A stretch of DNA of 64,000 bases from IMG/VR virus record IMGVR_UViG_3300046786_000613; one strand, written 5' to 3'. Shown piece after piece: positions 1 to 64,000 of this stretch. The position numbers were made by a program, and so were the translations under genes. The stretch is from an uncultured virus (IMG/VR IMGVR_UViG_3300046786_000613). Taxonomy: Duplodnaviria > Heunggongvirae > Uroviricota > Caudoviricetes. The stretch's first letter is position 1; each line of letters begins with the position of its first letter. The notes beneath the pieces are model-generated. The model did no database searches. It saw only the letters and a program-made list of their open reading frames with translations, and was not told where the DNA came from.

Positions 1-117
1 TTTCTGAACTGAAAAGGAAAGAAAGAAAAAAGAAAAAGAAAGAAAAGAAGAAGAAGACAAACACCAAAGAAGAGAGAGAGAGAAAAAAAAGAGAACACAC
101 CATAACAAAAAAAAAGA

Positions 118-1065
118 ATGACAGAGAAAAAAAAACACCGCAGACAACCAACTCCGTTAAAAAAGTACAACCGAATCGTTTCCTTATTGGTAAAAGATGC
201 CAAAAAAAGAAAAGAGGACTACGATATAAAGGAAATACGCCTAAAAGCATCCCAATCTTATCAAGAGGTTAAAACCCTCCCGATAAAAAAGATAAACCTC
301 AAAAGAATTAAGGAAAAGCCTGTAAAAAAGGTTGAGGAGCAAGAATTAGAGGTAACGGCAGTAGATGTACCCGATTATTGGTTTGATGACCAAATTAACT
401 TCACATATTGGTGGCAAGTAGGGGAATGGGCGAATAGGTTCGCAAACGCATACCCAAACATCCCTATAATGCTAATTACAAAGGCTACGGAGAGAAATCC
501 ATTAGTAGTACAGGGAGCAACGGGTGAATATGATGGTAGCGTGTTCCAACAATGGGTAGAAAGTATCAGAGATAACCTTCAGTTCCCCGATAAAAGCACG
601 GAAGAAGTAGGAGAGTTTGTAGGAACACCTGCTTACAAAGACAAGAAAGGACAGATTTATGCCGTATGGTTGGAAACGGGGGTAAAGATTCCGAAAGTTC
701 CACCTAAACCAACAGAAATAGAGCCAAGAAAGAAAAAACTCATAGAAGAGGCAGAGGAAAAAGAAAAAGAAAGGTTCGAGGTTGAAAAACCTAAAAAGAA
801 ACGTGGTAGACCGAAAAAAGGTGAGGAAAAGAAACCACTACCGAAGAAAGAGGAGAAAAAGCCTGTAAAGCCAACTAAACCCAAGAAAGAGGAGAAAAAA
901 CCGATTGAAAAAGGTAAAGGAAGACCAACACCTTTAAAAGATAAGAATAGGGCAAAAGAATTGTTACTTGAAGAGTTTAAACTTGGATTGATTAACAAGA
1001 AGGAATATAGAGTTAAAGTTCAAAAAATTGAAGATATGTATGGAGAAGGAGGTAAAATTGACTAA
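118..1065 (+). CDS. Basic Lys/Glu-rich DNA-binding protein with AT-hook; candidate terminal or nucleoid protein
   Basis: KKRGRPKK AT-hook; Lys-rich ends around a globular Trp-rich core; ends in YGEGGKI motif; lies upstream of the PolB-like gene. Confidence 0.45.
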   Translation: MTEKKKHRRQPTPLKKYNRIVSLLVKDAKKRKEDYDIKEIRLKASQSYQEVKTLPIKKINLKRIKEKPVKKVEEQELEVTAVDVPDYWFDDQINFTYWWQVGEWANRFANAYPNIPIMLITKATERNPLVVQGATGEYDGSVFQQWVESIRDNLQFPDKSTEEVGEFVGTPAYKDKKGQIYAVWLETGVKIPKVPPKPTEIEPRKKKLIEEAEEKEKERFEVEKPKKKRGRPKKGEEKKPLPKKEEKKPVKPTKPKKEEKKPIEKGKGRPTPLKDKNRAKELLLEEFKLGLINKKEYRVKVQKIEDMYGEGGKID

Positions 1066-1342
1066 ATCAGTAGATTTCCGTAAAATAATCAATGAGTTTA
1101 ATCCAAATACTCGATTGATTGAAGGATTTGACAAATATATCTTATCAGTTGCTATTAAAGAGGACAAAATAGAGGTATTCTGTTCTCTTTGGAGAATACT
1201 GAATGATTGGATGGTTAATAAAAACCTTTCCTATGAAGATTCTTTAAAAATCCTTGTTGAAATGATAGGAAAAGAAAATTCAAAAAGAAGTGATATAACG
1301 TATTATTTCTACGATGACTTACCAAACCCTCAATTAAACTAA
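1028..1342 (+). CDS. Hypothetical protein
   Basis: ORF in + operon; true start may be the TTG near 1058. Confidence 0.5.
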   Translation: MKICMEKEVKLTKSVDFRKIINEFNPNTRLIEGFDKYILSVAIKEDKIEVFCSLWRILNDWMVNKNLSYEDSLKILVEMIGKENSKRSDITYYFYDDLPNPQLN

Positions 1343-1348
1343 AAAAGT

Positions 1349-1543
1349 ATGACAACAACGATTAAACTCATAAGAAACACAGATGGAATAGTGACTTCGT
1401 TTATCATTGATGACAAATACGAAGTAAAACCCGATGGGAAAGTATATTCACCAAAGTTCTTTCATAAGGAATTGTCCGAATACCCTAAAGACCTGTTCAA
1501 TAAAGACATCAAATCATTAATGAAAGTGCTATGGAAAAGTTAG
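1349..1543 (+). CDS. Hypothetical protein
   Basis: Tightly packed ORF in operon. Confidence 0.55.
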   Translation: MTTTIKLIRNTDGIVTSFIIDDKYEVKPDGKVYSPKFFHKELSEYPKDLFNKDIKSLMKVLWKS

Positions 1544-1728
1544 TAGTATTGAAGATTGAAGGTGACAATGTATTGGTGTGCGGATTCTTTGACTCAAAGG
1601 AACACGCAGTAGAATACTTGACCGCAGTAAAAAAGATGATTGATAACGAATTGCAGAACAATTTGGCAGGTGAATACATTGCGATTCCTGCACTTTATTA
1701 TCATTTGAAACAGGCAGGAGAAAAATAG
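1531..1728 (+). CDS. Hypothetical protein
   Basis: Overlaps upstream ORF by 13 nt, same strand. Confidence 0.55.
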   Translation: MEKLVVLKIEGDNVLVCGFFDSKEHAVEYLTAVKKMIDNELQNNLAGEYIAIPALYYHLKQAGEK

Positions 1729-1786
1729 AAGGAAAAACGCTTAAAACGAGTGAAAAACACTTAAAAACAAACCAAAACCGATTAAA

Positions 1787-2485
1787 ATGATTGTTAACGA
1801 CATCCATACCATTATTGAGAACTACAAACAACTCAAAAAGTCCTTCAAAGTTCGTGAGTCAGCGAATTATGTAGAGTTAATTACGTCTACAGGGCAAAAG
1901 ATTTACCAAAACAAATCCAAACGATTTACAGGGGGATTATACCTATTCGGAATGGTAAAGAAAGACATCCAAAACTATCTTGAAGAGAATGGTGAAGTAG
2001 AACCATACGAGGAGTTGCCTGTGAACTATATCAATAAGGAATTTGACTACAACAAAGACGTAATTGGTATGGATATAAATAACGCATATTGGAGCGTTGC
2101 TTTGCTCAAGGGATATATTACCGAGCATACATACGAGAAAGGCTTGGAAAAGGAAGGTTTGAAGGCAATACGCCTTGCATCTTTGAGTTCTTTAGGTAAG
2201 AGTAGAATTTATAACGTATATGAAAATGGAGAGCATAAGGTTGATGAGAAAATAAAGACCAACGATAGCCTTCAGAATGTTTATTTGGACATCAGATATT
2301 CAACCTATGGAGTTATGCGAGAGGTTGCCCGTGAGTTAGTAGATGACTTTTGCAGTTGGAAGACAGATTGCGTATTCTTTCACGACACAAAAGAGAATAG
2401 AGCGAAGGTTCGAGAAATAATTGAATCGTATGGTCTTGAATGTAAGATTGAGTACAAAAAGAAGTTAAAACCATTGAATCTTTAA
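1787..2485 (+). CDS. Minimal family-B DNA polymerase-like protein (palm only)
   Basis: Motif A-like GMDINNAYW, motif B-like YSTYG and motif C-like WKTDCVFF in correct order; no exonuclease domain. Confidence 0.65.
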   Translation: MIVNDIHTIIENYKQLKKSFKVRESANYVELITSTGQKIYQNKSKRFTGGLYLFGMVKKDIQNYLEENGEVEPYEELPVNYINKEFDYNKDVIGMDINNAYWSVALLKGYITEHTYEKGLEKEGLKAIRLASLSSLGKSRIYNVYENGEHKVDEKIKTNDSLQNVYLDIRYSTYGVMREVARELVDDFCSWKTDCVFFHDTKENRAKVREIIESYGLECKIEYKKKLKPLNL

Positions 2486-2503
2486 CTATAAATTTATCAT
2501 CAA

Positions 2504-2614
2504 ATGAATAATAGAATTAATGCTTTTATGCTTTTCCTACTTTTGTTAGGATTAATGTACATTGCCTTTAGATACCTCATCAACGATTTGATAGAACAAC
2601 TACTACTAAAATGA
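2504..2614 (+). CDS. Small membrane peptide (36 aa, not in ORF track)
   Basis: MNNRINAFMLFLLLLGLMYIAFRYLINDLIEQLLLK, ending just before a terminator. Confidence 0.5.
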   Translation: MNNRINAFMLFLLLLGLMYIAFRYLINDLIEQLLLK

Positions 2615-2640
2615 AAAAAGGGGTAAAAATACCCCTTTCT
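2614..2640. terminator. Bidirectional intrinsic terminator
   Basis: AAAGGGGTA-AAAA-TACCCCTTT hairpin between convergent operons. Confidence 0.75.
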
Positions 2641-2744
2641 ATCATTTAACCGCCTTGTAAGCGTTCATTCTAATTTTGATATACTCTTCTTTTGTTATTG
2701 GTTTGACCTTTTTTGAAAGAATCAATTTCCGTAATTTGCTTATC

Positions 2745-3356
2745 TTATTTTTCATTGAAAAAGAATATCTGAAACAATCTTCCTGTTTCCCTGCTATGAC
2801 CAAAGTAGTCATTTCCCGAATGAATTAAGCCACCATCGAATATTACAAGTCGGTTGAATACATTACCTATTTTATCTTGAGTTTCAAAAGGTGTAGGGTC
2901 TAAATAAGTTGGTTTGTTGAATACGTTTCCATTATCACCAATTGACCAATCTATATCGTTTTTATGAAAGACTTTTGAGTCTTTGTGTCTATAGAAAGTT
3001 GTTCCGCTTTGAGGTGGAGCATCGGGAGTAAGGAATATTAATCCTGCCCATTGTTGTTCGTCACAATGAAAGACTTGAGGCACACCGCCAATACAAGATT
3101 GAAATCTTCCATTTATACCCACATCAAACCATCCAAATCCATTTTCGGTATGGTCGGCTATCGAAACTTGCATTATTTGCTCAAATCGCTCTTTTAAGCC
3201 TTCAAAAAGAAATTGAACACGGGTTCTTTCGCCTACTGCACCTTCGCCTTGAAAATAATGTTGATATAAAGCATATTCCCTTACTGCTAAAGGGTCTTCA
3301 TAGAAGTTATCTACTACGAATAACCTTTTGTCTTGCTTTGAGTTTATTTTGAACAT
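2745..3356 (-). CDS. 2OG-Fe(II) oxygenase (DUF6445-like)
   Basis: HCD...GTTFY...FNRLVIFD..LIHS...RLFQ: HxD...H...R signature. Confidence 0.8.
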   Translation of the reverse strand: MFKINSKQDKRLFVVDNFYEDPLAVREYALYQHYFQGEGAVGERTRVQFLFEGLKERFEQIMQVSIADHTENGFGWFDVGINGRFQSCIGGVPQVFHCDEQQWAGLIFLTPDAPPQSGTTFYRHKDSKVFHKNDIDWSIGDNGNVFNKPTYLDPTPFETQDKIGNVFNRLVIFDGGLIHSGNDYFGHSRETGRLFQIFFFNEK

Positions 3357-3398
3357 TTCTTTACATTTTTATTCATTAAATGTGGCATTTTTTACCCC

Positions 3399-3677
3399 TT
3401 ATCCTTCTTCGGGTTGTTTAAAGGTTTGTTTGTAGTATTTTTCTGCGTTTTCTCCTACACTTACAAGTTTAGAAAGAACCTCTAATCCATAAGGTTTTTT
3501 ATTGGAGCGCATTTTTAAATCAATGTAAGTACCGATTACTAAATCTTTTTTCTGCTCTTGCTCCATTCCTTTGGCTTGTTCAACAATTTCTTTATGAGCA
3601 TTAAGCATAATCTTGAGTGCCTTACTTTTTAGACTTAGTTCTTCAACCAACCATTCTACTGCTGATTTATTTTCCAT
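3399..3677 (-). CDS. Small phage protein (SAVEWL/AKxMEQEQ family)
   Basis: SAVEWLVEEL...QAKGMEQEQ; similar to 7975..8235. Confidence 0.6.
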   Translation of the reverse strand: MENKSAVEWLVEELSLKSKALKIMLNAHKEIVEQAKGMEQEQKKDLVIGTYIDLKMRSNKKPYGLEVLSKLVSVGENAEKYYKQTFKQPEEG

Positions 3678-4084
3678 TAGTCTGCTATTTTAAGTATTAA
3701 ACATCCGTTTTCATCAAGTTTTGGTAAGTATGGTGATTTTATATCACTACCATCTTTATGTTTTAAAGATTTAATAGGTTGCATTTCAATCTCAACTTCA
3801 AACATTTCGGGTTCTTTAAACCAATTTAACTTGGTTTGATTCAACTCTATTGCTTTCTCGTAACCTGCGATAAATCCTTTTTTCAAAGAGATTTGTTTTG
3901 TTGTTCCATCTTTTGGATAAATTTCTTCAGCCAACTTATCAACATCAATCACACCAAATACCTCATCACAATTTTCTTGAGATAATTTGTAGCCTTGTAG
4001 TGATTCGTGAGTTGAACCTATACCAACATTGTTGTGGTATAAATTGTACCAAAATTGGGTCTTTTTAACGAGTATTGCTTTCAT
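3677..4084 (-). CDS. Hypothetical phage protein
   Basis: Translationally coupled ORF. Confidence 0.6.
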   Translation of the reverse strand: MKAILVKKTQFWYNLYHNNVGIGSTHESLQGYKLSQENCDEVFGVIDVDKLAEEIYPKDGTTKQISLKKGFIAGYEKAIELNQTKLNWFKEPEMFEVEIEMQPIKSLKHKDGSDIKSPYLPKLDENGCLILKIAD

Positions 4085-4329
4085 CGTAATGCTTTTTTAA
4101 GGTTTTGTTCTGCTACTTTAAGTTGTTTTTCAAAATAGAAGGTTCTTGACTTTCCTGCACCACAAAAGTTTTCTAAATAAGCGTGTCTTTTATACAACAA
4201 ACGTCTTATTCTTCTTTCCCATTTAATTGCTTCCCAATAATTAAGGGGGTTTTTAGGCATTGAAGTGGTGTACTTATTTTGAGGGGTGGTGTACTTAAAT
4301 CTTGTAGTTATGTACTTATTTTTTGTCAT
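4081..4329 (-). CDS. Basic hypothetical protein with KYxT repeats
   Basis: NKYITT/FKYTTP/NKYTTS; ATGA overlap with next gene. Confidence 0.5.
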   Translation of the reverse strand: MTKNKYITTRFKYTTPQNKYTTSMPKNPLNYWEAIKWERRIRRLLYKRHAYLENFCGAGKSRTFYFEKQLKVAEQNLKKALR

Positions 4330-4579
4330 CGTTTTGGGGAATTAAAAGGTTTACGGATTGCTTTACTTTGTCCAATAAATTATTCAGTTCTTTGGCATCG
4401 TTAAATGAGAATTGTTCGGTTTTAATTACAAAGAAGAAGCCATCTTTTTCCGTTATAGGTAAGTCAGAATTAACTTCAATTTCAATGCTTTCTACACCTC
4501 CCATTGCGTTAGACATACAATGTTCTTCTTGGTCAAATTCAAAGGTTACTTTACTTAATTTGGGGTTATTATCTGCCAT
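4316..4579 (-). CDS. Hypothetical phage protein
   Basis: Coupled ORF in small-gene cassette. Confidence 0.6.
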   Translation of the reverse strand: MADNNPKLSKVTFEFDQEEHCMSNAMGGVESIEIEVNSDLPITEKDGFFFVIKTEQFSFNDAKELNNLLDKVKQSVNLLIPQNDDKK

Positions 4580-4580
4580 C

Positions 4581-4859
4581 TTATTTGTTTGCTTCGTTAA
4601 TAACTTCTGCTATTGTCCAAACGGAGAAGGTAAGTCCTGCAAATAACCATAACCAATGACGAATACCCCAATGCCAAGTTGGATTGTGAGTCATACAATT
4701 AGCATAGTTGCATCCTTTTACATCAACATTGTGTTCATTTACAATGGTAACACCACCTTTACAATGCCAATCACCGAATAATTCGTGGTTTGATTCGGGA
4801 ACAAATGATGCGAAAAACATCACTATGAAGATTGATAAAATTTTCAGTTTACTTTTCAT
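4581..4859 (-). CDS. Two-TM membrane protein
   Basis: Hydrophobic N- and C-terminal segments flanking a Cys/His loop. Confidence 0.6.
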   Translation of the reverse strand: MKSKLKILSIFIVMFFASFVPESNHELFGDWHCKGGVTIVNEHNVDVKGCNYANCMTHNPTWHWGIRHWLWLFAGLTFSVWTIAEVINEANK

Positions 4860-4871
4860 TTTTTGTGTAGT

Positions 4872-5036
4872 TTAAAGTTCTTTAGGTATTTCCATCCAAT
4901 TGTTGACACTACCTTCAAGTGTTGGTTTCCACATATCTAACCACTCTTTTCCATCCCAATAGCACATTTTTATATAGCCATTGTCCATTCTACATAGGTA
5001 TGAACCTTTATAAGTTGGGTTTTCTTTTCCTTCCAT
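4872..5036 (-). CDS. Small DUF551-like protein (54 aa, not in track)
   Basis: ENPTYKGSYLC...CYWDGKEW...VNNWMEIP pattern. Confidence 0.55.
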   Translation of the reverse strand: MEGKENPTYKGSYLCRMDNGYIKMCYWDGKEWLDMWKPTLEGSVNNWMEIPKEL

Positions 5037-5224
5037 CATTGTTCTTGTTTTATTGCTTTAATGTGATTTAATGGGACAAGATATAGATAGTTATTTTTAT
5101 CTAACACTACAATAGCATAAGATTTAGTATCCAATGCAATATATCCATCAATATACCCTGTATCAAATATTTCATAGCCTCCATCATATTCGCTACTACA
5201 AAGTAATTCTACTGCTGTTTTCAT
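5036..5224 (-). CDS. Hypothetical protein
   Basis: Starts MKTAVELL; coupled to neighbour. Confidence 0.55.
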   Translation of the reverse strand: MKTAVELLCSSEYDGGYEIFDTGYIDGYIALDTKSYAIVVLDKNNYLYLVPLNHIKAIKQEQ

Positions 5225-5278
5225 TTTGTTGTTGTTTAGTTATCATTTTGTTGACTCCAACAATATGATTATTTTGTT

Positions 5279-5464
5279 TTAAAATAAATACTTTGATTTC
5301 CCATACATTGTTGATTGAATGGTTGCCCTCAATTCTTCATTACGTCTAAATTTTTTAATACGTTTTTTACAATCGGATTGGCTTCCTTGAAAATAAATTG
5401 TTTGCTCATCTTCGCTTACAATTTGGTACACATCATTGCTTGGGTAAAGGCTAATTATCTTCAT
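5279..5464 (-). CDS. Hypothetical protein
   Basis: ORF in cassette. Confidence 0.5.
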   Translation of the reverse strand: MKIISLYPSNDVYQIVSEDEQTIYFQGSQSDCKKRIKKFRRNEELRATIQSTMYGKSKYLF

Positions 5465-5642
5465 TGTTATTTTGATTAAATGTGATATACTTTTTCAATT
5501 ACAAAATAACCATCTAACCTTCCTATTGCTCGTATGGCATCAGATTCTTCCATAAATTCAGCACAAGTCATAAAAGAACCCCATTCATCATTGTATGATA
5601 AGTATGTATTATCTACAAGATTTTTAATTACATAAAATATTT

Positions 5643-5873
5643 TCATTTTTCTTGTTCTTTAAGTTCTAACTCTTTTGTGAGAATTGCATTCATCTCTTTT
5701 TCTGATTCAAGTTCTGCTTCTAACTGAATAACTCTTTCAAAACTAAACTTGTGTATTCTTTTTTGGTAATGTTCAAGTTGTGCTTGTTGAGATATTGCTA
5801 TTCTTTTTAAGGCATTGAACTGAATACATAACCCATCATAATCTCTTGCTAATTCTATGTTTTCAAAGTTCAT
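5643..5873 (-). CDS. Coiled-coil hypothetical protein
   Basis: Heptad-rich, Glu/Gln-rich. Confidence 0.55.
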   Translation of the reverse strand: MNFENIELARDYDGLCIQFNALKRIAISQQAQLEHYQKRIHKFSFERVIQLEAELESEKEMNAILTKELELKEQEK

Positions 5874-6029
5874 TGTTCTTGTTGTTTAAGTAATTGAAAT
5901 TTGATTCTTACAAAGGGTGTCCACATATACTTTTTGAAGTAAATTCTTTTCTTGACTATTCCCCAAGTGCTTTTGTTATTTACGGAGGTATGCCATTTTC
6001 CAAAGTTTATTAAAATCATAGTTGTTTTT

Positions 6030-6272
6030 TTAGTAGTAACTAAATCCTAATTGATGTTGTGCAAGTTCTGTATCTTCTTCCTCATCACTTTCTAAACCAA
6101 GAGATATGCTTTTACCATAGCACTTACAAGTTGGATTTCCCTCTTCATCTATTCCAAAAGATATAAACCCTGCCGAAACAGGATTCATATTTCTGAAGTC
6201 ACTATGATACATTGCTTCACTAAACACAATAATCTCATTGTGTTTGGTCTTAATGTATTTCGCTCGTGCCAT
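6030..6272 (-). CDS. Conserved phage hypothetical protein
   Basis: IIVFS..HSDF...PVSAGF...CYGKSISLGLES pattern typical of small phage ORFs. Confidence 0.6.
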   Translation of the reverse strand: MARAKYIKTKHNEIIVFSEAMYHSDFRNMNPVSAGFISFGIDEEGNPTCKCYGKSISLGLESDEEEDTELAQHQLGFSYY

Positions 6273-6939
6273 CTTGGTCTTGGTTTTTTAAAAAGTCAAG
6301 TTCTTTCATTACTGATTTCCAATACAATCTATCTTCGGGGTAATGAAGACATTGGCTTTCAATAATTGTGTCTACGGCTATTTTAGCACATTCTAATGCT
6401 GAATCGTAATCCATATTCTCACCATCGGTTTGAACTTCATAGAATCGGTTTACTAATAATTGTGCTTGAAGTCGTGGATTGTAATCATCTTTTACTGATG
6501 GTTCTTCGGCTTCTTCGTCTTCTTCTTGTAATGTACCATCATTTAAAGGGTAATAATCCAAAATATCCAAAGATGTTATGGATTTGATTTCAACTTTGTT
6601 AGATGACCATTCTTCATTTGCTTTGATAACAAATTCTTTTGCTTGTTCAATGTCATTCGCCATCACCAAAAGTTTGTATTTTATTTCTCGGTCATCAACA
6701 TCAATATATTGTTGCTTAACCAAATAGAAATTTTCACCCGAACCAATCATACTATCCACTAAATATGGTTGCATTTTGACGATTTCAAACTGCCCTTTGA
6801 TGTAGTCACCAATATGGGCATAAACTCTTGCCTCGCAATCTGAATAGGATTCTCCTTGAATCAGATACGGCTCTACTACTTGCTTTTGTTTGCCGTTGGG
6901 CATAACTTTCACATACTTTACTTTTACGATAAATTTCAT
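6250..6939 (-). CDS. DUF4494-like protein with C-terminal extension
   Basis: VKVKYVK..NGKQKQVVEPYL...SYSDCEAR matches the Bacteroidota DUF4494 pattern. Confidence 0.7.
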   Translation of the reverse strand: MKFIVKVKYVKVMPNGKQKQVVEPYLIQGESYSDCEARVYAHIGDYIKGQFEIVKMQPYLVDSMIGSGENFYLVKQQYIDVDDREIKYKLLVMANDIEQAKEFVIKANEEWSSNKVEIKSITSLDILDYYPLNDGTLQEEDEEAEEPSVKDDYNPRLQAQLLVNRFYEVQTDGENMDYDSALECAKIAVDTIIESQCLHYPEDRLYWKSVMKELDFLKNQDQDGTSEIH

Positions 6940-7172
6940 TGTTTTTTGGTTTTAAAATTGTGATTTATTATGTTGTTATTGAAGTTTAATTCTCCTTTGT
7001 AATACTTTGTTAGGTAATCTGCTTCAGTCCTATTGAATCTGAATGTAGCACCAAATTTATCGTTCATTGCTTTTACAATTGAATCCCAATCTCGGATGTT
7101 CTTTTGATTCAACTCTGCAACAAATTCGATGATTCTATTAGGCTCTTGTTTCATTTCGTTTGTGTTTCCCAA
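6936..7172 (-). CDS. Hypothetical protein
   Basis: Coupled ORF. Confidence 0.5.
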   Translation of the reverse strand: MGNTNEMKQEPNRIIEFVAELNQKNIRDWDSIVKAMNDKFGATFRFNRTEADYLTKYYKGELNFNNNIINHNFKTKKQ

Positions 7173-7393
7173 ATAGTATCTATTCTGTACTTGTCACAAA
7201 CCTCGTGATTATAAGAAGTAGGAACAATTACTTTCCTAACTAATACAAAACTATGTCTTAGTTCAAAATGACTATCAATACAAGTGTACTTTTTATAGTA
7301 CCTTATTCCATTTTTACGACCCTCCCATTTTGAATGACAAGATGTTAAAATGATTAGAAAACTTAAAATGAATACCTTTTTCATAACTTTCAT
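7151..7393 (-). CDS. Putative lipoprotein
   Basis: MKKVFILSFLIILTSC lipobox. Confidence 0.6.
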   Translation of the reverse strand: MKVMKKVFILSFLIILTSCHSKWEGRKNGIRYYKKYTCIDSHFELRHSFVLVRKVIVPTSYNHEVCDKYRIDTIWETQTK

Positions 7394-7394
7394 A

Positions 7395-7742
7395 TTAATC
7401 GTATCTTTTCATTTCCTCATCAGTTAAAGGTGTATCTCTTTCTTCCCAACTGATAGAATTACTCCAAGTGCCTTCGTGCATTGTAGGTTTATAATACCTC
7501 AATTTTTTTCTTAACTCTTCTCTTCGGGATGGCTTCTCTTTTAATTTGTCAACGACAACAAGCAAAACACCTGCGAATAGACCCATTAATACATAAAACC
7601 TAATTACTCTTAACTTTTGTTTCAAAGTCCGTTCTGAAAAAGGTATTTCAGATAACTCTGCATCCTCGAAGAACCAATGTTTTTTTGTAGGTTCTTGTTT
7701 TGTTTCTTCTTCAAAGAACCACATTTCTTTTGATGTTTCCAT
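7395..7742 (-). CDS. Single-TM membrane protein
   Basis: Central hydrophobic helix; duplicated WFFE. Confidence 0.55.
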   Translation of the reverse strand: METSKEMWFFEEETKQEPTKKHWFFEDAELSEIPFSERTLKQKLRVIRFYVLMGLFAGVLLVVVDKLKEKPSRREELRKKLRYYKPTMHEGTWSNSISWEERDTPLTDEEMKRYD

Positions 7743-7744
7743 AC

Positions 7745-7969
7745 TTATCTAATAGCGTGAATAGGATTACTACAATTTCCTTTATGAGTCAAAATGATAC
7801 CATTCGTTCTTTCACAAAAGAAATACTCACAACCTTCTATTTCTACATCCGTTAATCTAATACTTCCCGTAGCACCTAATTTGTGATTGGTTACTTTTGT
7901 TGTTACACTTGATTCACCACAAGATGTTAATACCATCAACACCATTGCACTTAATAAAATCTTTTTCAT
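7745..7969 (-). CDS. Putative lipoprotein
   Basis: MKKILLSAMVLMVLTSC lipobox; IEGCEY...LTHKGNCSNP. Confidence 0.65.
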   Translation of the reverse strand: MKKILLSAMVLMVLTSCGESSVTTKVTNHKLGATGSIRLTDVEIEGCEYFFCERTNGIILTHKGNCSNPIHAIR

Positions 7970-7974
7970 ATCTA

Positions 7975-8235
7975 TTATGGGATGTAGGTTTCTAAAATAC
8001 CATTAGCCTTGAGATACATTTCACGAAGTTCTTCTTCAGTAGGAAATCGTAATTTTCCACACATATTCCTTACCTCTTCAATGTACTTTAAAAGAGCGTA
8101 TCGTTGCTCTTGCTCCATTGCTTTCGCTTTATCAATAACGTGGTTTGAAAGAAAAGCATCTTTATCCAAAAACCCCATTTCAATTAGGTTTTCAGAAAGC
8201 CAAGTTACAGGCTCGTTTGTTTGAGTGTTACTCAT
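7975..8235 (-). CDS. Small phage protein (AKxMEQEQ family)
   Basis: PVTWL...KAKAMEQEQ, similar to 3399..3677. Confidence 0.6.
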   Translation of the reverse strand: MSNTQTNEPVTWLSENLIEMGFLDKDAFLSNHVIDKAKAMEQEQRYALLKYIEEVRNMCGKLRFPTEEELREMYLKANGILETYIP

Positions 8236-8600
8236 TGTTCTTCAGTTGTGGTAATTGCCTTAATGTATTCTTCCCAACCCATTCTTTGCGCTACAAAAGC
8301 AATTTTAACACAATGTTGTACCATTGCACCCGTGTGACCCATAGATTCTTCGGGATTGTCTTCGTGTAAGCACATATATTCAATAAGAGGTTTAATTGGT
8401 TCTTCCCAAACACCTACTTTCAGATTTCTTACTAAATCAACAAGTTTTTGGTTGTCATCAAGATACTGAACGCCTCTGATTACCATTCTTTGACATTCGA
8501 GTTCATACTCACACGGATTGTTTTCGTCTTCAGAAAAACCGCTTAAAAAATCCCCTACAGGATAGGCATAATTTTTTTTGAATTTTGGTTTGATTTCCAT
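8232..8600 (-). CDS. Hypothetical protein
   Basis: Likely start MEIKPK at 8600 after a CAAACCAAAA leader. Confidence 0.6.
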   Translation of the reverse strand: MEIKPKFKKNYAYPVGDFLSGFSEDENNPCEYELECQRMVIRGVQYLDDNQKLVDLVRNLKVGVWEEPIKPLIEYMCLHEDNPEESMGHTGAMVQHCVKIAFVAQRMGWEEYIKAITTTEEQ

Positions 8601-8729
8601 TTTGATTTGTTTTTGGTTTGTAAATAAATTTGATGTAAAAGTAGAATAAAAAATCAATTCACAAAATTATTTTGTAAAAATATATTGATAATTTAGTATA
8701 TATACCAATTTTTATAGTACATTTACCCT

Positions 8730-8936
8730 ATGAAAAGAAAAGCAACACTACCGCCAATGCCTCAAGGAGTCATAAAACCCGAAGAGGATAGAAAGATTGA
8801 GTTCACAGACATCTATGGGAATACATTCAAAGGTCTTTATATAAAAGATGAGGATATGTTCTTTTTAGGTTTTGGTTTAACAGGTGACTTTATTTATTCA
8901 AGCGACATCCACAATTGGAAATACATCCAATGTTAA
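8730..8936 (+). CDS. Hypothetical protein
   Basis: Divergent ORF followed by a terminator. Confidence 0.55.
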   Translation: MKRKATLPPMPQGVIKPEEDRKIEFTDIYGNTFKGLYIKDEDMFFLGFGLTGDFIYSSDIHNWKYIQC

Positions 8937-8961
8937 CCGAGAAAATTAAAAAGGTATTAAC

Positions 8962-8995
8962 AAAAAAAACGCCCTCACAGAAGAGAGCGTTCTTT
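8962..8995. terminator. Intrinsic terminator
   Basis: A8-CGCCCTC-loop-GAGAGCGTT-CTTT. Confidence 0.6.
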
Positions 8996-9313
8996 CGGTT
9001 ATTAAACCATTGTGCTATTGAATATCGTAAAGGTAAAGAATTGCCACCTAAAATAAAAAACCTCATCGAAATATATTCAAACAATTGACAATTTTTGGTG
9101 ATATTGGCAAATGTTTGTGACAAAAAAAAGTTAAAATTTATGCAGATAATCGGAATAAAACCGATTAACTATATTTTTTGTCGCAAATATCTACTAAATA
9201 TGCGACACAATTATTTGTTGAATTGTGACAGGTGCTATTGTTTATAGTGATTCTTTAGCGAACAGGGTATGGGGTATACACCTTTTGTTGATTTGTTAAT
9301 TCTTGTTTCTATG

Positions 9314-9344
9314 TTTAGACATACTTTAGACATTTTTTAGACAT
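9314..9344. repeat. Three TTTAGACAT direct repeats at 11-bp period
   Basis: Copies at 9314, 9325, 9336. Confidence 0.85.
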
Positions 9345-9996
9345 CTCCAAAGTATTTTTCCTTAATGTCATCCTTTAATAGAAGTGCGCTAACTATCTGT
9401 AAACCAAACTCATTGTCAGATGGATAGTGAACACCTAAAATTACTCGTGAATCAGATATTTGTTTGGCTAATTTCATCAACTCATCTTTTTTGTCTTCAT
9501 AGTGAAAAGCAATGACACTTAAAATAAACAATGCTTGAACTGCGTGACCCGAAGGATATGAAGGTGAATTTGCGGAAACCGAACTATATGGGTGTAGGTT
9601 TTGATTAGTGTAAAACGCCAATTGGTATGGTCTTGGTCGTTGGTAGTGGCTTTTAAGTTGAACAATCAAAGCACCGATGTCTTCAGACATAGAATAAATG
9701 AAATCAAGGTATTCTTGGTCGTATGGTATGTTCAATCTTTTAAGGCTAACTTCAAAAGCATTGAATATATCTTCATCCCATAAGAGGCAGAATTGTTTTA
9801 CGGCATCCCAATTGCCAATTTTTTCTGCGTTCTGCTGAATTTCGATTATTTTTCTTACCTCTTCAGCACTTTCCGCATAGTTAGGGTAATCATCAAAAGT
9901 AAAATCACCTACATATTTAGTGAAGATGTTTTCTACCTGCATTTTTGCCTGTAGTTCTTTTGTAAGGTTTCCGTATTGTAATTCCATCTGTTTCAA
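9337..9996 (-). CDS. PAP2/haloperoxidase-superfamily phosphatase
   Basis: KxxxxRPRP, PSYPSGH and SRxxxGVHYPSD motifs. Confidence 0.85.
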   Translation of the reverse strand: MKQMELQYGNLTKELQAKMQVENIFTKYVGDFTFDDYPNYAESAEEVRKIIEIQQNAEKIGNWDAVKQFCLLWDEDIFNAFEVSLKRLNIPYDQEYLDFIYSMSEDIGALIVQLKSHYQRPRPYQLAFYTNQNLHPYSSVSANSPSYPSGHAVQALFILSVIAFHYEDKKDELMKLAKQISDSRVILGVHYPSDNEFGLQIVSALLLKDDIKEKYFGDV

Positions 9997-10013
9997 TTAT
10001 TTGTCGCTAAATT

Positions 10014-10055
10014 AAAAAAAAAGAGGTAGACGCTTGGCGACCACCTCTATTTTTT
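10014..10055. terminator. Bidirectional intrinsic terminator
   Basis: A-run, AGAGGTAGACG-loop-CGACCACCTCT, T-run. Confidence 0.7.
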
Positions 10056-10131
10056 GCTTGGAGAATGATGTTTACCATTATGAAGGATTGAAACAAACGA
10101 AAAGCGATAATCACCCCCCTCGCACCATAAC
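10014..10131 (-). ncRNA. Candidate ~115-nt small RNA
   Basis: Minus-strand TATATTTG at 10136-10143, terminator at 10014-10055, only tiny ORFs between. Confidence 0.4.
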
Positions 10132-10135
10132 AAGA

Positions 10136-10143
10136 CAAATATA
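10136..10143 (-). promoter_or_regulatory. Bacteroidota -7 promoter element (TATATTTG)
   Basis: Exact TAnnTTTG match. Confidence 0.55.
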
Positions 10144-10257
10144 TAGAAAAAAGATGAATAAAGATGAATTAATCAAAGTAAAGCAAAGTAAAATAAACGA
10201 ATGAATGGGAAAACAAAAATTATTTGTAAATATATTAGATAACACAAAAATTATTTG

Positions 10258-10265
10258 TAGATTTG
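10258..10265 (+). promoter_or_regulatory. Bacteroidota -7 promoter element (TAGATTTG)
   Basis: Exact match ~32 nt before the first gene of the + operon. Confidence 0.65.
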
Positions 10266-10297
10266 AAATGTGATATTGTAAAATTAAAAACAAGCCT

Positions 10298-10522
10298 ATG
10301 GAAAACAATGATTTCATTTGCGATGAATGCGGAGCAAAGTTTTCCGTTGGAAAAGGGTTTCTTGGTAGTTTGAATGACTTTGAATTTGTTATGTCATATA
10401 GAAACGAAAAGATTGATGACTTTGAATGTAGTCCTTTTATGAATTATGTTCAGTTATGCGATAATTGTTACTCAAAACGATTGAATGAAGGCGATGGAAG
10501 AAAAGATAAAGCGATACACTAA
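10298..10522 (+). CDS. Small zinc-finger protein
   Basis: CDEC...CDNC. Confidence 0.6.
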   Translation: MENNDFICDECGAKFSVGKGFLGSLNDFEFVMSYRNEKIDDFECSPFMNYVQLCDNCYSKRLNEGDGRKDKAIH

Positions 10523-10784
10523 AAGTGATTTGACCTGCATTGTGTCTGTTTACTTAGATAAGGAGTATAAGTATGACAGATTTGAAGATATTCCAAAAAA
10601 TTCAGAAGGGATTACGCATCACGAATTTGAAGATTTTGGATATGCAGATGAGTATTGCAAGATTCTGATGGAAATGAATAACGAATTTATGGGAAGATTT
10701 CTTTACGATGTCAAGTATTTACCAATACAATCAAGTGAAAACTTCACTAACAAACTTGAGTTTTACCAATTAAATATGAACTAA
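10485..10784 (+). CDS. Hypothetical protein
   Basis: Operonic ORF. Confidence 0.55.
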   Translation: MKAMEEKIKRYTKSDLTCIVSVYLDKEYKYDRFEDIPKNSEGITHHEFEDFGYADEYCKILMEMNNEFMGRFLYDVKYLPIQSSENFTNKLEFYQLNMN

Positions 10785-11074
10785 TGAGCGAAGGAAAATT
10801 TATCCTATTGTATGTGAGTCCCGAAGACTCCAAAGAAATGATTAAGCACGTTCTTGATGATACAGGAATGGAGAGAGGTGTATTCTTAAAGAGCGACTTA
10901 TCCAATAAGATAGTTGAGCAATTTGATTACTTGAAAGACAGAGGCTATTTCCCAAATGCAATGATTTTATCAAAAGGAAATGACCTTGTTGAATTTGCTT
11001 TCAGACGACATCCGAACCAAGACCCTTCAAAAAAATTACCCGAATTTGTTAATGAAGACAAAAACCAATTATGA
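10784..11074 (+). CDS. Hypothetical protein
   Basis: TAATG coupling. Confidence 0.6.
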   Translation: MSEGKFILLYVSPEDSKEMIKHVLDDTGMERGVFLKSDLSNKIVEQFDYLKDRGYFPNAMILSKGNDLVEFAFRRHPNQDPSKKLPEFVNEDKNQL

Positions 11075-11382
11075 GTGAAAAAAAGATTAGAGTAGCCACA
11101 AAAAAGATGATGGCTTACCCCAAAGACGAGCAGTATGAAGATAATTACGAATTGCACAGATGTCTTCATTGTAAACAAGAATATCTTTCTCAAGGAATTA
11201 TCGAAGAGGAATATGATTTTTGCCCTTTACATACTGAATTTAAGCATTGTGTAATGTGCGGAATAACACAAGACCCATCTGAAATGACTGAAGATGAGGA
11301 AAATGAATGGTATTGCACGGATTGTTTTGTGCCAAGAGATTCACAAACTGAAATTTGGAAAGATAATATTGATGAATATTAA
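11071..11382 (+). CDS. Zinc-finger protein
   Basis: CLHC, CPLH, CVMC, CTDC. Confidence 0.65.
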   Translation: MSEKKIRVATKKMMAYPKDEQYEDNYELHRCLHCKQEYLSQGIIEEEYDFCPLHTEFKHCVMCGITQDPSEMTEDEENEWYCTDCFVPRDSQTEIWKDNIDEY

Positions 11383-11602
11383 TGAAAGATAGTTATGAAA
11401 AAGAAAGATTTATATGAAAGAATGCTTCATTTTTTAGCAGGTATTGCCGTAGGATATTTCATTTTTAAGTATATGCTATGACGTTCAGAGAATTTTTATA
11501 CAACCTATGGATTTGGGTACTTTATGTGGTAATCATATTTGCCATTATTGCAATACTCAAAGAGTTGACTTGTTATCCATATTTACCCGAAAAGAAATAG
11601 AT

Positions 11603-11806
11603 ATGGAGCAACAAAAACCGACACAGGAATTAACCCCGATGCAGGAGTTTATCCAACATTTAAAAAGCAACTTTGGCTATATATCAATTGACGATAGCAT
11701 TTGGCTCAATAAAGAGAAAAGCAAAATTGTCACCGCCTACAATGAAGGAGTAGAAGATGGTGGCTTTTTCGGTAACGGAAGCGATTATTTTGAGCGAAAT
11801 TTTTAA
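11603..11806 (+). CDS. Small phage protein
   Basis: Likely start MEQQKP; TPMQEFI...KEKSKIVTAYNEG...DYFERNF. Confidence 0.55.
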   Translation: MEQQKPTQELTPMQEFIQHLKSNFGYISIDDSIWLNKEKSKIVTAYNEGVEDGGFFGNGSDYFERNF

Positions 11807-11834
11807 TTAGTAACCCCTTAAACACCATAACAAA

Positions 11835-12788
11835 ATGAACACTTTTAACTTAATCAATGCAATTGCTTTATTAGCGTGTATCTTAACACCTGCTTATGTT
11901 TTATACTTCTTGAAGTATCACATTAAACAAGAACAAAAGCATCAGAAAAAAATGATAGATGTGCTTGATGCCCAACTTTGTGACCATTCGATAGTTATAA
12001 ACAAAATACAAACCGATAGTTTGGATGATTTTGAAAAAAGACAACAACAATTAAAAGAAATCAATCACAACATTGAAAGGAATGATGTCAAGTTTAAAAT
12101 GTTCAAATCTGTTGCAGAGAACAACTTTGATAACATCAATGTGCAACAGGATTATTTCAGAAGAACATTGGATAAAGAGGTTTCAAGTATTCACGATGCG
12201 TTAGACTTAATTGTAGCATCTCACGATTCTTTGGAACACAAAACTTCTGAAAGCATAAAAAAATTGAATAGCGAAGTTGATTCCCTTCAAAGTTTGAACA
12301 TTACTACTCAAAATATCTTGAAAAGAATTAACTCAAAAGAGTTTACAACCGAACTTGTTCGTCAATGGTTGATTACTTTGAATCAAGAGAAAAAAGAGAA
12401 AGAGGAGCGAGATGCTAAAAGGTCTAAATTAGGTAGACCAAAGAAGCAAAAGATTGAAGAGCAGGAGCAGGAGCAGGAGGTAAAAGAAACGAAGCCTACC
12501 GAAGCAATTGTTAGCGATGTTGTAAACATTATGAAAGACAACGAGCAAAAGGTAGTTAAATTAAAAACACCTAAAGCAGAGTCTAAAAGAATAATAAGAA
12601 GTCGTGAACTTGAAGCATTTTTTAAAGAAAACACAAAATTAACTTACAGAGGATTTGTCATCAAGTATGGTGAAGAAGCCTTTAAAAGAGAAAGAAATTT
12701 GGTTTACAAGCGACTTTATTACATGAAGTTTCAAAAAAAAACAACCGAATCTGAAAAAGAATTATCAATAAATAAAACAGATAAATAA
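11835..12788 (+). CDS. Membrane-anchored coiled-coil protein with AT-hook
   Basis: N-terminal TM, long coiled coil, KLGRPKK. Confidence 0.6.
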   Translation: MNTFNLINAIALLACILTPAYVLYFLKYHIKQEQKHQKKMIDVLDAQLCDHSIVINKIQTDSLDDFEKRQQQLKEINHNIERNDVKFKMFKSVAENNFDNINVQQDYFRRTLDKEVSSIHDALDLIVASHDSLEHKTSESIKKLNSEVDSLQSLNITTQNILKRINSKEFTTELVRQWLITLNQEKKEKEERDAKRSKLGRPKKQKIEEQEQEQEVKETKPTEAIVSDVVNIMKDNEQKVVKLKTPKAESKRIIRSRELEAFFKENTKLTYRGFVIKYGEEAFKRERNLVYKRLYYMKFQKKTTESEKELSINKTDK

Positions 12789-12789
12789 T

Positions 12790-13041
12790 ATGTATCACAT
12801 CAAACCTTACCTCCGACAGAGAGGATTTAACCTATCCGCATTAGCCAAAACATTGGGGATGAGTTTTCAACGATTTGACCACCATATCAAACCGAAAGAA
12901 GACCTTTCTTTGAACTTCATTAACGATTTAGCAGGGGCAGTAGATATTCCTGTTGATGAGTTGATTTCAGAGATTAAAGTTGAACCAAAATATACGGCAA
13001 AATCAACCGAACTTAAAAAGACAACCGAACCTGCAAATTAA
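12790..13041 (+). CDS. XRE/Cro-type HTH regulator
   Basis: LRQRGFNLSALAKTLGMSFQRF...LAGAVDIPVDELI. Confidence 0.75.
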   Translation: MYHIKPYLRQRGFNLSALAKTLGMSFQRFDHHIKPKEDLSLNFINDLAGAVDIPVDELISEIKVEPKYTAKSTELKKTTEPAN

Positions 13042-13046
13042 TTAGT

Positions 13047-13454
13047 ATGCAACAGGAAAGTGTAGAATACAAGGAGTATAGTTCAAAGTTTAGTCAATCC
13101 TACGAATTGTCTATGAAGGACACTTTGAGGGAAATAAAGAACTTCTGTGTTCAAATGGCAACGGGTTATTCAATCATTTACCTTGAACAAACAGATTCAA
13201 TACCTCTAATCAAAGCAGTTGTTTATTCGCCTACATCCGACACCTACTATGTGCATAGTAATGATTACAAATTCATTAATTACCTTTTGCCAAGACTTCA
13301 AAAGTTCTTTTTAATGCCTCAATTTGAATTTGAGAAGTTCAAAATAAATTTGGACACCATAGATAATGAAAACTTTAGCATTGAAGTACATATCAATGAT
13401 GAGTCTACTATCTTCAACAACTCTTTTTTTCGATTACAATCAACATCTATTTAA
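13047..13454 (+). CDS. Hypothetical protein
   Basis: Operonic ORF. Confidence 0.55.
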   Translation: MQQESVEYKEYSSKFSQSYELSMKDTLREIKNFCVQMATGYSIIYLEQTDSIPLIKAVVYSPTSDTYYVHSNDYKFINYLLPRLQKFFLMPQFEFEKFKINLDTIDNENFSIEVHINDESTIFNNSFFRLQSTSI

Positions 13455-13679
13455 TATGTTATTAAGAAAAATAATTGCAACAATTTTGGGTATAATAGAA
13501 TTTGTTTTTGGAGTTACACTTCTAATCTTTTGGTCACTTGCATATCCCTTGCTACGACTACGTTATGAGAAAACCAAACAATTCAAACATTTGCCTTCAC
13601 TTGTAATTTTTAAAGCGTTTGTTTGGTCGGGTAACTTGTTTAAGTTTGATTATTTTAAAAAATAATTTATCATAAATTG

Positions 13680-13710
13680 TTTGTGGTATTACAAATTATT
13701 TTTACATTTG
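13680..13710 (+). promoter_or_regulatory. Full Bacteroidota sigma-A promoter
   Basis: TTTG (13680-83), N19, TACATTTG (13703-10). Confidence 0.75.
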
Positions 13711-13739
13711 AACAACCAACCATAACAAACACAACCAAT

Positions 13740-14141
13740 ATGAAACCTAAAGTAAAGACTTGGCTCAAGCAACTCAACGAAGGAGTAATCAAGAGCAAAA
13801 CAACTCGTATCATTTTCGAGATTCATAAGCATACCTACAAAGGAAAGGGTTATACAACCATTGAGGAGTTGCGAAAAGAACTGAATATGGCACACCAAAC
13901 ACTTACGGCAATAGTATCAAGCATTCAAGATGAAGGATTGATTGTTACCTATGGAGAAGTCGTAAATGAGCAAGGGTCTGCTTTTCAACAGATTCGATAT
14001 GCAAGACCCGAAGAAAGAGATGATTTGGTTCGGGCAAGACGAATGGAAAAGTTGTCACAATGGATAAAAAGAGGTCAAGAAGAATTTAACGACCTTTTAC
14101 CATACTCAATGATAAACGAACTTAATAACCTTACGATATGA
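13740..14141 (+). CDS. Winged-HTH DNA-binding protein
   Basis: TIEELRKELNMAHQTLTAIVSSIQDEGLI; start at MKPK downstream of the promoter. Confidence 0.65.
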   Translation: MKPKVKTWLKQLNEGVIKSKTTRIIFEIHKHTYKGKGYTTIEELRKELNMAHQTLTAIVSSIQDEGLIVTYGEVVNEQGSAFQQIRYARPEERDDLVRARRMEKLSQWIKRGQEEFNDLLPYSMINELNNLTI

Positions 14142-14273
14142 GCAGAAATCGCCATAAAAACAAAAGCAACAACTATCCCAAACCAATAAAGAAGTTGATT
14201 GATGGGTCTTCCTATTCCCCGAACTCTATTGGGGGTAGGATAGACCTTCAAGCGTTAAGAGATAAATTGTTTT

Positions 14274-15191
14274 GTGAAGAAATTAATGACTCAAACCATA
14301 ACACCGATGCAAAAGATTCCGAAAAAAGCATACAAGGAAAAGGAAAAGCGTAACGAACTTAAAAAGGCTCAAAGCACACTTGACCTTAACAATATAACTC
14401 CGAAAATTTCTCAATCACTTGTAATTGACCTGTTTAAATACAAACTTAAAGAGGAATGCGGTCTTCGTGTTGAGGCTAAATATGTAACAAAAAGCGTGGT
14501 TTTCCCTGCATCCGAAACTCAAGAATTGGACAATTACTTTAAGTTCAAATGCACAGGGCAACTTCCTTTAGATGGAAAAGTACCTCATCCTATTTTAACA
14601 AAGACAGGTAAACTTTCTGTTGATTACCAACGTATTGATGCTCAATATGATAATTATCACAGAATTTTGGCTCGGTTGAATTTATCTGTGGAGAAAACAG
14701 GGTTTAGTTTTACCAATAAAAAGTATAGTGGAACTATAGATGTTTTGGCTCACGATAATAACATCAAATCAAAAGATGTGATGAAAAAAAGGGTAATTAT
14801 AGACATTAACACATCTGCCATCATAAATGATAGATACAACCCATTAGGATGGGCAAATGACTCAATTGAAAAGAAAGACGAGTTGATGTTTAAAGCCATT
14901 CATTACAAGTTGTTGGCAAAATATGAATGGGGAATAGATGATATTCCATTTTACTTTATGGTATTCAGCAGTAAAAATGATTGGGAGTACAAAATTTTTA
15001 AAGTAAAAGTAGATGAATCTACACTTGAATATCACTACAACAACTTAGCAAAAATTAAGGAGTTCCTTGATGATGCTATGGCAAATGGGTGGAATGCTCA
15101 TCCCAATTACGTTCTTTGTAGGGAATGTCCATTATCAAATACTTGCAAACACTTTACAGATATACCAAAGGTGCAAGAAGTGTTTATTTAA
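14274..15191 (+). CDS. PD-(D/E)XK exonuclease (Cas4/RecE-like), RecT partner
   Basis: GTIDVL...IIDINTS, HY motif, C-terminal CRECPLSNTC; adjacent to recT. Confidence 0.7.
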   Translation: MKKLMTQTITPMQKIPKKAYKEKEKRNELKKAQSTLDLNNITPKISQSLVIDLFKYKLKEECGLRVEAKYVTKSVVFPASETQELDNYFKFKCTGQLPLDGKVPHPILTKTGKLSVDYQRIDAQYDNYHRILARLNLSVEKTGFSFTNKKYSGTIDVLAHDNNIKSKDVMKKRVIIDINTSAIINDRYNPLGWANDSIEKKDELMFKAIHYKLLAKYEWGIDDIPFYFMVFSSKNDWEYKIFKVKVDESTLEYHYNNLAKIKEFLDDAMANGWNAHPNYVLCRECPLSNTCKHFTDIPKVQEVFI

Positions 15192-15268
15192 ACAATTGTT
15201 TAAAACATTTGTGTAAAAAAATAAAAGCGAAAATTAATTCAAAAATAAATCAATAAAAACAAGTAAAA

Positions 15269-16324
15269 ATGAGTAATCCAACAACGTGGAAAGCATCTTT
15301 AAAAGAGGCACATTCAAAATTTAACGCTATCAATCCCGATAAAGCGACAAGCGAATTGGGGTTTGCTATGCAAATATTTCAAAACTCTGATGACCTCCAA
15401 AAGTGTGACCCACAGAGTATTTTAAATGCAGTTGTCAATGTTGCAAGAACAAGCGTTACATTGAATCCTGTAATGCGTTTAGCGTATCTTGTTCCAAGAA
15501 AAGGTAAATGCGTTCTTGACTTCAGTTATATGGGTCTTGTGGCAATGTTAAGGGACAATAATTGCATCAAGTCAATTTCTGCACATATAGTTTATGAAGA
15601 TGAAGAGTTTGACTACGATGTAGCATACAATAAAATCACCCATAAACCTCGTTTTGCAAAAACTGAAAAGGAGCATAAATCAAGAGAACGCATTGGGTGT
15701 TATTCTCGTGCTACTTTGCCAAATGGAGAGGTCGTATTCGAGTTTATGCCTATGTGGGAAATTGAAAAGGTAAAACGACTTTCAGCAGGAAGTAGTTCTA
15801 TGTTTTCTGCTTGGCAAACTTGGGAAGAAGAAATGATTAAAAAAGTTGTCATTAAACGACACTTCAAGATGCTAATAAGCGGAAACCCTTCAGAGGCTCT
15901 TGCAATGGCTTTGCAAATCGAAAATGAGAACAATGCGCTTATTGGTGGATTGGGAGTTCCTAACAACAATTTATCTTCGGGTAACAAACCTTCATTGATG
16001 AATGCTTTTGATTTTGGAGATGATAATTCTGAAGATGCTCAAGTTGTAGATGAAGAGCCTGTTAAAGAAAAAGCAAAAAAGAAAAAAGCAATTGATTACA
16101 CAGAAGAGGAAATAGAGTCTATGCTTGACCAAGAAATGAAAAAGGTGCAAGAAAATCCTGCAATGACTATTGAAGAAAATAAATCTGCTTTTGATTTATT
16201 TGGAGCAGGAGCAGGTGGTGAAAAAAAAGAACCACCGCATCAATACGCTCAAGATATGGACATTAATCCTCAACAATATCAAACAGACGAAAGTATGGAT
16301 TGGTTTCCAACTCCAAAAGAATAA
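15269..16324 (+). CDS. recT: RecT-family single-strand annealing protein
   Basis: LQKCDPQSI...LNPV..LAYLVPR...SYMGL...IVYEDEEF...EEMIKKVVIKR; acidic tail. Confidence 0.9.
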   Translation: MSNPTTWKASLKEAHSKFNAINPDKATSELGFAMQIFQNSDDLQKCDPQSILNAVVNVARTSVTLNPVMRLAYLVPRKGKCVLDFSYMGLVAMLRDNNCIKSISAHIVYEDEEFDYDVAYNKITHKPRFAKTEKEHKSRERIGCYSRATLPNGEVVFEFMPMWEIEKVKRLSAGSSSMFSAWQTWEEEMIKKVVIKRHFKMLISGNPSEALAMALQIENENNALIGGLGVPNNNLSSGNKPSLMNAFDFGDDNSEDAQVVDEEPVKEKAKKKKAIDYTEEEIESMLDQEMKKVQENPAMTIEENKSAFDLFGAGAGGEKKEPPHQYAQDMDINPQQYQTDESMDWFPTPKE

Positions 16325-16354
16325 CGAATAGTTTTCGCACTTGTTCTATTCGTT

Positions 16355-16382
16355 GACCCCTTCAGAAATGAGGGGGTTTTTT
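16355..16382 (+). terminator. Intrinsic terminator of recT operon
   Basis: GACCCCTTCA-GAAA-TGAGGGGGT followed by T-run. Confidence 0.8.
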
Positions 16383-16413
16383 GTAAACAATTTTGTTTAC
16401 TTTGATAAACAAC

Positions 16414-16440
16414 AAAGGGAGGCTAATAACCTCCCTTTTT
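16414..16440. terminator. Intrinsic terminator at end of late operon
   Basis: AAAGGGAGG-loop-CCTCCCTTT. Confidence 0.7.
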
Positions 16441-16508
16441 ATTTAGAATCCCCCGATATAACATTAAAACCAAATATATGAGCAAAGATTTGAAGTGGGG
16501 GATGAAAA

Positions 16509-17228
16509 TTAGAACATAGATTTAAGGTCTGTTGAAGCAACATCCATTGCACCATTCACACCTAACATTTTTTTGATGTAAGAACTTGTAGTTGAATTTA
16601 CGCTATCTGCAAGTTGTTTTGCATTTTGATGATTTCCTGTTCTTGCTTTTGAACCTGCATCACCATACGCACCTGCGTTGTATACTGAAATAATTCGGTC
16701 AAGACGAAGTTCTCCATCGCTATCATCTATTGCCCATTTTCTGCGAACTGCATTCACCATAGTAGATTTACCACCATCGTGGTAACTATCTGCATATTGA
16801 CCCAAAAGAATTGACCCGATTAGAATGTTTAATTCGGGTTTTACGGCATCTGCTTGAGTTATCGCACGGGTTTGACCTGCTGAATTAAATGTGATACCAT
16901 ATTTCGCCAAAATACTTTTTTCTTCGGGCGTTAAACGACCCATTTTGTATTCAGTTTCAAGAATGTTTTTGCCGTAGGTTCTGTTCCATTGCATAAGACC
17001 TTGTGTTGGACTTGATGCGCCTCCTGCGGTTGGATTACCGCCACTTTCAACTGCAATAAAAGATGCAATTACTTGAGCAGGAATATTTGAATTTTCAGAT
17101 GCTACTTTTATGTACGCACCATACTTTTCCATAATTTTTTTGACTTGACCTTTCACCGCTTCACGACTACCCCAAGATGATGGTGACGTTAAATTTGCTT
17201 TAGGTGCTTTAATTGTTAAAACAGGCAT
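16509..17228 (-). CDS. Lytic transglycosylase (SLT/GH23)
   Basis: IAVESGGNP...GLMQ...YNAG. Confidence 0.85.
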   Translation of the reverse strand: MPVLTIKAPKANLTSPSSWGSREAVKGQVKKIMEKYGAYIKVASENSNIPAQVIASFIAVESGGNPTAGGASSPTQGLMQWNRTYGKNILETEYKMGRLTPEEKSILAKYGITFNSAGQTRAITQADAVKPELNILIGSILLGQYADSYHDGGKSTMVNAVRRKWAIDDSDGELRLDRIISVYNAGAYGDAGSKARTGNHQNAKQLADSVNSTTSSYIKKMLGVNGAMDVASTDLKSMF

Positions 17229-17238
17229 ATCTTAAATT

Positions 17239-17436
17239 TTAAATTTCTGTTTGAGTTTCAGTTGAAGCATCTATATCATCCTCTGTAGGTGTGACATTTT
17301 TAGTTCCAATAATTCTGATTTTACGAGAGTTCTTCTCGGTACTTTGGGATGTTGTTCTGATTTTTCTATAAATCAAATAGCCAACGCCTAATAAAGCGAT
17401 GACACCTACTCCTACTAATATTTTATTTCTGTTCAT
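17239..17436 (-). CDS. Small membrane protein
   Basis: N-terminal TM followed by basic residues. Confidence 0.65.
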   Translation of the reverse strand: MNRNKILVGVGVIALLGVGYLIYRKIRTTSQSTEKNSRKIRIIGTKNVTPTEDDIDASTETQTEI

Positions 17437-17504
17437 TTCCTTTGTTTTTTACTTATACATAAAATTTATGTAAAATCATATCAAAAATATATATTTTACC
17501 TTAA

Positions 17505-18236
17505 TTATTTTGTTTTTTTACTAAAGAACTTATCGTAAACGAAAATTCCTGCGCCAACTAATATCAAACCAATCGAAGAAATTAGCAGGACTTTACCCAA
17601 CTTTCCCCCTTTATCGCCTCCACCAATAACACTATCGCTTGTTCCGTAAGCCTTTCTTAACTTTTTCAACGCATCTTGAACTACCTCTGTTTTAACTGAA
17701 GCAACATCCCCTCCACCTGCATAGTAAGATTGATTTTTACTGATTTGTTGTTTGTGTCCCTGCATAGCATAAGGAACACCAACACTTGACCATATTCTTG
17801 CAATATCTAAAGATGCTTTTTCTAAATTGGCTTTTGTATCATCAACTTGTTGCGTAAGATATTTTTTTGCGTTAGTTCTACCAAGTAATAACCCAATTCC
17901 TAATTGGTCTTGAGTTTTCTTGTCGTATTTTTGAGAATTAGGTATTTTAAGAGTTGTTACCTCACCTTTAAGAGTTGAAGGTATTATTTGATAACGACCT
18001 GTTGCCCACAATTGTCCATTGGAGTTGCGTGGCTTACTTTGAAAAGCCATAACTTCACCAATAGTGTATTCAGAAAGGTCTTTATTCAGTAAAGGGTATC
18101 TTTTTGAACTTCTTCCTTGAATATAACCCTTTAAACCCGAATTGGTGTACCAATTGTGGTCATTATAGGTAACAGATTCTCCTTTGAGTATCGTGTCAAA
18201 AAATTCTTTTGCGCTATTTGAACTAAAATCACTCAT
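17505..18236 (-). CDS. Lysozyme-fold muramidase with C-terminal membrane anchor
   Basis: GES..YN...ATGRYQIIPSTL...QD; C-terminal TM plus KK. Confidence 0.75.
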   Translation of the reverse strand: MSDFSSNSAKEFFDTILKGESVTYNDHNWYTNSGLKGYIQGRSSKRYPLLNKDLSEYTIGEVMAFQSKPRNSNGQLWATGRYQIIPSTLKGEVTTLKIPNSQKYDKKTQDQLGIGLLLGRTNAKKYLTQQVDDTKANLEKASLDIARIWSSVGVPYAMQGHKQQISKNQSYYAGGGDVASVKTEVVQDALKKLRKAYGTSDSVIGGGDKGGKLGKVLLISSIGLILVGAGIFVYDKFFSKKTK

Positions 18237-18703
18237 TATTTTCCTGCATATTCAAAGTGCATCCAATCGTAATTCTTTTCACGACCTAAAGAGATGAATC
18301 CGTGCTTGTAAAAACAATCAATCATTTCTTTGTATTCGGGTCTTGCAAAACGTGCGGTTTTGGATGTTTCTTTAAGTTTGTTTCTTGATGGGTCTAAATC
18401 TATGGCAATACCCCAAGCGTGTTTTGACCAAGATGAACCACCTCTCATTTTTCTGTACGCAAAACAACCCCCGTAGAGGTCAATTCCTAACTCAACAATA
18501 CGTTCATATCCGTAATGCTCTAAAATGTCATTAAATACGGCTAAAAGCGGTTCTGCTATGTCCTTATGACATCTTATTTGAGATACAGACTCATCCAAAT
18601 CCCAAGCAATACGCATTTCGTATGGTATTGCAATAGTTTTCAAGTAAGTTCCTTTTTCATTTGGCTTACCAAACTTGTCAATACATTGTTGAGTAGTTAG
18701 CAT
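18236..18703 (-). CDS. M15-family peptidoglycan endopeptidase (endolysin)
   Basis: [16 protein letters not shown]...DWMHFE. Confidence 0.9.
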
Positions 18704-18704
18704 A

Positions 18705-18935
18705 TTAATTCCTTTTTTTCCGTGTAAATTTATCTAACGTGGTTAATCCTAAAGCACCAAATGCAAATAGGGCAATTGCATTAACAAGTGCCTCTGATGG
18801 ATGAATGCTTTTAGGATAAAATGTGTTCCCTACAAGAGCGGTTATAAGTGCTAAAACACAAAGTAAACCTGCTACTCTTTTTGATGAATAGTGACCTGTT
18901 TCATCACTAACTAATTCTTTAAAAAATGTTCTCAT
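18705..18935 (-). CDS. Putative holin (2 TM)
   Basis: SSKRV then two TMs and a basic C-terminus, next to the endolysin. Confidence 0.65.
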
Positions 18936-18936
18936 A

Positions 18937-19602
18937 TCAATTAATTAAATAAATACCACCTGCAAAACCAACTATCGCTCCCAAACCTAACCAAATGCCT
19001 TTTTTCTCATACCACTTGAGTTCATTTTTAATGACTACATTTTGCATAGAAGTAGTGCTAACATAAGGGTTGCTATATTGTACCTTGACAATCGGTTCTG
19101 ACTTTCTGAAGAAACCTTTTGACTTGTTTCCTATTGTAATTGTAGACTCGTTATTAAACCACAAAGAATCGACTAATAATCCGTTTTCTTTGGAAACTCC
19201 ATAAAAAGAAAAATAATCGTCTGTTAAACGAAGTCTTCTTTCTTGAAAGGTACAAGGATTGTTTACAAATTGCGTGTCAATTGTTTCGTAAGGAATGAAA
19301 ATAGAATCAACCAAAGTTTTCGTTTTCAAAACAACTTGGGTTGTTACTTTACGCATATCATTTAACATCAACAAACCCATATCAATCGCATCTTTTTGGC
19401 TCAATATGATTTGCTCTTGCTCTGCAATACGTTTTTTGTCCTTACCTACACTTTCTTTGAATACTTGTGAAGAGTAATTAAGTTTTTTGACACTATCCTT
19501 GAACAACGCAAGTTGTGCATCCTTACTACAACCATCCCAAACCAATAAAATGACTGCAATAAGTAGCACAACTAACGATATTCTTTCAATTTTTTGTTGC
19601 AT
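18937..19602 (-). CDS. Putative spanin-like lysis protein
   Basis: N-terminal signal ending DGCS, coiled coil, beta region, C-terminal TM; in lysis cassette. Confidence 0.5.
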   Translation of the reverse strand: MQQKIERISLVVLLIAVILLVWDGCSKDAQLALFKDSVKKLNYSSQVFKESVGKDKKRIAEQEQIILSQKDAIDMGLLMLNDMRKVTTQVVLKTKTLVDSIFIPYETIDTQFVNNPCTFQERRLRLTDDYFSFYGVSKENGLLVDSLWFNNESTITIGNKSKGFFRKSEPIVKVQYSNPYVSTTSMQNVVIKNELKWYEKKGIWLGLGAIVGFAGGIYLIN

Positions 19603-19604
19603 CC

Positions 19605-19739
19605 TTAATTTTTACCTCGAAGTAATCTGTAGTTTACCAATGCTCCCAAAGAGAAGCCAATAATTGCTACCACTACGAAAACGATGTCCAATTTCTCTTT
19701 GGTCGTTTTTTCGCTCCAATTTTGATTTTGCTCTGCCAT
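19605..19739 (-). CDS. Small membrane protein (44 aa, not in track)
   Basis: MAEQNQNW...IVFVVVAIIGFSLGALVNYRLLRGKN. Confidence 0.6.
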   Translation of the reverse strand: MAEQNQNWSEKTTKEKLDIVFVVVAIIGFSLGALVNYRLLRGKN

Positions 19740-19740
19740 A

Positions 19741-20127
19741 TTAATCTTTGTTATCTAATTCTGTTTCCAAATAGTCTACCATATTCAAAAGTTGTTTCCG
19801 TTCATCGTTTGACATTTTGGTATTGTTTATCATCTTTTGATTACTGATAATCATTTCAGCAACCTGTTTTTTACTCATCGCTTGAACATCTTTAACCAAC
19901 TTCAATGGAACTTTATTTTCCTTTGCTATTGCTTGTAGTTCAATTGTGCGTTTCTGTTCTAATGCCTTAACAGATTTTGAGGCATTTGGATTGGCTTTAA
20001 TGATTTCTCTTTTCTTGAACCACCAATACAAAATAATACTCGCACCTATTAAAACGTAAGGATTGGTGAGGTAACTTGTACCTCCTCCTCCACCGCCTAT
20101 TGCGCTATTGTCTGCTCCTACATACAT
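19741..20127 (-). CDS. Membrane-anchored virion protein
   Basis: MYVGAD start, Gly linker, TM plus KKR. Confidence 0.6.
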   Translation of the reverse strand: MYVGADNSAIGGGGGGTSYLTNPYVLIGASIILYWWFKKREIIKANPNASKSVKALEQKRTIELQAIAKENKVPLKLVKDVQAMSKKQVAEMIISNQKMINNTKMSNDERKQLLNMVDYLETELDNKD

Positions 20128-20133
20128 TTTGTT

Positions 20134-20832
20134 CTATTTTAATGTCTTTTTAAATTCAGATGCCACTAACTTATGACCTTCTGCCGTTGGGTGGATTCCA
20201 TCCGTTGTATTTTGCTTCAAATCGTAAACAGGTATGAAATTTACTCCCTTAATTGATTTGGGTAAACTTTTTTGAAGTTCCTTTCTTTTTTCAACCAAAG
20301 GAATCCATTTTTCTTTTGTATTTACATACGTTGTTAAGGGCATTATGTTTGGATTACCAAATTTACCATTTGCACCTTCTATTTTGTAACCTAAATTGAC
20401 AAATACATCAGCACCACTTTCGTTTGCCAAATCTGCCATTTTCTGAATGTTGCTTAAAGCCTTTTCTACTGATACACCCGAAGTCATATCGTTTCCACCG
20501 CCATAAATATAAACTCGGTCATATTTGTTGGATAGTTTAGCAGGTAAATTATCAAGCATCCATTTAGTTTGCTTACCAACTGATGCTAAAACATCAAATT
20601 GCTTATCGGGAAAGTCCTTAATGAGTATGTTTGGGTAAGTGAATTTTATTGCACTTCCCGAATCATTTTTTATTGCACTTTGGCTATCGCCAACAATCAA
20701 AATCTTTTTAGGATTCTTATTCTTAATCCTAACTTTTTTCTTTCTCGTTTTGACCAACACAAAAGACGTTAAACCTAAAAAGGTCAACGCTATTATTGAA
20801 TATGCCAATATCTTTTGTGTTCTATCGTTCAT
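20134..20832 (-). CDS. Membrane-anchored SGNH/GDSL esterase
   Basis: GDS, GGND and DGIHP motifs; N-terminal TM. Confidence 0.85.
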   Translation of the reverse strand: MNDRTQKILAYSIIALTFLGLTSFVLVKTRKKKVRIKNKNPKKILIVGDSQSAIKNDSGSAIKFTYPNILIKDFPDKQFDVLASVGKQTKWMLDNLPAKLSNKYDRVYIYGGGNDMTSGVSVEKALSNIQKMADLANESGADVFVNLGYKIEGANGKFGNPNIMPLTTYVNTKEKWIPLVEKRKELQKSLPKSIKGVNFIPVYDLKQNTTDGIHPTAEGHKLVASEFKKTLK

Positions 20833-21512
20833 TATTTTTTGATTCGTTTGTAACCAATAAGTGAAATTGTTATAACTGATGCCAAAACTAATCCATAAAC
20901 GGCAAATCTACGCAATCGTCTTTTGTAGGCTCTTTGGTCTATCAAAGTATAAGTAAAAGTATTGCCGTGTAGTTGTTTATGCTTTCTTGCCAAATTCATA
21001 AACTCTTCAAAGTCAGATACATTTGCAAACACTTGACATCCTGCGCTATATTTACCAATATCTGCGGTATTTGCACCTGCCTTATGTAGATTGATTCCAA
21101 ATAAGCCTGTTTCTTCTCTTCCGTTGTTCCAATCAAGAATTGCATCTCGGTTGTAATCACGATATACGACTACAGGTTTTTTTTGAACAACCGCTTCATA
21201 GGAATTTCTGTGCATTCCAATTCCATAAGAATCTACATATTGACCTTCTTTGAGAATTGCACTACCCAAATTGCTTAATGGATTTTGCAAAAAATATGTT
21301 GCAGGGTCGGTAGTAATGTTGTATTCTTTACCTTCCCAATCATTATCATCATTTTTCCAAAACACAAACATTTTGTCATCAAACTTATTCGGAATAGTGT
21401 TTTTGCTTCTTCTCCCGACTATGTTCAATTGATAAGGCTTCGTATAAATAACATAGCCTTTGCCTTTTAAAGCATTAACTAATGTCCGTATTCTGTTTCT
21501 TGATAAATCCAT
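20832..21512 (-). CDS. L,D-transpeptidase/YkuD-like peptidoglycan enzyme with C-terminal TM
   Basis: GINLHKAG...YSAGCQV catalytic His/Cys pattern. Confidence 0.7.
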   Translation of the reverse strand: MDLSRNRIRTLVNALKGKGYVIYTKPYQLNIVGRRSKNTIPNKFDDKMFVFWKNDDNDWEGKEYNITTDPATYFLQNPLSNLGSAILKEGQYVDSYGIGMHRNSYEAVVQKKPVVVYRDYNRDAILDWNNGREETGLFGINLHKAGANTADIGKYSAGCQVFANVSDFEEFMNLARKHKQLHGNTFTYTLIDQRAYKRRLRRFAVYGLVLASVITISLIGYKRIKK

Positions 21513-21520
21513 TGTTGCTT

Positions 21521-21847
21521 TTATTTTGCAAAAATCCTTAAAACGCTATAAGCACCATAAATCATAAGTGCCAAACCGCCATAGTACAAAATTTTGTTAT
21601 CACGGAATTTCATTCCACTTATGTACTCTTTGTATTGTCCATAAGGCAACAACTTCCAAGAATAATGAACTCCATCTGTTTCTTCAAGTCGGAAAATCAT
21701 CCAATTATCATTGCCTTTAGGCAAATTACTTAAAGCACCATCAAGGGTGTCATACATCGCACTATGTAAAATCTCATAGTTTGAAGGGGCAATCCAAGTT
21801 AGTTTAATTGTTCCTTTTGAATATGGTAGTTCATCCATTTTAAACAA
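21521..21847 (-). CDS. Membrane protein (C-terminal TM)
   Basis: Hydrophobic C-terminus. Confidence 0.6.
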   Translation of the reverse strand: MFKMDELPYSKGTIKLTWIAPSNYEILHSAMYDTLDGALSNLPKGNDNWMIFRLEETDGVHYSWKLLPYGQYKEYISGMKFRDNKILYYGGLALMIYGAYSVLRIFAK

Positions 21848-21849
21848 GG

Positions 21850-22119
21850 TTAAGCACGTTCTTCTGTTAACTTATCAGCAATAAGAGCATCAACTTCATT
21901 TTCTTTAGGAACAAAATAAATCAAACGTGGTATGAAACCAAGAATGATTGCATTCCCTAAACCATAAATTGCATAACGCAAAACACCTCCACCCGTTCTG
22001 TAAGCGTAGGATAAACCTAAAACTAACCCTGCCGAAGCAATCATTGCGTTTTGGGTCTGTAATGTCAATTTTCTTGCCTCTAATTCACTTAAAGACATCG
22101 CTTTTAAATCTTTTGCCAT
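21850..22119 (-). CDS. Two-TM membrane protein
   Basis: Two hydrophobic helices. Confidence 0.6.
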   Translation of the reverse strand: MAKDLKAMSLSELEARKLTLQTQNAMIASAGLVLGLSYAYRTGGGVLRYAIYGLGNAIILGFIPRLIYFVPKENEVDALIADKLTEERA

Positions 22120-22356
22120 CTTATTTGTCTAATTTAGTCAAGACTACTGCAACAACTATAATCACTAAAATTGCAGGAAAGGATAATCCTAAAATTGCCT
22201 TTTTATCTTCGTCTTTCATTACTTTTTCTCTTTGTAAACAATCATTCCTGTTTTAGTCTTTGATGCTACATAGGTTTTTCCATTGTGCGTGAAAGACTTT
22301 GCACCTTCTTTTCGTGCCTTGTTCATTTTGGTAAAGTATTCGTTTGCCATAACTTG

Positions 22357-22839
22357 TTATTTAATTAATCTATTTATTCTTTTAAAAGCACTTACATAAC
22401 CTTTACGAGCATTTTCAAACGCTACGTTATCCATAGGTTTGTCTACTCCCGAATCAGTCACATAATAATCAAAATCCGAGTAATATAAAAATGCACTATC
22501 AAATCCTTCTTTGTCAGTTACATCGTTTACATATTGTTTTTTTTGTGAAGGTAGTTTTTTGATAGCAGTTTCTAATTCTTTTTTCTTTTCCTTAAAGTTT
22601 TTCAAAGCCTCTTGAAAAGATTTGCTTTTCACTTTACTCCAATCGTATTCAGTTAAAGCATAGTCTTCTCCTTCTGCATCAATAATATCTTTTAACTCTT
22701 CTTTCCAATCAGAATACTCTTTAGATTCAAAAGAAACATCATTGTCCTTTGAGTCTTTCTTTTTATCTTCTTTTTCTTCTTCACTTACTAAAGAGTAAAC
22801 TCCGATTCCTGCTCCTAATAGTAATAGTAATTGCCACAT
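22357..22839 (-). CDS. Membrane-anchored protein with internal duplication
   Basis: N-terminal TM; DIIDAEGEDYAL..YDW / DVTDKEGFDSAF..YSDF. Confidence 0.6.
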   Translation of the reverse strand: MWQLLLLLGAGIGVYSLVSEEEKEDKKKDSKDNDVSFESKEYSDWKEELKDIIDAEGEDYALTEYDWSKVKSKSFQEALKNFKEKKKELETAIKKLPSQKKQYVNDVTDKEGFDSAFLYYSDFDYYVTDSGVDKPMDNVAFENARKGYVSAFKRINRLIK

Positions 22840-22845
22840 ATTTAT

Positions 22846-23394
22846 TTATTTTTTAGATGGATATTCATTCGGTCTTGTATACTTGTAAAAAAACTGCCTA
22901 ATGTAATTTCCTTTCGGGTTTTTAAAGTCAAGAACAAGGGTGTAATCACTACCACCAACCCTATCTTTCATATCATTGTATTGTTGCATCGCTCTGCTAT
23001 CTGCATTGCTTCCTGTAGAGCCAAAAGTAGTCATACCAATGTAGGCTTTACCATCTTTGCTCTCGTGAACTCTTGCTGACCATTTGACTTTGTAATTAAC
23101 AGAATCTACGTCAACTTTTATATCACTAACATCGGGATTGATGCCTTTTTTGTATAATTTCCGCATCTGTTCATTGATTTTGGTTGACATTTTCCCTCCA
23201 AAACCATCTGACTTTCTGCTTTCAAAACTATGCAAGGCATCTGCCCTATTTGCGATATTTTGGGGAACATTATATTCACCTTCAACCAAAATACCTTTGT
23301 TCTTTCTGCGATAACGTAATAGCGCAAAAGTTGCACCGAACAAAGTCAATGCAACTATAGAAATAGCAATGATATTTTGAGTTTTTTCCTTCAC
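22846..23394 (-). CDS. Membrane-anchored hypothetical protein
   Basis: N-terminal TM similar to that of the SGNH protein. Confidence 0.6.
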   Translation of the reverse strand: MKEKTQNIIAISIVALTLFGATFALLRYRRKNKGILVEGEYNVPQNIANRADALHSFESRKSDGFGGKMSTKINEQMRKLYKKGINPDVSDIKVDVDSVNYKVKWSARVHESKDGKAYIGMTTFGSTGSNADSRAMQQYNDMKDRVGGSDYTLVLDFKNPKGNYIRQFFYKYTRPNEYPSKK

Positions 23395-23945
23395 TATGCC
23401 GTTGCCGTATTTGTAGCAGGTACTTTTTCCATTTTAGTTACAGAGAATACAACTCTTCGGTTTTTCTCACGACCTTCAGCCGTATTGTTATCTGCAATTG
23501 GTTCGGATTCTCCTTTACCTTCTGCCGTGATGCTAATTTCGCCAACTCCTTTTTTGATTAAGTAGGATTTAACTGCTTCTGCTCTATTTTCAGAAAGTTT
23601 CTGATTATAGTCTGTTTCACCCACATTATCAGTATGACCAACAATAGACAAACTAAATTCGGGATTGGCTTTCATATATTCAGCAATGTCATCCAAGAAT
23701 TTGTATGAAGATTGTGTAATGGTTGCACTACCCGTTTTGAATGTCAAGTTATCGTATGCTTTGGCAATAACCTCTTGAAACGCATTTGGCGCATCAATTT
23801 TGCACGTTTTTGTTTTGGCATCCCATTTTCCGCCCTTTTTTTCGCATTCGCTCCTGTTTTTGAACCTTTTATAAAGCAAATATCCTATTCCTCCGAGCAA
23901 AAGAATAGAACCAATAGTTAATGCAATTTTTACGTTTTTATTCAT
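23394..23945 (-). CDS. OmpA-C (peptidoglycan-binding) protein with N-terminal TM
   Basis: IVGHTDNVG..YNQKLSENRAEAV...GKGESEP...GREKNRRV. Confidence 0.92.
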   Translation of the reverse strand: MNKNVKIALTIGSILLLGGIGYLLYKRFKNRSECEKKGGKWDAKTKTCKIDAPNAFQEVIAKAYDNLTFKTGSATITQSSYKFLDDIAEYMKANPEFSLSIVGHTDNVGETDYNQKLSENRAEAVKSYLIKKGVGEISITAEGKGESEPIADNNTAEGREKNRRVVFSVTKMEKVPATNTATA

Positions 23946-24192
23946 CTCTAAATTTAAAAAATGTGAATACTAATCCCCAATCCAAGTCATCGCTTTTCAC
24001 TTGATTCTCAACGACTTCTCCTTCTTTGGCAACTGAATCATTTGGTTGTATGTCTTCTTGTAAAGGTTTAGTACCTCCACCCTCTTCAAGTTGTTCTGAA
24101 CTTCCTACCTCAACACTTGGGTCAATACCCGTTGAAGTTGAACCTACCGCATCGCTAACCTGCGTTGCTTGTGCTTGTGCCTGTGCCTCCAT
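23938..24192 (-). CDS. Acidic low-complexity protein
   Basis: Coupled ORF; contains LEEGGGT. Confidence 0.5.
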   Translation of the reverse strand: MEAQAQAQATQVSDAVGSTSTGIDPSVEVGSSEQLEEGGGTKPLQEDIQPNDSVAKEGEVVENQVKSDDLDWGLVFTFFKFRDE

Positions 24193-24193
24193 C

Positions 24194-24667
24194 TTACTTA
24201 ATTATAAGTTTACCAACACTACTTGCTTTACTTGCATAAAATCTATCGTTTGTTGCACCGCTTTTGTTTACATAAGTTGCAGGAATATTTGTCGCATCTA
24301 TTTTTACCGCCATAACTCTATCCGAGTTTGTTTGAGGACTCAAAGTGCCTAAAACAGAATATGTTCCATCTAATCCTTCAATACCATTTACCTCAACTGA
24401 TGTTCCTATTTTAAGGTTTGCCTTTGTTGGGTTTTCTGCAAGTTTCATTTCTTGAATTGCTGAAGCAGGATTAGCATTTAGAACAAAATCTTCAATTTGT
24501 TTCGGACTCCTTGTAGTTATGTATAAAAATAACTTTCCATCCGAACTTTTTCCGAATGAATAAACATTTAAAGCCTTGTATTTTCTTCTAAATAACAAGT
24601 AATATGTAATACTTCCTAACGCAAAAAGCGATGAAATAATTAAGAGGTTTCTTGTTCCTTTTTCCAT
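24194..24667 (-). CDS. Membrane-anchored protein
   Basis: N-terminal TM plus RRK. Confidence 0.6.
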   Translation of the reverse strand: MEKGTRNLLIISSLFALGSITYYLLFRRKYKALNVYSFGKSSDGKLFLYITTRSPKQIEDFVLNANPASAIQEMKLAENPTKANLKIGTSVEVNGIEGLDGTYSVLGTLSPQTNSDRVMAVKIDATNIPATYVNKSGATNDRFYASKASSVGKLIIK

Positions 24668-24945
24668 TGTTTATTTGATTTGAACCTACCTTTTTCATCA
24701 CGATATGTTCCGTGATTGAATTTGGTCAAATTTTGTTTGTCATTATAGTCTTGAAAAGGCTTTTTACTTGAAGAGCAATTTTCTTTTTTCAATACTTCTT
24801 TGTAATCGTGAGAAACTTTTTTGGTTTCATATTCTTGGTCTTGTATTTTTTCGGCTTTCTCAATTTTTTGAAGAAGGTAATGACCGATTTTTGAAATAAC
24901 AATAACAAAAGCAATACACAACATTAACATTAAAATACTTTTCAT
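24640..24945 (-). CDS. Membrane-anchored protein
   Basis: N-terminal TM; RDEKGRF motif. Confidence 0.55.
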   Translation of the reverse strand: MKSILMLMLCIAFVIVISKIGHYLLQKIEKAEKIQDQEYETKKVSHDYKEVLKKENCSSSKKPFQDYNDKQNLTKFNHGTYRDEKGRFKSNKQWKKEQETS

Positions 24946-25634
24946 TTTTGGTTTGTTTTAAAAGGGTTAATAAATAAAAAAACTGCCGAAGCACCTAAAA
25001 TCCAATAAATCCAATTGCTTGACTTTTTATTTTTTTTGGTAACAACTGCATTATCAATAGTCAATACTTTAGATGTAGCATATTCGCTATCTGACTCTAT
25101 TTCTTGTATATTTTCAGTATCTTTTAGTTTACTATTTTCCCCTTCTTGAGTATCAAAATTTTCATTTTTAGCCTCTACATAATTGAAGGTAACATTTACT
25201 CCTGTTAATGGCTCAAGTGTGTATCTGAAAGCCGTATTACCATCGAACACGAACATTTCTCCATCATCAGTTAAGTTAACATAATCGTAACTATATTGAT
25301 ATTGGTAAGGGTCTACTACTTGAACTTTTTGAAACAAAACTTCATCACCATTTACATCTATTTTTTTGAACCTAAATGGTCTTAAAATCTGCTTTTGCTT
25401 TGAAGCCTCATCGGGTGCTTGATTAATTTGAATAGTTAAGCCTTGTATTGCATAAACTGCACCTGTTTGTGAATTTAGGATGGTACTATAATTTGTGCTA
25501 CCAACCTCTGTGATTACAATATCACTTGGAATACTACCCGTTGCGCCTAACTCAAATAAAGATACATCACGAGTAACATCGGGGTCTGTATTATAGATGT
25601 TTAATGTAAAACTATTTGGTAGGGTCTTATTCAT
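24942..25634 (-). CDS. Membrane-anchored paralogue of the candidate major capsid protein
   Basis: Shares DVNG, DPYQxQ and [FI]DGxT with 43355..44098 in the same order; C-terminal TM. Confidence 0.7.
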   Translation of the reverse strand: MNKTLPNSFTLNIYNTDPDVTRDVSLFELGATGSIPSDIVITEVGSTNYSTILNSQTGAVYAIQGLTIQINQAPDEASKQKQILRPFRFKKIDVNGDEVLFQKVQVVDPYQYQYSYDYVNLTDDGEMFVFDGNTAFRYTLEPLTGVNVTFNYVEAKNENFDTQEGENSKLKDTENIQEIESDSEYATSKVLTIDNAVVTKKNKKSSNWIYWILGASAVFLFINPFKTNQK

Positions 25635-25641
25635 TTTTTAT

Positions 25642-25947
25642 TTATTTCAGAATAAATTTTAACAAAATGCTTATGAGAGCACTACCTACGGCAATACCCC
25701 CATATATTTTTGCCCACATAAATTTTTGGCTTTCAATCCATCTTTCGTGTTTATGGACTAATGCTACCAAACCTTCGTGACCAAAATCTTTATCACCTAC
25801 AATTGCGTTGTGAATCTTTTTCAAAGTTTCTCCCTGTTCTTCAACGCTCGTTTTTAATTCATCCAATTCTTTCTTGAGTTGAGTGTATTCCTTTGACGAA
25901 TTAGACCCTCGTGGATTTGTCGTAGTTCTTGTAGTCATACTATGCAA
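25642..25947 (-). CDS. Coiled-coil protein with C-terminal TM
   Basis: IVGD..FG..GLV, then TM. Confidence 0.55.
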   Translation of the reverse strand: MHSMTTRTTTNPRGSNSSKEYTQLKKELDELKTSVEEQGETLKKIHNAIVGDKDFGHEGLVALVHKHERWIESQKFMWAKIYGGIAVGSALISILLKFILK

Positions 25948-26072
25948 TCATATCTAATAAGTTTATATACAAATAGTTACGCCTAATATTTGGGCATAAC
26001 TATTTTATGTAATATACAAAAATTGATATTACCTTGCTAAATTAAAGAAATAAATTGTAAAATGGGTCTTTT

Positions 26073-28325
26073 TTATTTATGTTGAAACATAAATTTTTCC
26101 ATATTAACTACTTGACTTTCATCATTTAGTATCTTCATTATACGACTTGATGCTTTGTAGTCTTTATGTACCCACCAATCTTCGTAAGGACAATCATCGT
26201 TCATAGATACGTTTCCAATCACCAAAATATAACCTTTAGAACGCATAAACGCACGGCTTTCTTCTCTGATAGACTTTGTTAAATCTGCATAGTAATCGTG
26301 TTCAAAAGTAACTACACCAAACTTGAACTTATCAAAAGGTATCATTTGAAGGATTTGAAAAGAAACAATTGGTGGTTCGCAATCTACTTGCAAATAATCA
26401 AAGAATCCATCGTTATCATATTCTTTAGCCTTTTCATTCAAAAGTATCTCATAATCAACATCCAAAGCATTTGTGCAAATTACAGGGTTTTTTCGCTTAC
26501 TCTTGTGCTTAACTACTTCTTCTTCAAGAATTTCTATACCAACACCTTTCCAATCGTAAACGCTTTCCAAAAGTTTTGTGTTGCTACCATATTCGGGGTC
26601 TGCGCTACCTATTTCAATGTAAGTTCCGTTTTTCTTTCCTTCAGACATAAACAAAACAAACATATCTTGATAAGTTTGGCTATAGTTACGTTGTATCTTT
26701 TCAATGTCATTGAACTTGTACACATACCTATCTAAATCGTTTGATGTGTAAGAAAGAAATTTATCACCCGAACCTAATCGTGTGATATTGTTCTGAACAA
26801 GTGTTCGGTATTTTTCATCCATAGACATTCCGTATTGATTGGATATTTCAAAGAAAGTTTTCCTTGAATAGTCAAAACGACCTACCCACCAAGCACAATA
26901 AGCAATTTGAAATTTGATTTGATATTCTTGAACATCATACATAAAAGGAACTAATTTCATTGAATCTTGTTGGAAACAACTTAATGCCATTTTTGCCGAT
27001 GCAAAACAATTGAAATAATCTTGTTCTCGCTCATAGAATTGACTCAAAAGATAATGTGCTTCATATCTGTTTGGTAAGTATGCAACCGCATTCAATAATG
27101 CGGTTTTTTGTGATGCTCTACGTCTACCAATCCTACCAAGACATTCAGACACCATTACAAGTGAAGGATAAATTAAATTCTCATTTGCGTGTTCAAATAA
27201 ATATTCTAATTCAGCAGAACGTAGGAAAAAAGTCATTGCCGAAGCATAGTGACCTTCATTGAAGTAATCTAATCCTAAATCAAAATTAAAAAAACCATTT
27301 TCAGTTTCGCTAATAAACTTGTTGAGTTTATTGGTTTGAATAGGGTAGTTTTCTATTGGTGCTACTTCAATAAAAGATTCAAAAAATTCATCTGTCATTT
27401 CTAATAAGAATGCAGTTGTATCTTGTATACCAAATGTAATCAGAAATCTTCCATCTTTATGTGCTAATCCGCAACTGAACTCAATACGACAATCCATAAA
27501 TTTGAACTCATCACTAAAATTAACAATGTTCCAATCTTTATCCCAAACGATGAAACGATGATAATAGTGAGCATCTTTATTGTTCTTTGAGTTCATCCAT
27601 AAGTCCACCTCGTGAGTTATAGCAACAAAATAATCTTTGTATTTAATCACTTGACTACCACCTCTTAAATCTCTTTCAAAAGGTAATTTTTGCTCTTTTA
27701 AAACAATAGTTTCCGATGTTAGGGTATTTATGTCTACTTTAACTACTTCTGTAGGATTTGTCCACTTTACAAAGTGAAATGGCATATCTAAAATAGGCAT
27801 CCAATTCTTTTCACAATAAGTATAACCGCTTGGTGGTTCTATCCTGTATCTTTTTACTTCAACAAATTGAAAACCTGTATCTCGAAGTTCTGATAACTCC
27901 ATTCGACCAACACCATTTGTTGTTGTATCTCTACGTACACCACACAGGTAAAGTTTGCCATCCCACTTTACCAATCTACCATCTTCTAATCCAATAAATT
28001 CCCAAAGTGGTTCAACATCTAATTTTGAAGTATCTATCTTTTTAAAAGATAAATTGTTTTTTGATAAGTAATTACGAGTTCTTAAAGTAATGTCATCTTC
28101 GGGATTTAGGTATGCCAAACAACCCCAATGATTTTGAAAATTTTGCCCGTATTCTGAATGATATAGAGCATATTGAACATTTCTCAAATTGATGTAAAAA
28201 TCATCACCATCAATTAAAATAGAAGGATTTGTTAAACCCGTGTGTCCACTTTCAGTTGAATTGAAAAATAAAGGTTGAATTGAGCCATTAGCCTGTAAGG
28301 CTAACTTGCAAAGATTGTTTGTCAT
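26073..28325 (-). CDS. Fusion: glycosidase-like beta-propeller + TPR + FkbM-type methyltransferase
   Basis: NPSI, GLEDGRL, EKNWMP, RGGSQ, IEFSCG; helical TPR middle; YSQTYQD...IEIGS..P..GSNT...DYLQVDCE...TFEHD. Confidence 0.75.
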   Translation of the reverse strand: MTNNLCKLALQANGSIQPLFFNSTESGHTGLTNPSILIDGDDFYINLRNVQYALYHSEYGQNFQNHWGCLAYLNPEDDITLRTRNYLSKNNLSFKKIDTSKLDVEPLWEFIGLEDGRLVKWDGKLYLCGVRRDTTTNGVGRMELSELRDTGFQFVEVKRYRIEPPSGYTYCEKNWMPILDMPFHFVKWTNPTEVVKVDINTLTSETIVLKEQKLPFERDLRGGSQVIKYKDYFVAITHEVDLWMNSKNNKDAHYYHRFIVWDKDWNIVNFSDEFKFMDCRIEFSCGLAHKDGRFLITFGIQDTTAFLLEMTDEFFESFIEVAPIENYPIQTNKLNKFISETENGFFNFDLGLDYFNEGHYASAMTFFLRSAELEYLFEHANENLIYPSLVMVSECLGRIGRRRASQKTALLNAVAYLPNRYEAHYLLSQFYEREQDYFNCFASAKMALSCFQQDSMKLVPFMYDVQEYQIKFQIAYCAWWVGRFDYSRKTFFEISNQYGMSMDEKYRTLVQNNITRLGSGDKFLSYTSNDLDRYVYKFNDIEKIQRNYSQTYQDMFVLFMSEGKKNGTYIEIGSADPEYGSNTKLLESVYDWKGVGIEILEEEVVKHKSKRKNPVICTNALDVDYEILLNEKAKEYDNDGFFDYLQVDCEPPIVSFQILQMIPFDKFKFGVVTFEHDYYADLTKSIREESRAFMRSKGYILVIGNVSMNDDCPYEDWWVHKDYKASSRIMKILNDESQVVNMEKFMFQHK

Positions 28326-28344
28326 AACTTATTGGTTTGTTGAC

Positions 28345-28352
28345 CAAAAGTA
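28345..28352 (-). promoter_or_regulatory. Bacteroidota -7 element (TACTTTTG)
   Basis: Exact match ~20 nt before ATG 28325. Confidence 0.65.
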
Positions 28353-28356
28353 ATGA

Positions 28357-28500
28357 TTATTTTTTATCTGAACTAACAGGTTGTTTTATCGCTTGTAATG
28401 CTTGAATTATTTGAACTACTTCTTCAAGATTAAATGCACCTTTTTGAGTTGCTTGATTAAGTGCTTGTTCGAGAATTTTAATGGCTTGTTCGGTATTCAT
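28357..28500 (-). CDS. Small helical protein (47 aa, not in track)
   Basis: MNTEQAIKILEQALNQATQKGAFNLEEVVQIIQAL. Confidence 0.6.
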   Translation of the reverse strand: MNTEQAIKILEQALNQATQKGAFNLEEVVQIIQALQAIKQPVSSDKK

Positions 28501-28501
28501 A

Positions 28502-28714
28502 CTACGAAAATAAATAATTTACGAAAGCGGTAATATCTGTAAAAACATTTTTGTCTATGCTTACTGATAAATCTAGTAGCATTATACCCTCGTTTGTTCC
28601 AATATGCACTTGTGTTTCTGTTATAATTTCATATTGCAAACCATCAAAATTAGTGAATAAGTATTCATACCCATTCATCAAGAAACCTTTACCTGTTTTT
28701 TGTATTTCTAACAT
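28502..28714 (-). CDS. Hypothetical fibre-associated protein
   Basis: Operonic ORF after the fibre paralogues. Confidence 0.55.
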   Translation of the reverse strand: MLEIQKTGKGFLMNGYEYLFTNFDGLQYEIITETQVHIGTNEGIMLLDLSVSIDKNVFTDITAFVNYLFS

Positions 28715-28725
28715 ATTTATTTTTT

Positions 28726-29313
28726 TTATTCATAACCTATTGCTTTACAAAACAAACCTTTACAAATTTCTGAATTTGCAGTTCCTTTTTGAATTGCTAC
28801 CAAAATGTAATTATCGGATGACAAAGAAAAAGTTGTTGAACCTTCAGCAGAAGTATAAGCCTGTTGGTCTGTACTTGCTTGTATAGCGGTGCTAAAAAAA
28901 TATAAATTACCACTTTGTAATCTGAAATATCTGAAGCCTTGAATATATATTTGATTACCTGCCACATTGGCAATAACTGCAATCAAAGTTGCACCTGTTA
29001 AAGTATTTGATGTATTGGTATAAATCCTAATTTGCCAAGTTGATGCCGTACCACCTGTATGACCTAATCTACAACCAAAATCAATTATACCTTTTGATGT
29101 AAATGTATTTGCAGGGATTAAAATAGAATAAGTGATTGAATTTGTTGTTGAGGTAATTTGAGTTCCTTCAGTTGGAATTATTTTACATAATTTCATTACG
29201 CCAAGTGAAGGAACATTATAGTTTCCACTTGCTAAAATAGAAGCATTATTAACTTTTTTTATGTTTGTGCCACTTAAAAGCGGACTTTGAACGCTTACAC
29301 CATTTATTTCCAT
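28726..29313 (-). CDS. Fibre/spike paralogue 3
   Basis: LLSGTNIKKVN, LIPANTF, LTGATLIA, DNYILV. Confidence 0.65.
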   Translation of the reverse strand: MEINGVSVQSPLLSGTNIKKVNNASILASGNYNVPSLGVMKLCKIIPTEGTQITSTTNSITYSILIPANTFTSKGIIDFGCRLGHTGGTASTWQIRIYTNTSNTLTGATLIAVIANVAGNQIYIQGFRYFRLQSGNLYFFSTAIQASTDQQAYTSAEGSTTFSLSSDNYILVAIQKGTANSEICKGLFCKAIGYE

Positions 29314-29318
29314 AATTT

Positions 29319-29909
29319 TTATTCGTAGCCTAATAATTTAACAAAAGTTGTTGATGCAACATCAGATGAAGTCAAAAATAGTTGAATTGAGATGATTAGG
29401 TAATTATCAACAGATAATACAAATGTGGTGTTACTTTCAATTGTTCCTGTTTGCATAGTATCGGTAAAAGACACTTGATTTGAAGTCATTCCATAAATCC
29501 TTCCTCCTGTGAGCCTATAAAATCTATTACCTTGCAAATAAATATTTGTTGATGAGGATGGTGATACAATAGTTGAAAGAGCAACTGAACCTGTTAATGA
29601 AGGTATTGTATTTTTTCCAATACGAATTGTCCAATTTGAACCTGTTCCTACTTTATTAAATCTAGTAGTCAAATCAAGAAATCCATCTGTGGTAAAAGTA
29701 TTTGCAGGTATTAAAGCGGCATAGGTCATCGTTGTGCTTAAACCTGTAACGGGTAAACCATTTGTTGTGTCTATTAAAGATAATTTTAATTGCGAAATGG
29801 CACTATTCAAATTAGCATTTCCACCATTTAATAAATTAATATTGTTTAGTGTTTTGATTGATGTGCCACTAACTAATTGTTCTTGAATTGGAAATCCATT
29901 TATATTCAT
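29319..29909 (-). CDS. Fibre/spike paralogue 2
   Basis: LVSGTSIKTLN, LIPANTF, DNYLII, ends GYE. Confidence 0.65.
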   Translation of the reverse strand: MNINGFPIQEQLVSGTSIKTLNNINLLNGGNANLNSAISQLKLSLIDTTNGLPVTGLSTTMTYAALIPANTFTTDGFLDLTTRFNKVGTGSNWTIRIGKNTIPSLTGSVALSTIVSPSSSTNIYLQGNRFYRLTGGRIYGMTSNQVSFTDTMQTGTIESNTTFVLSVDNYLIISIQLFLTSSDVASTTFVKLLGYE

Positions 29910-29917
29910 AATATTGA

Positions 29918-30511
29918 TTATTCGTAAGCAAACAATTTTAACATAGCACCCGAAATAGTATCTGAATTTGAGCCTAGTTTAACAGATATTAAAATGTAAT
30001 TATCTACATTAATATTGAAAGAAGTAGTAGATTCGGCTATTGTTGAGTTTGTATAATCTATGTAAGAAGCGGTTGAAAAAGGATATGCTCCAAGAATGCC
30101 ATTTGCTATTCTGAAGATTCTGTTATATTGACCATAAATATTTACTGCCGATAAAGCACTAAATCCTGTTGCAATCAAAGTTGCACCTGTTAAAGATGGT
30201 GTAGAATTTATATAAACAAAAGACGACATCGTAGAGGTTTGTCCTGTTTTAATTATTCTAGCCGTTAAATCTAAAATTCCTCCCGAACCAAAGGTATTTG
30301 CAGGAACGAGTGCTGAATATGTAATAGTTTCAGTAGTTGAAGAAACTACTGAAGTTCCTGTATTAGGTATTACTTCACAAAATTGAAAGCCATTTACACC
30401 TCCATTAACACTTAAATTACCACTACCTAATAGTGAAGAAGAATTAATGGTTTTAATATTTGTTCCACTAACTAATTCATCTTGAAAAGATACTCCGTTT
30501 ACACTTGCCAT
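29918..30511 (-). CDS. Fibre/spike paralogue 1
   Basis: LVSGTNIKTINSSSLLGSGN, LVPANTF, DNYILI. Confidence 0.65.
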   Translation of the reverse strand: MASVNGVSFQDELVSGTNIKTINSSSLLGSGNLSVNGGVNGFQFCEVIPNTGTSVVSSTTETITYSALVPANTFGSGGILDLTARIIKTGQTSTMSSFVYINSTPSLTGATLIATGFSALSAVNIYGQYNRIFRIANGILGAYPFSTASYIDYTNSTIAESTTSFNINVDNYILISVKLGSNSDTISGAMLKLFAYE

Positions 30512-30521
30512 TGTATTATTT

Positions 30522-33500
30522 TTAAATAACTATCCAAGTACAATCGGGGTCAAATCTAACAACTACTACATCAGTCCCATCGCATATATTGTGTCCAATC
30601 AATCTAACATAATTACCCGTAGAAGATGGTGCGGTTTCAGTTACACTTCCTGCCGTTCTTGAAACATATAATGGTGCACCATCTGTTGATGCTCCAATTT
30701 GTTCGTGATATGAAGTTGAATATATACCATTTAACAAAACAGAAAATTGTCCATCTGCGGTAACATTATCAAGAGCAATTCCAAGTAACAAACTTGCAGA
30801 AGAATTATCAGCATCAGCAAGTTCCCAAGTTCCATCCGCTCTCATATTACATAATTGACCTTGATTTGCGCTTCCACTTGATGTAAATGTTACATCTGTT
30901 AAAACAAGACCATTATAACGAGGCTCTGCCCATCCTTGAAAATTTGGGTATCTATTAACTTGTGAAGAACCCATTGTTGCAGTTGCTCCTGTAGATGCTA
31001 AACCACCCGAACCTGCCCAAAATGTTGAGCCATTCAACCAACGTAACGCACCACCGCCTCCATCTATTTCAGATGACCCAACTAAAGTTAATGTAGTTCC
31101 ATCAAAAGTTAAATTAGATTCAGCAGTTGCGCCTCCTGCTCCATCTGAAGTTAAAACTTCATTGTTAGCACCAGGAATTGAGCCTCCACCGCCCGTTGTG
31201 CCTTGCACTCCTTGAACGCCCTGCGAACCTGTGGTTCCTGTAACTCCTTGAAGTCCTTGCGCTCCAACGGCTCCTTGCGCTCCAACGGCTCCAACGGCTC
31301 CTGTTGAGCCTTGCGACCCTGTTAAACCAATAAGACCTTGAACGCCTTGAGTCCCCTGCGACCCTATAAGTCCACTAATTCCTTGAATGCCTTGCGACCC
31401 AACGGCTCCTGTTGACCCCTGCGCTCCAACGGCTCCTTGCGACCCAACGGCTCCTGTTGAGCCTTGCGACCCTGTCGCTCCGACCGAACCTTGTGAACCT
31501 AAAATTCCTTGAAGTCCTTGCGCCCCAACGGCTCCCTGTGACCCAACGGCTCCTGTTGACCCTTGCGACCCAACGGCTCCTGTTGACCCTTGCGACCCTG
31601 TCGCTCCGACCGAACCTTGTGAACCTAAAATTCCTTGAAGTCCTTGCGCCCCAACGGCTCCCTGTGACCCAACGGCTCCTGTTGAGCCTTGCGCTCCAAC
31701 GGCTCCTGTTGAGCCTTGCGAACCTGTGGCTCCGACCGAACCTTGCGAACCTAAAATTCCTTGAAGTCCTTGTGCTCCAACGGCTCCCTGTGCCCCAACG
31801 GCTCCTGTTGACCCTTGCGACCCAACGGCTCCTGTTGACCCTTGCGACCCTGTGGCTCCGACCGAACCTTGCGAACCTAAAATTCCTTGAAGTCCTTGTG
31901 CTCCAACGGCTCCCTGTGACCCAACGGCTCCTGTTGACCCTTGCGACCCAACGGCTCCTGTTGACCCTTGCGACCCTGTTAAACCAATAAGACCTTGAAC
32001 GCCTTGAGTCCCTTGCGACCCTATAAGACCAATAGTCCCTTGCGACCCTTGTGCTCCTATAGACCCTTGAAGTCCTACTGACCCTTGTGAACCTGTGGCT
32101 CCAACAGACCCTTGTGAACCTAAAATCCCTTGTAGACCTTGTGCTCCAATGGCTCCCTGTGACCCAACGGCTCCTGTTGACCCTTGTGACCCTGTGGCTC
32201 CAACAGACCCTTGTGACCCTAAAATTCCTTGTAGACCCTGCGCTCCAACGGCTCCTTGTGCTCCAACGGCTCCTGTTGAGCCTTGCGAACCTGTGGCTCC
32301 GACCGAACCTTGCGAACCTAAAATTCCTTGAAGTCCTTGCGCTCCAACGGCTCCCTGCGCTCCAACGGCTCCTGTAGACCCCTGTGCCCCAATGGCTCCC
32401 TGCGCTCCATTTACACCTGCCAATCCTTGCGCTCCAACGGCTCCCTGTAGTCCTGTGGCTCCCTGCGCTCCTATTGAACCTGCGGAACCTGTTAACCCTT
32501 GAACTCCTTGTAGACCTTGAGCACCATCTGCACCAATGCCTCCTTGAACGCCTTGTAGACCTTCTAATCCTTGAACGCCTTGAGAACCAATCGCCCCAAC
32601 AGACCCTTGCGACCCTTGAGTCCCTTGCGCTCCTATTGACCCTTGAAGTCCTACTGACCCTTGCGCTCCAACGGCTCCTTGCGACCCTGTGGCTCCAATT
32701 TGCCCTTGAACGCCTTGTGTCCCTTGTGAGCCGTTTAAACCAATTAAACCTTGTACTCCTTGAACGCCCTGTGAGCCGTTTAGACCTGTTGAGCCTTGAA
32801 GTCCTTGCGCTCCTGTTGAGCCTTGAAGTCCTACTGACCCTTGCGACCCTGTCGCTCCGACCGAACCTTGTGAACCTGTGGCTCCGACCGAGCCTTGTGC
32901 ACCTAAAATTCCTTGAAGTCCTTGCGCTCCAACGGCTCCTTGCGCTCCTAAAATTCCTTGAATGCCCTGTAGTCCTACAGACCCTTGCGACCCTATAAGA
33001 CCTTGAACGCCTTGAAGACCTTGTGCTCCAACGGCTCCTTGCGCTCCTAAAATTCCTTGAACACCCTGTATTCCTACAGACCCTTGCGACCCTATAAGAC
33101 CTTGAACGCCTTGAAGACCTTGAGCACCATCTGCACCAACTCTTCCTTGAAGTCCTTGAACGCCCTGTAGTCCTTGAGTCCCTTGAAGTCCCGAAGTTCC
33201 CTGCGTTCCTTGTAAAGTATAGGTAACTTGTATAACAGAAACAATCACGGATGGTGATAAAGGAATAACAACAGGTGTTGTTTCAGCAGGATGAGTTACT
33301 AAAGTTAAATTTAAAGATGAACCTGCCCAAAATAATTGAACATAATCGTTATCATTCTGTGCCGTTCCGACAAATACACAAGTAACTAATTGTTCTGATG
33401 GTTGTGTTGAACTTTTTCTTGGTGCGGTAGTTACTTCGGTAGTAGATGCAGTCCAATTATTTCCGTTGTATTTAATCCAAAAATTTGCATATTCAACTGC

Positions 33501-34052
33501 ATTAGCCGAATTATTTAATTGAATTACAAAAGATAATTGATACGTTCCTGCTTTGGCAAATGTAATACGATTTCCTCCTTGAATAGAAACTCCATTTGCT
33601 TCATAAGCAGATGAAATTGCGACTACTTGCTCTGAAGATGTGCTTAATAAAGGTTGGTCGGTATTGTCATAAAATCCACCATAATAGGCAATAGTACCAC
33701 CTGCACCCGTGTTACCTGTAGTTCCTTGAAGTCCTTGAAGTCCTTGAAGTCCTTGCGCTCCAACGGCTCCCTGTGACCCAACGGCTCCCTGTGACCCAAA
33801 TGACCCCTGCGCTCCAACGGCTCCCTGCGCTCCAACGGCTCCTTGCGACCCATTAATTCCCGATATTCCTTGAAGTCCTTGTGTCCCTTGAACACCTTGT
33901 CCTGCAAATTGACCATCAAGACCTTGAACGCCTTGAACGCCTTGAACACCTTGAACACCTTGAAGACCTTGAACGCCCTGTGCGCCCGTTGCTCCATAAT
34001 CTCCACCTCCGAATACCGCAAATGCCCTATTTTGGCTATCAACTCCGTTCAT
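30522..34052 (-). CDS. Collagen-like fibre protein
   Basis: Two Gly-X-Y tracts (GxQ-rich) separated by a C1q/BclA-C-like beta domain; C-terminal globular domain. Confidence 0.85.
31195..33210. repeat. Nested 9/18-bp-unit coding tandem repeats (collagen)
   Basis: Recurrent CCAACGGCTCC and CCTTGCGACCC units with larger duplicated blocks. Confidence 0.9.
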
Positions 34053-34103
34053 TTCTTAATATATAAAATGCTCAAAACCTAATAACCCCGACAATTGGTG
34101 TTA

Positions 34104-34325
34104 TTAGATTAGAGATAATTCTTTAAATTGTTGTTCTGACAAATAGCCATAAAACCAATGTTTAGTCATTAAACTTCGGATATATTTTATGCTACTATCC
34201 TTAATTCTTGCTTCGTTTTCTGTGAGTTTTTTCTTTTTACTCAACGAATTAATTAAATCTTTGCATTCAAAAGCGGATGCAATGATTTTTTCTGTTTCAG
34301 CGTGACTATAAATTTGATTTGACAT
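34104..34325 (-). CDS. Hypothetical protein
   Basis: Coupled ORF. Confidence 0.5.
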   Translation of the reverse strand: MSNQIYSHAETEKIIASAFECKDLINSLSKKKKLTENEARIKDSSIKYIRSLMTKHWFYGYLSEQQFKELSLI

Positions 34326-34933
34326 TAGGCTAATAGTATTTTTCTTTCTATTCCATTAATGACAACTGACCAAGTATTTGTGCTATTCAGTTGTTCTTGT
34401 TTTACTTCTCCTGCTTCACAAGTTGCTGAACCTATGACCATTTGATTGTCTTTATTTGCTTGAGCATCATTACCGATAACAATTGAGTTATTTATGTTGC
34501 CTAAACTGACACCTGCGCCATTTCCAATAAATATATTCCCATTACCTATTGAAACATTTTTTCCTGCTTGAAAACCAAACGCAACATTATTACATCCTAA
34601 AGTCAAATTATCAAATGTAAATGCACCAAATGCCGTGTTTTCTGAACCCATCCAATTGAACAACATAGACTCAAAACCAAACGAGGTATTTGAATCACTT
34701 TCTGTTGATAATTGACTTCTATGTCCAAAAGCCGTATTTTGTTTTGATGTATCTATTAATCCCGACAATGCTGAATTACCAAAAGATGTATTACCTACAC
34801 CTTTGGCACTTGCTACATTTGATGACCCTCCGTTTGAACCTCCAAACAAAGCACCAAAACTTGTTTTATCAGTTAATGTAAAATTTGCGATACTTGCCAA
34901 AGCATTTATCACTTCTTCATTTGATGCCGACAT
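34325..34933 (-). CDS. YadA-head-like beta-roll adhesin/fibre protein
   Basis: NTSFG/NTAFG/NVAFG/NIFIG/SIVIG ~14-aa repeats. Confidence 0.7.
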   Translation of the reverse strand: MSASNEEVINALASIANFTLTDKTSFGALFGGSNGGSSNVASAKGVGNTSFGNSALSGLIDTSKQNTAFGHRSQLSTESDSNTSFGFESMLFNWMGSENTAFGAFTFDNLTLGCNNVAFGFQAGKNVSIGNGNIFIGNGAGVSLGNINNSIVIGNDAQANKDNQMVIGSATCEAGEVKQEQLNSTNTWSVVINGIERKILLA

Positions 34934-34942
34934 AACTTCGTT

Positions 34943-35191
34943 TTAAGAGTAAATAACTTGAGCATTCATATTTGTGCCTGTCATTTTAATTGGAGGCAAT
35001 ACGAAACCTACATTGGCACTAATCATCAAAGTTTGACCTGTTGTCAAAGTAATTGATGTAACACCATCGTTTGTGCTAATGAAAAGTGGGTCATTACTTT
35101 GATTGATTACAGAAAATGTATTCAAGTTTGGTAATATCGTAGGAGAAGCCGTAAACGACTCGCAAATCATATTTTGGATTGGTATAGACAT
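34943..35191 (-). CDS. Small all-beta structural protein
   Basis: FSVINQSNDPLFIS...ITLTTGQTL; heads the fibre module. Confidence 0.5.
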   Translation of the reverse strand: MSIPIQNMICESFTASPTILPNLNTFSVINQSNDPLFISTNDGVTSITLTTGQTLMISANVGFVLPPIKMTGTNMNAQVIYS

Positions 35192-35202
35192 ATCTTTTTA
35201 TT

Positions 35203-35613
35203 TTAATCACCCATATCACCAAACAGGTAATCAAACGTGATTGGTTTAACAGGTTTTACACCTTCAAAAAAATAAAGGTTTGGTTTAGTTTGCTCTTCTT
35301 TCTGCTTGTAAATGAGAATACTTAAATCCTCAAATCCACAACCTTGTTCTCTGCGTAATTTTCGTAAAGAACTCGCTATGAAAGGAGTAGCAATAATTTC
35401 CCTACCTAAAAAATCAAGTTTCACATTCAAGATTTGATTGAATGTTACTTCTTTTTTTACTTTGTTGTTTACCAACACTTTATAGATTGGCGAACAATTT
35501 TCATCTGATGCGTTAATCATCAGTTGTGTTTCTGTTTCTGCTACTCCAAATTCTTGAGAGAAATTCTTGATAGCATTCAACATAATGTTTGAAGTCGTTT
35601 TTTGGATGTCCAT
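35203..35613 (-). CDS. Hypothetical protein
   Basis: ORF with CAAACCAA leader. Confidence 0.6.
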   Translation of the reverse strand: MDIQKTTSNIMLNAIKNFSQEFGVAETETQLMINASDENCSPIYKVLVNNKVKKEVTFNQILNVKLDFLGREIIATPFIASSLRKLRREQGCGFEDLSILIYKQKEEQTKPNLYFFEGVKPVKPITFDYLFGDMGD

Positions 35614-35637
35614 ATTTACTTGGTTTGTAGCGTAAAT

Positions 35638-36120
35638 TTAGATAAAATCCTTGACTTTGTATGTGTATGAATAAGGTATTTTGTTTATGCGAATAAGTCC
35701 TTTCTTGAATCCGAAATAACCTCTTTGCTCAATCGTGCTATTCTTAACGCTTTCAAGCAATCCTGTTAGTACGTTTCCTTTGACAAATTTTGCAGGGTCA
35801 ATGGTTACTTTCATTTGCAAATAAGTTGTACCACCATCTTTTTCAAGATATTGATTCAAAGAAGCATTTTGAATTACCGCAACTCTTTCACCATTCAAGA
35901 ATATATCAAAATAGTAATTGGTTAACGTAGCCGAAATTGATGAGTTATTAATAATCTCAACATCAAGAAGCAATTCAACTTCTTTTAACGAAACTTTGGT
36001 AATTGTAATACCTGCAAGTTCGTATTTATACCTGTACAAAATTGATGCTTGGGTGGTGTAATATTGATATAGACCATACCCTAAACCTAATGCACCAATA
36101 GCAACGAATACCTTTTTCAT
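35638..36120 (-). CDS. LEA_2/WHy-domain membrane protein
   Basis: N-terminal TM; VEIINNSSISATLTNYYFDIFLNGERVA. Confidence 0.7.
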   Translation of the reverse strand: MKKVFVAIGALGLGYGLYQYYTTQASILYRYKYELAGITITKVSLKEVELLLDVEIINNSSISATLTNYYFDIFLNGERVAVIQNASLNQYLEKDGGTTYLQMKVTIDPAKFVKGNVLTGLLESVKNSTIEQRGYFGFKKGLIRINKIPYSYTYKVKDFI

Positions 36121-36123
36121 TTG

Positions 36124-36477
36124 TTATTTTTTAAATTTTTTGTAGATAAAAAACCCACCTAATAAAACCACCAAACCAACACCAACATAAATAATCATCT
36201 TTTTCTTTGAAGACGATTCACTTGGAGTCGTATTACTCGTTGATTTTGTGGTCAATGTAACATCCACATTAACTGAAGAAGGGTTTTTATACTTTGTTAA
36301 ATCGTAGGTATTTACATTATATCCGTTTTTTGTAAACGTCAATTTTGTTTTCTCCGTTTTTAACTCGTAATAACCATCTTCATTGGTCTTTACATTCTGA
36401 ACACCATCAGAAACAACAACATCCTTGATGCCATTGTCTGATGAATCATTTACATTACCGATTATATCGTAAGCCAT
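36124..36477 (-). CDS. Carboxypeptidase-regulatory-like (prealbumin fold) domain with C-terminal TM
   Basis: IIGNVND...GIKDVVVSDG..VKTNEDGYY...FTKNGY; likely start MAYD. Confidence 0.65.
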   Translation of the reverse strand: MAYDIIGNVNDSSDNGIKDVVVSDGVQNVKTNEDGYYELKTEKTKLTFTKNGYNVNTYDLTKYKNPSSVNVDVTLTTKSTSNTTPSESSSKKKMIIYVGVGLVVLLGGFFIYKKFKK

Positions 36478-36478
36478 C

Positions 36479-36925
36479 TTATTTACGTTTTTTGTAATAC
36501 CAATAACCGCCACCAATTACTGCAACACCAAGAACGATATAAATCCAATTGTTTCCAAACCAAGAACTTGACTCGTATTGATTTTTGGTTGTTGGGTCTG
36601 TTCCTGCATCTGTATCGGTAGGTGTTGTTTCACCACTTTTCAAACCTTTTCTTGTTGCTTTACGCTCTTGTCGTCTTGCTTTGGCTTTCTTACCAAGAAA
36701 ACTATCAAATTCGGTATTTCCATCCAAATCATTAACAAAGTCAAATGAATTGTCATCACCTGCCTCAATCATACTTGGGCGATTACCTGTGAAGTCAAAT
36801 GAATTGTCATCACCTGCCTCAATCATACTTGGGCGATTACCTGTAAAATCAAATCCACGATTAAATTCATCTTGAGTGATTACATCTCTTTCATCACCAT
36901 TAAAATTTGCGCTACATCCACACAT
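36479..36925 (-). CDS. Membrane virion protein with FxG-rich acidic N-terminus
   Basis: NFNG, 2x DFTG, SFLG then a basic stretch; C-terminal TM. Confidence 0.65.
   Translation of the reverse strand: MCGCSANFNGDERDVITQDEFNRGFDFTGNRPSMIEAGDDNSFDFTGNRPSMIEAGDDNSFDFVNDLDGNTEFDSFLGKKAKARRQERKATRKGLKSGETTPTDTDAGTDPTTKNQYESSSWFGNNWIYIVLGVAVIGGGYWYYKKRK
36738..36844. repeat. In-frame tandem duplication, 54-bp period
   Basis: Two identical 53-nt copies, 36738-36790 and 36792-36844. Confidence 0.9.
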
Positions 36926-36926
36926 T

Positions 36927-37865
36927 TTATTTCTTTTTTAAGTTTTTACTAATTAAAAATATCGCAACTAATGCAATACCACCGATAACGACATATTTTA
37001 TAATGTCTTTATTCAATTTGCTACCTTCAGCCTCATCAAGTAATTTCAATGCTGAATCCTTTTCTTCTTGAGTAAGATTAGGGTCATTAATGATTGTATT
37101 TCTTGGGTCTGTTTCTGCTTTTATTCTTTTCTCTTCAAGAGCAATTTTGTCTTTTTCTGCTTGAGATAATGTTTCATTTTCTTTATTAGCAACTCTTTCA
37201 GCAGATTTAATTTCTTTGTTTTTACTTGAACTAACAACAACTGCACTTAAAATACCTCCCATTGCCGTAATTATAACACTTGCATTAGCCACAATAGTTG
37301 CAATAATTCCTTCTTCTACCCCTGTTGGATAGTAATGAGGTTCTCCCGAAAAACTGCTTTTCTTTTCAATTAATTGTCGTTTACAGGCTTTACCACAGAA
37401 AAAAGGTTTTTTACCCTTACCTGCATTAACCGCTTCAATTAATTTATCTAAATCACCACCTAAACCATACCATTTTTCTTGTAGTTTAGTTTTTAGGTTG
37501 GCATCAGTACCATTTAAAATTGCATCAATTTTCCAAGCAAGACCACGATAATTCAAACGTAATAAAGCAATGAATGCACCTCTTGGAGTAACAAGACTAA
37601 CTCTTAAAACTTTATGTGATAATTCACGTTGTCTTGGTGTCATTGGTGTTTTGTCCCTTGCTTGTTTTCTTGCCTCTTTTCTTGACAAACCACTTGCACG
37701 ACCTTCTCGTTTTAAATCCCTACGTTGTTTACTTCTTTTAGTCAAGAAATTATCGTATTGGTCATCGCCAATAAACTCATAACCTTCTTGCAAAGGCTTC
37801 AAAGGCTTCCACGCACCATTTACATCGGTTGTGCTTTCTTCTACTGCGTTTGAATAATGTTTCAT
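36927..37865 (-). CDS. Membrane virion protein
   Basis: YSNA, EFIG and SFSG motifs; internal and C-terminal hydrophobic helices. Confidence 0.65.
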   Translation of the reverse strand: MKHYSNAVEESTTDVNGAWKPLKPLQEGYEFIGDDQYDNFLTKRSKQRRDLKREGRASGLSRKEARKQARDKTPMTPRQRELSHKVLRVSLVTPRGAFIALLRLNYRGLAWKIDAILNGTDANLKTKLQEKWYGLGGDLDKLIEAVNAGKGKKPFFCGKACKRQLIEKKSSFSGEPHYYPTGVEEGIIATIVANASVIITAMGGILSAVVVSSSKNKEIKSAERVANKENETLSQAEKDKIALEEKRIKAETDPRNTIINDPNLTQEEKDSALKLLDEAEGSKLNKDIIKYVVIGGIALVAIFLISKNLKKK

Positions 37866-37874
37866 AGTTAAGTA

Positions 37875-38327
37875 TTAGTCTTGAATACCGCCATCAAAAT
37901 CAAGATGACTTGTGTTTTCATCATCTAAACCATTAAAAGAAATCAATCCTTGACTTCTCAATTCTGCTTTTAATTTATCCTTGCAGTTATCCCAATTATT
38001 TCTTGCTTGTTTTCTGAAAGAAGGTGGCGTTACTCCACAAGCCTTTAATACTCTTGAAGTTACCTCAAAATTAGATAGTTTGGCAGTAGATGTTCCTGTT
38101 GTAGTTGTAGTTGTAGTTGTAGTTGTTCCCGTTCCACTACCGCTTCCTGTTCCTGTTCCTGTTCCCGTTCCTGCGCCTGTTCCGCTTCCACTTCCGCTAC
38201 CTGCGCCTGTATCAACGGGTGCTTCATCTTGTGTTTCTGCTTTTTTCTTACGCAAATAAAGGAATAAAACTGCACCAACTGCAATTGCACCACCAATCAA
38301 TAATTTTTTGTTTTTCATTTTAATCAA
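37875..38327 (-). CDS. Membrane protein with Gly/Thr linker
   Basis: N-terminal TM; ends SFNG..LDFDGGIQD. Confidence 0.65.
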   Translation of the reverse strand: MIKMKNKKLLIGGAIAVGAVLFLYLRKKKAETQDEAPVDTGAGSGSGSGTGAGTGTGTGTGSGSGTGTTTTTTTTTTGTSTAKLSNFEVTSRVLKACGVTPPSFRKQARNNWDNCKDKLKAELRSQGLISFNGLDDENTSHLDFDGGIQD

Positions 38328-38332
38328 TTTAA

Positions 38333-38779
38333 TTAATTTTCAATATGACCATCAAAGTCAAGACCACTTGGACTGCGGAAACTTCCATCAAATTTTGCGA
38401 AAGAAGTATCTCTTGATACAGGTGACACCATAGGTTTTGATACAGGTGACACCATAGGTTTCGATACAGGAGATACCGAAGGTAGTGGAGTAAATAAAGG
38501 TCTTGTTGTATTTACAGGTGCACTTGCATAAACAGGTGCAGTCATAACTACAGGTGTAATAAGGGGTGTTGCGCCACCAAGTGAATTTGGATTTATACCT
38601 CCTCCTGCACTTCTAATTGCACCACCACCGCCTGTTGAGCCATCTTCTGAACCTGCATCGCTTCCGCCTGTTTCTTTCAAAACTTGTTGATTATTTTTGC
38701 GATTACGCAACCAAAGTAGAAGTAAAATACCTACTCCTACGCCAATAATTATTTTTTCGTTCTTTTTCATATTAATCAA
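38333..38779 (-). CDS. Membrane protein with Pro-rich repeats
   Basis: N-terminal TM; SPVSKPMV x2; ends KFDG..LDFDGHIEN. Confidence 0.65.
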   Translation of the reverse strand: MINMKKNEKIIIGVGVGILLLLWLRNRKNNQQVLKETGGSDAGSEDGSTGGGGAIRSAGGGINPNSLGGATPLITPVVMTAPVYASAPVNTTRPLFTPLPSVSPVSKPMVSPVSKPMVSPVSRDTSFAKFDGSFRSPSGLDFDGHIEN

Positions 38780-39575
38780 CTATGTTCATATCCAAATCCA
38801 AACCTTTTCTTGATGGAGCATCTAAATCTGATTTCAAGTTTCCGTTAAATGGAAAAGTAGGTGTAATTCCTTTATTACCACCAACTACCGCTTGAATTGC
38901 TCTATTGCCTTCTTCAAAAGCAACATATACTTTGTAAGCAGTATTGTAGAAGTCGTTTCCGTTGTAATTCTTTTTATTTACAACAATCCATTTGAAATTA
39001 TCCCACCATTTTCCCGAACCAATTTTTACTTGTCCTTTTAAGAAATTAACATTACCTCCTGCGTAGAAATAGGCAAATACATCAGTACCTCCTATTTTAC
39101 CCAAAGAAATAGTTCTCAAGAAAATATCTCCTTGAGAATTGCTACCTAAAACACCTTTGTCTTTACGAGAATTGTAACCTTTCAATAAATTTTCGGGTAT
39201 AGCGTTTCCTTTTACTTTAAGGAAATTTGGAGAACCTTTTTTGTAAGTTTCACCATACTTACCCCAAGCCTTACGCATATATGAGTTATCAATGTCACCA
39301 CTTGCGCTCAAGTCAATTTCTTTAGCGTAAGAAGGATAAAATTTATTTACCCATTCACGGAAAAGATTGCCCTGTGCTTTATTAGTAAAAGGTGTTTTTT
39401 CGTTTGAATTTTCATTCCCACCTACAACAACAGAAGGTGGGTCGATTATAGATGAATCTTGCTCATCACCCGAACCTTCGTTTCTTTTCTTGATTGCTTG
39501 ATAAATAAAATAACTTGCAGTTCCAACTACACCAATAGTTGCAATACCAATTGCTATTTTTAATGCCTTGTTCAT
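38772..39575 (-). CDS. Membrane protein with putative peptidoglycan-binding-like domain
   Basis: N-terminal TM; FREWVN...LSASG..DNSYMRKAW; ends PFNG..LDLDMNIVD. Confidence 0.55.
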   Translation of the reverse strand: MNKALKIAIGIATIGVVGTASYFIYQAIKKRNEGSGDEQDSSIIDPPSVVVGGNENSNEKTPFTNKAQGNLFREWVNKFYPSYAKEIDLSASGDIDNSYMRKAWGKYGETYKKGSPNFLKVKGNAIPENLLKGYNSRKDKGVLGSNSQGDIFLRTISLGKIGGTDVFAYFYAGGNVNFLKGQVKIGSGKWWDNFKWIVVNKKNYNGNDFYNTAYKVYVAFEEGNRAIQAVVGGNKGITPTFPFNGNLKSDLDAPSRKGLDLDMNIVD

Positions 39576-39700
39576 CTTACTTTTTATTTATTTTCTTTAG
39601 CCTCTCTTGCGTTCTTGATGCTATTATAAACTGCATAACCAATTGCACCTATGGCAATTACTCCTACAACGATTAAAATTGAATTTCTCTTCATCTTGAA

Positions 39701-39892
39701 TTATATTTTATTTGTGCTTACTTGTAATGTTTCTTTTGGTCTGTATGAAACAGGTGGTTTTGAAACAGGTGGTTTTGAAACAGGTGGTGGCGCAAGTTCT
39801 TTGCCGTTATCATCTGTATCTTTTTTCATTTTTTTCCAAATAAGGTAAGCACCAACGGCAACCGCACCGCATATAAGCCATTTCTTTTTCAT
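39701..39892 (-). CDS. Small membrane protein
   Basis: N-terminal TM; PPVSK repeats. Confidence 0.6.
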   Translation of the reverse strand: MKKKWLICGAVAVGAYLIWKKMKKDTDDNGKELAPPPVSKPPVSKPPVSYRPKETLQVSTNKI

Positions 39893-39903
39893 TTTCTTTT
39901 TTT

Positions 39904-40362
39904 TTATCTGTAACCTAAACTACTTAAACGATTCATAGCACCTTGATAAAGATTTCCACTTCCTAAAGCATCCCATTCATCGTCTAAAGCCACATACAAA
40001 GATTTTTTATACTTTGTTTTGTAGTATTGTGCCAACTTTTTCAACTTGGCATCACTAAGTTTGGAAATTAAACCATTGATTTCTGTATCGTAAAATACAA
40101 AAGGTGGCTTTAACCAACCATAAAGTCTGTCATACAAGTATTTTGCATCACTTGCAGGATTGTATTTTTTTGCCTCCTCTTCTTCACTTGGTGATAATGG
40201 ATTAGTACCACTACCTTGTTCATTCAAAAGTGTATCAGCAGGGTCTTGTGCTCTATTGGCTTTAATTTTACCTACAATTACTTTTGATACAAAATATAAG
40301 CCTGTAGTAATAAGAAGAACACTTACTCCTGTAATTAAAGTCTTTTTAGTTTTCTCTTCCAT
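39904..40362 (-). CDS. Membrane protein with annexin-repeat-like domain
   Basis: DAKYLYDRLYG...EINGLI...LAQYYKTKYKKSLYVALDDE. Confidence 0.5.
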   Translation of the reverse strand: MEEKTKKTLITGVSVLLITTGLYFVSKVIVGKIKANRAQDPADTLLNEQGSGTNPLSPSEEEEAKKYNPASDAKYLYDRLYGWLKPPFVFYDTEINGLISKLSDAKLKKLAQYYKTKYKKSLYVALDDEWDALGSGNLYQGAMNRLSSLGYR

Positions 40363-40365
40363 TAC

Positions 40366-40866
40366 CTAAAAGTTTTTAGTTTTTGATAAGTAGCCATTTA
40401 GAGTTAACCAATGCTCACTTTCAAGAAAAGTATCAAGATAAGATTCAAGACCAACACCATAATTCTTTTGAAATATGTAAGCAATGTAACTTACATTGAC
40501 TAAAGAACCTGCCGAAGTTATTGCTCCGACTGCTTGAGATTCTTTATCGGAAAATCCTCCCCATCCTCCCCATTTAGCATCGTAAATCAGTTGTGCTGAA
40601 GTATTTGCTTTTGCAGTTGAAATTGTTACTTTATTAGGGTTGGCTTTGTAGAATAAATCACTTAAAACTTGACTTTTTGTTACATCTTCTTTTACCTCGT
40701 CTGCCTCTCTGTCATTTTTATCTTTGGTAATTCCTAAACCATTTAAAATTGGCTTAATGATACCAAAATAGGCAACACCCAAAACTAATACGGCAACAAC
40801 ACCATAAACAATATATTGTGTCTTTTGACCTGTTTCCGCTTTTACGCTAATGTTTGGTTGATTCAT
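40366..40866 (-). CDS. Membrane protein with annexin-repeat-like domain
   Basis: AQLIYDAKWG..SDKESQAV...IAYIFQKNYGVGLESYL. Confidence 0.5.
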   Translation of the reverse strand: MNQPNISVKAETGQKTQYIVYGVVAVLVLGVAYFGIIKPILNGLGITKDKNDREADEVKEDVTKSQVLSDLFYKANPNKVTISTAKANTSAQLIYDAKWGGWGGFSDKESQAVGAITSAGSLVNVSYIAYIFQKNYGVGLESYLDTFLESEHWLTLNGYLSKTKNF

Positions 40867-41624
40867 TATCTATGGTTTTTTACAAATTTGTCTAACTTAT
40901 CAAATCTTTTTTTGTTTGCTTCGGAGGGAGCAGTTTTAAAAACATTCAAGAACACATTGTAAATATCAATTTTAGGGTAACCTAACTTTAAATAGATATT
41001 CAAACCATTAATGTCTGCCTCTACTTCATTTGAAGGGTTCTTATTGAGGTAAAAATGCGAATACTCGTGAAGCAAAATTGCCATTCTCATAGGAATGGTC
41101 ATTGCTCTGAATTGGTCTGCACTTACTTCAATTCTTCCATTTACTTGTGAAATTCTTGCAGGTGTTTTTAAGACTACACCATTCACGTTTCTAATTGAGT
41201 CCAAATAGTCAATTCTGTAACGACCATTATTACTCATATAAACATCTCCTTTCGGTGATGCGGACAAATAACCACATTCATCGCTAAATTCTTGAGCGAA
41301 CTTAACAAATGCCTGTGTCTTTTTGCTGAAGTTGTATTTTGGCAACTTGTATGGCATTGATTTCACTTCAACCACATTAAAAGAGTTGTCGTTACGCAAC
41401 ATACCATTGTTGTCATTAAATACCATTACCAACGCTTCCGTTGGTGCTTGAGGCATCAAAACTTTGAAAGTTTCTTTACCATCTACGAATCCATACCGCT
41501 TTGTATAGTATGTATTCTTTCTATTGGCATCCCTTACTTGAATCCATATCTTCTCCTTAACTTTAGTTTCAATAACTATAATTATTACAGAAGGTTGGTC
41601 ATTAAGGGTTAATTTTGATACCAT
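40866..41624 (-). CDS. Zinc metallopeptidase (HEXXH), candidate maturation protease
   Basis: AILLHEYSHF...NEVEAD. Confidence 0.7.
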   Translation of the reverse strand: MVSKLTLNDQPSVIIIVIETKVKEKIWIQVRDANRKNTYYTKRYGFVDGKETFKVLMPQAPTEALVMVFNDNNGMLRNDNSFNVVEVKSMPYKLPKYNFSKKTQAFVKFAQEFSDECGYLSASPKGDVYMSNNGRYRIDYLDSIRNVNGVVLKTPARISQVNGRIEVSADQFRAMTIPMRMAILLHEYSHFYLNKNPSNEVEADINGLNIYLKLGYPKIDIYNVFLNVFKTAPSEANKKRFDKLDKFVKNHR

Positions 41625-41637
41625 ATCTTATATCTTA

Positions 41638-41919
41638 TTACTCTGCGCTTGAGCGAGTTAATCCATAAACCAATACCGCTAAACCTACAAAACCAAGTAA
41701 ATTAACCATACCCAATTTTGCTTTTGCAGTTTGAGTAGTGCTTCTTGAAGGTTTAATAGAAGGAACATCTTCCTCATCTGAATCATCACCTTCTGATTCA
41801 ATTAAATTGTACATTTTTTCGTGGTCTTGAAGAATCCCTTTACTTTGAGTTTCTTTGAGCCATTCTTTAAATGACAATGGACTTTTACTTTCTTTGTAAA
41901 GTTTGTTTGCACTAATCAT
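41638..41919 (-). CDS. Membrane virion protein
   Basis: SANKLYKES..LSFKEWL; C-terminal TM. Confidence 0.6.
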   Translation of the reverse strand: MISANKLYKESKSPLSFKEWLKETQSKGILQDHEKMYNLIESEGDDSDEEDVPSIKPSRSTTQTAKAKLGMVNLLGFVGLAVLVYGLTRSSAE

Positions 41920-41920
41920 T

Positions 41921-42148
41921 TTAATTCGCTTTAAAAATAAATCTTCCTAATACTAAACCGACAATTCCGCTTACTACAAGGCTTTTTCTTGTGGCTATGC
42001 CAATAAGGACACCGATACCGCCTCCAATCAATGCACCTTTGATATTATCCTGCATTTTAGTAGAAACTTCAGTAACAATGCTATCTGCCCCAAAGTATTT
42101 AACCTTTTGTGCATTAGTTGTTAAAGTATCACGTTCTCTTCTTGTCAT
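41921..42148 (-). CDS. Glycine-zipper membrane protein
   Basis: YFGAD; GALIGGGIGVLIG. Confidence 0.6.
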   Translation of the reverse strand: MTRRERDTLTTNAQKVKYFGADSIVTEVSTKMQDNIKGALIGGGIGVLIGIATRKSLVVSGIVGLVLGRFIFKAN

Positions 42149-42150
42149 TT

Positions 42151-42864
42151 TTATTTGCCTTTTCTTTTAGACATAAAGTAAATTCCACCTGCAACGACAA
42201 CAAGTCCCACAATTACAAGTGTTTTGTTTCTTTGAATCCAAGTTCCTGTTGGAGCATCATTACCTCCATTACCTCCATCTCCTCCCGTTGGGATAGAACC
42301 TGTGTTTGCACTACCTAAAGAGTTATTCAATGTAGTCGCTACTTGACCGATTGTATCTCGGTTTTTTGTGAACCACTTTGCAAATCGTTGAAAACCACTT
42401 TCTTCTTCAGCAGTACCCTTTAATGTAGGGTCTACATCTTTGCCTTGTTTTCTTTTCTGAAAAAACTGACCAATTGATTGTAAAAAGCCACCTTTTTTTG
42501 TTCCTGCAAGTTCTTTTGGTGAATTTGTACTTGTTACCTTACCTCCTGCCGTTGCAGGTAATGGTGCTAACTTATCATCATCCATCATATTAGAATATGA
42601 CTCTAATGTTGTAGCACTTGCGGTAATCAAAACAGAAAGGTTTTGAATAAGCCTTTTATTGCGTTTGTTGGCAATAATCAAGCGAACTAAATCTTTTCTT
42701 GAAGCGTTTGCAGGAACTTTTACTCCTGCATCCTTTAAAGCATCAATAACTGCTTTTGGTTCTTTGTGAATTACCTTTCCTAACTCACCTAATACCATTG
42801 AATGCTTTCTATTGCCACTTGCATTAGAATAACTATCCACGAAATTGTAACTTTGATATATCAT
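42151..42864 (-). CDS. Membrane virion protein
   Basis: YSNASG and YSNM motifs; C-terminal TM plus KRK. Confidence 0.65.
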   Translation of the reverse strand: MIYQSYNFVDSYSNASGNRKHSMVLGELGKVIHKEPKAVIDALKDAGVKVPANASRKDLVRLIIANKRNKRLIQNLSVLITASATTLESYSNMMDDDKLAPLPATAGGKVTSTNSPKELAGTKKGGFLQSIGQFFQKRKQGKDVDPTLKGTAEEESGFQRFAKWFTKNRDTIGQVATTLNNSLGSANTGSIPTGGDGGNGGNDAPTGTWIQRNKTLVIVGLVVVAGGIYFMSKRKGK

Positions 42865-43226
42865 TTTTTCATTATTAATGCGATTCCTACTAAAACAAAA
42901 CCTCCAAAAATCATCATTTTTGCAAGACTGATTTGTTCGGACTCACTATCTTTAATAGCGGAATTTCCTGTTGCGTTAGAGAAATTTTCTTTTTTCTCTG
43001 CCTTATGTTTTGAGCATTCGCAAACGCTCTTGATAAGGTCTTTGTCGGGGTGAATCTCTGCTAATTCTTTTAAGCCTTTTTCACCATTTTTGTTAACATA
43101 GTCTTTCAACTGACTCTCAAGTTCATCGGGACTTTGAGGTCTACTATACCCTTGTTTGCTTATTAATTCATAAGCATCCTTTGGACAAGTATTGGCATAG
43201 TATTCGTAAAGTGTTATCTGTTTCAT
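42861..43226 (-). CDS. Membrane virion protein
   Basis: LAEIHPDKDLI, FSNATG, C-terminal TM. Confidence 0.65.
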   Translation of the reverse strand: MKQITLYEYYANTCPKDAYELISKQGYSRPQSPDELESQLKDYVNKNGEKGLKELAEIHPDKDLIKSVCECSKHKAEKKENFSNATGNSAIKDSESEQISLAKMMIFGGFVLVGIALIMKK

Positions 43227-43237
43227 CTGATTCTTTT

Positions 43238-43277
43238 AAAAAAGAAAGGGTTAGCGAAATTAATTGCCAACCCTTTC
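43238..43277 (-). terminator. Strong terminator after the candidate capsid gene
   Basis: GAAAGGGTTGGC-loop-GCTAACCCTTTC plus T6 on the minus strand. Confidence 0.8.
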
Positions 43278-43354
43278 GTATGAAAGACACCTATTAAGAG
43301 GTGGACAAACCGAAAAGGTTTATCTAATACATTGTTGCTTTAAGCGAACTTTGA

Positions 43355-44098
43355 TTATCTACCACGCAATGCTCGTAGAGCCTTGCTTGATAAAACAACT
43401 TTATCCGACTTAACTATGTTAGGATTACCATAACCTGCAACTGCACGTTGACCCGTAAGAGTACGAGCGATAGATGAAGTTTCAGCAGGGTAGAAGTAAA
43501 TCTTAGCAGTCGCACTTGCCAACAAACGGCTCAATACTACTGAAGTAAATCCATCAATTTTGAATGTGAATTTAACTGCAATAATAGTTGATTGTTGCTG
43601 ATAAGGGTCAATGGTAGGTACAAGAGTCTTTTGACTTTCGTTACCATTAACGTCTTGTTGGATAAGTGTCAAAGTTTCAAGAACTTGGTTAGCGGTAGAT
43701 GACTGCAAATATGTTAACCCAACTGTGAACGGTTTGTTCATAGATTGGTACAAAAATTGCCCGTAGGTAATTCCACTAATACCCATAGTAATTGAGATGG
43801 CTGCGGAGTTTTGATAGTTTGGCGATGTGTATGCCAAAGTATTATACGCACCCAAAATAGTTACAGGGTATGCAGTTGCGGTGTTAGTGTTTGCGATAAC
43901 CACGATGTATGGTTGAGATGTAGGAGCGGATGCACCCATATCGGTGTCACCATCTGCTGAATACATATCATCATCACCATAGAAACCATCAAACTCATCA
44001 TCACCTGCGAATGATAACTCGTCATCGAAACCTCCATAATTGAAGAAGTTTTCGTTTGCCTCGTCTTGTGCTTGTGCAAAATAATCACGAAGATTCAT
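43355..44098 (-). CDS. Candidate major capsid protein (beta-rich, jelly-roll-sized) with acidic propeptide
   Basis: Soluble beta-rich ~190-aa body; own promoter and terminator; next to packaging ATPase; paralogue at 24942. Confidence 0.6.
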   Translation of the reverse strand: MNLRDYFAQAQDEANENFFNYGGFDDELSFAGDDEFDGFYGDDDMYSADGDTDMGASAPTSQPYIVVIANTNTATAYPVTILGAYNTLAYTSPNYQNSAAISITMGISGITYGQFLYQSMNKPFTVGLTYLQSSTANQVLETLTLIQQDVNGNESQKTLVPTIDPYQQQSTIIAVKFTFKIDGFTSVVLSRLLASATAKIYFYPAETSSIARTLTGQRAVAGYGNPNIVKSDKVVLSSKALRALRGR

Positions 44099-44208
44099 TT
44101 TGTTGACTTTTTTAAAATTTTTAACTTTTGTTTCTTTTGTTCAAGGGGTGAAGTCCCCTGTTTACACTACCTATTGGTAAAATTCTTTTGGCAATCTTTT
44201 CAAAAAGA

Positions 44209-44319
44209 TTATTCAGCAGTAGAAGTAGGCATTAGTTTGTCTTTGATAAGACCTGCAACTAAAATCCCAACTACAACCGCAGAAGCAGTCCAAAGCATTC
44301 CTTTAACATTTGCGTTCAT
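44209..44319 (-). CDS. Small membrane protein (36 aa, not in track) co-transcribed with capsid gene
   Basis: MNANVKGMLWTASAVVVGILVAGLIKDKLMPTSTAE. Confidence 0.65.
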   Translation of the reverse strand: MNANVKGMLWTASAVVVGILVAGLIKDKLMPTSTAE

Positions 44320-44388
44320 TTGACTGAATTTAAAATATGAATAATAATTTATTTTTATCTACCTCCCCAAAGATGCAGACTTGAATGA

Positions 44389-44396
44389 CAAATATA
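44389..44396 (-). promoter_or_regulatory. Bacteroidota -7 element for the capsid transcript
   Basis: TATATTTG. Confidence 0.65.
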
Positions 44397-44451
44397 TATA
44401 GGCTTTGTGAAAGTTATTTTTTGATATAAAATTGAATAAGTATGAATAAAC

Positions 44452-44478
44452 AAAAAACCCCTGCATTTGCAAGGGTTT
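44452..44478 (-). terminator. Intrinsic terminator after ATPase
   Basis: AAACCCTTGCA-A-ATGCAGGGGTTTTTT on the minus strand. Confidence 0.7.
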
Positions 44479-44504
44479 AAACATTGAAAATAAAAAGCCA
44501 AACT

Positions 44505-45311
44505 TTATTTCAGATACATCTGAATAAGTTCTTTTTTGACGTATGCAGTCGCAGTTGCGACATTATAAACCTTTTGACCTTTACTATTTGTGTGGTTCAA
44601 AAGAGGTTTTACTTTGGTTCGGTGATTTAAAGCAATGTATTCATCAATTGCTTCGTGAATCATTTTGTCTGAAAAAGTTCCGTAAATTTTCTCGTGGTCA
44701 CAATCGAAAGTCACATAGAACCTTGAGTTACCACCAAAGTATTGTTTGTTTACAAGAATTTCGCAAATCTTAAATGCTTCCCATTTATCCTCAAACTTTT
44801 TCTTATGTCGGTCAACGCTATCCGTGTTCTTATGAAAACGAAGCCAATTGATGTTCTGCCAAATTTTTGTAGTAATCCTACCAATTGATTGATAGTGCAT
44901 TATAATGTCAAGACTTGTGTGTCGGTTGGTACATATTGCTCCTACAAGGTCATTGCTCAAATAGTCACCAACGTATTTGTTGATGTCTTCAATCAAAAGC
45001 AAACCTCCCTTGTAAACGTGAAGGATATGCCATAAAGCATTCGCAACGTCACTCAAAGTCATTTTAGTCCCATCGTCATTGTAAGGTCGAACCCTACGGC
45101 ATTCAATCTTTGGGTGATAGGTAAATAACTCTACGTCACTTAATTTAATTGCCTTAACTTCCTCAAACTCATCGTTTACATCCAAAATCAAGGCTCTTCT
45201 TGGCTTTACATTTAAACCGCCTTTTATGTATTGATTAATTACTGAAAGGGTAGTGTAGGTTTTACCAATTCCTTTTTTCCCTACCGCTACTCCTAATAAC
45301 GCTTCTCTCAT
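44505..45311 (-). CDS. FtsK/HerA-superfamily (A32/P9-like) genome-packaging ATPase
   Basis: Walker A GKKGIGKT, Walker B LLLIED, NRH arginine finger followed by IIMHYQS; 268 aa. Confidence 0.8.
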   Translation of the reverse strand: MREALLGVAVGKKGIGKTYTTLSVINQYIKGGLNVKPRRALILDVNDEFEEVKAIKLSDVELFTYHPKIECRRVRPYNDDGTKMTLSDVANALWHILHVYKGGLLLIEDINKYVGDYLSNDLVGAICTNRHTSLDIIMHYQSIGRITTKIWQNINWLRFHKNTDSVDRHKKKFEDKWEAFKICEILVNKQYFGGNSRFYVTFDCDHEKIYGTFSDKMIHEAIDEYIALNHRTKVKPLLNHTNSKGQKVYNVATATAYVKKELIQMYLK

Positions 45312-46108
45312 AACTGAATATCAAATTTGTTTTCTACTCTTATTAATCCGTGTGCAACGCCTCCAATCATTAAGGCACTATCTCTGATGTCTTTAAAGTT
45401 ATTGTAATGGAAAATAACCTTTTGCTTTGAAACTTCATCACTTTGTGAAGACGAATTTATCACTTTTGATGCAATATCGTTTCGGACATAAGCGTAATGG
45501 TGCATCTCAATCTCTTCACGCTCGTAAATACGGGAATAACCTGCCTTAACTTTTCTTGTAGGGTCTAAAATTACAGGGTAGTCTGAACTGAAATATCCAA
45601 ACTCGGTTTCCTTCTTAATCTTGTAGAACAGAGGCGCATAGTATTCTTCTTTTGGATAAAGACGATAAATTGGTTCTTTGTAGTAAGTGGACATCTTACA
45701 AAATGAAGTGTCGTAATCACCAAGTTCAAAATCATCTTTGGCAAACTTGAACTCTTTTGGGTCATACAACTCATCACAATCCAAAGTCATCATTACATCA
45801 CAACCATTAGCACGGCAAATATCCAAACCTATGTTTCTTTTCTTAATTTCATTTTCTTGCCCATTCTGCCAACGTAACGAACCATCTTCATTAGTCTGAA
45901 GTTGTGGCTCATACTTGTAAAGAAAATCAATCAGACCTGCTCTTTCATACATCCGTAATTTCTCTTCAAGATTTGGGTTTTCATTACCAAAATTGCTTGT
46001 AGTCTGATAAACTACATTGATATGGTTAACCATTGGTCGTAAGTTTCGTAGGCTAAAGAATAACATCTCTTCACCATCGAAGATATTGTAGGTAACTCCT
46101 AACTTCAT
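45308..46108 (-). CDS. GT-A fold glycosyltransferase
   Basis: YNIFDGEE...KRNIGL...LDCDELY...MHHYAYVR. Confidence 0.75.
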   Translation of the reverse strand: MKLGVTYNIFDGEEMLFFSLRNLRPMVNHINVVYQTTSNFGNENPNLEEKLRMYERAGLIDFLYKYEPQLQTNEDGSLRWQNGQENEIKKRNIGLDICRANGCDVMMTLDCDELYDPKEFKFAKDDFELGDYDTSFCKMSTYYKEPIYRLYPKEEYYAPLFYKIKKETEFGYFSSDYPVILDPTRKVKAGYSRIYEREEIEMHHYAYVRNDIASKVINSSSQSDEVSKQKVIFHYNNFKDIRDSALMIGGVAHGLIRVENKFDIQL

Positions 46109-46947
46109 AGTTTTCGTTTAAAAAAGATTATTGCCTGTCGGTCATTGTATGTAAAATTTACATCTTCACCCAACATATTGACATCTTTGAACGTCATAGA
46201 ATGGTCTTGAGGCAATCTTATGTCAAATTCCCAATTTCTTTTAAGGTCATTTACGTTTTCCAAGTCATTGAATCCAAATCCGTAGTCATAAATTTCTTCG
46301 GGTTTAAAATCAAATTGAATAAATTCATCAAAGAAATAATGTCGGTCTGTGAATAGGTCAAAACCTGTATCGAAAGTCCATAAAAAGTCACGAGGGAACA
46401 TTTTGCTATAAAATACATCTTCAATAGCGAAAATACCATCCTTCTTTAACAGGTCTTTGTAATTGAGTAATGCCCACGCTTGATGATAAGGGTGGTGACT
46501 CGCATCGTCTAAAATAATATCGAAATCGTCACCCCATTTGTTTTTTACAACGTGAAGCGTCTTATCGGTACACGCATCTGCTTCAAGCAAATGGATTCTT
46601 GGTTTGTCTTTGCACAACTCAACGGCATTGACTCCCATATTGTGCCATTCAAAAGAAATGTCAACTCCATAAATTTCTGCGTTTGGAAAGTAATCGTGCC
46701 ACATTAACAATGAATGCCCACGAAATACTCCAATTTCCAAAACCTTTTTCACACTATGCCTTAAATCGTGAAATTCTTCGGCATAGTGCTTATGGTAATT
46801 GTGATAGCCAAGTTCTGTAAAGACTTTTTGACCTTTCAATTTGTCGTAATACCAATAATGTGTCACAGGATTCAATTTGTCCATAGTGTAAAGGTGTTCC
46901 CGATACATCTTTTCTTGAAAGTCTGTGAAAAATTGGTAAATAGACAT
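46105..46947 (-). CDS. Class I SAM methyltransferase (sugar O-MTase-like)
   Basis: VLEIGVFRGHSL.MW..YFPNA.IYGVDI...FDIILDDASH...IED. Confidence 0.85.
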   Translation of the reverse strand: MSIYQFFTDFQEKMYREHLYTMDKLNPVTHYWYYDKLKGQKVFTELGYHNYHKHYAEEFHDLRHSVKKVLEIGVFRGHSLLMWHDYFPNAEIYGVDISFEWHNMGVNAVELCKDKPRIHLLEADACTDKTLHVVKNKWGDDFDIILDDASHHPYHQAWALLNYKDLLKKDGIFAIEDVFYSKMFPRDFLWTFDTGFDLFTDRHYFFDEFIQFDFKPEEIYDYGFGFNDLENVNDLKRNWEFDIRLPQDHSMTFKDVNMLGEDVNFTYNDRQAIIFFKRKL

Positions 46948-47561
46948 TAGTTCGTGTATTTAGCGTTTTCAGCGATTTCTTTTGCTTTGTCTTCGTATGC
47001 TGAAAGAAGTCTTTTCAAAGGCTTGTAAATCTGAATTAGGAACTCTTCGTTTTTTTGTTGCTCTTTTGAACATTGATTCCACCAAGAAAGTTCGTAGGTC
47101 ATTTTGTGAAGAATGTCTTTGAACTCTGCTTTGTTTTCATTCAAGCAAACTTGAACTTTATCAAATACTTCTTTTGAGTTCTCTCTTGCCTCTTTTGATT
47201 CTTTTTCAAATTGTGGCATAAACACATTTTTGAAGTGTGTTTCTTTGTCATCAATCAGTTTTTGCTGAATACGCAATTTACCTTGATAGTCCAATACTTT
47301 CACTTGAGTTTCTGCCCAATCTGTAAGCGTATTGATATTTGCTTCAATTGACTCTTTTGTTTGATTTTGTATCAATTTTTGACACACTTTTCCTAAAATG
47401 TCTTGTTTTACGAGGTTGAACTCCAACGCTTGATTCAAGGTGTTGTAATACAATTTATCGTGTTCAATGACTTTCTCGAAGTCTGTCTTCGGCATAATAC
47501 GCTTTGACAAGATTTCTGTTTCTTTTTTCTCTCTTTCTGAAAGGTTTACTACTTTTCCCAT
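46947..47561 (-). CDS. Helical hypothetical protein
   Basis: Coupled ORF. Confidence 0.6.
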   Translation of the reverse strand: MGKVVNLSEREKKETEILSKRIMPKTDFEKVIEHDKLYYNTLNQALEFNLVKQDILGKVCQKLIQNQTKESIEANINTLTDWAETQVKVLDYQGKLRIQQKLIDDKETHFKNVFMPQFEKESKEARENSKEVFDKVQVCLNENKAEFKDILHKMTYELSWWNQCSKEQQKNEEFLIQIYKPLKRLLSAYEDKAKEIAENAKYTN

Positions 47562-47567
47562 TTTTAT

Positions 47568-47852
47568 TTATTTTTTTAATCCTTTTGCAATTCCTTTAAC
47601 TCCAAACATTTGAGCGGTTTCAAGATGCTCCATAGCGATTTTAAAACATCTTGTTTGTTCCATATACTCATCTCCCGATAATATTGATTCAATCCTTTCT
47701 TGCTCTAAAAAGTCAATAGCATCTGCCATCATTCTTTTAAATTTTCCAATCTTATCATCTGCTGAAGGATTGAAGTCAATGTGACATCGTTTTTCACCAA
47801 GTGTCATTGGTCTTGAAGACATAGCGATTTCTTCGGGTGTTAATTTTGACAT
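47568..47852 (-). CDS. Acb2/Tad1-like cyclic-nucleotide sponge candidate
   Basis: 94-aa helical hairpin; FNPS..IGKFK..ADAID...RCFKIAMEHLETAQMFGVKGIA. Confidence 0.6.
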   Translation of the reverse strand: MSKLTPEEIAMSSRPMTLGEKRCHIDFNPSADDKIGKFKRMMADAIDFLEQERIESILSGDEYMEQTRCFKIAMEHLETAQMFGVKGIAKGLKK

Positions 47853-47875
47853 ATTTATTTGTTTTTTTTGGTTTG

Positions 47876-48628
47876 TTATTCTGCTTTTTCGTATTTAATG
47901 AAGTTGAAGTGTCGACCCCAATCTTCTCTGTTCCAATGGAAACATAAAAGGTCTGTGTGAACGTAATTAGGCACGTTTCCTTTTCTCAAGTCCTCTGCGA
48001 AGTAGGTATCGGGTGGATGTCCATTTGGATTATCTTTCTCACAACGGAACTCAAAACGATTCATCACATATCGCTTCATTAAGCAACATCCGATTCCTGC
48101 AATGAAAGTTTCCTTTAAAGTTCCATCCATCCACCAATGGTGAAAGTTTCCTAATTCATAGTGGAAAACATACTCATTGAAGTGAAGTGATTTTGTATCT
48201 TGATTACGAATACAAGGGTTTCTCCAACTACCATCGAAAATTTGGTACATACCACTTACTACGGGTTTTCTGCACCAAAGCAATTGCTCAATAATGTCGG
48301 GTTGTGGGAAAATATCACTTTCAAGGTGAAACAAGTAGTCGGCATCGCTTTCTAAAAAGTATCTGCGAATTTGATTGTGACTATCTGCTAACTTTTCCAT
48401 CACAGAATAACCCGTGTAATCTTTCCAAAAGGTTTTGACTTTGTATTTGTCACGAATCATCAAAGCATTCTTGTTGGTCTTTGAGTTGTCTGCTACGAAT
48501 ATCTCAATGTTTGATTTTGGGTAGGTAAATCCGAATACATTTTGCATAAAAGCATCAAGACAATAATTCTTCGCATCGTATGTAGGAATGCCAATTAGGA
48601 TTTTAGGTAGAACGAATTTCTTCTCCAT
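47876..48628 (-). CDS. GT2-family glycosyltransferase
   Basis: ILIGIPTY...ADNS...HLESDI...GIGCCLM...PDTYF. Confidence 0.8.
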   Translation of the reverse strand: MEKKFVLPKILIGIPTYDAKNYCLDAFMQNVFGFTYPKSNIEIFVADNSKTNKNALMIRDKYKVKTFWKDYTGYSVMEKLADSHNQIRRYFLESDADYLFHLESDIFPQPDIIEQLLWCRKPVVSGMYQIFDGSWRNPCIRNQDTKSLHFNEYVFHYELGNFHHWWMDGTLKETFIAGIGCCLMKRYVMNRFEFRCEKDNPNGHPPDTYFAEDLRKGNVPNYVHTDLLCFHWNREDWGRHFNFIKYEKAE

Positions 48629-48636
48629 TTTGTTAT

Positions 48637-49686
48637 TTATTTTTTCTTGCGTAAAACATTTCTAACCTCTTTCGGATGACCTTTCATTGGGTCTACGGGG
48701 TTTTGAGGCATATTAATGTTCATAGATGAGGTAAAGTTTTCTTGAGGCTCTTCATTTTCAATTTCTTCGGTTTCATATTCTTCTACTTCATAGTCATCTT
48801 CAATGATTGTCCCTTGTCTTGTTTCCTCATAAACTTCGGGTTGACCTGCACTACGACCTGCGTTTGGATTTTGTCGCTTGTAAACTTTTTCAAGTGTGTC
48901 AAGTGTGCCGTTGATTGTCTTTTTAAGTTGGAACATAATACCTACCTTGATTGCAATATCCTTACCAAACATATAAAGTAGGAATTGTTCATCGGTCATA
49001 CCCCATCCACGCTTCATAAATACACGAATCATTGCAGGGCGAACTTTGTAGCCAAACTCTTTGTCATACTGCAATGCGTTGGCACTTTGCTCGTTGTATT
49101 GCGCAACAAATTCTGCTACTGACATCGTGTCACCTGTTTCTGTCACAGGAATGGTCATAGACAAATCAAGTTTACCTTGTGCCTGTTTTTGCATCAAAGT
49201 TTCTTCGTCTACTTTTACAACGTATTGTGCGTATTTGTGTGCTTGTTCGTAAGCATCTAAAACCGTGTCTACAAGTGACTCACAGGCGATTTTCTTATCC
49301 TTATTGTCAAGGTCATTCATTGCAGGATTAGGATTGTCAAATGGATTCTCAAATGAATCATTTGCACCCATTGCCTCTGCCTCTTGTCTGTCGCTAATAA
49401 TATCTTCGTATGAAGGTGGAACAAATGAAGGCTCTTCAATTTCATCCACTAAACCACTTGCAGGTTTTGGTGTTGCATAATCACGTTCTACTACGCTTTC
49501 AGCAAAAGGGTTATAATCACCTTGAGTTCCTTCACCTACAGAACTGCTATCCGATTTAACTTTGTCTTTAACTACAGGCTCAAAATCTTCACCCATCACT
49601 TCATCGTCAACTATTGACTCTTCTGTGAACTCTGCATCTTGGGGTTCATTAACATTTTTTCTTGGTCTACCTCTTTGTTGTGCCAT
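48637..49686 (-). CDS. Acidic protein with N-terminal AT-hook
   Basis: RGRPRK; acidic termini with helical core. Confidence 0.55.
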   Translation of the reverse strand: MAQQRGRPRKNVNEPQDAEFTEESIVDDEVMGEDFEPVVKDKVKSDSSSVGEGTQGDYNPFAESVVERDYATPKPASGLVDEIEEPSFVPPSYEDIISDRQEAEAMGANDSFENPFDNPNPAMNDLDNKDKKIACESLVDTVLDAYEQAHKYAQYVVKVDEETLMQKQAQGKLDLSMTIPVTETGDTMSVAEFVAQYNEQSANALQYDKEFGYKVRPAMIRVFMKRGWGMTDEQFLLYMFGKDIAIKVGIMFQLKKTINGTLDTLEKVYKRQNPNAGRSAGQPEVYEETRQGTIIEDDYEVEEYETEEIENEEPQENFTSSMNINMPQNPVDPMKGHPKEVRNVLRKKK

Positions 49687-49688
49687 AA

Positions 49689-50117
49689 CTATTTATTTAT
49701 TTCAAATTGTTTAAGTGCATCTGTTCTGATTGCCTCCATCTTTTCAAGTAATTCAGCATCTTCCTTCAAGTTTGCGTTAAGTATTTGATACCTACGCACA
49801 TACTTGTTAATTAAAGTTGCATCCTTCTGTAAGATGTCTGCTATTTCTCTTTGGCTTAACTTGCACATACGCATCAATAGCACCGAGCAAACTCCCAAAG
49901 CATTAATTCGACTTGGATTTCTTATTGTACCTTTTTTCAGCATTGATTCGCTGATGTCAAAATACTTACAGGTGTTAAGAATAATTAGGTCAATGAGTCT
50001 TTTGTTCTCGTCTGAATAATTATTGCTTACCTCCAATACCTGTATAGTTCTTTTGATGCCCATTTTATCAATGGTCTTCAGCAAAACTTCAATCAGTATT
50101 GTAGAATTGTTTTTCAT
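49689..50117 (-). CDS. DnaA-C-like HTH protein
   Basis: TCKYFDISESML...LSQREIADILQKDATLINKY. Confidence 0.55.
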   Translation of the reverse strand: MKNNSTILIEVLLKTIDKMGIKRTIQVLEVSNNYSDENKRLIDLIILNTCKYFDISESMLKKGTIRNPSRINALGVCSVLLMRMCKLSQREIADILQKDATLINKYVRRYQILNANLKEDAELLEKMEAIRTDALKQFEINK

Positions 50118-50136
50118 TTTATCTTTTGTAATTCAA

Positions 50137-50144
50137 CAAAAGTA
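50137..50144 (-). promoter_or_regulatory. Bacteroidota -7 element
   Basis: TACTTTTG. Confidence 0.65.
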
Positions 50145-50183
50145 ATAAAAAAATGATTGAATAAAGAGTTGAAAAAAAATACC

Positions 50184-50567
50184 CTATCCCAAATAGTAGT
50201 CAATAATCATTTTGGCATCTTCAAATCCTCTTACGAACTCTGCCATATAACCTCGTAGTTTGAGTCGGTGTAGTATTTGTTCTTGCTCCTTTATGTGGTT
50301 GTTGCTCACAATACCGCCATCTTGCTTGTAAACGGCAAAATTCTCTCTTTTTACCTCCAAGAATAATCCGTAGTAATTTTTTCTTGGCTCGAAAATCATA
50401 ATATCGGGTAATCCTGCCGAACTTCGCATACGTTTTAAAGTCTTTGCCTGTTTCCAAAATACTCTGATGCCACTACTCTCTGATGTGAAAATAGTATTGG
50501 GGTATTTCATTTTTATATAATCACAAATAGCAACGTGAACTGCCTCTTCCTTATCATTCATACTCAA
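50184..50567 (-). CDS. VRR-NUC nuclease (Holliday-junction resolvase-like)
   Basis: EEAVH...AGLPDI...GLFLEVK...EQ...L..RGY. Confidence 0.85.
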   Translation of the reverse strand: MSMNDKEEAVHVAICDYIKMKYPNTIFTSESSGIRVFWKQAKTLKRMRSSAGLPDIMIFEPRKNYYGLFLEVKRENFAVYKQDGGIVSNNHIKEQEQILHRLKLRGYMAEFVRGFEDAKMIIDYYLG

Positions 50568-50580
50568 AAAGTTTAGTTAT

Positions 50581-50609
50581 AAAAAAACCCGATAGCGAAC
50601 CATCGGGTT
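50581..50609 (-). terminator. Intrinsic terminator
   Basis: AACCCGAT-loop-ATCGGGTT with A7. Confidence 0.7.
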
Positions 50610-50651
50610 AAAATAAATTACGGAACTTCCAATCACAAAATCGGTAGCGTA

Positions 50652-51149
50652 TTAATTCCAATCCCAAAAACCTATCTTTGCTTCCGAAGGAGCAGGAGAA
50701 GGGTCGTTGTTATTGGTATTATCTTTAGAAGAGTCGTTTGCGTTGTTTGGGTTGTCATTGTTGTTTGAATTTACTCCTGTAGAACCTGTTGGTTCTTCAC
50801 CTGTAACTCCATTCTGACCTTCAGAATTATCATCTTTCAAGTCATCAATAACATCTTCACGAGCATCGTCTGCTTTATCTTTTAAATGTTCTGCTTGTGC
50901 TTCTGTAATCACTTCCTTGCTTTCAAGGAACTCAAAAATACCATCACAAATGTACCTATCGTAAGTTTCAATTTTGCTTTCAACGGCAGGGGTCAAATTG
51001 ATTTTGCCGTTTTTGCTCTTGTTCACTAAAAAGGTAATCGTTTTATCCAAATCTTTCTTGAGTTGTTGCGTATGATTGCTTAACTCTGAAATGTTTAGAC
51101 CATATCTACGAATCAATACTTCGTGTGGTAATTCTCTTACTTCTGACAT
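50652..51149 (-). CDS. Hypothetical protein with Asn-rich tail
   Basis: Own promoter (51176-83) and terminator. Confidence 0.65.
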   Translation of the reverse strand: MSEVRELPHEVLIRRYGLNISELSNHTQQLKKDLDKTITFLVNKSKNGKINLTPAVESKIETYDRYICDGIFEFLESKEVITEAQAEHLKDKADDAREDVIDDLKDDNSEGQNGVTGEEPTGSTGVNSNNNDNPNNANDSSKDNTNNNDPSPAPSEAKIGFWDWN

Positions 51150-51175
51150 AAGTTATTTTTTTTGGTTTGTTTTTA

Positions 51176-51183
51176 CAAATATA
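51176..51183 (-). promoter_or_regulatory. Bacteroidota -7 element
   Basis: TATATTTG. Confidence 0.65.
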
Positions 51184-51187
51184 CAAT

Positions 51188-52498
51188 TTATCCTCGAATC
51201 AAATCATCAATACCCGAAACTCCACCGCCTTCTTCAAAGAATCCAAATCGTTTTTTTGGTGCTTCTGCTTGGTTTTGTCGCATTTTACCCAAAGATATGA
51301 CATCTCGGTCACGTTGTGCTAAAAGAGTTCTTCCATCGTCTGAATTAACAATATAATCACCTGTTATTTCGTGTATTTCTTTGATTACTCCTGTGTTTTC
51401 TTCTCCGTTGTCATCAAAAACAATTTCTTGACCTACTCTTCCACCATCTTCAAATTTACCTTTACGATTATTCAAAGGCTTTTCATAAGATTCACGCTTG
51501 TTATGTCTTGCTCGGTCTAAATGCCAAGAACGACCCGTATTCACGTTACCACCTCTTGCGTATTTTTTCTTTTTCGAGGCTTTGCGTTTGGCAATTTTGG
51601 CTTTGATTGAATCTTTTACTGAATTACCAATTCTGACTTCTGTTCCAAATCCAATTTTTTGAGGTCTTGCACGACCAATTTTGTAGCCAATATATGCACC
51701 TACCATACCACTTAAAATTGTACCGCCAATCCCGTAATTATTGGAAAAAACATACATTTCACCATCGTGATGAATCACATCAAGGTCATAAGATAAAGAA
51801 CGCTTCCAAGCACCTTCATAATCTTTGGAAACCCAAGAAGGAATTTCATCTCCATAACCCATATCTTCAAGGTATGTAGTTAAATCTGCTCTACGCTCGG
51901 CTTCTTCGTCTGCTAATTCTTCGGCTTGACGTTCTGCTTCGTCTTCATCCATATCGGGATTCTCGTAAAGAATATCCTCTCGGATTCGGTCAACATCTTC
52001 ACCATAAATAACTCTTTCAGTCACATCATCAACGTAAATATGGTTTGACCAAAAATCGCTACCTAATTCGCCAAGTTGGCTTTCATATTCGTGTACAATG
52101 TCTGTTTCATCGTTACCATCTACAACAAACATCAAACTATCTGCAAGTGCTTGGTAATCATCACTACCTGTATCACCTGCACGTTCAACTAATACGGCTA
52201 CAGGAATACCTCTGTCTTCTGCAACTTCAGCAATTTCGTAAAGTTGTTGAAAATCTTGCTCACCCATATACTCTGAAGCCAAAGTAGAAGGAATGCCTTC
52301 GTAATCGTGAACTGCCCATTCTTCACGGACTTCACCATCTATTGACTTATATTTTTCGGTCAATTCATCAAGCATATCTTGAATAGCACCCATCAAATCA
52401 GATGCTTCTAAATAGTCTGCTAAATCAAACCATTTGCCCTCTAAACGACCATTATTGTAGTCTGACAAACTTGCTACATAAATTCTCATATCTTCCAT
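51188..52498 (-). CDS. ardA: ArdA antirestriction domain fused to further modules
   Basis: RIYVASLSDYNNGRLEGKWFD...EEWAVHDYEG...DYE; acidic; C-terminal modules separated by GG motifs. Confidence 0.85.
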   Translation of the reverse strand: MEDMRIYVASLSDYNNGRLEGKWFDLADYLEASDLMGAIQDMLDELTEKYKSIDGEVREEWAVHDYEGIPSTLASEYMGEQDFQQLYEIAEVAEDRGIPVAVLVERAGDTGSDDYQALADSLMFVVDGNDETDIVHEYESQLGELGSDFWSNHIYVDDVTERVIYGEDVDRIREDILYENPDMDEDEAERQAEELADEEAERRADLTTYLEDMGYGDEIPSWVSKDYEGAWKRSLSYDLDVIHHDGEMYVFSNNYGIGGTILSGMVGAYIGYKIGRARPQKIGFGTEVRIGNSVKDSIKAKIAKRKASKKKKYARGGNVNTGRSWHLDRARHNKRESYEKPLNNRKGKFEDGGRVGQEIVFDDNGEENTGVIKEIHEITGDYIVNSDDGRTLLAQRDRDVISLGKMRQNQAEAPKKRFGFFEEGGGVSGIDDLIRG

Positions 52499-52510
52499 AA
52501 CTGCCTGTTA

Positions 52511-54565
52511 TTATTGTCCTCTACGATTACGTAACATTGAACCTACTCCACCGCCTTTAGCGTGTGATTTTTTAGTGGTCTTGAATCTACTTAATGGCAT
52601 CCATTGAGAAATTTTGCCATCTCCATATTCATCTATTCTGATAACTTTTACTCTTCCACCAAAAGAAGGGTCATAATTCACAACTTTTAATTTAACTCCT
52701 GTATTTGCAGTTAAAATATCTCCTTCTTTTATCGCACCACCTTTGCCAAAGGCTTTTGAGCGTATTCCTTTGTCAAGGTTAACTACATAGTTTTTATTGT
52801 AACCATCTCTAACTTGAACTTCGTCAAAACCAAATTGTCCGTAATCTCTAACTATTTCATCGCCAACTCTCAATCCGTGTTCGGTCATTCCGCCTTTAGC
52901 AAAAGAATCAGTAAATTCATATTGGTAGCCATTATAATGCAAAGCATATCCACTAAAACCACCTTTTCTACGAACATATCTTTCTTTGGTTTTGCCACCA
53001 TCTTCAGTTACAATGATTTCTCTACCATTACCAATGACTTTCAATAAAATTGCACCGCTTGGTTTTAAAGTAGAATTACTTTGACCACCCATCAATTCTT
53101 TTCCGATTTGACCACCTGTTTTATATTCTTCTTCTTCTTTTTTAATTAATCCCTCATTAACAAGTTCATCAGTTAAATCAGAGTAACTAAAGTCAAGACC
53201 TTGAGTTGTCATTGAATAATAACCACCTTTGTTTTCCATCAACCAATCCATAACTTCATCTTTGTCAAAAACGTAGTCATCTCTTTTCAAATCATCTAAA
53301 AAGTATTCATAACTTTCGTATTCGGCTTCATTTTGCATTTCGTAATACAAGTCTTCGATATTTTCAAATCCTAATGGGTAATCATCAGTTGTGTCAATCC
53401 ATTCTTGAGCAGGTTCTCCAAATACATAAGCATTTTGACCATTATATCCTGCGTTTTCAACTACGATATTTTCGGGATAGTTTTCTTCAAAATAACGAAT
53501 AGCAACTTTGTCTAAAAAGTCACCTCCGTAATCCGTGTAAGCAAAAGAAATAACTACATTGTCACCAAGTGAATTTCCTTCAATGCCTAATTTTTCTCTT
53601 AACTCGTCTTTCAAGTCTTCGGATGCAAAAGCATCGTCAACATACTCTAATCTCGCATCTTCACCGAACATACGACCACCTTTTCCATAAGAACTAACTC
53701 CACCGCCTTTTCCAAATTGACTTGGATTAACAGAACTTGAAGATAAATTTGATTGTTGGATGTTCATTACTTGAGTAGCACCATCTGTCATACCACCAAA
53801 GGCATATTTTGACAATAACTTGTCAATATCTGAACGCAATTTAATCAAGAACTCTTTTTGTGAATCCTTGTCAAATTTACCAAGTGACGTAGCAATGCTT
53901 GTAAGTAATTCTGAAGTATCAATAACTACACGCTTAACAATAGTTTTTGTCTTTTCAGCAACTTTTTTCTCAACTTTCGCTTCGACTGCCTCTTTTTTCG
54001 CTTTTGGCGTTTTAAGAGTCTTGTCTTTTGCTACTTCTGCTTTTGCCTCTTTTTCGGCTTTATCTTCAACCGCTTCGATTTGTTTTTCAATCTTTTCAGC
54101 AACATCTTTAGTAGCACTTTCAATTACCGCATCCGCAGTTTTTTCTGATGTTCCTTCGATGAGGTCGCCTTTTTTATCAAGTTTCTGAACACGCTTTTTA
54201 TTTTCTGCACTTGCTTGTTCTGCTTTACGTCTTCCTTCTTGTGCTTTTGTTCTTAATGCACGATATTGCTCAATAATGCTCTCGCATTCTTCTTCGGTTT
54301 TTCCCGTTTTGCGTTTTATTTCGGCTTTTGCCGTTTCAATATCGTCTGCCGACTTTTTTGTTTTAGATGCCGTTGATTTTTTAGCCGTAGCAGAAGGTTT
54401 ACGACCTCTTTTTGATTTTGGCTTCTCTCCTTCTAATTCTTTAATTTCAGCAGAGAACTTATCAACTACTGCTTGGAACTTGGCACGAACTTCAGCACTT
54501 AAAGATTGGTCTTGTGCGTTTTTTCTATATTTTGCCAATTGTTCATCGGTTGGTCTTTTTTCCAT
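52511..54565 (-). CDS. Multidomain (polyvalent-like) protein with seven aromatic-xx-GG motifs
   Basis: Basic coiled N-terminus, acidic domain, several ~50-aa SH3-like modules. Confidence 0.65.
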   Translation of the reverse strand: MEKRPTDEQLAKYRKNAQDQSLSAEVRAKFQAVVDKFSAEIKELEGEKPKSKRGRKPSATAKKSTASKTKKSADDIETAKAEIKRKTGKTEEECESIIEQYRALRTKAQEGRRKAEQASAENKKRVQKLDKKGDLIEGTSEKTADAVIESATKDVAEKIEKQIEAVEDKAEKEAKAEVAKDKTLKTPKAKKEAVEAKVEKKVAEKTKTIVKRVVIDTSELLTSIATSLGKFDKDSQKEFLIKLRSDIDKLLSKYAFGGMTDGATQVMNIQQSNLSSSSVNPSQFGKGGGVSSYGKGGRMFGEDARLEYVDDAFASEDLKDELREKLGIEGNSLGDNVVISFAYTDYGGDFLDKVAIRYFEENYPENIVVENAGYNGQNAYVFGEPAQEWIDTTDDYPLGFENIEDLYYEMQNEAEYESYEYFLDDLKRDDYVFDKDEVMDWLMENKGGYYSMTTQGLDFSYSDLTDELVNEGLIKKEEEEYKTGGQIGKELMGGQSNSTLKPSGAILLKVIGNGREIIVTEDGGKTKERYVRRKGGFSGYALHYNGYQYEFTDSFAKGGMTEHGLRVGDEIVRDYGQFGFDEVQVRDGYNKNYVVNLDKGIRSKAFGKGGAIKEGDILTANTGVKLKVVNYDPSFGGRVKVIRIDEYGDGKISQWMPLSRFKTTKKSHAKGGGVGSMLRNRRGQ

Positions 54566-54592
54566 TTTTTATTTTTTGATATAAATGTGTAA

Positions 54593-54600
54593 CAAATTTA
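54593..54600 (-). promoter_or_regulatory. Bacteroidota -7 element
   Basis: TAAATTTG. Confidence 0.65.
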
Positions 54601-54609
54601 GGTTTTTTC

Positions 54610-57600
54610 CTATTCAAATTCCATTAATTCTCGCAAGTCTTCAATAATTCTCATAGTTTTCTTTTTCTCACGAGGACTTTCAAACTCACTTAACTCAAGT
54701 AATTCATCTATAATTCTTTGCGTTGGAGAAATAACTTGAATTTCATCGGATTTTTCTACTGCAACTTCTACAGGTGAAATTTCCGCTTGTTTTTGCTCTT
54801 TTACCTTTTTCTGCACTTTTTCAAGTTGTTCTTCGTCTGAATTTTTGAAAACAGATAGCATTGCATTTCCTAAATAATCACTATTTGGAGTTGAAAAAGA
54901 TGATACCCTTGCCGAAATAGATGAGCCTAAACGAATTTCTTCGCTATTCAACGCTTCAATACGTCTAATTACCTCTTGAACCAATTCATCCATAACTTGT
55001 GGGTCATCGAATTGTTTTGCCTCAAGAGCAAGTGTATTGATTTTGGTTTTTTGAGTATTAATTAAGTTCTCAACATCTTGGTAACTATTGATACCTAATG
55101 GTTGCAGTTTTTTCTCTTCAGTTGCTTTGAACTCTGCTAATGTCATCGGTAAATCTATGTTATAGAATTTACGATAGTAAGTTGCAAACAAACCGCCTCT
55201 TTCAGTATTTTTCCAATTGTCTACCAAAGCAGTCCAAGAATCGGGTAAGCCGTTAAATTCAATTGTTTTATACCTTAAGGCATCAAAATTATTAATAGTT
55301 GTTTTCAACATTTGTGGCAAAGAATAAATCTCATCCGTACTTTGTGGTGGAACTATTTCAGAAGGATTTGCGGTAACGTAGTATTTAACATACCTGTTGT
55401 AATCATTTTCGATTCCTAACGATTCCAATTTTGGATAAAGAATAGTTCCAATGTATTCCGAAATATCTTTGATGTTTTCGTTTCGTTCCTTGTTGCTATA
55501 AACAAAAGGTTCGGGGTATTTTGTAGGTTCTACTTTTTTCTTCTCACCTGTTGTTTTCTCAACAACAACGATGTTTCTATTTACAATGTTCAATTCCTCT
55601 AATTCATCCACATCAATAGAAATAGGAATCATATTTTCTTTGAAATTACCATTGGCAACAGACATTATTGAATTAGGATTCTCTCGATAAAAATCTTTTA
55701 AAAGAATAGCCAATTGTTTTTTTGTTTCCTCATCGAAATCATCGAAATCGGTTCCTACATCATAAAAACTTGGCTTTTCTAATTCTGATAATTTCAATCT
55801 TCTTACCGCTTCTTCTATGCTTCTATTATCCTCGTTATTATTTCGATATTGATAACTAATGTGATAATAAAAAGAAGAAAGTACATTATTTCCGCTACTA
55901 TTTGTAACAACTTCTGCAATTCCTTTTTTGCGACCTTTTTTGGTGTCAAACTCTACTTCATCACCTTCAACGATAGGAATAGTTTTAGCAGGAATAAGTT
56001 CACGCCAATTTTTTGAATATCCAAGTGGATAGCCAATCTTTTGTTCTTTCATCACCTTAACCATCAATTGAATTAATTCTTCGGGCGTATAATTGAACAA
56101 TTTATCAAATTGCATTCTCCATAAAGGATTGCTTACATTCGGAAAAACAAGATTATATGGTGAATTTCTGTCAAAATATGAAAAGAATCTTTCGCTTACT
56201 AAACTATAGATGTTCCTATTACCTTCTAACATACTTTCTTTAGGAAAACCTCTACTTGTTAAGTATTGACTTTCTGAAGTATTGTAAAGTTCATTTAAAA
56301 AATTTGCATAGTTCTCTTGTTTCAATAAAGGTTTGTCAATCAAATCGGGTCTGATTTGAGAAATTACATAGTGCATTCTGAATCTAAAATCTTCTTTGAT
56401 ATTATCATTAAGAGGCATATATTTTATCTCAAGGGACTTTTTGAAAATACTTTCAATAGCAAGATAACTACTCAAAATTTCACCTTCTTTCGTTTTTTCC
56501 TCTTCTATTTTATCAATACGATATTCTGCCTCAAGTTTTGCAATTGCTTGTGGGTCTGTGAGTAGTTCGTATTTTAATTCAGCAGGATTGAAAGCGGTTG
56601 TATCTAACTCATTTGTATTGCCGTTTTTAGTCCAAATTTGATTGATTCGTTCTGTTTTATCCTCAAGTTTTTGGAACATAAAGATGTCAATACAATCAGC
56701 CATTAATGGAGTCACAATACGGACATTTGCAAACGCATTTCCTTGTCGCCAAATACGACCTTCAACTTGAACCATATCAGTTGGGTTAAAGTCAAGGAAA
56801 CAATTGTATAATGCTGAAGCATAATCCTGTAAGTTAATTCCTTCTTTGATTGATTCTGAACCAATCAATACTTTCACACGCTTACTATCTTCAAGTTGGG
56901 TGTATTTTCCTGTTTCGGGATTCAAAACACGACCCAAAAAGGCATCTGCTACTCTTTGTTTATTGTCATAACGCTTCTTACCAATGTAATTTCCATCACC
57001 ACGAATAATACCAATCTCATCAAGTTCAAAACCAACAACTTCCACTAAATAGTCACGCAACAATTCAAATGCCTTTGTTCCAAAGTTCATATAAATTACT
57101 TGACCACTCATTTTAGGACTTTCCTCGCTATTAGCGTGATATTGTTTAATTGCTTTGATACATTCCATCACATAAAGCAATTTTGGAGATTGTTCTACAT
57201 ACATTCTACCTGTAGGTTCTTGTTTAAAGCCACTACACTTGAATAAGTATGGGTTCAATGCAATTTGACGACCCCACATAAGGCATTGTAATGCTTTTGC
57301 GGTGGCTTTTGCTTTTTCACCTTCTTTCGTTCCATCCGCTAAATTATCTGCATCTTCAATGTCAATTTCTGCTGAACCTTCTTCGCCTTCTTGAGTCGAT
57401 TTAGGTTTCTTTTCAACATATTTTCCGTATGAAGTTGTATTTCTACTTGCCTCATTGCATAATTCCTCGTATGTTAATTCGCCTTGAGCGTACATCCTTA
57501 CTTTACCCCATAATTCAAGTTGTATGTCAGACATACGCAAAGTCGTTGATATGAAGTTTTCTTTTGCAAATTCAACGATTTTACCATCAATCATTTGGCG

Positions 57601-60384
57601 TTTTAAAGGTAACACCCATTTATTTGGTCTAATTACCGCTTTATCTTCTTCCTCACGGCTTGATTTATCAAATACACGATAAACATACTTCTGCAAAGAA
57701 ATAAGGTTTGTCCATCCAATGAATTTGTTTCTCTTAACAATTGTCAAGTCAGTTCTGAAGTCGTCTGAATATTCAATCTTGGCATAAGTATCAAAGAAAT
57801 CTTTCAAAATACCCATTTCTGCATCGTAAAGCATTTCGTAGTTCAAAAACGAAAGCATAGTGTAGATTTGTAATGGACTATTTGTGAATGGTGTTGCTGA
57901 AAGTAAAATGGTATTACCCATTTTGTTATAAAACTGAACATAACGAGTTAAAAACCAAAGTTTTTCGGCTCTTGATGAAGCCTCTTTTCCACCCGAAGTT
58001 TCACGGATTTTATTGTATGGATTAAATTCACGTTGAATGCGGATTTTACCTGTTTTTTTATCTGCTTTTCCTGCTTGAATTTTTTTAGGCTCTGAAACTA
58101 CTTTGGTAAATAAATTGTTGAAGTTATGTGCTTCATCAACTACAATCATATCAAAGTTTGTTGAATCTGAATTAATTATAATTGGCTCAACAAATTTTTT
58201 CTTTTTTTCACCAACTGCACCGCCTTCACCAAAACCTCCTAAATCGTCATCATCAGAAAAGTCTTCATTATTTGGTTCAATGTTCGCAGGTGGCTCATTA
58301 TTGTATTCATCTGATAAATCTTCATCAAACTCAATGCTTTCTTCGTTAAATAACCCTTTACTATGCGCTTTTACAAATCCTTCAACTATAGGCTCACTAC
58401 GAACATCACCGCCCATTTCCATAATTGAAACGGCTTCTTCTACCCAAGTGTAGTCAAGGTTTTCTTTTGAAAATTGAAATGATTCTGTTGCCTCGTATGT
58501 ACATAGGTTAATTCCATCTACCGCATTGTTTCCAAGTGTGTTGTAAATACCTGCACCATTATAAAACATATTCAAACGGCTATTATTTTTTGTAGGGTCA
58601 AATTCAGAACCTAACCCACGCAAAATTTCTTGACCAAACTGAAAGTAAACTTGATTTGGAACAATAACTAAAGGTCTTTTTGCAGTACCCAAGTCTAATG
58701 CTTGTTTCATCGCAAAAATTGAACAGAAAGTTTTTCCTAATCCTACTCCATAAGCCAATCCAACACTACCTCTCGTAAGGTAATAGCGTACCGCACGAAG
58801 ATTAGATTCTTTGAGAACAAAAAGATGTCGGTTATCTAAATACTTTTTGTATGTAAAACCAATAGGAACTTCGTCTAAAACAGGTTCAACGTAAGAATTA
58901 TAAATTGAGTTCCAAATGTATTCTACTTTCAATTGGTCTTCGGGTGTTAAACCTTCAGCCAAAAATTGTGAAAACAAACGCTCACCAACTTTTCTTGCAT
59001 CATCTTGAACCCTTGCCCATTTTTCCTCACCATTCTTTTCTTTGGTAAAAGGATTTGAAATAGGCTTTAAGTAATAATCTTTAAGTTCTGAAATGCCAAG
59101 AGTTGTATTTGACCATTGAATACCATATTCAGCAGATTGAATACCTCTACCTGCGTCTTTACACCACAAAATAAAACCTTCGTAAAGGCTAATTACTTTT
59201 TTATTGATGAAATTTAATCTTGCACTACCACCTTCTTCTCCAATTAAGTCCTCTACTCGCTCTCCTTTTTTGAAAGAAGTATAAACTTGGAAATTTTGTT
59301 CAATGGTTGCTTTATCTTTTGGTGAAACAATTGAATTGATTTTGATGTCCGATGATAAAGAAGAAATTGGAAGCAAACTTAAACGCATAGACTTGTCTTC
59401 TGAACGAACACTCAATCTATTTTTATTTGTTTGTTGCCAAATTGGCTCAAGTGTTGAAACGTGAAGGTCATAAATTGATTGACCAAATCGCTTGATTATT
59501 TCATCCTTTCTGTTTGTAAGACTTGCCCATTTTTTCCAAATGTTTCCACTCTTATAAATTACTTTTGGTTGAAGACGTTCTCCAATTGGTGAGGTTGGGT
59601 CAAAAAATAACGCACCTCTTTTCATTAATTCTAAAATGTCAACCGCTTGAGCAGGGTATGAAGACCCGTATTTTTCAGACCAATCTCCACCAAGTTTTTT
59701 TCTGTTTTTATTTTGAAGATAGATGAAGAAGGCTCTTTTATCAAATGAAGAAATTTTGCTATTGTAAAGTTCATCAACTTCATCAAATGTCCACATTGCG
59801 GATTCAATATCTTCATTCTTTTCTGCGGTTTTAAGTTCTGCCAATGCCAATTTTGATGCCTCAAGTTTTTCTTGAGCATTTTTTAGTTGGGAATCAGTTA
59901 AACTTTCAATATCAACAATAGGTGATGCTACGCTAACTTGAGGGTCATCACCATAAATTTGTGAATAATCGGGTGCTAACAATTCATCGAAATTCTCAAA
60001 ATTCGCAAACTCATTTGAGCCTTCATAGTCTTGCAAATCAATTTCTTGTTCATTCAAATATTTACTACCTGCATCTACTAATTCAAGTCTGAATTTGCTT
60101 TCATTTCCTTGTTTCAATGTAATTTTACCATTGTCAACTAAAAAAGCATTGGAAAAATCCCAAGAGGAATCTGCTCTACTTGATGCAAAAATATTCCATT
60201 CATCGTTTTTCTCAACGCCTTGAATTGTTATCGGTGAATCATAGAAATAATAATTGTAACCTCTATCATCTACCAACCAATCACCTCTTGTTTCATCGTT
60301 TGCATTCAAAAAAACAATTGGATAGCCAAGTCCTTCAAAAAACTCTGTTATATACTTTACGTTGGATTTATCAAATCTTGCCAT
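54610..60384 (-). CDS. DarB-like SNF2-family helicase
   Basis: YGVGLGKT, VVDEAHNF, LSATP, EGINLQ, QVEGRIWRQGN; 1924 aa. Confidence 0.85.
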   Translation of the reverse strand: MARFDKSNVKYITEFFEGLGYPIVFLNANDETRGDWLVDDRGYNYYFYDSPITIQGVEKNDEWNIFASSRADSSWDFSNAFLVDNGKITLKQGNESKFRLELVDAGSKYLNEQEIDLQDYEGSNEFANFENFDELLAPDYSQIYGDDPQVSVASPIVDIESLTDSQLKNAQEKLEASKLALAELKTAEKNEDIESAMWTFDEVDELYNSKISSFDKRAFFIYLQNKNRKKLGGDWSEKYGSSYPAQAVDILELMKRGALFFDPTSPIGERLQPKVIYKSGNIWKKWASLTNRKDEIIKRFGQSIYDLHVSTLEPIWQQTNKNRLSVRSEDKSMRLSLLPISSLSSDIKINSIVSPKDKATIEQNFQVYTSFKKGERVEDLIGEEGGSARLNFINKKVISLYEGFILWCKDAGRGIQSAEYGIQWSNTTLGISELKDYYLKPISNPFTKEKNGEEKWARVQDDARKVGERLFSQFLAEGLTPEDQLKVEYIWNSIYNSYVEPVLDEVPIGFTYKKYLDNRHLFVLKESNLRAVRYYLTRGSVGLAYGVGLGKTFCSIFAMKQALDLGTAKRPLVIVPNQVYFQFGQEILRGLGSEFDPTKNNSRLNMFYNGAGIYNTLGNNAVDGINLCTYEATESFQFSKENLDYTWVEEAVSIMEMGGDVRSEPIVEGFVKAHSKGLFNEESIEFDEDLSDEYNNEPPANIEPNNEDFSDDDDLGGFGEGGAVGEKKKKFVEPIIINSDSTNFDMIVVDEAHNFNNLFTKVVSEPKKIQAGKADKKTGKIRIQREFNPYNKIRETSGGKEASSRAEKLWFLTRYVQFYNKMGNTILLSATPFTNSPLQIYTMLSFLNYEMLYDAEMGILKDFFDTYAKIEYSDDFRTDLTIVKRNKFIGWTNLISLQKYVYRVFDKSSREEEDKAVIRPNKWVLPLKRQMIDGKIVEFAKENFISTTLRMSDIQLELWGKVRMYAQGELTYEELCNEASRNTTSYGKYVEKKPKSTQEGEEGSAEIDIEDADNLADGTKEGEKAKATAKALQCLMWGRQIALNPYLFKCSGFKQEPTGRMYVEQSPKLLYVMECIKAIKQYHANSEESPKMSGQVIYMNFGTKAFELLRDYLVEVVGFELDEIGIIRGDGNYIGKKRYDNKQRVADAFLGRVLNPETGKYTQLEDSKRVKVLIGSESIKEGINLQDYASALYNCFLDFNPTDMVQVEGRIWRQGNAFANVRIVTPLMADCIDIFMFQKLEDKTERINQIWTKNGNTNELDTTAFNPAELKYELLTDPQAIAKLEAEYRIDKIEEEKTKEGEILSSYLAIESIFKKSLEIKYMPLNDNIKEDFRFRMHYVISQIRPDLIDKPLLKQENYANFLNELYNTSESQYLTSRGFPKESMLEGNRNIYSLVSERFFSYFDRNSPYNLVFPNVSNPLWRMQFDKLFNYTPEELIQLMVKVMKEQKIGYPLGYSKNWRELIPAKTIPIVEGDEVEFDTKKGRKKGIAEVVTNSSGNNVLSSFYYHISYQYRNNNEDNRSIEEAVRRLKLSELEKPSFYDVGTDFDDFDEETKKQLAILLKDFYRENPNSIMSVANGNFKENMIPISIDVDELEELNIVNRNIVVVEKTTGEKKKVEPTKYPEPFVYSNKERNENIKDISEYIGTILYPKLESLGIENDYNRYVKYYVTANPSEIVPPQSTDEIYSLPQMLKTTINNFDALRYKTIEFNGLPDSWTALVDNWKNTERGGLFATYYRKFYNIDLPMTLAEFKATEEKKLQPLGINSYQDVENLINTQKTKINTLALEAKQFDDPQVMDELVQEVIRRIEALNSEEIRLGSSISARVSSFSTPNSDYLGNAMLSVFKNSDEEQLEKVQKKVKEQKQAEISPVEVAVEKSDEIQVISPTQRIIDELLELSEFESPREKKKTMRIIEDLRELMEFE

Positions 60385-60386
60385 AA

Positions 60387-60653
60387 TTAATCAGTCAAAT
60401 AGTTGGGGTTTAACAAATTTTCTTTCATCACCAATGCTTCGGAAATATCCATATTGGTATTGAAAAATGCTTGAATACAAAAATTCTCAATGTCTTTATA
60501 TCCTTCTTCAGTTTGTTTGTAAGCACACAAATATGGTGTTGCTTTCATATTGCAATACTCTAAATTTTCTTTAATGAGCATTTTAATTTCAATCAAGAGC
60601 AAATCTTTGCTCATTTTTTTCTCTTCTTTCATAGATTGGTTTTTATCTACCAC
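60387..60653 (-). CDS. Hypothetical protein
   Basis: Operonic ORF. Confidence 0.55.
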   Translation of the reverse strand: MVDKNQSMKEEKKMSKDLLLIEIKMLIKENLEYCNMKATPYLCAYKQTEEGYKDIENFCIQAFFNTNMDISEALVMKENLLNPNYLTD

Positions 60654-60925
60654 AATAATTTATCTGCATAGTAACCATCGCTACCTTTTACATTTCTATC
60701 TTTCGTGTGCCTTATTTTGTAAAGTCTTCTACGCTCATCAGCATATTTTTTTCCTTTGGTCTTAATGTATGTTGGGTAATCTGCATAACCTAAAGCACCA
60801 ACTGAAGCAACTTTTTCTCCATTTTTAAACACATCTATTTTCTTTCCTTTAACGGAACTTTTCTTTACGACTACGCCTAATTTTTTGGCTTGTTCCCTTG
60901 TGTATTTTGTAATTGAATAAGCCAT
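60647..60925 (-). CDS. Small basic protein (DUF5754-like)
   Basis: KKIDVFKNG...GALGYADY..Y...RRRLYKIRH...GYYADKLLW. Confidence 0.6.
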   Translation of the reverse strand: MAYSITKYTREQAKKLGVVVKKSSVKGKKIDVFKNGEKVASVGALGYADYPTYIKTKGKKYADERRRLYKIRHTKDRNVKGSDGYYADKLLW

Positions 60926-60928
60926 TGA

Positions 60929-62797
60929 TTAATATTTAGTCAAAGTGTAAATCAACGTATAATTTGCTTCAGATGTAATACCTTCTTTAACCACTAAAAA
61001 CTTTTTTGAATTGGTAAAAATCATCATTTGATTTTGTGCCATAGAACCTTGATTCACAGATATTGAATTTTGGAATTTTTGTAGTTTTTCCATAGTGCTA
61101 AACTCACAAACTCCTAAAGCAATTCCTTTCTTTTCAGTTTTATAAAGTAATTGACACAAATTATCTGTTAAAGGGTTTGATTGTGGGTAAACGTGAATGA
61201 TTGCATCCATTCTCTTCATTTCAAATTCATTGTAAAGAAAACGTCTTTTGCCACGATTAACTATTTCGGAAATTTCTTTTTCTATTTGAGCAAATTGATT
61301 TTTTTCATCAAAACTTACCATAATTGCACTTAAATAATTCGGTGCGTAAGACAAAATGTTTCCGACTCCAATATTGCTCAAATATAACTTTTCGATTCTG
61401 TTTGAAGTATTGTAATATTCAAATAGTAAACCATAAATTTTTTGAATAATTGATGGCGACAATTCGTTTGCAATATTGTTCCCTTTAAAAGTAGAAAGTT
61501 TATTGCTCAAAGATGAATCAACAGAAAATGTATCATCTATTTTGAGTAAAAGTTTTACAATTTTTTTATCGTGTTCACCTAAATTCAAAGATTGATATGG
61601 CTTAATTGCACCGCCATTTCCGTATTTTTCCTCATCAAAACCTACTATGTTTATGATTTCATTAGGAACAAGCATATAAGAACCTGTATTAGCAAATTCC
61701 AAAGCAGTTGCCGTTCCATCGTTCAACAAAAAAGTGAACTTGTACACTTTACCTTTTGGAAAAACCGATTCAGTAAGATACTTACCATCTTTTCTTCTGA
61801 TAATTCCATTGTAGTCTTCTGTAAATACAATATGTACTATTGCTCTTTGCTCACCTGTGTAGCCACCTACATTGTATTTTTTATTGCTTTTTCTATGGCT
61901 TTTTTGCTTTTGAAAATCTTCAATAGCATCAGATACCTTTTTGCTACTTTCCATTTTATCAAGTTCGATGTAGTAATTCTCATCTTCATCTAAATGGTCT
62001 TCAGCAATAGCCTTTGCAACTTCTTCATCGGAAACTCCTTCTTTCTTGAATTTTTCAATAGTGTCTTTGTGTTCCAATTCGTGTTCCGTTCCTTTTTTTA
62101 CTTGGTCTTTTTTCCACATTTGATACCAATCAAAGTCACGAACATCACCGCCACCTTCAAATTCTTCTTCTTCATCTAAACGATAAAAGTCAAGTTCAGA
62201 GGCATCGTATGTTTTTTCTGTGTCATCTGCGAACTTCAAATGAAATTTACGACCATAGTCTTTAATTATCAATCCCATTTTGTTTTCACTCTTCACACGA
62301 GCGGAATCACCAATTTCTGCTTTTGACCATTCGATATTTCCACCACCTTCGTAACTATCAGATAAAAACTCCTTGCGAAAATATCTACGCAATTCATCCA
62401 TACCTTTTAAACGATTTGAGTATTGAGCATCTTGAGTAGAATACACTCCTTTTTCAAATTCAACTACGTTACCATCATCCATCCATTCTTTGAAAGAAGA
62501 TTCTTGTTCTTCATCAAGAATTTTACCTCCTGTGGCATATTCGTATTTTTTTCCTGTGACATTATCACAATCAATTTGAACACCATTTCCGTTTGCTGAA
62601 TTTATCTCTGATGCGATTTCGCAAGTTGTCATTTTTTTTCCTTGAAACTCGAACTTTTTATCGGATGCCATATTGCGTTTGTTAATCACGCCTTCGCCTC
62701 CTTCTAATTCTACTTTTTGACCTGTAGATTTTACGACCATCGGAATACCGCCTTCTTTATGACTTTTTCCTTTAGTTATACCCCCTGTTGCAGACAT
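60929..62797 (-). CDS. Multidomain protein: GxSHxxGG module, DUF5661-like domain, degenerate MTase-like C-terminus
   Basis: GKSHKEGGIP..ELEGGE; KGTEHELEH...IAEDHLDEDENYY; LSNIGVGNILSYAP. Confidence 0.6.
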   Translation of the reverse strand: MSATGGITKGKSHKEGGIPMVVKSTGQKVELEGGEGVINKRNMASDKKFEFQGKKMTTCEIASEINSANGNGVQIDCDNVTGKKYEYATGGKILDEEQESSFKEWMDDGNVVEFEKGVYSTQDAQYSNRLKGMDELRRYFRKEFLSDSYEGGGNIEWSKAEIGDSARVKSENKMGLIIKDYGRKFHLKFADDTEKTYDASELDFYRLDEEEEFEGGGDVRDFDWYQMWKKDQVKKGTEHELEHKDTIEKFKKEGVSDEEVAKAIAEDHLDEDENYYIELDKMESSKKVSDAIEDFQKQKSHRKSNKKYNVGGYTGEQRAIVHIVFTEDYNGIIRRKDGKYLTESVFPKGKVYKFTFLLNDGTATALEFANTGSYMLVPNEIINIVGFDEEKYGNGGAIKPYQSLNLGEHDKKIVKLLLKIDDTFSVDSSLSNKLSTFKGNNIANELSPSIIQKIYGLLFEYYNTSNRIEKLYLSNIGVGNILSYAPNYLSAIMVSFDEKNQFAQIEKEISEIVNRGKRRFLYNEFEMKRMDAIIHVYPQSNPLTDNLCQLLYKTEKKGIALGVCEFSTMEKLQKFQNSISVNQGSMAQNQMMIFTNSKKFLVVKEGITSEANYTLIYTLTKY

Positions 62798-62830
62798 ATA
62801 TTTTTTATTTCGTTATAACTATGTAATTTA

Positions 62831-62838
62831 CAAATGTA
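62831..62838 (-). promoter_or_regulatory. Bacteroidota -7 element
   Basis: TACATTTG. Confidence 0.65.
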
Positions 62839-62878
62839 TGTAAATATATTGTACAATAAAACAAGTGTGTATTAAATG

Positions 62879-62912
62879 AAAAAAGCCACTTGTATTTTAA
62901 TACAAATGGCTC
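62879..62912 (-). terminator. Intrinsic terminator
   Basis: A6-GCCACTTGTA-loop-TACAAATGGC. Confidence 0.65.
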
Positions 62913-62963
62913 TTAAAAAACACAATGAAATTGGCTACAGAAATTCGTGCTATCAACTCTCTA

Positions 62964-63209
62964 TTATTTCAGTTGTGTTTGTATAAATTCATCCTTTTCG
63001 ATTAACTCGTTTGGTGTGACGTTTAATGCTACGCATAATTTCAGTAAAGTGTAAATTTCGTAATTTTTTTTCTTACCATTTACAATCATTGAAATTACGT
63101 CTTTTCCCAAATAAGAATTACACGAAGATTTTATTTTGTCATAGAGTTCACTTTGACTGATATTTCTCTTCTCAAGAATCAATTTTAATTTAGTTGGTTT
63201 ATCAGACAT
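62964..63209 (-). CDS. Cro/C1-type HTH regulator
   Basis: LKLILEKRNISQSEL...ISMIVNG...TLLKLCVALNVTPNELI. Confidence 0.85.
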   Translation of the reverse strand: MSDKPTKLKLILEKRNISQSELYDKIKSSCNSYLGKDVISMIVNGKKKNYEIYTLLKLCVALNVTPNELIEKDEFIQTQLK

Positions 63210-63214
63210 CGTGT

Positions 63215-63745
63215 TTATGGTTTTAATAGTTCTTCTAACTCATCTTCAGCAATTAAATCAGTAATCATTACATACGGGTTTGTTTGGTGTTCATACGCAA
63301 AGTCATTATATACAAATGCGTATTTTGGTAAACCAATTTCTTTCTGAATAAATGCAATACCATTTTCAGTAATACCATACCATCCTCTTTTGTAAATAAC
63401 TTCAGTTGGTGAAGTTGGCATTTGACAAATTAAATCCCAATACTTTAACTTGTGAAAATTACGGGTGATATTTCTGAAAGATTTTAAATACTGAAGAATT
63501 ACTCTTTTTGGGAAATAATCAGTTTGTTTTACATTTTCAGAATAACGATAGTGTTTATACATAAAAACAAGACAAATTGCCATATCCCTTGTAATTTCTT
63601 TTCGGGTATATTTTGCATCGTATGGTTTTGGTTGTCTTATGTATTTACCATCTCCCCTGTTAATTAATTCTTGTTGAATGTCTTTTAAATCATTAACGTC
63701 ATTAATTAATGCTCCACCTGCTCCTTGCTCTTGATTGTTACTCAT
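63215..63745 (-). CDS. Hypothetical (winged-helix-like) phage protein
   Basis: KLKYWDLI...GWYGITENGIAF. Confidence 0.55.
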   Translation of the reverse strand: MSNNQEQGAGGALINDVNDLKDIQQELINRGDGKYIRQPKPYDAKYTRKEITRDMAICLVFMYKHYRYSENVKQTDYFPKRVILQYLKSFRNITRNFHKLKYWDLICQMPTSPTEVIYKRGWYGITENGIAFIQKEIGLPKYAFVYNDFAYEHQTNPYVMITDLIAEDELEELLKP

Positions 63746-63783
63746 AACTATTATTTTTTTTTGGTTTGAAATTATTTAATGCA

Positions 63784-63791
63784 CAAATATA
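63784..63791 (-). promoter_or_regulatory. Bacteroidota -7 element
   Basis: TATATTTG. Confidence 0.65.
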
Positions 63792-63861
63792 GTGTTATTT
63801 TAAAATATAACAAGGAATATATTCTATAATAACATTCGAGTCTGATTCGAGTTTATATAAA

Positions 63862-63899
63862 AAAGAAAAGGGCAGTCAAATGACTACCCCCTCCTTTCT
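63862..63899 (-). terminator. Probable intrinsic terminator
   Basis: GGGCAGTCA-AA-TGACTACCC with A-rich flank. Confidence 0.5.
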
Positions 63900-64000
63900 A
63901 CGGAAACATCTTTAAACTTCTAAATCGCCAATCATAGATGAGGCTATTTTGTCTTTGAATTGTTTGGATGACAAAAATATACCATTTGTTTTGATTCCTG

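What the first reader, a model, noticed from the sequence alone, without database searches (positions are those of the whole stretch)
51188..62797. Anti-defence polyproteins punctuated by a [FYH]xxGGx[VIMT] tag
Seen: 17 copies in four near-adjacent large proteins. ArdA protein: YGIGGTI, YARGGNV, FEDGGRV, FEEGGGV. 684-aa protein: YAFGGMT, FGKGGGV, YGKGGRM, YKTGGQI, FAKGGMT, FGKGGAI, HAKGGGV. Helicase: FGEGGAV. 622-aa protein: YATGGKI, YEGGGNI, FEGGGDV, YNVGGYT, YGNGGAI. Most fall between unrelated small domains or near C-termini. Known: adenovirus and ASFV proteases cut after GG, and P1 packs DarA/DarB into capsids for co-injection. Inference: a beads-on-a-string cargo system in which the tag is a cleavage site or virion-loading signal, so new effector domains can be added and delivered with the DNA.
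Basis: partly seen in the sequence, partly recalled or inferred. Interest (0 to 1): 0.85.

Follow-up and report, generated by a model that had tools for sequence, protein, structure and literature searches.

The report
Gly-Gly cargo tag of tailless virus
A seven-residue tag with two glycines marks the joints and ends of swappable protein modules in an uncultured, likely tailless family of bacterial viruses; it likely labels these proteins for loading into the virus particle, and a similar tag sits in the known cargo protein of gut crAss phages.

Summary
In detail: 17 copies against 0.39 expected. The tag, [FYM]-[AEK]-x-G-G-x-[ILVTM], is family-wide: 196 copies in 29 related proteins, 963 in 120 more. 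Modules are swapped at it.

The virus is likely tailless (jelly-roll capsid candidate, HerA/A32-like ATPase, many membrane proteins) and likely infects Bacteroidota.

The adenovirus-type cleavage reading fails on its features: 0 of 17 tags fit that consensus and no such protease was found. Loading fits better. The tag sits 2-3 residues from the C-terminus in 70 of 70 full-length homologues of a basic protein beside a mini-polymerase gene, where a cut frees no domain. It tracks with a small His/Glu domain, not with the conserved zinc protease. crAss001 cargo protein gp45 carries similar repeats, one inside the range modelled in mature virions.

Best reading: a reusable loading tag (0.5); cleavage site 0.27. 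Packaging, binding and cleavage are all untested. The helicase copy is not conserved. Interest 0.72.

The parts
51188..52498 (-). 436-aa tagged polyprotein: ArdA module (1-254), hydrophobic helix plus basic stretch, short basic peptide, small beta-type module
   Evidence: Pfam ArdA E 8e-15; tags at 51716-51736, 51542-51562, 51434-51454, 51218-51238; segment charge
51677..51721 (-). Hydrophobic GxxxG-type helix right after the first tag of the ArdA protein; possible membrane anchor
   Evidence: one of 3 such segments in 53 tag-rich proteins; a similar helix precedes a tag in three small genes of L091
52511..54565 (-). 684-aa tagged polyprotein, 7 tags; modules 486-554 and 560-605 recur in other contexts in relatives
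   Evidence: tags at 53786-53806, 53696-53716, 53669-53689, 53105-53125, 52883-52903, 52730-52750, 52544-52564; module 488-554 is 64% identical, tag to tag, to one in L012
54610..60384 (-). 1924-aa SNF2/DarB-like helicase; its one tag (58213-58233) lies in an acidic insert and is not conserved
   Evidence: PHROG DarB-like E 4.7e-25
60929..62797 (-). 622-aa tagged polyprotein, 5 tags, DUF5661 module
   Evidence: tags at 62519-62539, 62333-62353, 62141-62161, 61856-61876, 61604-61624; Pfam DUF5661
62555..62797 (-). Conserved small domain GG-x3-G-x2-H-x2-GGI...E-x2-G-x-E ('GSH domain'); candidate anchor or reader of the tag
   Evidence: His13, Glu30, Glu35 invariant in 29 of 29; co-occurs with the tag; Atlas lead to crAss cargo protein 1 domain, 0.90, and to tape measure proteins
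118..1065 (+). Basic 315-aa protein upstream of a mini PolB-like gene (terminal-protein candidate), ending in the tag (1039-1059)
   Evidence: tag at the C-terminus in 70 of 70 full-length homologues, with 2 or 3 residues after GG
1787..2485 (+). Mini PolB-like protein (palm-type motifs only; label recalled, no database hit)
   Evidence: invariant D-x-N/D-x-AYW, L-S-x-LG, W-x-TDC in 5 of 5; no PDB or NCBIfam hit
40866..41624 (-). Conserved HExxH zinc-protease candidate of M48-like fold in the capsid module
   Evidence: HExxH..E.AD in 40 of 40; present in 34 of 35 loci with 9 kb or more downstream of the ATPase; model pLDDT 91.8; best match BepA Z 9.1, rmsd 3.4, 118 aligned
43355..44098 (-). 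Major capsid protein candidate, single jelly roll, with a flexible acidic leader (about 43928-44098) that carries a second, related motif (aromatic-x-A-x-G)
   Evidence: model pLDDT 86.9, leader under 50; VIA Z 5-6.5 to jelly-roll capsid proteins; A-x-G in 69 of 90 leaders against 36.7
24942..25634 (-). Second jelly-roll paralogue
   Evidence: clusters with the capsid candidate by BLAST
44505..45311 (-). Packaging ATPase candidate of HerA/FtsK/A32 type
   Evidence: Walker A and B, invariant RH and Q; weak DUF87/Zot Pfam hits in homologues, E 0.001-0.09; weak terminase PHROG hit E 1.3e-5

Best explanation
The motif is a real, family-wide peptide tag at the joints and ends of swappable modules, and it likely works as a short docking signal that loads proteins into the particle of a likely tailless, membrane-containing virus so that they travel with the DNA. 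Shown: the tag, its places, the module swapping, its fixed place at the C-terminus of the polymerase-neighbour protein, and its co-occurrence with the GSH domain. Inferred: (1) the two hydrophobic ends and the GG turn bind a virus-coded reader during assembly; the best candidate is the GSH domain carried by one polyprotein per genome, which would hold the cargo at the packaging vertex as the similar domain of crAss001 gp45 binds the portal; (2) the basic protein is a terminal protein, so the genome end itself would carry the tag; (3) many copies give avidity and keep every module labelled after rearrangement; (4) the DNA of the tag doubles as short homology, so the virus's RecT can swap tag-module cassettes; (5) trimming at or near some tags by the zinc protease may follow but is not needed for this reading.
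For: Terminal copies: 70 of 70 full-length homologues of 118-1065 end 2-3 residues after GG with a conserved I/V/L; 87 of 120 GSH-family polyproteins end within 5 residues of their last GG (related sequences, not independent). A cut after GG there frees no domain. Tandem copies 6-10 residues apart are common (18 of 167 spacings). The tag also sits on a small membrane protein before its membrane helix (21 of 29). Tag and GSH domain are both present in 9 records and both absent in 3, whereas the zinc protease is in all 12. crAss001 gp45, a proven virion cargo protein (PMC10172136, passages), has 8 A-x-G-G against 1.46 expected (1 of 5000 shuffles); its portal-bound domain, residues 425-552, starts with A-F-G-G, so that copy lies inside the modelled range in mature virions. 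Swapping: 167 of 420 alignment ends lie within 5 residues of a tag in both proteins against 11.4; 29.5 of 63 against 4.5 with one end per family and side. Tag codons are biased (first Gly GGT 79% against 58%, Ala GCT 70% against 32%). Precedent: T4 CTS and the P1 DarB N-terminal signal (PMC9026906, PMC9024508, passages).
Against: No virion, packaging or binding data exist for this uncultured virus. The co-occurrence is weak: the 3 negatives are at most 2 lineages, and the GSH domain lies inside a tagged protein, so loss of one locus removes both. The link to the crAss domain is a lead only (hhalign probability 1.3%, E 0.04; profile score 4.2 bits; Atlas 0.90 with 139 shared features); the tag is clearly enriched in 3 of 5 further crAss C1 proteins. 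Helicases without a tag exist (4 of 4 homologues), so either they are not loaded or they are loaded otherwise. The polymerase neighbour of G008 lacks the tag though that record has tags, and no mini-polymerase or partner was found in the fetched parts of G005. Known loading signals are single and N-terminal. A conserved protease and a propeptide-like capsid leader are present, as cleavage would need.
Confidence: 0.5

Rival explanations
1. The tag is mainly a maturation cleavage site. The conserved M48-like zinc protease (40866-41624), or the His/Glu GSH domain itself, cuts the polyproteins into 50-100-residue modules and basic DNA-condensing peptides inside the particle, and also removes the capsid leader.
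For: Protease candidate in 34 of 35 loci with invariant HExxH..E and BepA/Ste24-like fold. The capsid leader is flexible and has a related A-x-G motif, also found in three other gene families. Modules are small (median 77 aa; 51 of 213 basic) and ArdA works alone (own knowledge). Ste24-type enzymes trim short C-terminal peptides (own knowledge), so terminal copies are not impossible substrates. Lambda gpH has F-A-T-G-G at 733 and is cut about 14 kDa from its end at an unknown site by an unknown agent. T4 CTS is both tag and cut site.
Against: The protease persists in 3 records that have no tag. Terminal and tandem copies free nothing useful. One crAss copy lies inside the modelled range in mature virions. 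0 of 17 window tags and 10 of 963 others fit the adenain consensus.
Confidence: 0.27
2. The tag is read at infection rather than at assembly: it is the handle by which the ejection tube or a host membrane transporter threads unfolded modules into the cell.
For: The same tag sits in ejected proteins of unrelated virion types (gp45, gpH); one handle per module would suit stepwise threading.
Against: No translocase partner was identified; a tag on an anchored membrane protein fits this less well; it does not explain how cargo enters the particle.
Confidence: 0.12
3. The tag is only a flexible joint whose DNA is a recombination hot spot; the peptide has no reader.
For: Codon bias in tag DNA, RecT in the genome, breakpoints at tags.
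Against: Synonymous codons still vary while GG and both hydrophobic positions hold; the tag is fixed at the end of a protein that is not shuffled.
Confidence: 0.08

Closest known systems
Polyvalent proteins of phages and conjugative elements (Iyer et al. 2017, PMC5512222; passages read)
   Same: Large mosaic proteins with ArdA, SNF2 helicase, ART-PolyVal, ddrB-ParB and HExxH domains; proposed to be packaged, injected and perhaps self-processed.
   Different: No repeated joint tag was seen in the main text ('linker' and 'glycine' occur 0 times; supplements not seen). Here the modules are small and tag-bounded, and the host virus is likely tailless.
T4 capsid targeting sequence and P1 DarB packaging signal (PMC9026906, PMC9024508; passages)
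   Same: A short peptide lets unrelated, fast-changing proteins enter the head; T4's is also a cut site.
   Different: Those are single N-terminal signals of tailed phages. This tag has up to 17 copies per protein, internal and C-terminal, and also sits on a terminal-protein candidate and a membrane protein.
crAss001 cargo protein C1 (gp45; PMC10172136, passages; Pfam PF25725 as named)
   Same: Repeated aromatic-x-A-x-GG between small modules; a GG-S/T-H...E-x-G-E domain about 20 residues after a GG motif (gp45 and 4 of 5 others); Bacteroidota host.
   Different: Tailed virus with a portal; sequence link too weak to call homology; the passages read do not mention the repeats.
Adenovirus protease and ASFV pS273R Gly-Gly processing (recalled)
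   Same: Jelly-roll virus context, GG-punctuated precursors, short basic peptides between sites.
   Different: Register differs (hydrophobic residue three before GG, plus one two after); no cysteine protease found; the only conserved protease is an M48-like zincin.
Vertical single-jelly-roll, internal-membrane viruses (Halopanivirales-type; features recalled)
   Same: Single jelly-roll capsid candidate with paralogues, HerA/A32-like ATPase next to it, many small membrane proteins, linear genome with inverted repeats in G002.
   Different: Larger genomes (contigs up to 102 kb), a zinc protease in the capsid module, polyvalent cargo; no match among 50,697 phage records for the ATPase.

Membership tests
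Polyvalent proteins (Iyer 2017) | Large proteins joining several conflict-related domains in varying combinations | tested here: met
   ArdA first, middle or last in different genomes; DUF2958, Zeta-toxin, ART-PolyVal, RelA/SpoT, methylase modules
Polyvalent proteins (Iyer 2017) | Zincin-like MPTase inside the polyprotein | tested here: inconclusive
   HExxH in the tagged 615-aa protein beyond the window (sequence) and in one G003 protein; not a general feature of the tagged proteins
Polyvalent proteins (Iyer 2017) | Packaged and delivered with the DNA | not testable with these tools
   needs virions
Adenain-type Gly-Gly processing | Sites fit (M/L/I)-x-G-G or (M/L/I)-x-G-x-G (consensus recalled) | tested here: not met
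   0 of 17 window tags, 10 of 963 in homologues
Adenain/pS273R-type Gly-Gly processing | Virus encodes a clan CE cysteine protease | tested here: inconclusive
   none in Pfam scan of 66 window proteins, PHROG scan of 98 G002 proteins or among families shared by 4 or more of 11 records; a very distant one could be missed
T4 CTS / P1 DarB packaging signal | Single N-terminal signal | tested here: not met
   multi-copy, internal and C-terminal
T4 CTS / P1 DarB packaging signal | Sufficient to package a foreign protein | not testable with these tools
   needs a cultured virus
M48-like gluzincin (40866-41624) | HExxH plus downstream Glu, BepA/Ste24 fold | tested here: met
   40 of 40; BepA Z 9.1, rmsd 3.4, 118 aligned; Q74D82 7.1; Ste24p 6.8. 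No Foldseek hit at E 0.001
M48-like gluzincin (40866-41624) | Proteolytic activity and substrate | not testable with these tools
   no assay
crAss cargo protein 1 domain (PF25725) | Sequence or structure homology of the GSH domain | tested here: inconclusive
   Atlas 0.90; hhalign 1.3%; HMM 4.2 bits; no PDB hit; no telling Pfam or PHROG hit
Single-jelly-roll tailless viruses | Single jelly-roll major capsid protein | tested here: inconclusive
   jelly-roll hits (PR772, FLiP, PBCV-1, phiCjT23, PM2) at Z 5.2-6.2, none at 8 or more, non-viral sandwiches equally high; capsid role inferred from conservation and place
Single-jelly-roll tailless viruses | FtsK-HerA/A32-type ATPase | tested here: inconclusive
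   motifs fit; Pfam DUF87/Zot only below cut-off; no PDB hit
Single-jelly-roll tailless viruses | No HK97 capsid, portal, terminase or tail tube | tested here: met
   none among 98 of 100 predicted proteins of the complete relative G002; one 159-aa protein hits tail/tape-measure families; the window's ATPase has a weak terminase hit
Single-jelly-roll tailless viruses | Internal membrane | not testable with these tools
   23 of 41 minus-strand genes at 17.2-43.3 kb have a membrane-helix-like stretch

The most novel reading that the evidence does not exclude
One tag-and-reader module (aromatic-A-x-GG-x-hydrophobic peptide plus a small His/Glu domain) is a portable cargo-sorting device shared across unrelated virion architectures: an undescribed lineage of large single-jelly-roll Bacteroidota viruses, crAss phage cargo C1 and lambda-like tape measures. 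In the tailless lineage it labels the terminal protein, so genome and effectors are loaded by one address; the His/Glu domain may also be the unknown agent that cuts lambda gpH.
Probability: 0.2. Interest if true: 0.92.

Novelty: new variant of a known kind. Interest (0 to 1): 0.72.

Why it matters
It would give a sequence rule for which proteins a virus carries into the cell, so that hundreds of unnamed 50-100-residue modules become a ready list of candidate anti-defence effectors (135 singleton segments). It would extend polyvalent cargo, known from tailed phages and plasmids, to a widespread likely tailless lineage (560 capsid-protein clusters at 50% identity; 65 loci). The tag can be tested now in cultured crAss001 and lambda, where it points at an open question: the site and catalyst of gpH cleavage are unknown (PMC12617516, passages).

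Tried and rejected
Chance: rejected. Shine-Dalgarno or internal-start origin of the GG codons: rejected, GGA is depleted at the first Gly (9% against 34%). Membrane anchors as the general loading route: only 3 of 53 tag-rich proteins have a hydrophobic segment. Helicase tag as a domain joint: rejected. No close viral-contig relative of the helicase by single-protein scan; 1 of 5 records searched had one. No match in 50,697 annotated phage records for the GSH domain or the ATPase. No useful PDB sequence hit for the zinc protease, capsid, ATPase, mini-polymerase or GSH profiles. Foldseek gave no hit at E 0.001 in the PDB for either model and only unnamed or C1q-like hits among viral models. No terminal repeat at the window contig's ends. 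Complex prediction of tag with GSH domain was not available, so there is no result either way. No cargo protein was folded: both jobs went to the capsid and protease candidates, and the Atlas model of the 622-aa protein is too poor (pTM 0.30). Literature searches that found no description of this tag or lineage: (listings only; the library lacks most subscription papers). Rows left out: two capsid or membrane proteins from the boundary test; fragment G010:C21 (21.6 kb, 4 tags, no GSH domain on it) from the co-occurrence count; G005 bases 66001 onward and 1-46000 plus locus L055 were scanned as separate pieces.
Full report
Observation. The count is 17 in 3666 aa against 0.39 in shuffles (maximum 4 of 2000), and 4 in the other 18,279 aa of the 69,762-base contig. 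Two of those 4 are in further tagged proteins: window 118-1065 and contig 67267-69114. Because the pattern was fitted to these proteins, I retested it in relatives. An ATPase scan gave 65 viral loci. The consensus is [FYM]-[AEK]-[KDNE]-G-G-x-[ILVTM]. A further 120 proteins found through a domain, not through the tag, hold 963 copies against 35.5.

What virus this is. The gene at 43355-44098 has 560 homologue clusters and folds as a beta sandwich with a flexible acidic leader. Its nearest folds are jelly rolls, among them PR772, FLiP, PBCV-1, phiCjT23 and PM2 capsid parts, but only at Z 5-6.5 and level with non-viral sandwiches. Next to it is a P-loop ATPase with HerA/A32-type motifs (the family label rests partly on recall). 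Downstream, 23 of 41 genes have a membrane-helix-like stretch. A complete relative with inverted terminal repeats (G002) gave no head, portal or terminase family among 98 of its 100 predicted proteins; one small protein hit tail families, and the window's ATPase has a weak terminase hit. I infer a tailless, membrane-containing virus. Two related elements lie between cellular genes on the chromosomes of a genome titled Parvicellaceae (Bacteroidota), one with a tyrosine recombinase, so the host is likely Bacteroidota. Other hits are loose contigs in bins of many phyla and say little.

Anatomy of the cargo. Cutting 40 proteins at the tags gave 219 segments: 24 families and 135 singletons, median 77 aa. 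The same segment turns up tag to tag in different company. ArdA is first in the window, in the middle in L005, after a short leader in L011, and last in L022 and in five more proteins, where it starts 5 residues after a tag. With tags masked, 167 of 420 internal alignment ends lie within 5 residues of a tag in both proteins (null 11.4, maximum 25). Taking one end per family and side gives 29.5 of 63 within 10 residues against 4.5. The mask may help alignments stop there, and 44 of 273 alignments run through a tag in both proteins. Named modules are those of polyvalent proteins (PMC5512222, passages). Tag DNA is codon-biased beyond context controls, which fits spread by duplication and recombination; RecT is encoded at 15269-16324. 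The helicase copy is the exception: it lies inside the first ATPase lobe and is missing in 4 of 4 homologues.

Cut site or address? For cutting: a zinc protease candidate is a core gene of the capsid module (34 of 35 loci; BepA-like), and the capsid leader carries a related A-x-G motif (69 of 90 leaders that could be delimited among 150 homologues, against 36.7) that also marks three other families. For an address: the basic protein 118-1065, upstream of a mini PolB-like gene, ends in the tag in 70 of 70 full-length homologues; 74 of all 76 end so, 65 with two residues after GG and 9 with three, and the 2 misses are fragments. 87 of 120 polyproteins also end within 5 residues of GG. Tandem tags 6-10 residues apart are frequent. 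A small membrane protein carries the tag before its helix in 21 of 29. A distant counter-example: the polymerase neighbour in G008 has no tag.

The candidate reader. The first 81 residues of the 622-aa protein form a domain with invariant His and two Glu (29 of 29). Tag and domain are both present in G000-G005, G007, G008 and G010:C64 and both absent in the two G006 elements and G009, while the protease is in all 12 (in G010:C64 the domain was found and not by the script of 117). The negatives are at most two lineages, and the domain lies in a tagged protein, so this is suggestive only. The Atlas points to the crassvirus cargo protein 1 domain and to tape measure proteins. I therefore fetched crAss001 gp45. 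It has 8 A-x-G-G against 1.46 and a GG-S-H...E-Q-G-E stretch. The paper (PMC10172136, passages) finds gp45 in virions and residues 425-552 bound to the portal; that range starts with A-F-G-G. I did not inspect the model itself. Five more crAss C1 proteins: the tag is clearly enriched in 3, and a GG motif lies about 20 residues before the domain in 4. Direct comparison of the two domains is weak, so homology is not established. Lambda gpH has [FY]-A-T-G-G at 733 and 778; it is cut about 14 kDa from its end, and site and catalyst are unknown (PMC12617516, passages).

Mechanism, committed. A short docking tag loads cargo, and likely the genome's terminal protein, into the particle; the GSH domain is the best candidate reader or anchor; the tag's DNA makes modules easy to swap (0.5). 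Rivals: cleavage site (0.27), ejection handle (0.12), inert joint (0.08). T4 shows that address and cut site can be one peptide (PMC9026906, passages), so the first two can both be partly true. Shown: the tag, its places, swapping and co-occurrence. Inferred: virion location, terminal-protein role, reader, delivery, and an anti-defence role for unnamed modules.

Novelty. Cargo signals and polyvalent proteins are known (PMC9024508, passages; PMC5512222). A multi-copy joint-and-end tag in a likely tailless lineage was not found in the searches (listings only). No supplements were read; those of PMC5512222 may bear on the claim. Earlier notes of this scan report similar tags in other phages; they are unchecked leads, not support, but they suggest that the tag is not special to this genome. 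Verdict: new variant of a known kind, interest 0.72.

Noticed in passing
window 24942-45311: The virus lineage itself (single jelly-roll capsid candidate with paralogues, HerA/A32-like ATPase, M48-like protease, many membrane proteins; contigs up to 102 kb, one of 148 kb in a bin) matches no annotated phage record and may be undescribed.
   Followed up: partly
window 118-2485: A 232-aa polymerase-like protein with palm-type motifs only, beside a basic protein; shared by 6 of 11 records; G002 has inverted terminal repeats. Possibly protein-primed end patching.
   Followed up: partly
window 43928-44098, 42861-43226, 42151-42864, 36479-39575: A second motif, aromatic-[NSG]-A-[DSTN]-G and F-D/N-G variants, in the capsid leader and in tails of small membrane proteins; also seen in the tag-less proviruses. 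It may be the true substrate of the zinc protease or a capsid-docking peptide.
   Followed up: partly
G006:C2 about 348-399 kb and G006:C1 about 1,365-1,390 kb (L102, L104, L106, L107): Two integrated relatives in a Parvicellaceae genome; in C2 the ATPase-helicase block and the capsid block are separated by about 28 kb of other genes.
   Followed up: partly
window 47568-47852: Acb2/Tad1 hairpin-domain protein (E 3.4e-7), an anti-defence candidate with no tag.
   Followed up: no
L110 (G005) 1-3884; L012, L038, L084, L111 C-termini: Other shared C-terminal endings on tagged proteins: three neighbours end in YL-x-MFLGK, several in H-K/R-N-D; many end in a basic helical module.
   Followed up: no
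L091 2799-4081, 14167-14430: Three small genes begin with the same hydrophobic helix, then a tag, then unrelated domains: stand-alone versions of the cassette.
   Followed up: partly
L073 15870-19015; L084 3897-6940: An untagged AAA ATPase plus partner gene pair inside the cargo cluster of G002-G005.
   Followed up: no
window 30522-34052, 45308-48628, 26073-28325: Collagen-like fibre (GC 45-50%), a methyltransferase and glycosyltransferase-like genes next to the ATPase, suggesting a decorated virion surface.
   Followed up: no
window 60647-60925; contig 67267-69114: DUF5754 and DUF5824 matches; I recall these families from giant viruses, not checked.
   Followed up: no
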